In this document: in pieces, positions 1-64,000 of the stretch
Numbering within the stretch: the stretch's first letter is position 1
Layout of the letters: each line of letters begins with the position of its first letter
Assembly (NCBI GenBank): GCA_030141605.1
Contig: JAQGDQ010000027.1
Location: 372,001 to 436,000, forward strand
From: Tubiluchus corallicola
Lineage: Eukaryota > Animalia > Priapulida
Direction: 5' to 3'
Length of the DNA stretch: 64,000 nt
Position numbers and translations under genes: made by a program
The notes under the pieces: generated by a model
What the model was told of the DNA's origin: nothing
What the model saw: the letters and a program-made list of their open reading frames with translations, nothing else
Databases searched by the model: none

Positions 1-364
1 ATGAGTTGTCTAGCAAGTCTACTTTCTTGTAATAGCATTTAGTTATTGCCTTGTTGGAGTGTAAAGGCTGTTAATTACGTGATTAATATCTAAAAGGCAC
101 AAAATTGAAATTTATTTAGCATTAACAACAATAGAGATGAAAATCTTAGATTGTATATAATTGGTAGTCATAATTTGTATTGCATAAAGAAACCTCTCTA
201 GAGCTCACATTAGTGTCCTAATAATTTTATTTTAATTGTGAATTTCACCATTAATGGTGTATGGTATACTTTACAAGGAGTTTTCCCTTTTTGCAGCACT
301 CCTATAGTGCTGGTATTTATAATGGTGTTTGACAAATATTATAGTGGCATTGTTTTAAAAATAG

Positions 365-3300
365 GATTCCTGAAGAACGAGTTATGCCCTTTGGCATGAA
401 AGATAATTTTTGGGAAATGGGAGAAACCGGTCCTTGTGGGCCTTGTAGTGAAATTCACTTTGATCGTGTTGGAAACCGAGATGCATCCAGTCTGGTTAAC
501 ATGGATGTACCAGATGTATTGGAAATTTGGAATCTTGTCTTTATCCAGTACAACAGGTATTAAATCTCATTCTCTTTTCTTAATGTCAGCTCTTCATGTG
601 CAGATGTGTTTTCGGAGTCGCATTCTTGATGCGTAGACAGAATTATCACAAACTCTAAGAGAAGTTCTTAGTTTTCGCTACATTAGATCTATTCATGATA
701 AAATCAGCTTGTGACTTATAAGTGAATGAATTTACTTTAACCAATGGTTACACTGTCATCATATCATCGTGCTAGTTGACATTATCATTATCAGTGTCAT
801 CTCAATCATTATTGTCCTTGTTGTCATAAGTATAACCATCACTCGAGTATCAGCAGCAAGAAGAACAACATTAGCAGAAATATAGATGAAGTAATGCTAC
901 AAATCCGTTGTTAACACACCTGAATTACAAACTGGCAGAGAATTAATGTAGATATTGGATTGTTATTTAAAACAGAGTTAAGTTAATCAGTTCTTCATGC
1001 CCTTTGCAGGTTGCTTTTGTCGCATGTAGAATAAAAACTGTTGCATACTGACTTTATAACTCAAGCATAAAACAAACATAGCATAATGCAACCGTAACGT
1101 AATATAACATATATTATGTTGGCCAAATTGCATTGAATTACGTAATGACAATTTATGATATTTAGCTAATTTTGAAGTTTAAGAAATGGAAAGCAGCAAT
1201 TTTGCTTTATTTTTAAGCGAAAAACAGATCGAAACATTTTTCATATATACTGGATTTGTTATTTTGCTAGGGAGACGGATGGATCACTTAATGCTCTTCC
1301 TAGGAAACATATTGACTGTGGAATGGGTTTAGAGCGAATTGTATCTGTTATACAGCAGAAACCTTCAAATTATGACACAGATCTTTTTCTACCAATTTTT
1401 GATGCTATAGAAAAGGTTAGATTTTCTTATAGCAAAGTTATCTAGAAACTAATTCAGAATGTGAAGTATTGGCTTTTTTAGTTTTTTGTACCCAACTGTC
1501 TAAATATGTCATTTTGTACGCCATTTATTGTTGTCGTGGAATCTGTTTCTTCATGAATATTCATTGCTGTTATTGTTGCTATGGAAACCATTTTATTGTT
1601 AAAGTTTGGAACACAGAGTAACTCTTTTGTGATATCACGATATAAAAACTGGCTAGAAACTCATTATATGAAGTGCAGTGAGAACAAAATAGGCGAAAGA
1701 GACAGCTGTATAGATTTACATTACGAGCGAGTAACAGTATTAAATTTTTGTGATGGGTCTGCTGTATGGTATTTACCAATGTTTGACGAGCACATTAATA
1801 TATGTAAAACTAATTTTCAAGCTTTTGTCTAATTTAAGTTTTTCTTGCTTTGTCTAATTTAAAAGTTTAACTAGAGATGGTTCTTGGCTTTCTCTTTTAA
1901 GTTAGTTTTGGGTATAACAGCTGATAAGCATTCTCTGTTTAGAATATTTTACAAGAAGATGACTGCAATATTTTTTTTTACACGTTTCTGAAAACTACGC
2001 TTTATTTTCATTTGATATGACATTTGCTGTTTATTCAGCTTAGTATTACATACTGTTTTTCAAAATACAGATTATTTATGTTATCGTCCAATTTAAGCAA
2101 AATTCAAACAACAAGTGCAGTTAACATTTGTGTAGAGTCCCTTGTGTTTGATTGCCTAATTGTTCAGCACAGAAGATTAGAAGGTTAAAAAAATTATTGA
2201 GAAATCCAGCTTTAAGCCAGACTTGAATCTGGAACTTTCGCACTCGTACTTTAATTACCTTAGCATCAAACCTCTAATGACTTGGTTCTCACTGCTTTTT
2301 TCTTGTCTCTTTGTGATTTGGCTGTTTCTACGTTTGGACATGAGATTTGAGCCCAACAATTTTCTAAATCGTTTTTTCCGTGCCTCTATTTTGGACTAAT
2401 GTGAATAAATGAAATGTTGCTGAATTTTGAAACCAAACCAAGAAAGGTAATGTGGAAAGTCGGGACATAGCCTGTAATTGATTTGGTATTACTATTGACA
2501 GGACACAGGTGTACGTTCATACATGGGGCGTGTTGGCGAGGAAGATGTTGATGGTATTGACATGGCCTACAGAGTTGTAGCTGATCATGCCAGAACATTA
2601 ACTATTGCTCTCAGTGATGGCGGTAGACCGGATAACGTTGGCCGAGGGTAAAACTATTGGTTTAGTAAAGAATTAATGTAATTATGTTTATTTACTGAAG
2701 TATCTAAATGTACGCATGTTTTTTTGATATATAAATTGTATTTCATGATTTATTGCTTATATTGTTTGTTGATTAAATATTTTTTCCATTTGTATTTCAC
2801 GTGTGTGACGTCTGATATTTTAAATCATTATAGAAAGGAAATGACTGGCATTGCAATTAGAAAAGTATTGGAATATTTTTAATTTCATGGTAATCAGATG
2901 GAGCGCATCATTGTAGGTATGTGTTGCGGAGAATATTACGACGTGCTGTTCGATATGCTACTGAAAAACTCAATGCTAAGCCTGGATTCTTTGCAAGCTT
3001 AGTTGACGTGGTGGTGCAAATTCTGGTAAGTCTTACTTGTAAAAGCTTCAGCATATACTTACTTGTGTTGTAAACCTAATTTAGCAAGAATTGTGCTTTA
3101 TTAAATTTTAAAGCACAAAAAACACTCTTCCGTAAATAAAGCTTGAAAAATTCGTCTTTAATTCTTATATTACTTAAATGCAGTCTTATTAAGCACAGAG
3201 CTTACATTAGCAGTAAGACTGAATAAAACTTGTAAATTTGAACTCCTGCAATGGCTTTTAGTCAGAGCCATTTTGAAGGTAAGTCGTTTGGAATAAGTTT

Positions 3301-6300
3301 AGGTAATATCGCATAAAGTTTGAAAAAATAATCAGAGCATTCGTAGCATCTGCTTCGTTAACTAACAATAAGTCTAAATTACTTTTATTGTCAATAATAT
3401 TAACAATGTGTTTTTCTTATGGGTGAGCAGAGCACAATGAAATAGCGATACAGTGCTATTTTACTAGGTAGTGCGATTATTTTAAATTATTAAGAATTTT
3501 TTTCTAATTACATATGTCTTTCAAACAGGTAAACGTAATGCAAAGTGTAATATGTAGCTGTGTGTGGGAAGTTTTTTGGATGTAGTTTAAAATGCTCTTT
3601 TCTTCCTCTTTAGCTGTTTCGAAAAAGGTTTGTGTATTTTAGGGAAGAGTATAGGTTTACGTGATGTGTTTTTGTATTTTTGCAATACTTTTTGTGCTCA
3701 ATTAGCATTAACTGCTAAAATGCTTGATGAACATTTGCAGGGTAGTTGCTTTCCAGAAGTCACGAAAGACCCAGAATTGGTAAGTTGGGTTGTTTTAAAT
3801 ATTTTTACAGTTATTTGAAATGAAGCATTTTTTTGAGACGATTACCATCTTACGTAATTTTTGGGATTAGTACAAGTCAAAATGAACTTATAAACTGCAG
3901 AACACACTTAGAAGAATTTACTGAAGTGATACGAGTGACTTATAACCTCTACCTTTTTGTTAACTTTGTTACTATGTTTTGTTAATTATGTATTGGTAAG
4001 CAAGTGATAGCAAGAAACACGTAAAATCGCGAATTTGTCTAACATGTTTGAACATCATGTAATTACAACTTTAGCATACTGTTTGATGAACAGTATTTGG
4101 TAAAAGTATATTGCTTGCCTCTCAGAACCTGCTGATTTTTTGAATGATACTGATTGTGTTGATTTTTGTACATGCAGGTGAAAGCTATTATTAATGATGA
4201 GGAAACACAGTTTTTGAAAACCTTGCTTCGTGGTGAAAGAATGTTCCACCGTGCTGTTGGAAAGCTAGAACCTAGTGCAGCCGTTTTGTCAGGTATGTTT
4301 TCAATAATTTCTAATTTCTTTCTATTATAATTTGCACTTCAATTGATAAGATTGCTTCATAACAACCAATTAATACTAGGTTTTACGTTAAAATATGTTG
4401 TGCACATAAGTGTGTTATATAAAACGTTACGAACAATGTTGTGCAGAGAAAGAGTAGATAACCACAAATTTGCTACATGTTTGGGTAGATGGAGAGTACT
4501 GTACGTACTGTGTGGATTATGTTTACAGGTATACGCATGAAATTAAACTATTGGAATTATACTTGTGCTTACTATGACGCTATATATATATGGTATTGTT
4601 TTGTATGAAATATTTATGATAAATAGTCTAAAGCTTTTTGCTTGACTTTATATAGCTATTCTGTATAACGATTGTTGCATGAGACATGTTGTGAAACAGG
4701 TGACGTCGCATGGAGGTTGTATGATACGTATGGCTTTCCCGTGGATCTGACTACATTAATGGCCGAAGAAAAGGGACTTTCAATAAATATGGCTGAGTAT
4801 GAAGATTGCAAAAAGCATGCCCAGGTATCCATTAACTAGATTTCAATTTATAGTATCTGTTTTGGGACTTCAAATCCCATCAAGAGAAGATAAACAGGCC
4901 ACCTTATTTGGAAAAAACTAATGGAAGATGTTTAATTTAATCACTTAAATTTTTTGTTGTTTACTGAATATTATAAATACTACATGAATTCTTGCAGTTT
5001 GCATGTGCAATGAGCCAAATTATAACTGAAAAATTAGTCCACTAAGTATTTTCATCTGTTAGTACTGTTCGACTAATTAGTATGCATATTTGTCTATTTA
5101 GCACTCGAGTTGAAGGGTTAAACTAGCAGTTTAGTTGTCTTTATACCTGCTGGTTTAATGGATGTGCTACTGCTTGCCACTGTGGTTGAAATTTTTGCAC
5201 AAATAGCTTTATAAGTTCCTGGTAACGTAGTTTATATACGTAGAACAAGTGAAAATGTGTTGTGCAGCTAGCTGATGAGAAGTAATTAATTTATGACATC
5301 TAGACAGTGTATTTTAAATTAGATCATGTGAGATAAACGAGCACCTGCACATCACATGCTAGTCAGATGTCCCAATTTTATCACATGCCGTTGTTATAGC
5401 AGACTTGTCTATTGTAATTAGAGTGAACAGAAATAGTCTGTTATATCCAAAGTTACATATAATGAGGTCCTTTATAACGAGAGGGTTCACTGTACCAAGC
5501 ATTTCAGTTCGGCACTGCAAGCCAATTGGACAGTTTTGAGTTTATATGTCCGATTGTTCCTGTTTTCATGTATTACCTGTTTGAAAGGGAACATTATGTG
5601 CATATTTTTAAACTTCCTTACCTTCATGCATACCATTTAATAATGTTGCTTAATTTTTTTGATAAATGTGTGTTAAAGTGTATGTCACAAAGCTTATTTT
5701 CATCATGTTTACCTTGTTCACTGTTTAGGCAGCCAAATTATGAGTTAGACCTCAACCATATTTGTCATTTTTATAGCTGATTTCTCAAGGTACTGGAGGC
5801 GTTACTGATGATGCTATTGACTTGGATGTTCATGCCATTAGCAACTTACAGGATAGGGGCATCCCGTTAACTGATGATTCTGCTAAGTATAATTATACTT
5901 ATCACGGAGACGTGCCTAAAGATGCCACGTATGGTAATTACTTTAAGAGGCAGTAATTGTCATTGTTCAAGTGATAATAATAATAATAATAATAGCTTAA
6001 CAAAATAAACTGTTAATCGTTTAATCTTTGTGATTCAAGATTTCATTAATTTCAAAGCGATTATTAGATTTACTTCAGATACAATCATCATTCAAAGAGT
6101 TTTTCAGCTTTTTACTCTGTTATTATCATTGATTTTTATTCAGCTGTTAATGGGCTGAGAATCAAGTTTGATGTTGGTATGTTACAGATGTTCTTTAGAT
6201 TTTGGAGCAGTAGCATGTGCAACAGCGGAAGTTAGGTAACATGGGTCTGCTTAGTAAGTGCCAGTTTAGGCTGTCACCATAGACCTTGTTTTTGAGAATA

Positions 6301-7010
6301 ATCTAGGTGCTAGTCTTGCCACAACCATTCAACATTTGTAGCAACACCACTGTTAAACCTCACTGGCACTGTGGCTCAGTTTTTGTGTGTGTATCATAAT
6401 TGTCATAACATTTTACAATGCATGCTTTATGCTTATGTAGTTATTTTAATGTAGAGTTTGCAAGCTGTACGGGAACTGTTGTGGCTTTGCGCATGAACAA
6501 GGAGTTTGTGGAAGAGGTCACAAATCAAGAATGTGGTGTGCTTATGGATCGAACTTGCTTTTATGCTGAACAGGGTGGCCAGACATTTGACGAAGGGTTT
6601 ATGGTCAAGGAAGGTGATGAGGTAAATAACTTAAATTTAATGGTAATATGCTTACCTTTATATTAGAAAGTTTACAGGGGCTTAAGATAGTGTAGTAAAG
6701 AAGTTAAAGACGGACAAACTAGTTAACAGAAGTAGAAACTGGTGATATATCCACGCAACTAGAGGGCATGTTTGTGGTACAGAATAGAAAAATTGCTGTT
6801 TGCTGTTGTTAGACAAAAGCTGCAGTTAGTTAGTTCCAATTTTGCTACTTGGGTACTTTTTTGCTTTATCTTAATTTGTAAAAACACAAATTTCTTGCAG
6901 AAAGTGATAGTATAGTGCTATACAAATGTTCATAATATATGCTTTATGATAAGTTAATGTGTACATTTATGGACGACTACTAAAAATATAGACTTCTACA
7001 AGCTACACTG

Positions 7011-7044
<34 letters not shown>

Positions 7045-10000
7045 CCTCTCTTGCTCCTTTTTTCTCTTTTTTCTCTTTCCCTTCTACTCTCCTGCTTTCC
7101 CTTCGTTTTTGTCAATCTCTCTCTACCTGATATATGCATGGAGTGGCAAATCAATGACTGAAGAAGCATTTCAGATTTCCATTGTAGTATCCAGTTAATT
7201 AGAACTGATTATGTGTTTGCAACATGTTTGCCTATAAATGAATTTCAAATATTACGACAGTCAGTTTTTTTCCAGGTTTGCTAATTTTTCGTTCTAGGAA
7301 ACAGAGTTTGCTGTTAAGAATGCGCAAGTGCGAGGTGGTTACATTATACATATTGGCAGCTTAGAAGGAACAGTACATGTGGGAGATAAGATGAAATTAC
7401 AAATAGACCAGGTAAGACAGGAGTCCCTTCTAGGATGTCTCTGAGCAGTCTACAGGTTTTACACTGCGTATGCACTGTGGCCAAGAGGTACATGGACTGT
7501 AAACAACATGCTATGAACAATGAAGCTTATATACCATGAAGCGACTGCCTGTGAAGTTTTTGTTCACCATTAGACTTACGCATCAACTGAATACTGCACA
7601 CACAAAGAATAAAACGTGTTTAACTTACGTTTTTACTGTAGCAATTTGACTACACTTATGTATAGCAGACAATGGTGTATTATAACCAGTGGTGCAGCTA
7701 AATTACTGTTATATCCAACAAGCAATGTCAGGCACATTTAACCATATTGAATAATAATTAATGAATCACAAATGGTTAGAGCTGTTATAATTGTACCTCC
7801 TTAGAAGAATTGTGCAATAGAGGTTTTGTGTTGTTCCTATACTGCCGAATTATAACTTGCATTTTAGCCAATCAGAAGTGTAGAATTTTTCATTATATTA
7901 GACAAACTTGAACAACATTTTCCCTCACAGTGTTAGCTGGCTATCTGAATATCTTATTTTTACAGGATCGTAGGAAATTGATAATGAACAATCACACGGG
8001 TACTCACATTCTCAACTTTGCTCTGAGAAAAGTATTAGGTGAAGCTGATCAACGGGGTTCCCTGGTTGCACCCGATCGTCTTCGCTTTGATTTTTCTGCT
8101 AAGGTTTGATTGATTTGATTTATAGTAGCATTTAAATAGAAGTAGTAATATGTTTCTGGAATTGATATCATTGTACTAGCATCAGGATGCAAATGAGATG
8201 CTGAGTTTTAAAAGGCATGACTGACAAAGAGAAAAGAAAGAGAAGTTTGAGGGAAGAGAGAAAGAAAGAGATAGAACAACAAATAAACATTTCTCATGTT
8301 TGGAAATTCCTCAGAACAGCTAGAATAGAAATAAGCATCTCACCTTTTGCCAATGATCAGATTAAGATTTGATATAGCACCAACAAAGAAAAAGAAAAAA
8401 ACACACGTAATAATACCAATTTAAAAACCAAAACTGTCAAAATGTACATATAGGCAACATAAATAATGATATCAAAATCTAAACTATAGAAGCTACAGTA
8501 TATTTAATTTACTTTAATTAACCAAAAATCATTTATCTATCTCAAAGTGTTCTTATTTGCTATAAGATCAATCTTGAATGACTATCACATGTAGTTATTT
8601 AACATTTAACAAATTTATTTAAAATGCATCATACAAATGGAGGTTCACTTATGGCGTTACGTACAAGTGCTTAACTTGTGCCGTTTTACTACTTTAGCAC
8701 TAATGCAGAACAATAAGTTTTATAGAATTGCACATCTGCATAATTCTGTTACTTTGCATTCTGGAAAAACATTGTACGCTATATAGTTCACACGTTTAAT
8801 GCTACTCAAATAATTTATCAGATATTAGTCACATTTTTAAGCTTAAAATTAGCATTTATTGGAGTGGGCATGTGGATTCGTTTCTTTCAATGTGCTTTTT
8901 CCTGTGCTTTTTCTGTCCTCTTATGCTACTTTGAAAGATATTACTTAATTATAGGCTGGAATGAAAGTGGAAGAGGTCAAAAGTGCAGAGCAACATGCAC
9001 AAACCATGATCGAGAAAAATGAAGAGGTTTATGCGAAAGATTCTCCACTAGTCTTAGCAAAGGCCATACAGGGCCTAAGAGCTGTTTTTGATGAGGTAAG
9101 GTGATACTCACACATTAATTTCAATGAACTTTTTTTGTGTTTTTGTCTTTTATTTTAGTAATTAATAGAAAAATTATATGGTTTGTCAATGCCATGTGTT
9201 GTCAGTAGATATTAGTAAATATATTTCTGTTTATTTGTGTGCTTTGCCTTTGCAATGCATTGTATAATGCAAGTGCTATGGATCATTAAAGTGATAACAA
9301 CTGCTACGTAATACTATATATAGATGATAAGAGCAGAAATGTTTATGTTTATATGATTAGTTATTATCATAGTTTTTAAACTGGAGTTGGATTTGAACTA
9401 GGAACTACTGAATTACAAATCTGTGCCATCACTGTTAGACTACTCAGCCTCTTACTGTCGTAGGAGCTCTCAATTCAATTCTTAATGTATGTCACCAAAG
9501 ATAACCGACAAGCCCAATACAGTAGGCGCCACTTAATAGACTCACTTTGGGACCGAAGTGTTTTGACCCAATTAACCGACTGAACCTATTAACCGATTGG
9601 TGTAGTATTACTGGTATAGAAGTATGAGTCACCAGCTTACTATGCACTGCAAAGGTTTTCATGAATTTTAGAAATGAAATCAAGCAGCTGAAAATTAAAA
9701 AAATATATTTTGAAATATTAATTTATACAAATGAATTAGCAATAAGTTGAAAAGTATACTTATCTAAATCACACAAGACTGTATATTTACAAAAAATACG
9801 AAAATTCCTTCAAACTCAGCTGCTTCATTTCATTGTTTGCCTGCAGTTTTGCCTAAGCTTCTGCTTGTTATTGTGACATGGTTACAAACAAAACGGTACT
9901 TAACATGATTGTTTCTATGTATATTATAGGACAAAAGCGAATTAAGATGATGTAAAAGTCATAAAAGCTTATTAGTTTGTCTTAAATGCCAAAGTGTCTT

Positions 10001-13000
10001 AATGAAGCATGTGAAGGAAAAATATTGATTCAATTATGCAGAGTTATTTGAGGCAATTACCGACAGTTTTTATGTACATTAGAATAGAAGTGGCCTGCAC
10101 CAGGCATTTTTGAGTCAATTAAACAATTGTCTATTAATGGTAAGCGGCAGCTACGGTATTTCGAAATGCTAATACATTGTGTTTTTTACAATACCTATGC
10201 ACAGTGAGTTCAGTAACACTTAGCACTTCCAGTAATCTCCAAAATCCAATGTTAAAAAACTCATTGTTAAATGGGGAAAGGGGTGTATAAAAGTTCATTT
10301 TCATCAAGACTAATTCATTCTAAACGGTTCACCTCTTAGTGAAAGCTTACTGTACTGTTATTTCTGAGACTAAAATGTTTTTTCCAGACTTATCCTGATC
10401 CAGTTCGAGTAGTATCTATTGGTATAGCTGTGGAAAAATTGGAAAGTGATCCGAATGGTCCTGCTGGATCAATTACATCAGTAGAATTCTGTGGTGGAAC
10501 GTTAGTATCGCATGAAATTGTTTGCTTTTAGTAATAATGCATACTGTAACACTTTAAGTAATATTGTGGAAGTACTGATGTTCCTTCCTTCTACTTGCCT
10601 TCTAGTACAAATTTTGCTGTTTTTAAGATTTTCAAGCTGAAGGATGCAGACAGTTTTAAACAGCCATTTCCACTTTATGAAAAGCAAATTAATTTTTAAT
10701 TTAAATAAGCAAAGAAGCAGAAATGATTTTCCTTACCATCGACATCAACAACAATATGTGCCCTGGCTGCATTAGCCGACATTAACTTCACACAAAGCAA
10801 ATCAAACCAGTTTTTTGAAACTCAAAATGCAATAGTGTCAAAAGTTGTCTGCATAAATATTTCAAGTATAAATGTGTAAATAAATATAATATTAGTTTAA
10901 TAATAATAGTTTGTTATCCACAATTTACATACATGTTGAACAACAATGACAATATGTAACAATATCTAAGTCTTAAAAAACCAGGTATGTACGTGGGTAC
11001 ATGTGTAAAGCACCCCAGTATGCGGAGAAAAGAAGAAATAGTACAAAAAATGCCGAAAGTACAAACAAGGAGATTGGTAAAGATAGTCAGAGTGACACAG
11101 AGTTGAAAACAGTATTGTGAAACAGTCTAGTTTAAATTGCGCATTAAAGAGTAAGTAATCAGAGAAAATCGAGTTTACAAAGCTACAACAAAGCACTAAA
11201 GAATGCCGAATAAGCAAGCATAATTATTAGTAATTTTGAAAAATATTTTGTTTCAATTTTCTTTTGAATATAAAAATTGATCCTAAAAGTTTAATATATC
11301 ATCATTTTTATTTTATTTTTGTCCAAGTCATAATATGAAAATTATTCTTTAACAAATGCTGTCATTTTGCACTTTGTATTTTGTAGTCAGTTTTTAATAG
11401 ATCAATTCTAGGTAATTTTCATGTAGACAAGCTTTTATTTACGTGCTGTATATAAACTCCGCTATTTCAAAATGTTGTCAGTGCCTGATTTTGGACTTAA
11501 TTTAATGATATTAAAAAATAATTTTTCATATTTTCAGCCATCTACGAAGGAGTGGACATGTTGGAGATTTCATTATCGCATCTGAGGAAGCTATTGCTAA
11601 AGGAATTAGAAGAGTAGTTTGTCTGACTGGATCTGAAGCCACTAGGGTAAAAATTTTAATTGTATTTTATTGTTGATCCATTGCATTTAAATTTTAAGTT
11701 ACAAAATGCTAAATACCATGTCTTCAAACATTTGGACTGCAGCCTGCAGTCATTTTGTGTGATGGACTACACAAACAAAAAACCAGTTTCGTAGGCAGAG
11801 CCTACAGTATAGAAATTATTCACTACATTTTGGTTTCCTTGTAAATACATAATTAGTGAATAATTTCTGTACTGTAGGCTCTGCCTAGAAAACTGGTTAT
11901 TTGTCTGTGTAGTCTATCTCTGATGCAGACTGCAGTCCAGATGTTTGGAGACATGTTTTTTTACCATTTTGTAACTTAAAGTTTTAAGAGAAGTTGTTTT
12001 CTTATTATAATTTAAATTGTCTTTCTCTGTGCGTACAACATTGATACGAAAAAACCATGGTGTTAGTATTTTTTATGGTGCCTCATACGTTGTTTTGTAG
12101 GCGATACATCATGCAGAATTACTGGAAAGTCAATTAGAACGAATCAGGAAAGAATTGCAGGAAAACTGTAAGACATATGAGCAGCAAAAGAGCGTGGTTA
12201 AACAGATTCTTGACTTAACAGATGTAAGCTGATCTCTTAGGTTTTTTATTTGTAACCATGGATAACTTAACTAGAATAAGTACTTTGGTACAATTTTTCC
12301 TCCCTCGCATGTAAAGGAGAGAAAAATGTTCCACCAGCAGAACATTTACACGGTGGAAATATCCAACAAATCTAGTTTCTTATTTTGATTTAAAAATATG
12401 ACAATTTCAATGAAAAATGAAAAATTCTTCTTGCTAATCTATGAGTGTAATTTTACAGGACATTTCAAAGTCTACAATACAGGCATGGAGGAAGGAAGAA
12501 ATGCGAACGTCGTTAAAAAAGCTAAAAAAGCAACTAGATGATCTGGACAAAGCTGCAAAGGCAGCTGTGTTACAATCGGTGAGTACTTTTTTAACTATGT
12601 GATGCAATACTTCAGTGCCTAAAAAACTGCAGTGCAGTCATTAGTATTTTGAATAAGTGCATTAGCATTTTCTTGACTTTTAGGTGGTTGAAGAAGCAAA
12701 AAAGCTCATTGAAATGAATCCTGATGAGAAGATTGTCATACATCAATTTAATGCTGGCACTAATGCCAAGGTAATTTGTCTGAGCATTGTCGACTTGTCT
12801 ACTAACCATTAGTAAAAAGGCTCTGTGTTTATTTCCTTGTGATCGGGTGGTCAATACTAAACGTTTGTGCTGTAATAAGGCATTGATAGCAGTGACAGAT
12901 GGGCTCACAGTTATTAAATTTTGAAACCAAATTTGTCAGAAAAAAGAAAATGTAAAAAAGATGGAGCAGAGCCTGGATTTGAACCAGGAACAATTCGTTT

Positions 13001-14399
13001 ACAATGTAAATTTTTAAATGGTGAACTTAAAATTTTTATTTTTAGGCACTAGATGGAGCTGTGAAACAATTCAAAAGCCTTTCCCCTGGCACAGCTGTTA
13101 TATTCTTTAGTGCAGACAACGATGCTGGAAAAGTGCTATGCATGAGTTGTGTACCTAAAGTACGTGTAACTTCACCCTTTTGTTTGATAAAAAAAAGTTT
13201 ATTTATCCAGTTTAGTAGACAAGAATCATCATTGACGCTTTACTAAAAGCACTGGTCATTCATACTTCATTTTCCTATCTAGCTGTTAAAAGAGAACATG
13301 AGATCAACAGTACTTTAAAGTTTTCTACTCTTGTCTGTGGTGGAGTATATAACTGCAAGCAGTTTTGTGCAATATGGAAAACCTTATAGCTGTCACAGTA
13401 AAATACAGACTAACATGACTGGTATTCCCTTTACAAGAAATGTGGTTTGAACTGCATAAACTATACGATTTGATATATTTTTGATAGTTGTGTGTTTGGG
13501 TAATCGAAGTTAAGCATTTAGAGCCTAGTGTGTATGTGGGTGTGTGAGTGCGGCATTCAGTCTCACTGGTACCTTTCCCTAAACTGGTTTTGGCAATGAG
13601 GAATACTGCTTCATCTTAAGAAAGGCTGCACATATCCGCTACTGGTACAGTCTGATCTCAGAGGAGTATCTTTAATAGGAGAGATAAGTATCGGTCCTAC
13701 CTCAGCCATCTACATTGCAAAAGTCCTTGCGGAACAAGTCAGTGAGCCAATATTGAATAATATATCACCCATTAAAATTGAAAGTGTCACAGGGAGGGCA
13801 CTTTTCTGTGTTTTGATAGGGGTTTCAATTTGAAGAGTGCTGCATATTGCTGCTTACACTGAGGAGGGAACCCATAATGGTGCTGCAAAATATCTGTTTA
13901 TTAGAGAATAAAAACATAAATTAACAAGTATGTATAAACTATTAGAATACTAAAATGTCCCCATGGTTTTAATGTAGTTGGTTTCAGTATTATTTTCTTC
14001 ACTTGCGTGAAGGAAACCACAAACGTCCATACTAGCAGTGACATAATAACTATTATCCAAATGTTTTGATGACAACATTCGTCCTTGTCCAAGGTCATCA
14101 AAGTGTCAGAACACAAAATAAATTAATCATTATGTTATTGCTAACATAGACACCTGTGTTTTCTTTCTATAGTGAATGGAGATATCATGACTTTGTAATT
14201 CATACTATAATCTTTGTTTTAGGACATTGCTATGCAAGGTCTCAAGGCTAACGAATGGGTAACTTATGCTAGCTCCGTGTTGAATGGAAAGGGTGGCGGA
14301 AAAGAACTTGCTGCACAGTCCACTGGCACAAACATTGCTGCTTTGTCAGAAGCCATTAGTTTAGCGCGCAAGTTTGCAAAACTCAAACTGGGAACGTGA
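365..14399 (+). CDS. AARS1: Cytosolic alanyl-tRNA synthetase, 5'-partial, 19 exons
   Basis: GT-AG exons that join in frame: 365-556, 1271-1415, 2502-2647, 2917-3025, 3741-3779, 4178-4292, 4700-4824, 5777-5933, 6455-6621, 7298-7411, 7966-8103, 8955-9095, 10388-10500, 11538-11646, 12101-12223, 12459-12578, 12684-12770, 13046-13159, 14223-14399 (TGA). Motifs: [64 protein letters not shown], editing-domain NHTGTH and EFCGGTH, C-terminal GKGGGK. N-terminal exons lie upstream of the window. Confidence 0.97.
3108..3612. mobile_element. Degenerate copy of the TTAA-flanked non-autonomous DNA transposon at 29794-30482
   Basis: Shares ttaaagcacaa(a/g)aa.., agccattttga and aaagtttgaaaaa.taatcaga.cattcgta in the same order with the 29.8-30.5 kb copy; lies in an AARS intron; right end approximate. 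Confidence 0.5.
7010..7050. repeat. (CT)n microsatellite
   Basis: Directly visible tctctc run in an AARS intron. Confidence 0.9.
9381..9449 (-). mobile_element. tRNA-derived SINE head remnant
   Basis: Reverse complement GGCTGAGTAGTCTAACAGTG...GATTTGTAATTC..GTTCCTAGTTCAAATCC has A-box-like and B-box-like (GTTCAAATCC) elements; related pieces near 2213-2290 and 12965-13005. Stems do not pair well enough for a tRNA. Confidence 0.4.
11691..11982. mobile_element. Foldback/MITE-like long inverted repeat in an AARS intron
   Basis: Arms of about 130 bp, e.g. taggcagagcctacagtatagaaattattcacta versus tagtgaataatttctgtactgtaggctctgccta, and ttaagttacaaaatg versus cattttgtaacttaa. Confidence 0.8.
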
Positions 14400-15555
14400 T
14401 TAACTGCATTTCTGATTTGCAGATAAACTTTACATTGCCAAAATACTTGCTGAATGTCAAATTTCTAGTAAGAACTAATTGTCGTGTTTGATATGTGATG
14501 TTTATGGTAAATTCCAAAAAAATCTTAAACCGTTTATTATCCGTACACTTATGTGCTTAAATAACACGTATGAAATTGTAAAGGATATGTTATTTAATTA
14601 AAAGTTAAAACACCATCTCAAATTACCAAGTAAATCACCCTAGAATCTTTAGCACTTTGCGAAAAACCACCTGGCAAATCAAAAGCAACTTGGATAGCTA
14701 AGATAAAAAAAATGTTTAAGTGTTTCAATCAAATCTTGGCTTTAGGAGCAGAAGAAGTTATGCTGCTAGCTGCAGATAGGAGAGAGTGGAGTGCTGTAAT
14801 AAAATTTAATTATTATGTCTAACAACAGACAGAGTGAGAATTTGATGATGACGATAAATGATAAAATATAATTTCCATTCAGAGTTAGACCTTATATTAT
14901 CATAATGCTTTCTAAGTGTCAAATTTCGTGTAAGAAAATTTTTTTATTATGTGCACAATGGCTATGATTGTAAATTCCACAGTATCCTGTAATTATTATT
15001 ATCACCATATTCATGTTCTTTAATAATACATATGAAATGGTAATGCAATTTCCAAATTCTTGTGTGTAGAATATTAGAAACAGGGCAAAATAATTTGCAT
15101 ACAGGTCAGCAAGTATTTGTTGTTCAAATTTATACGTAAGTTTAGCAAGTTCTAATTTATATATATATCTTTACCACGTTTTTACTATAGTTGCAGTATA
15201 TGACAATCACGCCTAAATTAACTGAAAGAAATAAATTCACAAAGCTGTTCCACATAGCAATACAAAAGCACTCTAGTAGTGTAGTTACTGATTTTGCCCG
15301 TTCTTGTTCCTGGGTCACTACTAGTACATATGGAAGCCCACACGTAACTTCCTATTCATCCCTCGTAATATGTAGTAGTCAAGTGTCTATCTGTGAGCGT
15401 TTTGGAGTTATAAGCCTCCAAAGTGCATACTCCTAAGCACTATTTTGTGACATTTTAGTGTCCTGGTTCAATGGGCCAAAATGCAAAATTTTATAAAAAT
15501 GCCCAAAGCGCTGTAAAAATGGTCCAAAACATCATTCCCGAACGTTTGGCATAAT

Positions 15556-16624
15556 AAATTTAATAATTGTTTGATGTGATAGTTAAATATTCACAAGCAA
15601 CAACAATTTAATGCAAAGTATAATAAATTTAACAATCGTTTGATGTGATAGTTACATATACACAAGCAGTAAAAATTTAATGCAATGTATAACAAATTTA
15701 ACAATTGTTTGATGTGATTGTTAAATATACATAAGCAACAATAATTTAATGCAGAGCGTAAAAAATTTAACAATCGTTTGATGTGATAGTTAAATATACA
15801 CAAGCAGTAAAAATTTAATGCAATGTATAACAAATTTAACAATTGTTTGATGTGATAGTTAAATGTACATAAGCAACAATAATTTAATGCAAAGCGATAC
15901 AAATTTAACAATTGTTTGATGTGATAGTTATCACAAGCAACAACAATTTAATGCAAAGTATATTAAATTTAATAATTGTATGATGTGATAGTTAAATATA
16001 CACAAGCAACAACAATTAAATGCAAAGTATAACAAATTTAACAATCGTTCGATGTGATGGTTAAATATACACAAGAAGTAAAAAGTTAATGCAATGTATA
16101 ACAAATTTAACAATTGTTTGATGTGATAGTTAAATATTCACAAGCAACAACAATTTAATGCAAAGTATAATAAATTTAACAATTGTTTGATGTGATAGTT
16201 AAATATTCACAAGCAACAACAAATTAATGCAAAGTATAATAAATTTAATAATTGTTTGATGTGATTCTTAAATATACATAAGCAACAATAATTTAATGCA
16301 AAGCGTAATAAATTTAACAATTGTTTGATGTGATAGTTATCACAAGCAACAACAATTTAATGCAAAGTAAATTAAATTTAATAATTGTTTAATGTGATAG
16401 TTAAATATACACAAGCAACAACAATTAAATGCAAAGTATAACAAATTTAACAATTGTTCGATGTGATAGTTAAATATACACAAGGAGTAAAAATTTGATG
16501 CATTGTATAACAAATTTAACAATTGTTTGACGTGATAGTTAAATATACACAAGCAGTAAAAATTTAACACAAGGTACAATAAATTCAACAATTGTTTGCT
16601 CTGATAGTTAAATATACATAAGCA
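15556..16624. repeat. 69-bp minisatellite, about 15.5 copies
   Basis: Consensus aaatttaacaattgtttgatgtgatagttaaatatacacaagcaacaacaatttaatgcaaagtataac; the copies at 15901 and 16310 carry the same 5-bp deletion. Confidence 0.95.
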
Positions 16625-16893
16625 TATAAGTTTCAAGTTATAATTTATTACAACCAATTTATTACATGGTATAATTTGTTTGTTACACCTAAGATCGAGC
16701 TGATTTTACATAAAGTTTTTTGATTAGACTAAAACTTTTTCTACAACAATATTAAATGCAATGTAGGTAATAGTGGTCAGCTTCGTGAGCCTCTTTAATA
16801 TACTGCCTGCTATAATGTATCATTATTTAAAATTTTCCACAGCAGTATATGAAGCAGAGGACATCTCAATGTCTCACAGTGAAACTAGCTTAT

Positions 16894-19800
16894 CTAACAA
16901 TCCATCTTATCTAGCTTATCTGAGCTAGATTCGGTGACTTTTCTGACCTTTCTGGCAGAGGTCTTCAATTTCGTCCAGGCATTTGAGAATTTGTACATTC
17001 TGACTGCTTTATCAAGTCCCTGTTCTCCATCATGTCCCTCTTGCATTTTCGTTCTTCTAATTTGCAAGTATAAATCTTGTATTTGCTTCTCATTAAGTGT
17101 CACCACACCGTTCTTTGTAGGCACAGTGTTTTCTTCAATGCGTTTTCTTATTCCATCTGCACATAAACTTGTTAGATACAGCAGAGGTACGCCTTCTACT
17201 GTCTTTGTCGTATACTCGTCCAGAACATTCACGTCATCCAGAGAGCAGTGCGGCATGGATTCATTTCTACAGCATTCTGATAGATATTGTAAAATACTAC
17301 TGACACGATTAACAGCATTTTCTTCACTCCACTGTTTCTCTTCAGAGATTTTCTTTACTTCATGAAGAAAAGCTGTTTTGATTAAATAGGAGTCTATCAG
17401 CTTGGTTGGTTGAAACATTAGAATATTAAGCAACCTTCCAATGTTGATGGTATCGATGATTTTGTCGAGACCTTCTTCATTAGATTGCAAAGGTTTTCCA
17501 TAAAGTTCTTCTTGCATTAGGGTTTTTGTAAGACGCATCACTGTTTTTCGTGTTTCTGGCAAGTTCTGTATTATTCTGCTTTCTTCTTGGCTTGATGACA
17601 GTGTCCATAAACTGTTGTCAACAATATTTTTAAAGGGCTTGCAAACGGCATGTAAATTAAAAGGTGGCAGATAGGAAGATTCTTGCAGTGTATGAGATGA
17701 TGGTAAAGAAGTTGATGCTTTTGATTCACTGTCACAAATTTCAATAGCAGGTGAAAAGTCTATGGCGACTGGTAAAGCTTTGTAAAACTCTCCATGATAA
17801 ACAGTGTTAAACCTTAGGCAAACTTTGTTGTATTCGATGTTTACAAAGGAAAGGTTTTCCTCACTAGTGACCACAGCTGCCATAGCTTCACATGTAATGG
17901 GTATAAATTTATCTTTAAGTGTGACTTGCAAATGCTTGCCATCACTGTGCTTAAAAATGCGTATAAGACCTGGAACATAGGTCTTGTCAATGGACACTCC
18001 ATTACTGAACTTCCTTAAAACAACAAGGAAGTCATACTCATCTGGCAAACCAATTTTTGTGCCAGATGAAGAACTTCCTACTAATATAGGAGAACAAATA
18101 AACTTCTGCTTGATTTCGCCAATTTTCTGACAAACGGTCTCCATAACAGTTGACACTTTTTGTGTGACGTCATCATTCTCTAAAACTTTTGGAAGATTTC
18201 CCAAAAACTTTATATCGAGTAGTCTAATTATTTTCTTACATCCTGCAATATCTTTTTCAGTAGGTGACAATGGTTCAAGTGTGCTTTCAAGCTTGTTGTG
18301 TATCTCAGATCTGGCACCTAATAAGTAGCCCACCGTTTCTTTATAGTCATCATTGAGTGTCATTACGTTCACTAAGCTTATGTACAATTCTAATGCTGTT
18401 AACCCTTTGTTATTTGGCTGTTCAAGATACGAGAGAATGGAAGTTTTCTTTCCAATGCAGTGTTGCACTATACATTGTACGATGCCACTCTTACATCCAA
18501 CATGGGTTTGTGCAGCTGCGTGTAGTGGCGTATCACCTTCATAATTGCAGATGCCTGGATCACTTCCGTTCTTTAGTAGAAGTTGAACCAGCTTTAAATT
18601 TTTCCTTTGGACAGCATAGTGTAGAGCTGTATTGCCAAACACATCCCTTTTGTTTATAAAATTATGTAACTCTGATTGTGGTCCTTCTTCTGTAGCAGTT
18701 GACTGATTGTTGGAGTCAAGCATTTTTGATAAATGTCGCAGTAAGGCTTGTGTAGTTTCTTTGCTGCCAGCTTTAGATGCAGCTGTGAGAGCTGTCTGTT
18801 CATCTCGGTCAGCTATTGTGCTGTTAGCACCATGAGAAAGTAATAATTTAACAATTTCGTGATGCCCGTTAGCAGCTGCAATCATCAGAGCAGTCACACC
18901 GTATACGTCAGATTCATTGCAATTAGTTCCACGTGACAGAAAACGTTCAACAGCTATTTTGACATTGTGCTTTGAAGCAAGCATGAGAATAGTCTGTTGT
19001 GTCTTATTATACTTATACAAAAAGTCTTCAGTGTAAAATAAATTACGTTGCGAATGACGTACTAAAAATGTGTCACCAAGATGTGGGTCTGCATTGCCAA
19101 AGCATACTAGCATGCTTGGGGCTTCCTCATCATTGTTATTTGCAGCAATTGAAAGTGGAGTCGCGCCGTCTTTGGTTTTGGCATTGCTGTCAGCACCAAA
19201 AGCCAGAAATTTCAACATGGCTGCATAATTGCCAGCTCGCGTAGCATACATGAGAGGCGTCCATCCATCCTCAGTACTGGCATTACAATCTGCGTTACTT
19301 CTAAGCAGCAAGTCAACCATTTGTTGGTTGTTATTTTTAGCTGCATACATAAGAGGTGTCCATCCATCTTTGGTACACACATTACAGTCTGCATTGCTAC
19401 TGAGCAGCAAATCAACCATTTGTTGGTTGTTATTCTTAGCGGCATACATAAGAGGCGTCCATCCGTCTTCGGTGCTGACATTACAATCAGCGCCGCTTCT
19501 GAGTAACAAGTGAACTGTGTGATGGTGGTCATTTTTAGCTGCGTGTAACAAAACAGTAAGTCCCTGCACATCAGCAACATCACAATCGGCACCATGAGCG
19601 AGTAACTGCGTTACTATGTCTCTTCTTCTTTCAAAAGCAGCTTCTTCAGCTTCTTTAGCTGCTTTCATGAGAGCAGTCTGTCCAACATTATCTCTGATAC
19701 TGCAGTCAGCACCACTAGAAAGTAAGAGTTCAACTACATTCATGTATCCTTGATAAGCTGCGTACATGAGGGCAGTCCGTCCAGTATTGTCACTGACATT

Positions 19801-20982
19801 GCAGTCAGCGCCACTAGAAAGTAAGACCTCAATGACATTTATGTGTCCCCTAAAAGCTGCTTCCATGAGAGCAGTCCAACCAATCATGTTTATTTCATTA
19901 CAGTTAGCGCCACTGGAAAGTAAAAGCTGAACTATGTTTACATGTCCATTAGCCGCTGCTTCCGTGAGAGCAGTCCGTCCATCGTTGTCACTGGCATTAC
20001 AGTTCGCACAACTGGAAAGTAAGAGCTCAACTATATTGACATGTCCTTTTAACGCTGCTTCCATGAGAGCAGTTCGTCCATTTTTGCCACTCATGTTGCA
20101 GCTAGCGCCGGCAGAAAGTAAGGGTCGAACTATATTTACGTATCCTTTTAAAGCTGCTTCCATGAGAGCAGTCTGTCCATTTTTGTCACTAACATTGCAG
20201 TTAGCACCTTTAGAAAGTAAAAGCTCAACTACATCCACGTGTTCGTTATAAGCTGCCCACATGAGAGCAGTCCGTCCTTTTTTGTCACTGATGTTGCAAT
20301 CAGCGCCACTAGAAAGTAGGAGCTGAACTACATCTACGTGTCCATCAAAAGCTGCTTTTGTGAGAGCAGTCAAACCATACTTGTTACCAACATTGTAGTT
20401 AGCGCCACTAGAAAGTAAAAGTTTTGCTACATCAATGTGTCCTCTTGAAGCTGCTTTCATGAGAGCAGTCTCCCCAGCATTATTACTGATGCTGCAGTCA
20501 GCACCACTAGAAAGTAGAAGCTGAACTACATCCACGTGTCTCCGATCAGCTGCTTTCATGAGTGCAGTCTGTCCATCATAATTTTCACTAATATTACAAT
20601 TAGTGCCGCTAGCAAGCAAGAGTTCTGCTACATCTTTGTGTCCATGGTGAGCTGCAAAAATGAGAGCCGTCCATCCAATATCATCTCTAACATTACAATT
20701 AGCGCCACTAGAAAGTAAGACCTTTGCTACGTTCATGTGTCCATTATAAGCTGCACACATAAGAGCAGTTATGCCATACTTATCGCTGACATTACAGTCA
20801 GCGCCACTAGAAAGCAAATGATGCACTGCATCTGTTTCTCCTTTCAAAGCTGCTTCAATGATAGCTGCTTGTCCTCTCCTGTCTTTTCTAGAATTACACT
20901 CAGCGCTCTCAGTGAGCAAAAGCTCATCATCAGGTGCTGTTTCCTGTAGTCTTCTATATTTAGATAGTGGCGCTTCCTCCAT
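16894..20982 (-). CDS. Ankyrin-repeat array fused to a Mab-21/cGAS-like nucleotidyltransferase (candidate cGLR), 1362 aa
   Basis: One uninterrupted ORF; ATG in AAGATGG context with an in-frame TGA shortly upstream. About 23-24 GxTALxxAAxxG...LL..GA repeats, then LVGSSSSGTKIGLPDEYDFLVVL, AIDFSPAI, WTLSSSQEE, RLTKTL, IDSYLIKTAFLH, LQYLSECC...MPH...NVL, matching the Mab-21/cGAS motif order. AATAAA on the minus strand at 16644-16649 and 16658-16663. Confidence 0.93.
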   Translation of the reverse strand: MEEAPLSKYRRLQETAPDDELLLTESAECNSRKDRRGQAAIIEAALKGETDAVHHLLSSGADCNVSDKYGITALMCAAYNGHMNVAKVLLSSGANCNVRDDIGWTALIFAAHHGHKDVAELLLASGTNCNISENYDGQTALMKAADRRHVDVVQLLLSSGADCSISNNAGETALMKAASRGHIDVAKLLLSSGANYNVGNKYGLTALTKAAFDGHVDVVQLLLSSGADCNISDKKGRTALMWAAYNEHVDVVELLLSKGANCNVSDKNGQTALMEAALKGYVNIVRPLLSAGASCNMSGKNGRTALMEAALKGHVNIVELLLSSCANCNASDNDGRTALTEAAANGHVNIVQLLLSSGANCNEINMIGWTALMEAAFRGHINVIEVLLSSGADCNVSDNTGRTALMYAAYQGYMNVVELLLSSGADCSIRDNVGQTALMKAAKEAEEAAFERRRDIVTQLLAHGADCDVADVQGLTVLLHAAKNDHHHTVHLLLRSGADCNVSTEDGWTPLMYAAKNNNQQMVDLLLSSNADCNVCTKDGWTPLMYAAKNNNQQMVDLLLRSNADCNASTEDGWTPLMYATRAGNYAAMLKFLAFGADSNAKTKDGATPLSIAANNNDEEAPSMLVCFGNADPHLGDTFLVRHSQRNLFYTEDFLYKYNKTQQTILMLASKHNVKIAVERFLSRGTNCNESDVYGVTALMIAAANGHHEIVKLLLSHGANSTIADRDEQTALTAASKAGSKETTQALLRHLSKMLDSNNQSTATEEGPQSELHNFINKRDVFGNTALHYAVQRKNLKLVQLLLKNGSDPGICNYEGDTPLHAAAQTHVGCKSGIVQCIVQHCIGKKTSILSYLEQPNNKGLTALELYISLVNVMTLNDDYKETVGYLLGARSEIHNKLESTLEPLSPTEKDIAGCKKIIRLLDIKFLGNLPKVLENDDVTQKVSTVMETVCQKIGEIKQKFICSPILVGSSSSGTKIGLPDEYDFLVVLRKFSNGVSIDKTYVPGLIRIFKHSDGKHLQVTLKDKFIPITCEAMAAVVTSEENLSFVNIEYNKVCLRFNTVYHGEFYKALPVAIDFSPAIEICDSESKASTSLPSSHTLQESSYLPPFNLHAVCKPFKNIVDNSLWTLSSSQEESRIIQNLPETRKTVMRLTKTLMQEELYGKPLQSNEEGLDKIIDTINIGRLLNILMFQPTKLIDSYLIKTAFLHEVKKISEEKQWSEENAVNRVSSILQYLSECCRNESMPHCSLDDVNVLDEYTTKTVEGVPLLYLTSLCADGIRKRIEENTVPTKNGVVTLNEKQIQDLYLQIRRTKMQEGHDGEQGLDKAVRMYKFSNAWTKLKTSARKVRKVTESSSDKLDKMDC

Positions 20983-21330
20983 CTTGTTCTGAGATAAGAA
21001 TCACAACGTGTTGTGTGCCCAAACGTGATATTTCCCCGCAGGATAAGCTTCACAGTGCCACCTATAGAAAAAACGGGTATTATGAGTTTAACCGACCCAG
21101 TGTGAGTTTTTCATGATATTACAGTCGGAGTTTTTTATTATTCAAATCATTGTTTAGCAAACTAAATCATATCAGATGTATTTCTCAAACAAGAAGCAAT
21201 ATGACTAATCAAAAATCAACAGAAAAATCACTTCATCATCCATTCTTCATGTTCATCAACATGTACAATATTCCAGCATTGATCTCGCTTTGATTTCCTT
21301 CTTTTACAGATATTAAATATCACGAACGAT

Positions 21331-21388
21331 CAACAACAACAAAAGCAACAGCAGCAGCAGCAGCTCCAACAGCAGCAACAGCAGCAGC

Positions 21389-21424
<36 letters not shown>

Positions 21425-21437
21425 AATAATAATAATA
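21331..21437. repeat. Compound (CAA/CAG)n-(TAA)n microsatellite
   Basis: Directly visible; produces the spurious poly-Cys ORF 21330-21551. Confidence 0.95.
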
Positions 21438-21690
21438 AAAGTAATAAAAAAAAATGATGAAGTAAAATATTACTTTATTTATTTCAATTGGCATTTCAAA
21501 AATTGTCGTTTTTAACTTTTGTCTGTCAGTTAGTTTAGAACCACCTGTCAAATTTCACAACGCTGGCATAAATAGATAGATGATAAAAGGGACGAATTCA
21601 TCTTTTATTTGTAATCATCATCTACTAGCAAATGTAGCAAATCTAATGTGACAATTTTTTAAGTTCATGTGTCACTTTCCAACAACTTAC

Positions 21691-22961
21691 CAGCTGTATC
21701 ACGATGCTGACAGATTTGACAGTGAAGAAAAACAGCTTAGCTACGATTAGCAATTCTCAACTGACGAAGCAACCTAAAAACACAAAAGATGATAACGGTG
21801 CATCAATAATAATACATTTTTTTACAATACAAAATAATATTGCATCTGAAATTTCATGAAATAACTCTTAAACATAGTCGAATAGGAATCTGAACCAGGT
21901 AAACACAGATAACACAGAGTAAAAAACAAAACAGCCAATGAAACCTACCAATGTTAAATGATATAAAACAATTGAAACCCCGAAATCGAGATTTTTTGAA
22001 AGTCAGTGAGTTATAATATTTTGCAATCACTTACCTGATGGAACTTGTTAATTAATATCAACACATCAGTCACGCTCACAGCTTCTCTGCGGTCTCTCTC
22101 GCAAAAAAACTGAAAAAACAAAACTTATAATAGTGTGTTTTTGTGTCTCACGTCTCAAAGCCATGCATTCATGAGTCCTTCCCCAAAGGTATTCAAAATT
22201 CCTACACAGCACAGTAGTCTTATTTTTAATGCGTACTTAAAGTTCTGTGATCAATCAGTAATTAAATACCAAAAAAAACGGTTAGTAAGACCTTCGAAAG
22301 CTCGAAATTCGACAATATTTCGACTTCCTTAATGTTATTGCTGACCTCCAGTGTATGCAACCACTTGATACCAGGTGTCACTTGTGTCAGTGCAAAGGTG
22401 GTGGCAAACAAACAGTAAATCACAGTTGATCAAAAAAGCCAGGAAACAGAAAAGTGAAAAATAATCACAAGGGATTTTGTCTTTGCGTGGAGAGTGCTAC
22501 CCAAATGGATTTACTTAACAGTGCAACCCCAAATTCATGCATTCCAAAATGCTAACCTAAATCTATGTGCTTAAAAGTTCTGCCCTAAATCTATATTTTC
22601 AAGAGTGCTGTCCCAAATCTGTGTATTCAAAGATGTCACAAATGTACATTTTCGAAAGTCCTACCCAAATCTATGTACTCAAAACTGTTGTCCTAAATCT
22701 GTATGCCCACGAGAGGCTGGTTCGACATAAAGGTAATCTTTTTAATGATCAATTTTTGGTCAATTATCAAACAGTAATTAGTAGCTAACCAATCTTAGTC
22801 AATCTAAACCAAAGTTACATGAAGGTTTATACTGGTAAAACTGGAAAACCACCAAAATTTGACATTTGTAAACAAACTTCTGTGACTGACTTACCAGATG
22901 AAACTTGACAACAGACAGTAGGCTTGACCACAGCTCCTGATTATCAGTTATGGTGAGAAAT
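21691..22961 (-). other. Putative non-coding 5'UTR exons of the ANK-cGLR gene (22895-22961, 22035-22109, 21691-21773)
   Basis: Each has a polypyrimidine-AG acceptor and a perfect GTAAGT donor on the minus strand; the coding exon has an acceptor (tttttctatag) immediately upstream of 21061. Inferred from splice signals only. Confidence 0.55.
22490..22715. repeat. Degenerate minisatellite of about 28-29 bp, about 8 copies
   Basis: Recurring (a)aagtgct.cc(c/t)aaatct.tg motif. Confidence 0.65.
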
Positions 22962-23289
22962 CTGAAAGATGAAAAAGTAATCTGAGCACTATGTATCTCC
23001 TCTTGCTAATTAGGCCTACTGTGAAGGCATAAACAAATGAGACATTTACATGCTTTAAAAATATTTACACAGATGTATTAAGTGTACTTTCGAAGGAATC
23101 TAAAACATTTAGCAAACCTTGAATAACTCCAGGAATCTTAAAGTCAATAAAGATAAAAACCAAACTGTACAAAACTCACAGATTATCTGATAGCTTATAT
23201 AAAAGATAATTCTATCGTGTGTAAAGTAATAAACTGATTCTAGTGATGGATACGTCAAAACTCATAAGTCTGCTGCACTGCTGCTGGAA

Positions 23290-24171
23290 AAAAAAATAAT
23301 ATGAGAAAAGTCTGGAAAACAATCAAAGAGATAACTAATTACAAACTCAGAAACTAATTTTCTCCTAATGAAATCTACGATAATCTATAAGATATAGTTC
23401 AAATATTAAACAAATATTAGTAATATTAGACAAAATCTGGCAGATAAATTACAGCAAGCTAATACAAAATTTCATTCGTCTCTTCTTAATTCTATCCCAA
23501 TTTTTTTATGTCCAGTAATAGAAAATGAGAGATATATTCTACAATTAATCAATTATATAGCTGTAAATCGCCAGGTCCTGAGATTATTCCTACATATTAA
23601 TACAAAATAGCTGTTGATGCCATTACACCAATACTAATGATACTATTTAATAAATCTATTACAGAAGGAATTTTTTGTGATATTCTCAAACTCTAAAATA
23701 GTCCCAATCTATAAATGAGAATGTGCAGGAAATTCATCCAATTATAGTCCTTTATCCTTAACTGCTATCTCCAATTGCAAATTTATTTGAAAAATTAATT
23801 TATATAAGGCTGGATAATTTCTTACTGAAAAGCAATGTAATGTCAGATTACCAGTTCGGATTAAGGAAACGTCACTCGACTGTTTTAGCCGTTTCTGAAA
23901 TCACTAATAGAATACTCTATAATGTTGATAAAAACATTTCATTTGTGCACATTTCTAAAATATTTTAGAAACATGATATTTTAATGCAGAAAATGGAATA
24001 TTGCGGTGTAAGCGGACACTCCCGAAAATTGTTTATATCATATTTACAGAACCAGCAACAATATACATGTATCAGAAACATTAAGTCACAGCCAATGAAT
24101 GTTACTAGTGGAGTGCCCCAAGGTTCTATATTAGGCCCCTTCCTATTTCTGCTCTATATAAATGACCTTGT
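23290..24171 (+). mobile_element. Decayed CR1/L2-like LINE ORF2, 5' part of reverse transcriptase
   Basis: Frameshifted peptides KVWKTIKE, KSPGPE, YQFGLRKRHST, FISYLQNQQQY, SGVPQGSILGPFLFLLYINDL; interrupted by the LTR element at 24172. Confidence 0.9.
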
Positions 24172-24355
24172 TGTTACACGCTACAATAATATTAGCAACC
24201 AGACAAATGCATGCATAATAAAGTAGTATTTATTAAACTAATTATGAACTTAAACAAAGAAGATCAGAGCAGCATGACAGTCTAGAATGCAGAACCTTGC
24301 TAAGCAATCACCAAGATCGTTGATTTACACAAACCATATCTATGGTATTGTTACA
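24172..24355 (-). repeat. 3' LTR
   Basis: tgttacacgc...gtattgttaca; polypurine tract AAAGAAGGGAAGG adjoins it on the minus strand (24356-24368). Confidence 0.95.
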
Positions 24356-27300
24356 CCTTCCCTTCTTTAAAGTTGAAAACAAATTCTGTTAACTAAGTCA
24401 AGCTAAGTCAAGTTCATCTAGAATTTAGAAGTAGTATCAACTGTATTTGACAGTGTGCCTACTGGCAAGTAAATCAAGTGCTAATGAACTCAATGAATAA
24501 TCCTGAATAAAGTAGTATACAAATATTACTAAAACTTAAAACAACTTTGAGCATCAAGAAATACATTAGGTACAACACTTCTTGTTTAGATTTCACAAAC
24601 AACATTAATACGAATTTAAGTTTTTCAATTTCAACAGTGAATTTCAAATGAATAACTTTTATTCTCAGTGAAAACCTAGACTTGAACTTCAAATCCATCA
24701 ATAACTTCAATAAATGAAATCAAAAGAGTAACTACATACTGTCACTCTATCTCTTAACAATGCAACATAGGCACATATTAAAATTAACTGGTTGTATCTA
24801 AACTTGTGCAAAAGTTGCAAAATGTAAAATGATAATACAGATCAATAAACTATAATACTGCAAGTAAATAAGTATAATGTTCTTAATTCTCATCGTTCCT
24901 AGCCACTAAACAATTTGACAAACAAATTATTCATAATCATTTCAAAGTGTAAGACTACAAGTTCAATTATCCTCAAAAAACACAAAATTGGTCTCAAAAT
25001 GAATACATGTAAATTTAAACATGTTTGCAAAAAAATCACTATACAGAGTTCATTCTCTGAACCTCAAAGGTTTTCTGACTTCTCTACCAGAAAGAGTTGT
25101 TACAGTGCTACTCCTAGGTTCTGGCACAATCACTGCTGATGCACCAGGTAAGTTTATTTTACCAAGCTTAACAGGAAGTACACTAGTATGTTTAAACTGT
25201 TCCTCAGGTTCAGCACCATTCATAACTCTGTCAGGCTCCTCAGATAATTTCCGTAGATGTACTCTGTTTCTGCGATAAATACCTTGATTGGTTTTAACTC
25301 TGTAAGAACAACGTATATCATCTGCACTGTCCATGACTCTTCCTTTTAACCACTGCTTGGTACCGGGTTGGGGCTGTACTCTAACAACTTCTGTAGGCAT
25401 AAGTTCCGGCAAGTCTCTTGCATCTCTGTTATAGTACTCAGCTGATTTTTTCTTCTGATTATGCATTCGTTCAACTGACAGATCATACTGTGAAGATTGA
25501 AGTAGTTGAGCTGTCATAGGCAATAGTTACTTAGTTCGCCTGTTAAACAAACGCTGTGCTGGTGATGTACCAATTCCTTGCGTGGGAGTATTGCGAAACT
25601 CCAGTAATGCTAAAAGTGGGTCACTTCCAGCTAACTTACTTTTCATAACCAAATTCTTTACAGTTTTCACAGAATTTTCCACATGACCATTACCTTGTGG
25701 ATATAAAGGCGATGATGTTTTGTGTTCAAAACACCACTTTCGAGAAAACTTAGAAAAGGCATGACAAGCAAATTGAGGGCCATTGTCGGGTCTGACCAAA
25801 TCCGGAATGCCATGTCTGGCAAACTGCATCTTCAGTTTGCGGATTACCGTCTCTGAGTCAGTATTCTCTAAGTAATCTAATTCAGCAAAATTGGAATAAT
25901 AATCAACAGTCACTAAATAATTTTTTCCATCAATGTAGCACAAATCAGTGCCAATTACTGACCAGGGTCTAACTGGAACTTCAGAACTAATCAAAGTTTC
26001 CTTTTGCTGTTTTCTATTTAAGGCATTACAAACAACACATTTCTGAATATATTCTTTAATCTCATTATTCATATTCGGCCAGTATAGACATTCACGGGCT
26101 CTTCTCAAGCAACCTGCAATTCCAACATGACTGCTGTGTACTTGTTCTAGCATCTCTTTTCTCAGGGCTTTAGGAATCACAATTTGGTTACCCTTTAAAA
26201 TCACACCATTATGAACTGTGAGCTCATCCTTTAGTGAATAATACTGACTAATCTCTAAAGGAAAAAAATCTTTTCTTTCAGGCCAGCCATTAAGAATTGT
26301 AGATCGCAGTGTCAATAAATCACTTTCCGTATATGCACGAATTTGTTTAAGTCTCTCTTGAGACACAGGTAAGTATTGCAACACATTAACATTGCTCAAG
26401 TATTTCTCATACTTGGTTAAGTCTGGCTGATCTTGTAGATAAGCTCTGCTTAGTGTATCAGCTACATACATTGTAGGACCTGGTTTGTAAATTAACTTCA
26501 GATCATCACATTGAAGTTTAACTAGCATAGACTGTAAACACTTTGGTGCTGAATGAAGTGGTTTTTGCATAACAGCCACCAAGGGCTTATGGTCTGTCTG
26601 AACCACTACATGACGACCATAAACATACTGGTGAAACTTTGTAACTGCAAAAACACATGAAAGTAGCTCTTTTTCAATCTGAGCATACCTTATCTCAGTT
26701 TCTGACAATGTTCTACTGGCATAAGCCACTGGTTGTCCATTTTGCATAATGGCAGCTCCAAGACCTTTCTCAGAAGAATCGCATTGTAAGGTGACTTCTT
26801 CTTTAGGATCATAGTAACTTTAGTACAGGTTCCTGGGAGATAGCTGATTTTATAGTTCGGAAAGCTTTCCCCTGGGTTTCATCCCAGTGCCACAGTACAT
26901 TTTTCTCAGTAAGTTCTCTAAGTGGCTTGCACATGTCACTTAAGTTAGGAAAAAATTTAGATAGATAATTAACTAATCCCAGAAGTCTCCGAACACCAGA
27001 CACATCTTGTGGGGCAGGCATTTCTATAATAGCCTTAACTTTGTCTGGATCAGGCCACAGACCTTCACTTGTTAATATGTGACCAATAAACTGTACTTTA
27101 CTCTGACGCAGCTTAATTTTCTCTTCGTTTAAGACTAAATTTTTCTCTCTGCATCGTTGCATAAAAGCTCGGACATTTTCATCATGGTCCTTATTTGCAA
27201 TTTTTAGTGTCCCTCCGTTGCCAATAACTAGCACATCGTCTGCTGCACTCATAACATTCTTTAAACCTTCTAGAGCCTCATCTTGTTTGCGTTGGTACTA

Positions 27301-29132
27301 CTCAGGAGCAACCGATATGCCAAAAGGCATACGTCGCCAACGATAACGTCCGAAAGGTGTATTAAAAGTGGTTAAGTAAGAGCTAGATTCATCTAGTTCC
27401 ATTTGCCAAAATCCATCTTGGCATCAAAAATACTGAAGACTTTGGCTTTACTCAAATCTGGCAAGACATCTTCAATAGTCTTTAGAGGATAGTGATTTCG
27501 CCTCAAAGCCTTATTTAGATCCTGAGGATCTATACAGACTCTCAGCTGGTTGTTTGATTTTCGTAGAACAAGAAGGCTAGATACGAAATCTATAGGAGTT
27601 GTGACTTTAGAAGGAATTTCTTGAGATTCAAGTTTATCTAGTTCCTTCTTTAAGTCATCCTTCAAAGCAACAGGTACACGTCTAGGTGGATGTACTACAG
27701 GGGGTACATTAGAATCTACTTCTAAGTGCAGTTTTCCAGGAAGTTTACCTAGACCTTCAAACACATCTGCATAATCACTTAGCAAAACATCTTTGGTTAA
27801 TTCTCTATCTGCAGTTGAAGAACTATCAACACCTAGAATATTTTCATGCTTCACTTCAGCAAATTCATTTGCTGAGCAGCAGAATTACCAATTATAGGCA
27901 AAAGATTTTCTTGCACTACAACACATTTCACTTTATACTTTCTACCATTTTTAGGATTTATCATTTTAACAACACAACTACCCACTGGTACAGTTTTTCC
28001 TCCATCATACGTGTAAAGCAGTTTTTTCTCACTATGATTAATCAACTGACTGGAAGGCAGAAAATTGGCTGATATCACATTGCATGTTGCACCACTGTCA
28101 ATCAGAAAACGAATAGGTTTCTTACTCACCAGCATCATAGCAAATATTTTATTACCAGGTTTCACACTTGAAGAATGAAGCGCTTGCACACTCCAGTAGT
28201 CTTCCGAATTTTCACTATCAGAATCTGAGTCACCACACTGTACATCACAAAACTGCTGATTAAGGGTGCGTACATTTCTTTTTCTACTATATGATGCAGA
28301 TTTTCTAAGAGAATCACATTTAACTTGCAAGTGATTCCATTGCTTACACTTAGCACAATGCTTACCATATGCAGGGCAACTATCACGACCAAAAACATGT
28401 CGTTTCCCACAAAATTTACAGCATTTTTGGTGTGAGTCATACATAGCTGAGGTCATTTTTTGCTTCACAGATTGCACCACGTCTGACTGTGCACAACCAG
28501 CAGATTTAGTATAGTTAGGCTTAGACCTATTTTTCATCTTGCATTTTACACTGTTGATTTTCTCAGTTGGCATTTGACCATGGGCAAATTCTTTAATTGC
28601 AGAGTGAGAAAACTCAGCAGCACGACAGGTTTAAAGACAAGTGTCAAATCTGTAGTTTTCAATAGTCTTTCTCTGATTTCTTGACTATTTACGCCACATA
28701 CTATTCTGTCACGCAATAGAGAAACTTCCAACTGCCCAAATTCACATGTACTAGCCAGCACTCTCAAAGCTGTTACATATTCATCAATAGTTTCAGAAGA
28801 ACTTTGTACTATAGTAAAGAATTTATATCTTTCAAATGTTTGATTGGCAGTTGGAATACAATACCTTTCAAAGGCTGTAAACAGGTGTGCGGCAGTTCGT
28901 TCAGCTTCAGGTGTAGTTATATTTAATGTGGGGTAGATTTCCCTACCTCTCTCGCTTCTTCAGTTTTGTCACTAAGTGCAAGTTCCATATACAAGCTAAA
29001 TTCTTCACGCCATTTTTTCCATGCTTATGACAGATTGCGTGATTCGAAGTTTAGCGCGTTAGGTTGTTTTAGCTGATTCGAATTTGCTGTCCGAATAAAT
29101 ACTCAAAGCAAACTAGTTCACTTCTGACACCA

Positions 29133-29316
29133 TGTTACACGCTACAATAATATTAGCAACCAGACAAATGCGTGCATAATAAAGTAGTATTCATTAAACT
29201 AATTAGGAACTTAAACAAAGAAGGTCAGAGCAGCCTGACAGTCTAGAATGCAGAACCTTGCTAAGCAATCACCAAGATCTTTGATCTACACAAACCATAT
29301 CTATGGTATTGTTACA
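29133..29316 (-). repeat. 5' LTR
   Basis: Direct repeat of 24172-24355 with 7 substitutions by manual alignment; followed on the minus strand by primer-binding site TGGTGTCAGAAGTG (29119-29132), complementary to a tRNA-Leu 3' end. Confidence 0.95.
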
Positions 29317-29719
29317 CTTGTCAACTTCTCTAACTTTCACACGGATTATTAGCTGATGACACCAAATTATTTGCATTTGATACTAACATTCAAAATCTCC
29401 AAAATACAGTAAACAGAGAGCTGGGAAAAGTGGATACTTGTATGCAGGCAAACAAACTAACGATCAACTACAAAAAACAAAATACATATTAATCAAACCT
29501 AAATGCAGTACTGGTGTTAACCATAACCTTCAAGTTAAAATAAATAACAACGTATTAGAACAAGTACAGGCAATAAAGTATTTGGGACTGCTTATTGATG
29601 ACAATCTGTCCTGGTCTGCACAAGTCAAACATAGCACTCACAAGATCAGTAAAATAAAAGGTATATTATCGAAGATACGCTATTATGTAGGTGCACCCAC
29701 TATAAAAGTCATTTATTAG
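29317..29719 (+). mobile_element. Continuation of the interrupted LINE reverse transcriptase
   Basis: Resumes (D)LVNFSNFHT..LLADDTKLF and later IKYLGLLIDDNLSW..KIKGILSKIRYYV. Confidence 0.88.
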
Positions 29720-29793
29720 GCTATCAGAAATCAGATTTCTCAAAATTCCGCAATGAGAATGCAGAAATCTCGTGAGCCTGTCCTTTTCTAGGA

Positions 29794-30482
29794 TTAAAGC
29801 ACAAGAAAACCCTCATTTATATAAGGCTGAAAAAGTCTTGAAATTTGGTATCACTTATGTGCTGCCTTTTTACATGAAACGCTTAAATCGGCCGTAATGC
29901 TGTGTAAAACGTGTAAGTTTAAACTTCCCCGGTGACCATTAGGTGCAGCCATTTTGATGGTAGGTTGTTTAAAACAAGTTTAAATAAGACTGAGGAAAGT
30001 TTGAAAAATTAATCAGAACATTCGTAACATACATGTTGCTAACTAAGCAAAATGTTAAATTGCTGCATCTTGTAAATAAGATTAAAAATACATGTCTGGT
30101 TAGTGAGTGGCACACCCTGGAGGGTGAGTCGGCAACATTTTACCAATTGGCACAAACATTCTAAATAATTATTTCTATTTACATAAATCTTTCCAACAGG
30201 TAAGCGAAATGATATAGATGGCAAGTAATACAGATTTGCATGGGCAGTTTTTTAGACATAGTTTAACACTGTCTTTTCGTCCCCTGATTTACGTTTGCGT
30301 ATCTGACGTCATGTAATGGCGCTGTCGGAAAAGTAGGCCTATTGCAGGAGATATAAAATGAAAACAAACAAAAATTCCTTTTAACGCGAGTGCCACGTAC
30401 ACATAAAATTGCTATAATGTAATATAATTTTTAAGGCGATTTTTCTGAAACCTACTTCAGGTACCCTTTTTCTTGTCCTTAA
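29794..30482. mobile_element. TTAA-flanked non-autonomous DNA transposon (Kolobok-like)
   Basis: TTAA|agcacaagaaaa ... ttttcttgtcc|TTAA imperfect terminal inverted repeats with RR...YY termini; related copy at about 3108-3612; contains a TGACGTCA palindrome at 30304-30311. Confidence 0.55.
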
Positions 30483-31339
30483 AGAGCTATGCTCACTTTT
30501 CTTTTGATTTCTTTCCACATTTGTTTATAATAATTCTACATTCATGTTTAAATTTTTTGTGCTACGTTCAATGTACTTGTTCTGCTTTTATGGTTCATAA
30601 AGGTCTTCCGTATAAATAGGGCACGCCAGTGACTCTCAAATGTTTTAGCACGATCGAGCACAGTTACTTTTCTATTGTCTGTATCTAGCTAAACAAATTG
30701 TGTTAAAACAATGCACTAAGGCGTAGAACTTTCAAAATCCTCATCTAAGCAGCTATTATGTGAGTTCTGTATTATTAGGAACTCTGCCCTGAGATTTGTG
30801 CTGTAAATAATGGGGAAAATATGGTTAAATAAACAATAGTCAAAAGTTATATTCAAATCGTGAAAAGTCCTAAGTTAATTCCCAAGTTAAAGGCAGTTCC
30901 CTATGATTAGACAATAAGCTGATAAAGCTGTCTTGCCAAGTCTGGATTTATTTGCACCCATTTTTAACAAAATAAACAACCATTTAATGAATTTATATGT
31001 GGGACTTAATACCAAGAGGTTGCTTCACAGTCAGTCATTCATACATTTACTGACCAGGCTTGGTGTTACATAACTATGGTCTCCATAACTATCGCCACTC
31101 AGCAAGTCCTCTTATTCTGTTTAACATAGTACCTAAATCTACTAGTTTAAATGAACTTAATTGATATTAATATTATTAAGATCGTTAAAAGTATCAAAAT
31201 TTTATAATTTCTCAAGCTTCCTTGAATTACATTATAAACACCTACCATATTATGTGCTTGTATATAAGTATGACGCACTTGATAATAGGGGATCCACGAT
31301 CGGTAACAGCAAAAAATCTGAATATACATAATCTGATGC

Positions 31340-31516
<177 letters not shown>

Positions 31517-32791
31517 AAAATTTATGAAAAGCATTATTAGCTAAATCCGGGATGAACAGCCTGTGATTAATTATAAGTCACTTTTCAATAATAAGATTTG
31601 AAAACATAATATGACTCAAAAAAACAGGGTAGATGAATGATAAAAATTTAAACAATGCTTCATTAATAATAAACAGTCAATAAAAGCGTCAAAATTTTTT
31701 GTAAATTAGCATCAAAGTTATTCTATTCTATTCTGAAATAGCCAACCATCATGTGAAAATACTAACATTACCTAGTAATCAGCAGTGTTCTGCATTGAAG
31801 CCTTTATATATTATCATTGTGATTATTATTGTTATTGTTATTATAATTGTTTTTTTATTGTTGTTGTTGTATTTATTTACTATATATTTTTATTGATACG
31901 TATATGTACATTAATACAACAGAGACACACAGTACATTATAATGATATTTAGTGATATAATTGGTTGCTTATTTACATTACATTATGTCACAGAAAATCC
32001 AAAAATTCAACTGCCGTCATTAAAAATTTTCGAAATTTGCCAAACCACTTTAAAACAAAATTATAGTCCTGTGAATCTGGGTTACTGATGCTTTTATCAT
32101 AAAGATCAAATCATCTTTTTATAATAATTTAATAATAAGCCTAAAAGCATTGGCAGTAACACCTACTTTTTCTTCTTTCTTTCTTTTCTTTCTTGAAAAG
32201 CACGTCTGTCGTGTCCAGAGATGTCTTACTAACGGCTCTTTCAACTTGCTGACGCAGCTTTTATAGTTCATAGTTTACAAGGTTGTTATACTGGTCAAAG
32301 TTTGTTCAGTTTACATGCTGTCCGGCTTTGTTTGGTCAGTAATTAAAACTGTCGCGTCTCTATTTGAAGGATTATGTTATTGATTTTGTTAAACTATCGA
32401 ATAAGATAATAATTAATTACTTTTTATTGCTAATTTATAAAGTGCATTATACATAATAGATGCTTAGCACTAAATAAATGTGAATTAAACAAGTGTTTTT
32501 AATGACCCGCATAAAACAAAATTACGATATTAAACTCTGACAAATTAAATGCTAATTTAAGCTGGTATGTTTCCAGCAATGTCTTAGAGTGGCTTCTACT
32601 GGCTGCGAGTTTTGTATGAATTGGTACAGGATTCCAGAAGTTTTTCTGCAGCTGATTCGCAGCCTGATCTTCAAGTGCTATTTTTGGGTCTAACCAGAGG
32701 CGTATCAGCACTTTACGCTTTGGCTGAGATTTCTGTCCCGCCCATCTCTATTGTGAATTTACGGTTGTTCATGTAGTGAGCAGATTAAAAA

Positions 32792-32887
32792 GTTACTTGT
32801 GGCGCATTAGAAAGACTATTAACCTATTGTCTATGTGGTTACTTGTGGCGCATTAGAAAGACTATTAACCTATTGTCTATGTGGTTA
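32792..32887. repeat. Perfect 46-bp tandem duplication
   Basis: gttacttgtggcgcattagaaagactattaacctattgtctatgtg occurs twice in tandem. Confidence 0.9.
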
Positions 32888-33394
32888 TTATTAATTACGT
32901 ATATTTGCAGAACGATTATATATAAGCAAGCTGCGTAACTGCTTGTTTTGTAATACCTTGCACCTGTTCGTTATGTGGCACTTATATAACAGCTGAGCTA
33001 AGTAACTGCCTGTGGTGTGTTATAGAATGCGCCCTTTACATGAATATAAAAGTTACACATTTTTCGAGGAGAAATTGATTTTTTTTAAAAATATTGACGT
33101 CCTTCAAACTTTTGTGCCCCAGGCTATATATAGCCTCGTTATCCTGCTGGTTAATATGCCCCTGGGTCTAACACTTGGGGTTCTTAGGAGAAGCCATTCT
33201 TTATCGCAGTGCAGTAACTAGTTAGAGCATTTGTTTAGGTATGAGATTTTTGCACAATAAAGGGGGCAGAAACATTTAACAATTTACAGACAATTACAAG
33301 AGAATTTAATATAGGTTCTTCTGAACCTGCCATCCTGTCATTTTAACTTTCTATTGTATCAAACGTCTGTATTGTATTGTATTGTATTGTCTTC

Positions 33395-33812
33395 AAACGT
33401 GTATACTACAAATGTGGCTGACTCGATGCGTATTAATTTTAGCCAGTTTGTTTTATCTGCACATCATTTGAAAGTTAAAATAGTGAGATGGTCGAGACCC
33501 CCGGTACCACACCATAGAAGAATTTGTAGTATTTACGAAGATGAAGTACAAGATGAACAACACGTAGTAACAAGATGTAGAGTAACAGAAATAGTGCGAA
33601 CAAAATACGATATGACCTTTAATAGCACAGACGATCTGTTTAATTTAGAGCAGGAATTATGTGCAAAAGTAATCACGGATATGTAAATTTATTCCCGAGA
33701 ATCTCGCTACATAACCGTTATGATGTATGTAAAATGAATATTTATTGTTGTTATTATTATTTTGTTGTGAAGTGTTTGCTTGACAAATGTCAATAAATTA
33801 TTACTACTACTA
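33395..33812 (+). mobile_element. 5'-truncated LINE 3' end
   Basis: SAHHLKVKIVRWSRPPVP..RICS..EVQDEQHVVTRC resembles the C-terminal Cys/His region of non-LTR ORF2; followed by AATAAA and a (TTA/CTA)n tail. Confidence 0.7.
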
Positions 33813-34147
33813 TATCAGATTTGTTTGTTTCTTGGGTCTTTTTCTTTCTGAAAGTGTCCACCACCCAGTTTTGATTTTTGAACTAAATCTTTTCATCGCC
33901 TTTATTTTGAGTTTTCGTAATTGAACTAATTCTTGCCATTAGGAATAAGAGTATTTGTTGTTTTTAAAATGGACTTAAAACAAATTAGATAAAAACTGCA
34001 ACTTAATAACTTTCTTTTACAAACATTTTGCACAACAGAAATCCTTCAGTACTAATATAATGAGTATGATCTTATTTTCCGAGGATCTAAATGAACTAAG
34101 TGTCATATTATTTATTGTGGAGAGATCACACTGCATAATAAGTAAAT

Positions 34148-34348
34148 AAAACAGCTTATATCTGTGATTCAATGTAACGTACACCTGCACTTTGTCGTGT
34201 GCCAATTCATGCATAACATTTCCAGGAACTCCAGCTTCTTGATTAATATGTTAACAAAACAGCTTATCTCTAGGACTCAAGGTAACGTACACCTGCACTT
34301 TGCCGTGTGCTTAATTCATGCAAAACATTTCCAGGAACTCCAGCTTCT
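34148..34348. repeat. Imperfect tandem duplication, about 108-bp period
   Basis: aaaacagcttat...gtaacgtacacctgcactttg...catttccaggaactccagcttct occurs twice. Confidence 0.85.
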
Positions 34349-34526
34349 CAAACCAAGAAAGAGAATCATCATTAGTGTATCTCAACTAATTAATTAAGTC
34401 TAGCTTAATTGTTGGTTTTTACCAGCACGTTGACACTAAGATATGAATAATTGATTGTAGAGAATGATTACTATTTTTACATCATCCAGAAAGTAATGTA
34501 ATATTCAGTGCAAGTATCTGATGCAA

Positions 34527-34830
34527 GTGAGTGAGTGGGTGAATGAGTGGGTGAGTGAGTGAGTTGGTGGGTGAGTGAGTGACTGAGTGAGTGGGTCTGT
34601 GCTTGATTGATTGAATGCGTGAGTGAGTGGGTGTGTGAGTGATTGAATGAGCAATTGAGTGAGTAAGTGAGTGAGAGTGAGATGGAGTGTGAGTGAGTGG
34701 GTGAGCGAGTGAGTGAATGAGAAGGAGGTGAGTGAGTGAGTGAGAGGGTGAGTGAGGGAGGGAGTGAGAGAGTGAGAGGGTGAGTGAGGGAGTGAGTGAG
34801 TAAGTGAGTGAATGAGTGAACGAGTAAGTA
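34527..34830. repeat. Degenerate (GAGT)n microsatellite
   Basis: Directly visible gtgagtgagt run. Confidence 0.92.
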
Positions 34831-36789
34831 GCTATTTATGTTTTTAATGTTGCGGCTTCTGCGCGTCTGTTATGTTACTTAGACTAGCTTCTGATATCTA
34901 TGTCATAGAGTTATGTCAATAAATGAGTGAGCAATGATCATGCAGTTGTTAAACATGGCGTGTGACTCAAAATGTTGAAATATTGCAAATATTGAAGCAG
35001 CCATTAATTCATAGTAAATTTAATTATATTTTAATGAAAGAAAATATTCTTGTCTAAATTTTTTGGTCTTGCAATTATGACATAATAGAAACTGAGTATT
35101 GTATTAGAAATTTAAACTAGTCAGTGACGTCTTAAGAAACGGCTAGAAACCCCGGTAAAAGGTTTGATATTAGTTAATTAAACTCTAATTTCGGTCAGCA
35201 TTTGATATTACGTCACATCGCATCAGATATAAAGTTGTTATAATAATATTGATAATTTCGTTTAGGACATAGTTCAGGAATAACACCTTAAGTACAGTAC
35301 CTCACTACTTATTTGCAATGTGGCAATATGGTCCCGTTATCATTGACCGCAATGTCACTTCAGTAAGCCCGCTTCAGTGATGAACAACACTAAAAAAGCA
35401 ATCTATATGACGTTTTTGGCGCTTTAGTGATGAGGAGCACTTAAACATCAATCTACCCACGAAGCGGCGCAAACTGTCTCAACTGCCTCAGCAACCCCTA
35501 ATCCGAAATCAGAAAACCAATGATCAGAATTAGCGTATTCTTGAAGGGTTACCATTAAATTAACTTTTTAATAATTTTTTATAACAATTAAATAAAAAAA
35601 TTAGGGAATTTTATGTAAACGTGCATTTTTTGACAAATAATTTCATAATAACTTTCACATATAGTGTCTATCTGTTAATTTCAAGCCAAAATAATCACGT
35701 AGTTCCTAATTTTCGTAGAATGCATTGTATTAATTCGAAAGTGTTTGTGTCAGAATTCGAACAAAGACTTTTACAAGTGCCTAGATTTTGTAGGCACTTG
35801 AAATCTGAAACCGTATTGTGTGTTAAAATTCCAAAATGACTGTCTTTGTTTGGAGTCCTGTTTTGTGCATCATTGTTCTCATTTTTATTTGTATATAAAG
35901 ATATTCTCTACCAAATACGCTTAGCCTACTTATTCTAACATCTTTATAGACAAATATTGGTAAATAGTTTATTTTTTTTTAGTGACCATTGTTGTTTCTT
36001 TTTACGTGTTTTTAAAAAACTCCAAAAATAGATTTTTCTTATAACCGTTCGCGTGATGTTCATTATAACTCTTTTTGGATGTTAATTACCAACACCATGT
36101 GGACAAAAGAAAATCATTTTTAATTATTCTAAATCTAAATTTATGTTGTATATTTATCCTAATGTCATCATACTTTTTTAGTTTTGGATAGTGCTGCCAC
36201 CTTCAGGTGCTCTTGTTAAAATTGTTGAACTTTCTCTTTCCTGTTTAAATTTTCATTGGCTTCTACAGTCTTTATGAATGCATAATTTCTAAACCTGTTT
36301 TCACACCTAAATGATTTCACTTGTAGTTCTGGTCACTTGGTTTTCTGCTTTTCAATATGACACTACTTCACTGTTTATGTAGGCATTTCAGAATAAAATC
36401 TTAAAAATAAATCTCAAGTTTTTTGGTTTCTTCAAACCACCATGTTTATTAAAATGTTTTTCAGGAATCTAGATTCAAAGTTCGTTTATTTCGCATAACA
36501 CAACACTAACAGAGTTAATGTTACCGTATTAAATAATGTAGATTTACAATCTAACATTGTTTAATTACAATTTATGTGTCATGTCACAAGTCCGCTGGCT
36601 TGACGGGAAACTTGAAACTTTTGACTCTTGTGTCTTTAAAAATTCAATGTTAGTTTAAGGGCTGTCTGATGGTCGAACCTTGTGGTATAAATTTACCAGC
36701 TATATACATTTACTGTGATGTTCAATTGTTTATTTAACAGCATATTTTTTTATTATTCTGTGCTCAATGAATGCAACAGCCAGAAAAAA

Positions 36790-37150
36790 CTTTCTTATGT
36801 TATAGTAAAAATAGGGAATTCTCAATTAGCACCAGCACACCAAGCATATAATTTATGGGTTATCTTTGGTGAGAATAAGTTAATGGGTTTTCACATCAAT
36901 AATGTTTGTAAAAAGGATTTTGTTCAATTAGCAAGAATTAGGCACAAACGCAAGTACCTAGACAGGAATTCTACCGAATCTCTGATTCATTCCTTTATCA
37001 ATTCGACTTTGGACTACTGTAATGCATTACTGTTTAATGTTTCAAAAAACTCTATGAACAAACTGCAAAAAATTCAAAGTTGTGCAGCCAGCATGATCGT
37101 GTGTTTGCGCAAGTATGATCACATAACTCCAACATTACGGGCCCTTTCTC
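36790..37150 (+). mobile_element. L2/CR1-type LINE ORF2 fragment
   Basis: RKYLDRNSTESLIHSFINSTLDYCNALL..KLQKIQSCAA..KYDHITPTLRAL is the typical post-RT region of L2-like elements. Confidence 0.85.
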
Positions 37151-37548
37151 CCTTAACAACACACCGTTTCGTTTTAACGACGATTTTTCACTTTGCTCAG
37201 AACCATTTTTTATTTGATCAATAACTTTTTTTATCTAAATTGAAGCAATAAAATGGTACATTGTCCATTATTCTGTTCTAAAAATGCGTTAGTAACTCAA
37301 ATAGTGCGATCACTACAATGTTTTTGCTTCCTTATTGCTTTTGCTGATTTACTCATACTAAATTATAGCTTTGTGTCAAGCGACAGTTGAGTCTAAACTT
37401 TATGCCAAAGAATTTTGCGTGTAACCTGTTGCTATAGCAAAAAGATTAATAGTACATGAAATTGCTTCAAGGTCACTCCATGCAGAGCTTGGTTAGCAGG
37501 CAGCGGGTTACACGGGAGGAGAAATCCCTGGCGTAAACGAAACGTCAT

Positions 37549-37788
37549 TAAACGAACCTGAAACTTCCATAGCAAGTACTATAAGTGAATTGAGATACGT
37601 TTCAGAACCAAAATCAATGCATCAGTGTTACTTATATAATATAAATTAAACGTTTTACGAAAAATATAGATAAACTCACAAAACATTTAATTTGTATGAT
37701 ATAAGGAACACTGATGCATTGATTTTTGGTTCTGAAACGTATCTCAATTCACTTATAGTACTTGCTATGGAACTTTCGGGTTCGTTTA
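37549..37788. mobile_element. MITE/hairpin with near-perfect inverted arms of about 88 bp
   Basis: ttccatagcaagtactataagtgaattgagatacgtttcagaaccaaaa pairs with ttttggttctgaaacgtatctcaattcacttatagtacttgctatggaa; TA at both ends; AT-rich loop of about 60 bp. Confidence 0.88.
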
Positions 37789-38203
37789 CGTCACGTTTTG
37801 CTGGAATGCATTAGCTTTGTAATGCGAGGACTTACTTTACTTATTGATTGATTTTGCGGATTTTGGCTTTATAGCTGCTTTGTAGCAACAAGTTTGTTTT
37901 CACCAGTTTGCATTAACCAATATAAAATTAAGCTGGTGTTAGAAGAGAAAGTTGTAATAATAATTCTTAAGTATAATATATACCTAAGCTCTGGCCTACT
38001 CAATCAAATTAATGTTTGTGGCTGAAACATAAATTGATAGGTAAAAGTGCCCCTTTAGTGAATGGCTCATAAGTTGTTGGACGTTTTCTACTTTCATCTA
38101 ACTAATTTTACTTGAAACAACATGACTATGTTGTTGGCGTCTTTTTGCTCTTGTTGTTGCTTCGGATTGAGATTGGGATAAACTTGCACTGTAATTTTTT
38201 CAG

Positions 38204-39221
38204 GTGAAAAAGATCTTACCCATTTAGCAGCTAATCATGGTGATGAAGATACCAATACTTGATGTGGTAAGTACACTGCAATATTCGTTTAAAGCAGAAG
38301 ACAGCGGAAAAGAAGTTTCTTGCGAAATGTTTCTCCACGAACAAGAAACGCCATACGTCAAAAGGAAGTTAGATATTCTGTGTAAGTTTTTTTTACTAAA
38401 AACTAAAGCAGAAAGGTGTTTTGTTTTTCGTTTGTAATCCCAATTAGGTAGTGAAAGTACATGAAACAAACTACCAGTGTTAAGATATAAAATATAAGAA
38501 TAATTTATTTCCCACATATTTATCAAAAAAGTATAATGTACAATGCTTGCTGATAACAATAGTTCCGTGTATGTGAGGGTACTTTAATGATTACAAACAG
38601 GTTCGATGAAGCCACCCTTCTCCATAGTTCATGGAGTATAATAGTTGTGCATGGTGTCGTACAAAATTAGAGTTATTCTCAATAGATTACTTTATTTTTT
38701 GTAAGGAACTTTGCAAATAAAATAATTGAATATCAAAAGTATGCCAGTATGACATGGAAACGTAGTAGATGAACGTAAGTAAGTAAAAGGGATCGTTAGT
38801 GATAATAATAATGGTAGGTCTGGTGGATGATAAAATAGGTTGTGCCGCCAACACTTGTAATGATAGCAATAGAAATCATGATTGTTATAAGCATAGACAC
38901 ACTAACGCAAAAAGATAAGTGTAATATCTGGGAATAGTAGTATTCCTCTCTCTGTTTACAGATGTGAATGAGAGAATTCGATGCAAATAGTCACTGTGGA
39001 TGGAACATTTGACAATTAAGCTGACAGAAACCATTTTGAGTTGGAATGCCAAATGGATGCAAAACCCGGGCCTACATTCTTGTGGACGCTTCCCAATCTT
39101 ACTGAAATCATTGGCAAACGTCTTAAAATTGAAAAAGCCAGTCACGAAAGGATGTACTTCTGCACAGCCAGAAGCTGAATTGTATGGAGAAAGGGTGGCG
39201 AAAGACCATACGGTCAACTAA
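38204..39221 (+). pseudogene. Immunoglobulin-superfamily pseudogene fragment, two exons (38204-38381, 38962-39221)
   Basis: Exon A, after one frameshift: GEKDLTHLAANHGDEDTNT/DVVSTLQYSFKAEDSGKEVSCEMFLHEQETPYVKRKLDIL(Y), like the C-terminal half of a C2-set Ig domain. Exon B, in a frame not in the ORF track: FELECQMDAKPGPTFLWTLPNLTEIIGKRLKIEKASHERMYFCTARS (C..W..YxC), with stops and frameshifts. Phase-1 AG/GT boundaries. Confidence 0.72.
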
Positions 39222-40784
39222 GTGAGCCGCCCCTATTTACACATTTAATATCTTTTGTACACGGCTGGACTAGTTCTTTTATAACACTATTAATTTTAGA
39301 GATTCCTTTATTAATTACAGAGAAGTTCATTTTAGTGCAATAAACAAAAATAATGCAAAAGTTATCCATATTATAAGGAACAATTAATTAAAGTAAAAAC
39401 AAAATTAGCAAAACACACAATATAACATAATGATAATAATATAACATAACATTTTAGAAGCAGCGTGCTGTATATGAGAATGGTAATTGAGAAAATGAAT
39501 ACTTGTATAAAACCCAAATTTGTGCAACATGTGCAATGACAAAGGAAAAACAAATGAAAATCAAAAAGCATATCTATGAGATAACTCAAAAAATAAAGAC
39601 TAAATTAAAAAAATTCTGGGTATTTGACAATGATAAATGATGATTCCACTGAATGTATGTGTAGTATTTTCAGTTTGGGCAGTAAACAAATAATCTTGGA
39701 AACAAAATTAAAATCTGTCAACTGAAGAAATTCAAAACAACTCAATGTAACTCAAGAGTCAAGACTATATTAAAAATGAAGGACATTAGACATGCATAGA
39801 ATGACAAACCTGCCAACAAATTTACAAAACGAAATGATACAGATCAAAATAAAACTGATTTGATTAATATTTAATCAATGGCATAATTCTCTCTTATATC
39901 TTTTGGCTAATATACTGAAGTTACCAGAGTTTGTGATATCAGACGGTAATGAGTTCCACTGTTTTACACTGCGGTATTTTAGTGTTTTTTGACCCAGTGA
40001 AGTGTTAAAATATTTGACATAGTAAAAATTACTTGCAACTGACCAAGTATAATGTGTGTATTATTCGGCAATGCGTTTCTAATAAAAATGTTTTGCATTT
40101 GATGGTAATATACTTGTTTTTTAATACTATGTTTAAATGGTAGCACACACAAGTTTTCAAATTCCTGTAGACTCGGTAACGGACATATAATAAAAATATT
40201 TTGTATGCACAAGTGACCGTACAAAAAGTAAAAAAAAACTTGACTAAGCTCCAGCAATATAATGAACTGTTTCTGCTTTATTTTCGTTAACAAAATGGTC
40301 ATCAACAACACCATTGCATGTAAGCTTACAAACATTCATAATCTACTAAAGTACACATTATACCTACTGCCATCTACCTTTAACGGTAGTATAAACATTG
40401 CTATCTCTCACTTAGTTAAAATAACCAAACAAAGTTTATTTGTTTACTGTCAAAACTGCACACACATCAGAAATGCTTGCAATGCATCAGATAATAATGT
40501 TTTTTCAAGATTAAATTATGGTTACACAAAATTAAAACTAGTCGGTGGTTTATTTTACAATAACGTTACAATAATTGTCTTAATTCACTGTGAACTCACA
40601 GTGCAGTTGCTTATGTAATAATTGAATTCATTATTACACTAAGATAATAGGTATTAGCATTTAACTGAGTATCAAAGATGCAAGTGAGTGAAAGGCATTA
40701 GATTTTTTTTGCAATTCAGTGAAAATGCCTAGTATACTATGTAATAACTGAGGCAACAAACAATTCTGGAGATTATACTATTAA

Positions 40785-40799
40785 ACACACACGCACACG

Positions 40800-40831
<32 letters not shown>

Positions 40832-40845
40832 CACACACAACACAC
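40785..40845. repeat. (CA)n microsatellite
   Basis: Directly visible. Confidence 0.92.
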
Positions 40846-41858
40846 ATATATAGTCCACTACTCTGTAACCTCAGTGGCTAAAAGCCTACAACAATATAAG
40901 AAAGTTCAAAAGGTTTAGATTAGAAGAATGCTTTGAAGTCAAGATAGTGAGTACAAAATATACTAAGTTAAAAAAATGTCAGCAATATATTGATTTTTAC
41001 TAACTAGCTAATCACCTCAACAGTTTAGTTCCAGCTAAAAATAATTATCTATATAAATAAACATTAAATAAACAATTATTATACTACATAATATTTAGCA
41101 TCATGAAGCAGCAGCAATTCAAAACTTGGTAGCTAAAAATGAAAGCAATATCAACTAAACGAATCGTTGAGCAATGGGAAATGTCATGTACTACCTATAT
41201 ATAGGTATATGACTCCTACTATGGCATTGCAAAAAAATTGGCGTTAAGCAAGTTTGGTATTATAAAGGGAGCGGGGCGTAATAACAAGGTTTGACTGTAT
41301 TCGGTTAATATTGTTAATTTGACACTGTTATTCCATTTATTTTCTTTGTTAACTGCATTGGACCATTTATTTTACATTAGTCATTAGTATAATTATTCAA
41401 CTGAAATTGATTAACAAAAATGTAAAAAGTTACTTAATATGATATCAAGATTCAATGCCCTGAAAATGTCACCAACTGACAAATCTAATGGAATTCAAGA
41501 AGTTCATAGTTAGCTCTTTGGCATTATTTATATTTTGAGTACTTCCTCAAGAGATTCTACAGCTAGACCTTTAAAATTCAATCTAATTTTTATTATAATC
41601 TTAAAATTACAAATTAAATTTACTATAGAGAATAACTTGTTATTTTTCACAAAATGTTAATTGCTCTTAGACATACTGTAGCTGAGATAATTACAAAACT
41701 AGTTGTGTTCGAAGTGAATAACACAATGTTCAACCTGTGTAAACTAGACAAAGCCATTCTTATATTATGCTAGTTGTTATACTTGCCAGATGTCGCTCTA
41801 AAGATAAACAAAACTTGCAAAACCATAAACATAGTGCTTTCTATTAAGCCACGGTACT

Positions 41859-43181
41859 TTAATAAACAAATGGGAGTATCCTCCAACGAGAAACGTTGAC
41901 ATATTCATTCCAATAATGACCATATTTCTTTTGGCATTTAATCTCATCACGATGACTTCTATGAAGTAACAACACTGATAAAAAAATAACATACATGTAT
42001 GGAATTATGCTATAAAACAGGCTCGGAAGTTCCCAAGAAAATGCAGCTAGTATTTCAAAGAGATAATTCGCGTGCCTGCTTATGCCCCAAAATCCGGAAG
42101 CAAGAAGGATACTCTTCTTCTGTTCACCCTTCTCGTCTGTGTATTCAGCTAACACCAAGTCAGGAGCTTTACCCCAAATAGTACATTTACCACGTGTTTC
42201 ACGAACCAATTGGCGTTGGTAATCAGTCCAGTAATTTAGAACTATCAATGTAATACCAAAAATCAAGATGATTACAGCGCCCCACCAAGGCAACTGTGGA
42301 CTGTGTTCAGTCAGATATATGCTAGTACTAGTATAGAATATTGGCACAAAGACAATGCAACCCCAACATATATAGTAACCTGCCCTGTCGACCATGATGT
42401 CGATAGTCCTCATATAGCCATCCTCCCACCAAAAGAACTTGGCCACGTAAATTGTCTGAAGTATAGCAGAAGTGGCCATTGCCCAGTTCCATCCACTGTG
42501 CTCAATTTGGGCTTTCCAGCAGATCCAGACAACCAATGGCCACATCATCATACCAAATCTGCAATTAGTGGCTACTTTTATGTCAATTTTGTCCCTTACA
42601 ACACGTGGGTACAATTCAATGCCCCAATAGAAATCAAATATGAAGTTACCTACACCACCATATTCTCCTGGTGATGGATGACGTCTACCTTTTACATAAA
42701 GACACAGGCATACACACAACCCATATAAATTCAATGCTCCAGCTAAAGCTGGTATTTCCTCATACCACGAGTATGCCTTGAAGGTGCTGAACTGCACAGT
42801 AAAAATGATCATGGCAGTACTACAGAGGAAATAGCGGAATCCAGAGTTTCGGTAATGGGGCACGTGTCCTGTTCTGGTAACTGGCCCAGTGTACTCACGT
42901 CCTCCCAGAACAATTTGAGATAAAAGTCCCCAAATAGAAAATATGGCAATGAAACACCATACTCTCCAGTTCCCTACACCTGCCGCTGCCCAGGACTTTA
43001 AGAAGAATTTTGCCATACCGTCCTTCTGAAAAAGGTCAAAGTTACCATGATAGACCACTAGATATCCAGCTAGGAGAACAGAAAAGTTAGGTGTAGAGAG
43101 CATAAGCAAAAGTGGCACTATTGTAAAATGGAGCTGCTGGCGGAAATAATCCAACTTCTTGCTGTCAGATGAAACCTTCAT
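41859..43181 (-). CDS. DHCR7: 7-dehydrocholesterol (sterol delta-7) reductase, ERG4/ERG24 family, DWF5-like, intronless CDS, 440 aa
   Basis: Multi-pass hydrophobic ORF with FDFYWGIELYPR, DIKVATNCRFGMM, KFFWWEDGY..TIDI..DRAGYYICWGC, LLASGFWGISRHANY, LLHRSHRDEIKCQKKYG..W..Y, ILPFVY. Probable 5'UTR intron acceptor just upstream of 43220. Confidence 0.92.
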   Translation of the reverse strand: MKVSSDSKKLDYFRQQLHFTIVPLLLMLSTPNFSVLLAGYLVVYHGNFDLFQKDGMAKFFLKSWAAAGVGNWRVWCFIAIFSIWGLLSQIVLGGREYTGPVTRTGHVPHYRNSGFRYFLCSTAMIIFTVQFSTFKAYSWYEEIPALAGALNLYGLCVCLCLYVKGRRHPSPGEYGGVGNFIFDFYWGIELYPRVVRDKIDIKVATNCRFGMMMWPLVVWICWKAQIEHSGWNWAMATSAILQTIYVAKFFWWEDGYMRTIDIMVDRAGYYICWGCIVFVPIFYTSTSIYLTEHSPQLPWWGAVIILIFGITLIVLNYWTDYQRQLVRETRGKCTIWGKAPDLVLAEYTDEKGEQKKSILLASGFWGISRHANYLFEILAAFSWELPSLFYSIIPYMYVIFLSVLLLHRSHRDEIKCQKKYGHYWNEYVNVSRWRILPFVY

Positions 43182-44422
43182 GTTTACTGCTGCTTCTCCG
43201 ATACCTTACAGCTAAGTCACCTAGCAAAATGATGGTATGTCAACATCTGAAAAGTAATTTAATATGAATAAATAGGTCATCTTAATCAATTTGACATTAT
43301 GTGATACACAGCAATGAAATGAAAAAATCAAACTGGTGTAAATTAATAGTTTCGAAAACATAAACGGGATTGGGTTCAGTCCAATTTGTTGACAATTTCT
43401 TAGCGGTTAACATGTCACAACAACTTTCCATATATAAAAGCATTTAACAGGTAATTACTATAGTTCCACATTTCATTTTGCCACAGAATGGATCGCACAT
43501 AATTATAAAATGCAACCGACGTGACATTTTCATATCTTTCAAAATTAGTAATCCGTTTTATTCAACATCACAACAAAGAATTGTTGTGTCACAGTAATGC
43601 GTACTACACATATAGAAAGTCGACCCAAGCCGATAGTTTTGTATAGAGTTATACAATAAGCAACGTATTAGTTGCGTTGATATTAAATCCCAAAGCATTG
43701 TACGGACTAGCATAAGTAGTATGTCCTTATGGCTTCATTTTGCCACAAGCTGTGAAGGAGCTTCCATGCCCAATCTAGCGATCTTCCTCTTTCATAAAAA
43801 GTTTTGTACAATCCAATCTGCCTGAGTGACATCTCAAATAAAACGACCAATTGATAAAGCATGGATCCAGAATTACACGCAATATAAACTCCACCGCTCA
43901 AGGGCAGTCCGGCAAGGGAATTAGCTTTGCTGCAGGGAGCCTCATGGTCAATCCATCTCCACATGAATCCATTGTTGGTGAGCTAGCCATCATCACAGCT
44001 CACAAGAGAAAAAAATTAACACTGAACAGATATAATTGCGTCAATAAAGGTTTTCGCTCAATAATATTGTAACGAGTTCCAATGAATTATGTCGTTACAT
44101 ACAAAAAATTGCGTCGTTACAACAACCAGTCAATTACTAATCAATACGGTGCATTCTCCCTAATTATTAACGCCCTATAACCAAAGCTTATGAATTACTA
44201 TTACTAGTACCCTGGACCCAGGCACTCGAAACCGCTTGTGGTTGAAATTTTGATTTTGCCGTCTGCCGCCACTAATCTGCGCTTCAGCAGAGTTGGCATG
44301 TATTTTCAAGGCGATTTCACCATTCGATCTAATAATAGGTGGCGTACTCATGAACTCAGCATATCCGGTTCCGTTTTCTTTTTCGTAAAAGTGATTACTC
44401 AATATAATAATTATGTGTGATT

Positions 44423-47400
44423 ATGTCTATATCAAAGGAAGAAGAATTTTTTGAGAATTTGCGTTTACAGCAAGAAATACAAGCTCTGTCTGGTATTTGA
44501 TTTTAACATAGATTACTAAGTGTCTTTATAAAGTAAAGAATAAAAGGCCTGTTGAAGGCACCATCAGAAGCTAAACCTAATTACGTTAGTTTGGAAACAC
44601 AACTTATTGTCAGGGCTTGTTATCAGCGTTATCTCTTCACTGGTTGATGCACATAACGGACGCGATTTTTACATGAATACAAGACTGATTCATTTGCTTT
44701 TCAAAAAGCCAATTGTTTTTTGAGTATTTGTAGAAAAGGAGAAAATGGCGGGCCAACTGTATGAGTATATTATTTACCAGCACACATAAAGTACAAAAAG
44801 AATGTTTCGTTCATTCTACTAAACTTGTAAACGCAAACGCTTATAAATTAGCACGAGCATCTGCTGTGTGCTGTTGTACATATGGCCTTGGAACTTTTTT
44901 GCTCATGCCTTTGCTCACACCTATCAATGCTGGTAGTATAAGTGCCGAAAACCAGCATTTGTTACATCTACACCCTTTGACTAAACGAATAACTCCGTGT
45001 CCTAGCTGCCAACATGTCGTTGAAACAAAACACCACCAAAAAAACAAACACCAACAACCCATAAGGTCACACTAATATGCCAAAATGACTGCAATAAATT
45101 CCTAAATTTATTTCAAAATTGCTTTATAACATTAATAATATAAAGTAGTGACATTACACAAATTTGAATATTTCAAATTTCAAAAACACACCACAAACTT
45201 TTATTGAATCTACTTGAATGTCAATATGCTGTCATTCAATGTATCACTAAAAATGAAAGCAGTAACAATTATAGGTCTGGAAACTGTTGCACATTGTAGT
45301 ATAAAAGCATTTTAACTGTTGAATATTACTGAGTTTTATGTATAGACAAACTTTCCTTTTTTAGATCTCATTTCTAACCACAGAGGACAAGATGTCAAAC
45401 ACTTGCAGCCATCATGGACAGGGAATCGAAAGAACATGCAGGGGTCCACTGTTTCCAAATCATTGTCGTATAACAAGCAAGCTTCTACTGCTACCAGCAA
45501 ATCAGCACAAGTGAAATCTCCATTGCTGTCATCTACTAAAAGCGTACCATTGGTGCCACACCCTCCAGTTATTATTTCTCTTGGAACTAAACAAAAGTCA
45601 AAGAATGTTGCTCCAGGCCAGGTGAAGAAGCAGTCAACTCTGACTGGAGGAAGTGAAAATGGTGGCGCTGCACAACGTGAAGTGGGAACGCAGGATCTGT
45701 CTTCAAAATGTGGCGTTGGAATTGGTCCACCTTCAAAAGTGTTTAAGGGAAAATGGGCTTCGTCAGCTAGTTTTGGACAAAGTAGGCTGGTTGGTGCAAA
45801 GAAAATTGGGCTTTTCTATCCACAGGTATCAACTGCGGAAGATACAATTCTGCTCACCAAAACTGGAATGTCTAGTTCTGGCAGAGTTATTAACTCATCT
45901 CGAAAAAATGTATCTATGTCTGTCACAAAATCTATAAACTCTCGCCCAGTTGTCACGTTTACCAACTCGCTTCCACTGAATATGACTCCGTCGTCTTCTT
46001 CAAACAATACTCATGCTACTTCCAGAACCACCAATAGTGACAATCAAGAGGCAAATACTAGCAGACAGGTTGAATTTGTTGGAGAAACCGATCAGCAGTC
46101 GCGTACTCTGCGGATTCAACTGGAGAAGTCTAACAACAAAAAGAAGGCTGTTAATACCAGCAAATCCACATCACTTACTTTAGCAAAAAATGTATCAATT
46201 AGAAAAGATCATGCTATTAGTGCACAATGCCAGCACAAACAAACAAACAAAGGTGTAGTGAAACGTGCTAGTCACATGGCTGGTACGTTTTCTAACAAGA
46301 CAGAATCTGCAAATCGGGCTTCAGTTAAATCTTTCACTGCTACGTCTGCCGAATTAATCACACAGATGACTAAAAGGAATCTTTCGACTAAGATTGCAAC
46401 CTATGCACCTAAACTCTCAACATATGTAAAAAATTTACTGCCTGACTCTAAGATGTCTTTAAAAGTTAGTGGAAAAACAAAATCACTGGGTCATAGTACT
46501 TCGCATTCTCACATGAAGATGCAAAATAAAACCAAAATTACAAAAGCTGTCACCAATCCATCTAACATAAACATTGGTGGTATTTCAGACATGTTGAAAG
46601 CCGTAAGGGATTCGGTGAATAGGCATTCTTCCTCATTCGTTGTCCAAGATGATCATGTGGAACAATCAATTGAGAAATCTTTCGTATCTAATTTTGAGAA
46701 TCGATCACTCTCCAATGTTTCTTCCAGGTCTTTCGCTCAGGATACAAAGAAGTTGCTTCATCCACCACCTTGTGTACCCCGGGTGCCACACATACCAGTG
46801 CCAGCTAGGCAATTAAAAGTGAAAACAAAAACTAAACTTCAGTACAAGGCTTCTGCAAGGGTTAAGCCACAAAAACCTCCAAACAAAGTGGCTGAAGTCA
46901 GATCCGCCGTTGCCAAGTCATCTCATCATTCATTGCAAACCATTCGCCCTAGCAGGTACAAGCTAATTAAAATCCGTTCGTCTCCCAAGAAACCAGCCGA
47001 CAAGATAAAATGGTGTGTTAGGACCCCGCAGAGTGTATACCGGCTTCGAAGACGAAGTTCTGGTAGTAATAAATCTGACATACTACCTGTCAGCTTTCTA
47101 AAGAAACTCGAAAGGTTCAAAGAGGTTTCAAAGACAAGTAGTTTGCCAAATAGGTAAGAAATTACATGTTGTTTATTCTTAGTTTGTTAAGTTTAGATTT
47201 AAAACGACTGTCTAAAATCACTGTATTTGTCTTAACTTTTACAATTGCCTGATTTGCCTAGTTAGGATTTGATCATAAAAAACTTTGCATCTTATGTTGA
47301 TAAAAGCATAATTTAATAAATGAACAGCTTAGTTCTTTTTGTTTCTATCTATTACTTCTTTAGTGGACGCGAGACGGTGCAAATTTCGCCAATGTGTAGC

Positions 47401-50400
47401 AATCCGTTTTAGCTAAAGTTTGCAGTTCCCCACACAAGAAATTAGTTTGTGAAAGAGATAGATTAGGATTAGGATTAGGATTAAGGTTGGGGTTAAGGTT
47501 ATGGTAAGTGTTGGGTTAGGGTATTTAAATTGTAAACTTTTTCTCTGTTTCTTATGTAGTTACAATCTTTTGTGTCCCATTAATAACTAGTGCTAATACT
47601 TAATTTGTTTTCAGACAAGTTATTCAAAAACCATTGACACCAAGCAGGAAACTAGTGATGATAGGCAACATGCTGTACAAGTCTACTCCTAACAAATTGA
47701 AAAAACATCATACACCTCATAACGCAGGAACGCGTAGATCCAGGAAGCGACATAATTCTGTGGTCATCAAAAGTAATTTTCTTCTAAACATTTGTATTTG
47801 CTGCTTAATAAAGAGGCAGAGTATTTCAAGTAATTCAGGATTAATTTTGAACGGATCTTCGACGATACCGGATACACAATTGAAATCTCTCCTGTTTCAG
47901 GTCTCATATGTTACTGAAGTTGGATTGCTTAACTTACACACTCCTTCACCCACATGACTGTCGACAAGTCTGGGTTAAGGCTGAGATGCTTTTCAGGCAC
48001 ATGTTCATTCCTTTCAAAAGTTGTTTTAAATTGTTTTGCTGATGACTATTTGTCTCATATCTGTTTTATACTTTGCTATGATCATGTTGTATTTTGCCGT
48101 GACCTTGTTATGTCATATTTGTTTTGTACTTTGCTGTGACCTTGTTTTGCTTTGTTATGAACGTATTATGTAATATATATGTGTTAATTTGCTATGACAG
48201 TGCTATCTTATTCATATTTTTGTTGTGCTTCGCTATGAACATATTACTTTGTGTCTATGTTGTACTTTGCTGTGACTAGTTGACTACATTTCCTCACACT
48301 TGTGTTGCATTTTGCTGTAATGTATCTTTCCAGAAATAAGTAATTCTAAAAAACTCAAATCGATTATTGTGCGGGGTGAAAGGTACACAATGGATCCTAG
48401 TGGAAAAACACTGAAGCGTCAGGCGATTGCAAAGCCAGCTGTTTCAAATGCAGGGCCAACCAAATCATTATCAAGAATTGATCTAGGTGGCAGCACATAT
48501 GTAGAAGCTAAACCAGGAATGCTAGTCAAGAAAACTACTGGCGCCACTGTTAATTTAGCCAAGTATGTAATCATGATTGAATCCACGTGTTTGGATCTGC
48601 CCTATTCATCATTACATTGTTTTAAGGGTCTTTCATTGTCATGTTCATTTGAATGGCTCTGCCCTGACAATGTGTATTCTAAATTTTCATGAAAAAATTG
48701 AGTTTTATGACAAATGCTAAATGCTTCCCATGATTTTCTTTTGAAAACTGTTAACTTTAAAGAAATGTGCAAGTATGACATGTCGGATCCAAGCACATTA
48801 GTACTTCTGTTCGAGTTATTTATTAATTTTAACAGTTCGCCTAGTTAACACTGACATGAATTAGCATAGGTATCTTGAAATCTTTCAACATTATTCAGCC
48901 ATTAAATTAACTCATTTGCACGTGTTGAAATGCCATAAGGTTGTCTGCTAAAATTTGTTGCTTCTTTTCAGCCGCGCTTTACAACGCAGTGTGTTCACTG
49001 CTCACAGAGCACGATTCAAGAAGGTGAATCCCAAGAAAAGTAAGAGGTTCTGCTTGTTCTACCTCCGTTATGGAAAATGTAACAATGGTGACAAGTGCCG
49101 TTACGTTCATGATCCATCAAGAGTCACAATATGTACAAGGTAAATTGTTTTTAACTCATTTTGAAGTTCTTCGGGATGGATTTAGTAATTTAACTTATAA
49201 TTTGACATCGTGTTGTGTCAGTGATGTGATAGCAATCGCCTACGATTAGCACATTATTGCTATTTACTTTTTGTAATGACTAATATAATGGATTACTTTT
49301 GAAAATCCATTAGTGATAACATAAATGAAACGTTGCTTTCTCGCTAAATGATTAAATTGTCACTGCTCTTACCTTATGATAGCCAGCCAGCTGCAGGGCA
49401 TGAGTGATATCTATGGTGGCTTTTACCCATGTAAGAAGTTGACTGTTAGTCCACAGGTTTAGTTAATGGTGGAAAATTAAAAAAATTTCTCTTCAGTCTA
49501 ATTGCTTGCTCGGCACTGTTAATTTGGAGGACAAATTATTGCCCATCGTGTTAAATTATGATTATTTTTGGGGCTTTGCATGGTGAAAATTGATGTAATT
49601 TTTGAACTAATTTGCATTATGCAAAAGACTCAGATCACTGTTGAGCTCAGAGGTCCAAAATAAAATATGTAACGGATGGAAAGGTTGTTGTTCAGCGTGA
49701 TTATCATTGATAATTAATGGGCAATTTCTGTTTCATTAGTCGTGTGACAGGAAGTAAATAGCTACAAAATATCACAAGTTATCTGCATAATGTACAAAAC
49801 TTCAAACCTTTTCGTTTTTATTGCCTTAAGTGAACCCATTTATAGATAACTGGTTGGATTTGCACTTATATTCTGGTTTTCTACAGTGACTAGTGATGAT
49901 GCATGTAAAATAAATTTTCGAGTGTGTTTGGAATCACTGCCAAATGAGTATTGTAATGATTTTGTAATGTTGCGTGCCTTGTTTGTTTTCAGGTTTTTAC
50001 GTGGATCTTGTAAAGGTGAAAATTGCTATTTTTCACACAGCATTTCCAAGGAAAAAATGCCAACTTGTTTGTTTTTCTTACGCGGTCTCTGCTTTTATGA
50101 TGACTGCCCCTACCTCCATGTAAATGTAGGATCCAATGCACCTGTTTGTCGGAATTTCTTGAAAGGACATTGTAGTTCGGGTGAAAATGTAAACATCATT
50201 TGGTATTTCTATTTTATATGAAAATTTATGTCTTTTATAGTAATTGTATTTATGGTATTTATGCATATTTTTACTGAGTATTCTGTAACCAATATTTTTA
50301 TAGATAGTTTGTAGACCAGCTGCATACAGCTCATATGCTGACCTTGCTTCTATTGATGTAGCTTATGTACTACAATGCTCTCTAGTATGATGAAAATGTA

Positions 50401-53400
50401 TCATCTAATTGACTGAATCAGCAAAGACAGCTCCTTTGAGCATGGTCGTAAATCTTCAGTACGACATTATCACTTCGCGTTTACTATTAATTTTGGTTTA
50501 CCAATGTTTTAGTTGCTCTTTTTGAGTTTAGCTGAGAATTAGTTGTATAGTACCACAGATAGTAGTTACAGCAACACCAGTTATTCCATTACCTCTCTTA
50601 CACACCCTATTAAATGTTTCATTTATCTATTGCTTTAATCATTTATATGTGCACTCTTGCATATGCTTGTTTGAAGCGTTACACGTCGGACTATAGCAAC
50701 ATTAACGGCATGTTCAGACTAGCAAGTTTATTGTCAGGAGTTTTCTCTCAGACAATAAACACAAAAGTGTGAACTTGTTTGCGAGTTACTGTCGATAAAA
50801 AATCTTAAATTCTCAGACAGTTGCTGTAAGTTGATTTCCTGTGAGCTACTATCTAGTTTGATTGTCTCGGCAAACCACTCGCAGCGACTGAGAATAAATA
50901 CCATTTTATTTAAATAGAGAAGGGAGTGTCTGCTAGCACTTACTGTCACAGAGTAACTACTTGGCAAGTTTACTTGGTGAGAAAAATCTCTAATCTCAAC
51001 ACGCTGTAAGACTCAGTGGTGTTTTGTAGATCGAACATGTCTTTGAAAAACACTTTAGTTAAGTTGAAAAAAAACTTAGTTAAGTTAAGCTAAGTAACTG
51101 TATCTTGTTTAGTCTTTGGCATTTGCTAATTTCGTGATCTATTGCGTAATGTGTTTTAGAAATTTATAAGTGAACTATTTATTGTTGAAAAAAATCTGCC
51201 TATAAGTTAAGCAAGCACAATAGGTTGTCTAGCAGATTCTAACTTAGAATTAGAATAGGATAGCACGTTCATCAGTTTTTGAATTTGTCCAAAACGATAA
51301 AGATGACGATGCATGACAGGACTGACCACTTAGGCCCTGTTCTTGGAGTTTGTCTAATTAGTGCTATGTTAATTGCTTGTCATTAATTTTCAGTATGTTA
51401 TAACTCATTTATTGAGACTTTCACACAATTTTGACAGTGTCGGATGAAGCATACACTTCACTGCCCGGAGTTTGAGAAGACTGGAAAATGTGAGAAAGGC
51501 AACAAGTGCATAATGATTCATTACAAATCTCGAGCTTCGGCAGCTGCGAAAGAGCTTGTGTCCTCAAAAGAAATTGTCAAAGATAGGTAAGTTTATTGTG
51601 CGATAGTTTATAAATGCGTCATCATTTGTAATGAAAAAGAGACACAACTAGCCAGCCCCCTTTGCTGCACTGCACTGTCTTTTGGTGCAAAAATGTCTTT
51701 TAAAGTGTCATAGTTTCAAATTTTATGAAGCTGTATATATTTTGCTATAATCAGAAGTATCATTTTAGTTGCCCCCACCCCGAGCCCTACAATCTTTTAT
51801 TCAGTTTCGCACTCTACAAGCCAGAATGCAGCATTCAGTGTAAAAATTGGCTCAATAAGGCTGTTTGTGGCAGGACATTAACGTAACTCATTTTCAAGAC
51901 TATGCCCCAAAGATGAGCCACTGAACCAGCAGTAGTAGACACTGTAGACATCAGGTCAACACCCAAAATTAGTATTACGATTGAAAACTGTCGAGAGTGA
52001 GTATCACACTTGGAAACTGGACACTGATTTTGTCCATGTTGGTTCAAATTTAACTTGACTACCTTTTGCGTATTTGCTTGATTTCTCTACATTTACAAAT
52101 TCGCTTGCACCTTGTCATGCATTTGTTCTATTATTCTGCTTTTTCTTTGCCTTTTTGTTATATTTTCTGTAAATTCAAAAATGACACATGATGATTTTTT
52201 TTGCCTAAATAGCTACATTTTGATGTTGTACGCCACAATACATTTCAAAATTTAAGCTTATGATGCTTCACAGTACTTTCCCTATCATTAGCATTTTCTG
52301 CCCATATCTTAATTTGTGATACTCTACAATAGTGTAGCACTGAATCTACTGTCAGTGTTAATTTGCGTGTGTTCCACTCTTGACTGGTTCTGCCACTATT
52401 TTTAGAAAACGATATTACCTACCATCTGAAAATGAGATTGCTGAATCCCCACACAGAAAAATAAGGTGCACGGGTGAAAGAGTTACAGACGATGGTGTGT
52501 GGCCAGACAGCTTACCGTCTTTTATTGCTTTAGAAGCAACACAGGAATGTTCAGGTAAGATCATTTTAGTTAACCAAATGTGCACATTGGCAGGTGCTCC
52601 ACATCTTCCTGTATTGTTATAGATGATGTGTGTTGAGGTTTTGTATTGCAAAAAATAAAAATTGGGGAAAGCAGGTTAAGGAGAGAGAGCACATCGAATT
52701 ATCATAATTTACTGTTTGGGCCGTTGCAAAAAATTAAAATGGGGAGAGCATGTTAAGAAAGTAAAACAGCGGATCATACTGAGTTTAGGTCCAAGTAGGA
52801 AACTATTGGAGACTGAAAAAAAAGCATTTATTTTACGTGTACTTACTTACAGTGAGTATTGCGAGACTCTAGAAGTAAAAGCAAAGATTTAATTTGGGTG
52901 ATAAATTATTTTTACTCGATCTGACACTTTACATATCAAGTATCTATGCAGTGGGTACAGCTGCATACACATTTTTATGATGAGCAAATGAAGCATAATT
53001 AGTAAAACTGATATAAACGGCTGCAAAGCAACTAGTTTAAAACTTTATACATTACTGAAAAAGCTGCATAAACTGAGCCTAACAAAATATTTTTGCGCTT
53101 TGAGCAAACATTAATTTTTGAATGATTGATATCTAGTCAACTTGACCGTTATCTGGTGAGTAGGAAGTTAGGTCAGGCTACCCCTAGTAGCCAATGAAAG
53201 TAAATGAAGTCTTGACTCGGTTAATCACGATTGATCACAAGCATTTTAGATCTACAACCCTCGTACTTGCATACCAAAATTTTGAAAGTTATTTCAACAT
53301 TACATTTGAAATTGTAGTTGTTTGTTGCATCATGGCCTTTTCCATTTTTACATTACAGCACAGAGCAAACCTGAATCGTCTTTAAATATTGATACAGTTG

Positions 53401-53474
53401 CTCAAACTAGAAAGAGACTTAGCAAACTACCAGTATTTAGATCACTTTCAAATTCTCATAGCAAAGATTTATGA
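44423..53474 (+). CDS. ZC3H3: Zinc finger CCCH domain-containing protein 3 (five CCCH fingers)
   Basis: Exons 44423-44492, 45365-47153, 47615-47772, 48334-48562, 48972-49139, 49993-50188, 51438-51586, 52406-52554, 53359-53474 join in frame. N-terminal LQQEIQALSDLI helix, long basic Ser-rich region, RGERYTMDPSGKTLKR, CLFYLRYGKC..C.YVHDP.RV.ICTRFLRGSC..C.FSH..KEKMPTC.FFLRGLC..CPYLHV. The last exon is the least certain. Confidence 0.9.
47462..47522 (+). repeat. Degenerate TTAGG(A/G) hexamer run
   Basis: ttaggattaggattaggattaaggttggggttaagg...gggttaggg in a ZC3H3 intron; probably part of a small interspersed element. Confidence 0.6.
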
Positions 53475-56400
53475 TGCAGGTTCGTATGATTGCTTTTCCG
53501 TAATATGTAATACTTCAATAAGCTTGTTTTCTTGAAGTAATTTCCGTTCGCATTTTCATTTATTTATCTCATCTCTCCTATAATATTATCAAGCCATATT
53601 GCATTATTGGAAAATAACAATGAACTGGTGTTTTCATGTTTTTGACATCTTTACATTTGCATGGTAGATTTATGCAGTACGTGTTGTAAATAAGAATATA
53701 TAGAGTAAATGCTATTTTCCCTGTTTTCTGCAAAGGAGATGATTTCGCTGGGTTCTATTATTGGTTATGTTTTCTCATTTGCATTTCTATTACAGAGTTC
53801 TTTGACATTCACTTTTCTTTTTTTAAGCAATCTCTCTTACTTTTCATATTCTGGCCTTAAGTCTTACATGATAACATTCATACATCTGAAGTTTTAAATC
53901 TCATTATGCTGTACCGTATTTATTTTCTTTTGTACCATATTGTTACTTTGAGTATTTTAAATAGTGATGAAAGTGATAATTTCTGCATTGTTACCATTCA
54001 CAGTTTCATATGCATTGTTTCCGTCTACCAATTGTTCTTTGAAATTAATTATTATTGGATATATTCGTCATGGTCATTCTTATTACTGCCAAAAATTGGA
54101 AAGGAGTTTACGTTATTGCTTATCCTGTTTGCTAGAGAAAATTCATATCTGTTCACAACATATCCCAAAAAATACCAGTCGTGGTCACAATAAAATTTCC
54201 TGAAGCAGTCAACTATGGGTTAAAAAAGTAATACCTAGAGGGAGGAGGTCATCAGTTTTCGTTGGCTAAGTATCGATTTTTATGAATGATACTTGTCTTT
54301 GTTAGAATATCAGAACAATAATGATGCCTTAACAAAAACTCTGAAAACAAAAATGTCTGCTTCAGAATGTATTACCTGAAATATGCATTCTACAGAGTGC
54401 CGCCCAAGTTAATTTGTTTACTTATTTAACATTTTGCTGTTGGGCGCTTTGTTTTCTATTTCAGGTTTCACTAGTCTGGTCGCTTCAACTGCAAAACTAA
54501 GGTATTTTTTGAGGAAACTTGAGTATATGAATTAACTACCCTAAACTTTGTATACATGTCTGTAATTCTGTGAAGAAAAAGTTTCAAGAATTTGAGAATA
54601 ACTTCATATGTCTGCCAACTAAAAATATCTTGCAATCAAGTCAGTCTTGGTGCACAGCATATTTTATTTTCATGGATATATGTAGTTGAACTCACAAATT
54701 GCGTTAGAATTATAGAATTCGCGCAAGATTGAACTTTTCACGAGTTATAACTTGTAATGCATGGTAGAGAATAAAATAGTTTCCTTTGTGAACCGTGGCT
54801 GAAAAAATATGTTTAAAATTAGCATTATTCACATGAATTTACGAACTTTGATCCATCCTTAAGACTTTTCTAGACGTTTTTCTAAAATGTTATTAAGTAT
54901 TGACATCATTGGTATGACTAGCAACAACTCATCATTGACAAGCAGGAAAAATGCAAAAACAGTTTTGTATCCATTTCTGTAGATATCAATGGAAAAATTT
55001 TACAATAATGGCTTTTGTGAGTTCAGCTGTACATATGGAAACAGTAACTACAAGCACTTAAATGATAATCTTCAACAAACATTTGCTCATTCCCACTCAC
55101 TCGTATTATTAAACTTTAATTTTTGAAATTGCTGTTTTCAATTTTTTTCACTTGAGCTTTGCACTCGTTCAATGTTGAGCATGTTTAGATATTTGCCACA
55201 AAACATATTTCAGCTTGTGGGGCACTCGTACAGGATTCTTTTGGACTTCTGGGCACAGATCTTGCGACATCGTTTCTTTTCAAACATTTTACTGTTTGAA
55301 GGTAAGACAGTCTTAGACAGGTATTGCAAAATACATTACACTAGCAACAGATGAATGGTGTTTTGAAAGTAATAGACCCAAAATTGTTGGCGATTAAACA
55401 AACTCCATGCTGCTGGCTGTAATGCATTTTTATGTTGTTTTTTTTTTTGCTGCAAGAATAATTGATCAATTAAAATCAAAATGAGTAATCGTTTGCAATT
55501 ATGCTAATTTCATATCAAAATAATAGCTAGATGTATTTTTTAAACATTATAAAGATAATGTACTTTGCCACAAAGTATACTTGAACGAAATAAATACTGT
55601 AATTATTATTCATAGCATTGTTATAATAATATGGTAGATAATAATTAGATCCTGTTGAGCAAAATGTATTTCCTCTTAAATCTCTACAAACTGTTTTTTT
55701 GTTCGGGTGCTTTAATGTAATAAAAATTTTGTATAATAAAATATTTTTATCCCACAATGAGGTAGTTTATTGTTTCATATATTGTTAATACTTGCACTAA
55801 TAGTTAATTTGCCACGTACAGCGAGATAAAAATGTTTATTGAAATACGGAAGCTGCATCTTTAAGCGAAGTGCAGGAAGTCATCATTATTTACTATAATG
55901 ATATATATTAGTATGCACCGTATAATGTACCTACTTGTTTGGAGCCTGCTAGTTTACCTACTCTTCCACTTATTCACTCACACTCATTCTGTTCGCTCCC
56001 TCTCGTTCTCTTCCCTTTTCTCCCCATGATTCCTTTTTTCACTCTCCCTACATTTCTTTCTTTCTTGTCTTTAACTTTTCCTGCACTTCCTTCTTCAGCA
56101 GCTACTTCTGTCAAGCTCTCACTGCAAAATTTGATCTGAGATGTCACTTTAACATAATATTGGCTAGCTCAATCATTAAAAAATTACTGTGAAACGAAGA
56201 ATTATTGAAGCCGTTGGCTAATCTAGGATTGTCTAGCAAGAGTAAATAGAAATATGATAATCTGAAATACTTCTGAACAGATGCAAATTGAATGTTTGAC
56301 AACTTTGTAGTGTACACCATGTAACAAGTGAAATATGCTGGGGATACATTTTATATGTACAACACCTACTCCACTTGCAGTCTTAAAGTAGACGGTATAA

Positions 56401-56778
56401 AGAAGTTTGACTGTAGATTAAATATTAAAGCATCATAATCCATTCATAGTACAAGTGTCATTATTTTAGTCCATTTATATTATTTGTCTGTTAACCAAAA
56501 ATCAATGTTACAAAGTTGAACATCAGATAAAATTAATTTGTCTAACAAATTATTAATGAACTTGTGCATACAACTAAACAGCTATTCCGAATACAAAAAA
56601 GGTATACAACATCTGTCATGTATTTATTACTAATGAAGCAAGTTGCGTACAAAATAAATGTTCACGCGAAAATTAACTTTATATACAAGTATGATTCGTT
56701 CAACTTGTTGCCAATGCTCTTCTAAAACACACCCTTTAATAAAACCGACATGCAAATGCTTAAAAGTACATAGGAACA

Positions 56779-58450
56779 CTACTGTTCGTGCACCACTCTA
56801 TCTAGCGCTACATAGTATTTAGTTTTATCAGTCACATCATGATATCCTATTGGTCCAACTTCACAATCAGCACATGCAAGGTATTTTATATTTCCAACTG
56901 TGTTACAGAATCCTACGTTTTCAAATGTGTACATGTCTGTCACCAGCCAAAATTCTGTTAGCAGTTCTGTATCGCCTGCATTTTGTCTTTCAGACTTCTT
57001 TTTCATGTGAGGTAAGTCAAACTGAAAATAAAGAGTTAAACAAAGCAAATACCAGTAATTCAAAGTTTCCTTTTCAGTTTAAGGAAAGGCTATTCTGATT
57101 ATAACAATATATTTGCTGAATTTTAAATGGGTTCTACACACCATAACACTGAAACACGCAAGTTATTTAAATTAAACCGTAACACCGAAACAATACATTT
57201 TCTTAAATTAATTGTTACTGTAACATGTTGTCTTTTGACAAAGAAGGGAAACCTTTTGGTTCACTATATTATTATTTTGTATTCTGTCTCTGTAGTTCTG
57301 TGGAAAAGGAAAGCTTAAAATTGGAACAATGCCTGGTATAATACTGTGAACAACAAGTTCGAGTTTCCAGCCTTACGTAGTGCTGAGTTCTTACAGATAT
57401 TGATCAGTAAATGGGTCACTTTTCTCAGCTGTTGCTGCTGCTTGACATTCGGGATTCATAACTGAGTGTTCTTGCACCCATGTTTTGTGTAAATGTTGAC
57501 GAATGCTTCGTCTGATGGATGCTGTTGAATGTCTGGGGTTCAATGAGGCTCAGTATTCACTCTCTAGCTAATTTCATTTGCAAGCCAAACTGCTATCGAC
57601 TGTTTGCCTCGTAAAGGGAGGACGTATATACATTCAAACATGACCAAGACACTTCTGCTAGTTCAGTGGCTCATTTTAGAGGGATATCATTGATAACGTG
57701 ATCTGGTCATGCCACAAGCATTGAGTTGAGTAGACCCTGTTGCAGAATCCTGTATTTCAGCTTTCAGTGATCAAAAAAGAGTTTCATTAAAACGTTCCAA
57801 ATAAATGCACTTGCATTATCAGCAAATTTCACCTTACAGTTAGTTTGACATACCTAAATTACCCATTAGTATTCATTTTGCGATACTAACATTGTTGTAG
57901 GAGGACATTATTGCTCACACCACTGGTTTGAGCTATAACACCACATTATAGTTCTAGGAAGCTGAGACTTTCTAGAACTATAAATGGCTAATACGGACAC
58001 TATTGTATCCGTGGAGTATAGTCTAGACCACACACTTACTTTTTATTATAGCTCTGCCAAAATACATAAGCAATTCTATCTACTGGACAATTTTTGTTAT
58101 CTAAAACCAAGCTTCACTGGAGCCACAGTCCCCACGATTATGCCACTGTGTTACCAGAATAAATGATAAACAGGGAGCCAGAAACCTGTGACGTATGTTA
58201 CAGCCTTAGGCTTAAAATTAATACATACTTTAGAATGAATTATTGTTGCCGAACCCGGCTTTAATACTTTTGATCCACATCTTTCGCAAACAACAAATGT
58301 CTTATTCTTTTTGTCGGCAGTCAAAAGATTATCAGTGCGACTGCAAGCCGTTCCTGTATTATTAATACCGCAGCTATCGTTACTACTACCAGTATTCACA
58401 GTGTCTGCATTGCCAACAACTTTATTCTGGTTGTTGTTAGTTGTCGACAT
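56779..58450 (-). CDS. RABIF: Guanine nucleotide exchange factor MSS4 / Rab-interacting factor, 154 aa
   Basis: Exons 58450-58229 and 57021-56779; Zn motifs CERCGSKVL and YLACADCEVGPIG; WLVTDMYTFENVGF; YYVALDRV. Confidence 0.95.
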
Positions 58451-58585
58451 TTCATTCGTTTTATTAGCCCATTTACTGCCACTGAAACTTTAAACGGCAA
58501 CACAATTTTGAGAAAAAAGGAATATACTTTATAATTCTGTAAGACGAAAATTTACACAATACATTTTAATACATAGCGTTCAAAG

Positions 58586-58846
58586 CATTGGCAACGCCGC
58601 ACGTGGGATCGCAAAACATGGTGGCGCCACCTGTTCCAGCCTTGGTAAAATTCAGAAAATTTGCTAAAAAAGTATGGCTTAAAAATACGCAAAACTGAAA
58701 ACAAAGTTTAAGACCAGAGCTTGGCACTATTTTGATTAAAAAAGAATACGTTTTTTACGAACCATTGGTTAAATCTATGGTGTTTGCAAATGCGCTTGCG
58801 CCATCTAGCTTAGCAACGGCTAACTGTTTATATACACGTTGCTAAG
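58586..58846. promoter_or_regulatory. Bidirectional RABIF/TEKT2 promoter with RFX X-box-like sites
   Basis: cattggcaac near 58586, E-box CACGTG at 58600-58605, and the inverted pair cttagcaacg (58809-58818) / cgttgctaag (58837-58846), 57-95 bp upstream of the tektin ATG. Confidence 0.65.
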
Positions 58847-58902
58847 GTCTGGAATTAACAAGAAAAGTTCAGACAAGATTCGTGAGCATAAATTTATCCA
58901 TA

Positions 58903-61458
58903 ATGTCGAAACTACATAAACCTGCTGCCAGATTCACCGTTCCAGACTGGCATTTAGCAAATGATGCTCTCACCAACACCAGTGAGCAGCAACGTGAGGT
59001 GTCAAGACAAGTTAGACAGGTTAGTATACACAAGGGCAATAGTGATACCAATGCATTGGCATTGAATTGTTTAGTGGCTCTTGCCCATAGTTTACATTGA
59101 GAGTGCCACTATAATCCAATGATAGTTCGCAACTACTACTAGCCTAAGTAGTTTTCGCTGACAGATTTATAACTTTTGACTTGCATTCATCGAGTCAAAG
59201 AAGTGACAATTATTATGCGTTATCATCTGTATCCCATGATGATTTTTGTTGAATGGAACTTTTTCAAGCAGCATGCTATACTGTATTATCCATTTGTGAA
59301 TCGTAGTATGTAATATGTTAGCACTATGAAAAAGTTATTTAGATTTGCTGTTATTTGGTGTCTTAGTGTGGGCATCAACCAATGTCATCAAATTATGTGA
59401 ATCGGTCGTGAAGAGGAGACTGAAAAGTATGTTCCTCTTGTTTTGGTAAAGCTATTACATAAAGTACAAAACATTTTGGTTTAAGCTTTGCCTCTGTAGA
59501 TGATTTGAAATAATGAAATTGTTATTGTATTACCTCTGAAGTTGAAATTTTGTTATATGAATTATTTATTGTTTACAAACTATACGTATCAACACCAACA
59601 CAGGTTTTCAGCATAATCCTTGCTTCGGAATAAAACGTATTTAAAAATTTAAGAACGTTGATATGTACAGAGGTATGATTGGTTTACTAACAAGCTTTAC
59701 ATTTAAAGGAACACAGCATTATACTGTGTGAAGAGGAAATAATGTCAGTATTGTCCATTTGCTTTCTGTTCATATAAAATATTAAATTTTTCTTTACTTT
59801 GAAATAAATAACAATCAATGATGTAGCAATAAGCTTGAATTTTTTTTAGGATGGCCGCTATGTGAGACATGATACAGATGTTAAAACAAAAGCAGACCAG
59901 CAAGAAAACACGACAAAGCTTGCTAATCGTCTAGCAGAAATTGAGGCATGGAGAAATGTTCTCGAGAAGACATTGGCTGATGTAGATAAGGTATAATATT
60001 TGAATCGACAAGGCCTGTTCATTTATGAGTGACAAAAAATGAATATTTTTCCTATGCTGGCATTTTGTTGAGTGTGACAATTCAGTTTCAGTTTTTGTCA
60101 ACTTGTTTATAGAAAGTAAAATTGATGCATCATGAAATGAGAACTAAAAGGTTGTATTTTGTGTATGTTTGTTCTTTAAAATTAGTTCCAATGCATGCCA
60201 GTAGCATAAAAACATCATACTTTCACAACAAGCAAAATCAGTAACACATTTCGCATAAAACATACTTGATAACATCTTTAAATTTTCAGCTCTCGGAGGG
60301 CTTTAAATGTAAATGCTTTTAACATCTTAGATGTAACTTCAACTAAGTAGATGTTTCTGAATGTGTCAGAAACTGTGGTAAGATTCCGCTTGTGTGACTG
60401 GAGATGCTTTAGGTGCACAGCATTCCAAATAAAAAATGTTTTCCAAAATAGCTAACATAATGTATGTGAGTACTGTTGAGCTTGACATTAAAAGCTTCAG
60501 TGAAATCACAACTTGCCACTTTTTCACCAGTGGTCCAAAACTCAAGACTCAGCAGGAAAATATCTGTTTAATTTTGTAGACAATAGCAAAACTTAACAGA
60601 ATCATTCTACATATTGTGATATTGGGTCAATGGTGGACCAGTCTAGGCTTACGTCATACCATTCATTTCGTCTCATCGAGACCTTTTATTTGATGTATTA
60701 TAAGACATTAAATCTGGAACTTCCACTTTAACTGCAACATCAGGGTCAAGGGTCAACAAATGCAGGCGCGATTTATACCACTCAATCAGTCTCATTGATA
60801 CATTTCATTTGATATACTACAACCTGTTGCTGCTGGACACTGTAAAGCATTTGTCCACATGATCCTCAATTTTAGTTTTTGCCCCCTAGCAGATCAAGAG
60901 TCAACCAATGTGGGCATAACTCATACCATTCCATTCTGTTTATCAAGACCTTTCATTTGACATACTACAAGCTATTGTTACTTGACACTGGAAGCATTGG
61001 TGTCCCAACCTGAGATTTTGGTTTTTGTCCCCTAATGCGGCCAGCGGCCAATAAAAATCAGCGAACTTTATACCATTCGATTCGTCTTACCGAGGCCTTT
61101 CCTTTGGTACATTGCACAACACTGTTGCTCGCAACTTGAAGCATTGGTGTCCCCCGACCACCTCGATTTTGGTTTTTACCCCCTACCAAAAAACTTCCCC
61201 ATACGCAAATGGCTCATATTCAGCCGTGCACGACAACTCGACACCCTCTAGCCACATACCAAAAATTGGGGCCCTAGCTCAAAACCTGTAGGAGGCCCAT
61301 AATAAAGAAAAAAAGAAGCCCTGCCAGCTTTGTGACCATTGGCCTGTGGGTGACGGTTAGATAAAATCATAAATCTTCCTACCTGGGGAGTGTGCCCTGC
61401 GAGTTTTGTAAACCTAGCCTAGTGCATGTGCGAGTTATTAAAGTAATAAAAAGGCGTA

Positions 61459-61503
<45 letters not shown>

Positions 61504-63867
61504 AATAAAAACCAGGGGTAAAACAAGAAGATTCTGCTGTTAGCAGAATCTTAATTAATGCAAAAATACAATTTGTAGATAGATAGTGTGACCAGTTTTA
61601 CAGTCTTTCATAATAATACCCGGTGGCACCAAGTGTACAGCAGAACAAGTGCAGCAGGCTGATGCACTTTCAACATTTTTAAAGTATCATATGATTCTAA
61701 GCAGGGAATGCAACGAGGGTACTGCTACGAAAGCTGAAATCTGAAATAACATTTGAAATTTTGTAATATTGCGCTATAAACTATGCTGCATAACTTAAGA
61801 CAACACGTGATTCATTGTCCTGCTTATCTTGCAGGAAATTGCAGCACTTTCTGATATGAAAACACTGACTGAGAATGCTATAGCTGCTAAGCAGCTTCCT
61901 TTAGACGTTGCCATAGAATGTCAAACTCTAAGAGAAGAGCGACAGGGAGCTGACATGGTTGGCGACGAGGTAGAAGAACAGTTGAATACCGTAAGTTATC
62001 CCAAAACATAACATAAAGAGTTATGTTAATTAAAATAGAGATGTAATGTCCAGTGAATAGGTTTAATAAGACGGACCGTGTTCATTTGTGTTTTGGTGGA
62101 TGTTTTAGTTTGAGTGAAGCTTGCAAAATCATCACTTATAAACTTGGAAGTGAAACTGCCCTTCATAAAACTATTAAACTATTAAAGCTATTAAAATGGT
62201 TTCATTTTTTTATTGTAAAACTAGTCAGTTAAGTGCAGATCTGCAGATCTTTTTAAACAAATTAGGGTATGACTTAATTTAGTACAAAAATGTGTGGTTT
62301 TAATGTGCAAAAAACTGTTTGAAGTTTCGGGTAAAAATGCTGTTTATTGTTTACCAGCTATAGAGAATATATACTCAAATAAGTTTGCGATAAGCTTGCA
62401 TTTGCATAAAGTATATTTACAGGAAATTCATGTGATAGAAGATGGAAAGAAAAAACTGCAGGAGAAATGTGCAGCTGCATTTGAACAGCTTGCTCAACTG
62501 CAGGAATACAGGCAACAGCTTGTTTCTGATCTAAAGGTAAATGAGATGTCAATTAACTTCTGACTGAATTTTAATCGAAAACTTCAAAATACTTCGAGAA
62601 TTTAGTTCACGAATAGGGGGCTCAAAGAGCACTAATTTTGTTTCATTTCATTGTTATCTATTTCTGCACACTTGCACGATATACTTTTCAAACCTCAGTA
62701 CAGCTGGCAGTTATGAATGCATTTATTTAATTTTAATGTTAAAATTCATCAGTTTTATTTTTGTATTATTGTTGAAACTAACCCAATTTGCTGTGCATGC
62801 TGATTTATGCATACCTAGTGACAAAAATAAATCTGTTTCTGTATCTGTCATGTTAGGCATCCAGTTTTAGCCATACAAGTTATAATACATAGAGTTGCGA
62901 AACCCAATGCTGCGACAACCAAAACAGCTAGGGGATCTGAGTAAACTGACGAGTGTCCTGCTTCTAGGATTGCTTAAGAGACAGAAATAACCTAGGAGGG
63001 AAAATATCGGGTAAACTTCTCAGTTACACCAGTAAAATGCACTGGACCAGGCATAGTCGTGTGACAAAGTGGCAATGCGGTCAGTAATGTGTGCATTGAA
63101 TACAAGGCCTTGCTCGCAGATTTAGATCTTAATTCAATCAGTTTTGTTTTTTCCAGAGTTTTAGGTTGATACACGTTCATGAAATTTCATTTTTCCAGGA
63201 TAAAAATGTTGCCATTACTATAGATCTGGAACAGTTTACACTCAATGACAATTCACCATTAATCAGCTTTAAGCCAGATCCTGCAAGAATTCCAAAAGGG
63301 TAAAAATTGTCAATGTTTCTACTAAGCAAGCTGAAGTAAGATTACTAACTATGATGCAAACTTAGCAGTAAAATACTACAGTTAGCTGTTATTATCTAAC
63401 TATGAATGAAGCAAAACTACAACTTTCTGTCGTCTGTTATCATTGTCTAGCTTTCATAAAACATGCCTTTTACAATTAAGCCATTTTTGTTTGCCTGAGA
63501 AAGCGTTAATTGTTTTATTTTTGGAAAGTTTTGCCATAAATGTTTATGTAGCAATAGTGTCATTACAAAACGAAATAAAATGAAACCTGTTACCATATTT
63601 AAAAGATTTCTACACTGAAGCCACACTCATTTTGATAAATGTAGGACGGTCTTACCAACTAACTGGATGCAGTATAGCGAACAAAATAAAAACAATGCTG
63701 ATGAAGCAATGAGACGTTCTCGTCAACTCAGAGAAGGCATGCAGCTCACTCTAAACCAGACTACACATGCTCTTGCCGCCCAGCAAGGAGCCACTGACTA
63801 TGCCTTCCGCAAGAGAATCCGAGAGATGACAAAAGCGAAAAAAGAACTGGAGTGGCAAAAAGAAAAG
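58903..63867 (+). CDS. TEKT2: Tektin-2, 3'-partial
   Basis: Exons 58903-59019, 59850-59990, 61835-61990, 62423-62536, 63199-63299, 63645-63867. MSKLHKPAARFTVPDWH, AKQLPLDVAIECQTLRE, AFEQLAQLQE, ISFKPDPARIPKG and ATDYAFRKRIREM..ELEWQ match tektin-2. Continues beyond the window. Confidence 0.93.
60590..61556 (+). mobile_element. Non-autonomous Helentron/HINE-like element in a tektin intron
   Basis: Four internal subrepeats ((c/t)ataccattc...gacctttcatttg at 60655, 60775, 60922, 61069), a (TAA)n tract at about 61460-61505, and a terminal hairpin AAGATTCTGCT-gtt-AGCAGAATCTT (61528-61552). 5' end uncertain. Confidence 0.55.
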
Positions 63868-64000
63868 GTGATTTCCACACGTTGTTATACACACATTTGT
63901 GCCTTGTTTACGACATGTTTGTAGTTGAAATTGTATCATTTTTCTGTATGAAGTACTGCACGTTTTACCAAGTACATTAAGTTTTCTCAGTTATTAAGTA

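What the first reader, a model, noticed from the sequence alone, without database searches (positions are those of the whole stretch)
16894..20982. Giant ankyrin-array cGAS-like receptor: candidate sensor-enzyme fusion making a nucleotide second messenger
Seen: one 1362-aa ORF with about 23-24 ankyrin repeats (roughly aa 37-870) followed by a complete Mab-21/cGAS-fold domain. Known: cGAS and animal cGLRs use hG[GS]-x9-13-[DE]h[DE] plus a downstream Asp to make cyclic dinucleotides that activate STING, and some invertebrate cGLRs carry accessory repeat domains. Inference: the large ankyrin solenoid replaces or gates nucleic-acid sensing, giving a receptor for a protein or other ligand with an enzymatic output, analogous to an NLR. 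I cannot name a ligand, product or characterised orthologue for this architecture.
Basis: partly seen in the sequence, partly recalled or inferred. Interest (0 to 1): 0.88.

Follow-up and report, generated by a model that had tools for sequence, protein, structure and literature searches.

The report
Long ankyrin-fused cGAS-like receptor gene
This is a real, intact animal gene that joins about 23 ankyrin repeats to a cGAS-like enzyme domain with all its catalytic residues; that build is already catalogued in invertebrates, and the idea that the repeats sense a protein and switch on a nucleotide alarm signal is likely but untested.

Summary
ORF 16894-20982 (minus strand, 1362 aa) carries 23 ankyrin (ANK) repeats plus one degenerate repeat, then a cGAS-like receptor (cGLR) domain. 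G969-S970, E982, D984 and D1075 are invariant in 11 of 11 clade members. The AlphaFold model (pLDDT 91.6) matches oyster Cv-cGLR1 best (Z 26.3).

The architecture is not new. Li et al. 2023 (PMC9980059) catalogue more than 50 ANK-fused cGLRs, including the closest named relative, Priapulus XP_014668761.1 (33% identical). A Lineus protein has a longer array (26 repeats against 22 by one rule). This scan also found ANK-cGLRs twice before on other genomes.

What this copy adds: an all-ANK clade whose array length runs from 3 to 22 repeats, with a conserved junction motif. The tandemly expanded repeats keep their scaffold (dN/dS 0.33) while the binding face varies freely (about 1.1). The enzyme domain is acidic (pI 5.65), unlike nucleic-acid-sensing cGLRs (above 8.5).

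Best reading: an ANK-gated cGLR triggered by something other than nucleic acid (about 45%). Ligand, product, expression and STING partner are untested. Verdict: new member of a known kind.

The parts
16894..20982 (-). ANK-cGLR coding sequence, 1362 aa, uninterrupted ORF
   Evidence: contigs span the domain join
19684..20874 (-). ANK repeats 1-12 (aa 37-433), a homogeneous tandem expansion, 59-80% identical in DNA
   Evidence: pairwise matrix; Tandem Repeats Finder period 99, 11.7 copies; scaffold dN/dS 0.33, binding face about 1.1
19168..19563 (-). ANK repeats 14-17 (aa 474-605), holding a second duplicated block; repeats 15 and 16 are 84% identical in DNA
18439..20874 (-). whole ANK array, 23 repeats (aa 37-848)
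18304..18399 (-). degenerate repeat or capping helix pair at the ANK-enzyme junction (aa 862-893), a clade-specific motif
   Evidence: leave-one-out HMM: 9 of 11 clade members score 8.8-18.3 bits, best of 105 outsiders 0.7 or less; helices in the model
17083..18270 (-). cGLR (Mab-21 fold) domain, aa 905-1300: spine helix, NTase core, C-terminal helix bundle; no zinc thumb; pI 5.65
18031..18081 (-). active-site motif V968-G969-S970-x11-E982-Y983-D984
   Evidence: G969, S970, E982 and D984 invariant in 11 of 11 and in 48 of 48 rows of alignment A1
17758..17760 (-). third catalytic acid D1075
   Evidence: invariant in 11 of 11 and 48 of 48
16897..17082 (-). basic helical C-terminal tail (aa 1301-1362, pI 9.6), function unknown
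   Evidence: helices at lower confidence in the model
20989..21000 (-). candidate 3' splice acceptor (pyrimidine run then AG) ending 6 bases before the ATG and in frame with it, so an upstream exon is possible
   Evidence: read from the sequence; not confirmed by RNA

Best explanation
The gene encodes an ankyrin-fused cGAS-like receptor whose enzyme domain keeps all catalytic residues and is predicted to make a cyclic dinucleotide alarm signal, likely when the long ankyrin array binds a protein or other non-nucleic-acid trigger. Shown here: the intact ORF, the cGLR fold, the catalytic G-S/E982/D984/D1075 set, an acidic enzyme domain, purifying selection on the repeat scaffold with a freely varying binding face, and a junction motif conserved in the clade. 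Inferred: catalysis; relay of ligand binding through the proximal repeats and junction to order the G-S loop; output through STING. The product may differ from 2'3'-cGAMP, because the residue matching human cGAS R376 is T1127.
For: Structure ranks active cGLRs first: Cv-cGLR1 Z 26.3 (rmsd 3.0, 313 aligned), Tribolium cGLR 24.3, mouse cGAS 23.6, Sp-cGLR1 23.4; bacterial CD-NTases and OAS score 18.3 or less. Catalytic residues, K1115, S1198-Y1199 and K1202 are invariant in 11 of 11 proteins that are only 28-39% identical to the query. All 11 clade members carry ANK, 3 to 22 repeats (FastTree support 0.996), and 9 of 11 share the junction motif. The model of the last six repeats plus enzyme has pTM 0.81, which fits a fixed packing; the interface was not inspected. 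Domain pI is 5.65 and the spine region has 5 basic and 5 acidic residues. Li et al. report pI above 8.5 for DNA- and RNA-sensing cGLRs and propose non-nucleic-acid ligands for acidic ones. Across repeats 1-12, amino-acid change concentrates on six positions chosen beforehand as the DARPin binding face (pN 0.48 against 0.19, permutation p 0.0004; the positions are recalled).
Against: No activity, ligand or product has been measured for this protein or, in the papers I found, for any full-length ANK-cGLR. Acidity is not special to ANK fusions: median pI 5.94 in 58 ANK-bearing against 5.57 in 32 ANK-less homologues, p 0.69; 2 of the 10 nearest relatives have pI about 8.3 and a third 7.9. Variation at the concave face is normal for ANK proteins, and dN/dS of about 1.1 cannot be told from neutrality. 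Three ANK-fused Macrostomum cGLRs (apparently another clade, judged by their motif) were screened with sequences that seem to lack the ANK part and bear no 'active' note, which counts weakly against simple autoinhibition. Three shrimp Mab21 proteins made no cGAMP and signalled by binding IKK-epsilon (PMC12928593). The basic tail (pI 9.6) could still bind nucleic acid. The junction motif failed in 2 of 11.
Confidence: 0.45

Rival explanations
1. An ordinary nucleic-acid-sensing cGLR (dsRNA most likely), in which the ANK array only localises or scaffolds the enzyme.
For: Nine of the 15 active cGLRs in Li et al. respond to dsRNA (7) or dsDNA (2). The basic C-terminal tail (pI 9.6) could bind nucleic acid. 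Some clade members have domains with pI near 8.
Against: Domain pI 5.65 and net charge -8. The spine region has no excess of basic residues in any of the 11 clade members. There is no zinc thumb (compared with the human cGAS sequence shown).
Confidence: 0.2
2. A non-catalytic or nucleotide-binding adaptor: the Mab-21 domain binds a nucleotide or a kinase and the ANK array scaffolds partners, as reported for shrimp Mab21 proteins with IKK-epsilon, or like the MiD49 fold.
For: PMC12928593: three shrimp Mab21 proteins bound no nucleic acid, made no cGAMP and activated IKK-epsilon. MiD49 scores Z 22.8, close to the active cGLRs. Only 15 active enzymes came out of the 140 screened by Li et al..
Against: The shrimp proteins are said to lack canonical ligand-recognition residues. 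Here the full metal-binding set is invariant across the clade, and present in 94 of 97 aligned domains, which is hard to explain without catalysis.
Confidence: 0.2
3. A silent or dispensable gene copy, a recent duplicate or retrocopy next to transposon debris, whose long array comes from replication slippage and has no special function.
For: The coding region has no intron. A Gypsy remnant lies about 4 kb upstream. Similar but non-identical contigs show further copies in the species. Array length varies widely in the clade.
Against: 4.1 kb without a stop or frameshift. The repeats diverged to dS about 0.68 while the scaffold stayed at dN/dS 0.33. A candidate splice acceptor and AATAAA signals are in place. 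This shows past selection, not present expression.
Confidence: 0.15

Closest known systems
ANK-fused cGLRs of Li et al. 2023 (PMC9980059), in particular Priapulus caudatus XP_014668761.1 (P0004)
   Same: N-terminal ANK array plus complete cGLR domain. Same clade (support 0.996), 33% identity, E 1e-40. Same L-V-G-S motif with E-x-D and third D. Listed in their Tables S1, S2 and S4.
   Different: 6 repeats against 22 by the same rule. Domain pI 8.3 against 5.65. XP_014668761 does not occur in their screening table.
Lineus longissimus XP_064642866.1 (P0034, 1734 aa)
   Same: Giant homogeneous ANK array (26 repeats by the rule that gives 22 here) followed by a Mab-21-like domain with G-S, E-x-D and third D.
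   Different: Outside this clade in the tree, so the giant array probably arose separately. Long low-complexity N-terminus. Annotated only as an ankyrin protein.
Oyster Cv-cGLR1 (8GJW), Tribolium cGLR (7LT2), coral Sp-cGLR1 (8GJY)
   Same: Best structural matches, Z 26.3, 24.3 and 23.4; same catalytic layout.
   Different: Activated by dsDNA or dsRNA; nucleic-acid sensors have pI above 8.5. Only 16-18% identical.
Vertebrate cGAS
   Same: Fold (TM-score 0.60-0.67 over the query); catalytic acids; equivalents of K362, S378 and Y436 kept (aligned by motif).
   Different: No zinc thumb, no basic spine, R376 replaced by T1127, S434 by D1197. An ANK array sits at the N-terminus.
Acidic cGLRs such as Pd-cGLR and Sp-cGLR2 (Li et al. 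2023)
   Same: Low pI; proposed to respond to a non-nucleic-acid ligand.
   Different: They were active in vitro without added ligand. The Pd-cGLR sequence shown has no ANK array.

Membership tests
cGLR (Li et al. 2023 criteria) | GS-x8-20-[DE]h[DE]h-x50-90-h[DE]h catalytic motif | tested here: met
   G969 S970, x11, E982 Y D984 F, x88, I D1075 F; invariant in 11 of 11
cGLR (Li et al. 2023 criteria) | Q or T just before GS (h[QT]GS as printed) | tested here: inconclusive
   The letter here is V968, so the printed pattern is not matched at this place. The authors' curated list holds XP_014668761.1 with the same LVGS, and active Pd-cGLR and Ep-cGLR carry C and A there, so the letter is not defining in practice.
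cGLR (Li et al. 2023 criteria) | homology over both the NTase core and the C-terminal helix bundle | tested here: met
   Mab-21_C above cut-off; profile of A2 matches Sp-cGLR1 residues 40-362, E 2e-50
cGLR (Li et al. 2023 criteria) | predicted structure matches known cGLRs | tested here: met
   pLDDT 91.6, pTM 0.91; top match Cv-cGLR1, Z 26.3, rmsd 3.0, 313 aligned
cGLR (functional) | ligand-triggered synthesis of a cyclic dinucleotide that activates STING | not testable with these tools
   needs biochemistry; no genome is held in which to look for STING
ANK-fused cGLR class | ANK repeats and cGLR domain in one polypeptide | tested here: met
   single ORF; contigs span the join
vertebrate-type cGAS | zinc thumb and basic DNA-binding spine | tested here: not met
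   no His/Cys insertion after E1134 (against human cGAS); pI 5.65
MAB21L1-type developmental proteins | close similarity to MAB21L1 and no predicted functional active site | tested here: not met
   17% identity, Z 20.2, below four cGLR or cGAS entries; full catalytic set present

The most novel reading that the evidence does not exclude
ANK-cGLRs of this clade are an NLR-like class of variable-sensor immune receptors. An ankyrin array expands by tandem duplication and diversifies its concave face to detect pathogen proteins or altered host proteins. It is coupled through a conserved junction to a cGLR that releases a lineage-specific cyclic dinucleotide. That would be the first protein-sensing branch of the animal cGAS-STING system.
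Probability: 0.3. Interest if true: 0.75.

Novelty: new member of a known kind. Interest (0 to 1): 0.3.

Why it matters
All defined animal cGLR ligands in the paper read here are nucleic acids, and Li et al. leave open what acidic or repeat-fused cGLRs sense. This clade offers a natural series of the same enzyme and junction with 3 to 22 ANK repeats, which makes the open question testable by domain swaps. The gene itself does not answer it, and short members such as the Priapulus proteins would be easier to work with.

Tried and rejected
No whole genome is held, so STING, copy number and synteny could not be checked.

Two word-index protein searches with the enzyme domain found nothing. This is low sensitivity, because the unindexed search then found 115 relatives.

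No RNA holder was listed for the stretch. The run guessed to be RNA held only short pieces of about 85% likeness. Neither says anything about expression. A second read-laying aimed at paralogues and at another sample gave no result, so presence or absence between individuals is open.

The ESM Atlas gave no answer. The complex prediction of the ANK part with the enzyme part gave no verdict.

A viral origin was considered: none of the 7 pattern matches in viral contigs was a relative (single-sequence query, close relatives only). The neighbours are ordinary animal genes. No second copy lies in the window.

The idea that ANK fusion goes with an acidic enzyme domain was tested and rejected (p 0.69). 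Positive selection on the ANK face is not shown (dN/dS about 1.1). 'Uniquely giant' was rejected by the Lineus protein.

The host phylum was not resolved. The nearest named sterol reductases are from ticks at about 50% and the nearest named cGLRs from a priapulid, which only hints at an ecdysozoan.

A paper search for an engineered cGAS with LVGS (PDB 7LZ3) gave no usable passage. Rows dropped: 19 of 116 proteins with a domain under 230 aa were left out of the tree and the pI count.
Full report
Observation. The window is animal DNA of about 34% GC. The finding is one uninterrupted ORF on the minus strand, 16894-20982, 1362 aa. A pattern finds 22 ANK starts between aa 37 and 816. An HMM and the model add one at 728, giving 23, and a degenerate repeat or cap follows at about 862-893. 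The C-terminal third carries Pfam Mab-21_C above its cut-off, while the Mab-21 NTase model alone is below cut-off. A profile of relatives matches Sp-cGLR1 over both lobes (E 2e-50). The AlphaFold model of aa 905-1300 (pLDDT 91.6, pTM 0.91) matches Cv-cGLR1 (Z 26.3, rmsd 3.0, 313 aligned), Tribolium cGLR (24.3), cGAS (23.6) and Sp-cGLR1 (23.4), ahead of MAB21L1 (20.2) and CD-NTases or OAS (18.3 or less). Short-read contigs span the ANK-enzyme join; they come from one sample that may be the assembled one.

Context. The gene lies tail to tail with an alanyl-tRNA synthetase gene whose last exon reads at about 14223-14396, across a 69-bp minisatellite. Upstream lie a broken Gypsy element (about 25050-28960), a sterol reductase, a CCCH zinc-finger gene, Mss4 and tektin. 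None suggests a functional cluster, and no second copy is in the window. A splice-acceptor-like sequence ends 6 bases before the ATG, in frame, so the true N-terminus may be longer. Contigs of lower likeness pile up over the 3' part of the gene, which points to further copies in the species; they were not counted.

Relatives. The enzyme domain finds 115 representatives at E 0.001 or better, and 60 of these 115 have two or more ANK repeats by a strict count. The ten best (28-39% identity, E below 1e-28) form one clade with the query (FastTree support 0.996, on 97 of 116 domains), and all ten carry ANK. Four are named, all from Priapulus caudatus; six are unnamed Logan records. G969, S970, K976, E982, D984, D1075, K1115, S1198, Y1199 and K1202 are invariant in all 11, as is a clade signature N-K-V-C at 1052-1055. 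Repeat number runs from 3 to 22 by one rule. A helix-pair motif at the junction is recovered in 9 of 11 members by leave-one-out HMMs (8.8-18.3 bits) and in none of 105 outsiders (0.7 or less); P0003 and P0010 fail. So the fusion is old and fixed in this clade, and the array length is the variable part.

The array. Repeats 1-12 are 59-80% identical in DNA, and repeats 15 and 16 are 84% identical, so the length comes from tandem duplication in this lineage. Among repeats 1-12 the scaffold has dS about 0.68 and dN/dS 0.33. Six positions chosen beforehand as the DARPin-randomised face have dN/dS about 1.1 against scaffold dS, and differ from random sets of columns (p 0.0004). The position list is recalled; PMC8229355 (passages seen) confirms only that such positions lie on the concave binding face. 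The repeat pairs are not independent and gene conversion may act. This shows a maintained protein scaffold with a freely varying binding face, not positive selection.

Mechanism. The enzyme domain has pI 5.65 and net charge -8, a neutral spine region and no zinc thumb. Li et al. report pI above 8.5 for nucleic-acid sensors and suggest other ligands for acidic cGLRs. I therefore favour a receptor in which a protein or other non-nucleic-acid trigger binds the ANK face and, through the conserved junction, orders the active site (45%). Of the five human cGAS residues listed for 2'3'-cGAMP binding in PMC4117786 (one passage seen), the equivalents of K362, S378 and Y436 are kept, while R376 is T1127 and S434 is D1197 (aligned by motif), so the product may differ. 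Against this reading: acidity is as common in ANK-less homologues (p 0.69), and some clade members are basic. Three ANK-fused Macrostomum proteins, screened apparently without their ANK part, bear no 'active' note. Shrimp Mab21 proteins act without making cGAMP (PMC12928593, passages seen). Rivals: nucleic-acid sensor with a scaffolding array (20%), non-catalytic adaptor (20%), silent or dispensable copy (15%).

Comparison with what is known. Li et al. 2023 (PMC9980059) state that some cGLRs carry ANK or TPR modules and show ANK-fused coral cGLRs. I saw text passages, sections 6 and 7, parts 1-3 of 41 of Table S2, part 1 of 8 of Table S3, and term searches; the supplementary figure file could not be read. 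More than 50 accessions with ANK hits stand in the parts of Table S2 that I read. The closest named relative, XP_014668761.1, is in Tables S1, S2 and S4, and Priapulus is listed with 5 STING genes. Table S3 was searched with 12 terms plus four Priapulus terms and not read whole, so other ANK-fused proteins may have been screened. Lineus XP_064642866.1 has 26 repeats by the rule that gives 22 here, and an intact motif. Five paper searches combining cGLR, cGAS or Mab-21 with ankyrin, or cGLR with non-nucleic-acid ligand (listings seen), showed no functional study of a full-length ANK-cGLR; the library lacks most subscription papers. Two earlier notes of this scan reached the same class on other genomes. 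I had found the catalogue before reading them.

Verdict. A real and well-formed gene, and a new and long member of the known ANK-cGLR class. The open question, what these receptors sense, is real but belongs to the class and was already posed in 2023. Interest 0.3.

Noticed in passing
window 41859-43205 (-): Intronless 7-dehydrocholesterol reductase-like gene (ERG4/ERG24). The nearest named proteins are from ticks and a scorpion at 47-51%; below them bacterial and other animal proteins mix at about 44%. An intronless sterol reductase with this pattern could merit a transfer test.
   Followed up: partly
window 345-14396 (+): Multi-exon alanyl-tRNA synthetase gene ending tail to tail with the ANK-cGLR gene.
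   Followed up: partly
window 15551-16624: AT-rich 69-bp minisatellite, 15.7 copies, 85% matches, with a 409-bp higher-order period, just past the 3' end of the gene.
   Followed up: no
window 25050-28959 (-): Broken Gypsy-like retrotransposon (protease, RT, RNase H, integrase pieces in several frames); a LINE-type RT fragment lies at 23969-24223.
   Followed up: no
window 45346-50218 (+): A 603-codon Ser/Lys/Thr-rich exon followed by CCCH zinc-finger exons, possibly a ZC3H3-like gene (name recalled, not tested).
   Followed up: no
window 56782-58489 (-) and 61811-63921 (+): Mss4/RABIF exons and tektin exons.
   Followed up: no
proteins P0016 and P0020 (Ruditapes, Mercenaria): Proteins of about 2250-2290 aa with two Mab-21-like domains, several ANK blocks and a MYND finger, a more complex cGLR architecture than the one studied.
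   Followed up: no
window 16774-17640: Extra contigs of lower likeness over the 3' end of the gene, one with a 9-base deletion at 17319, suggest paralogues elsewhere in the genome.
   Followed up: partly
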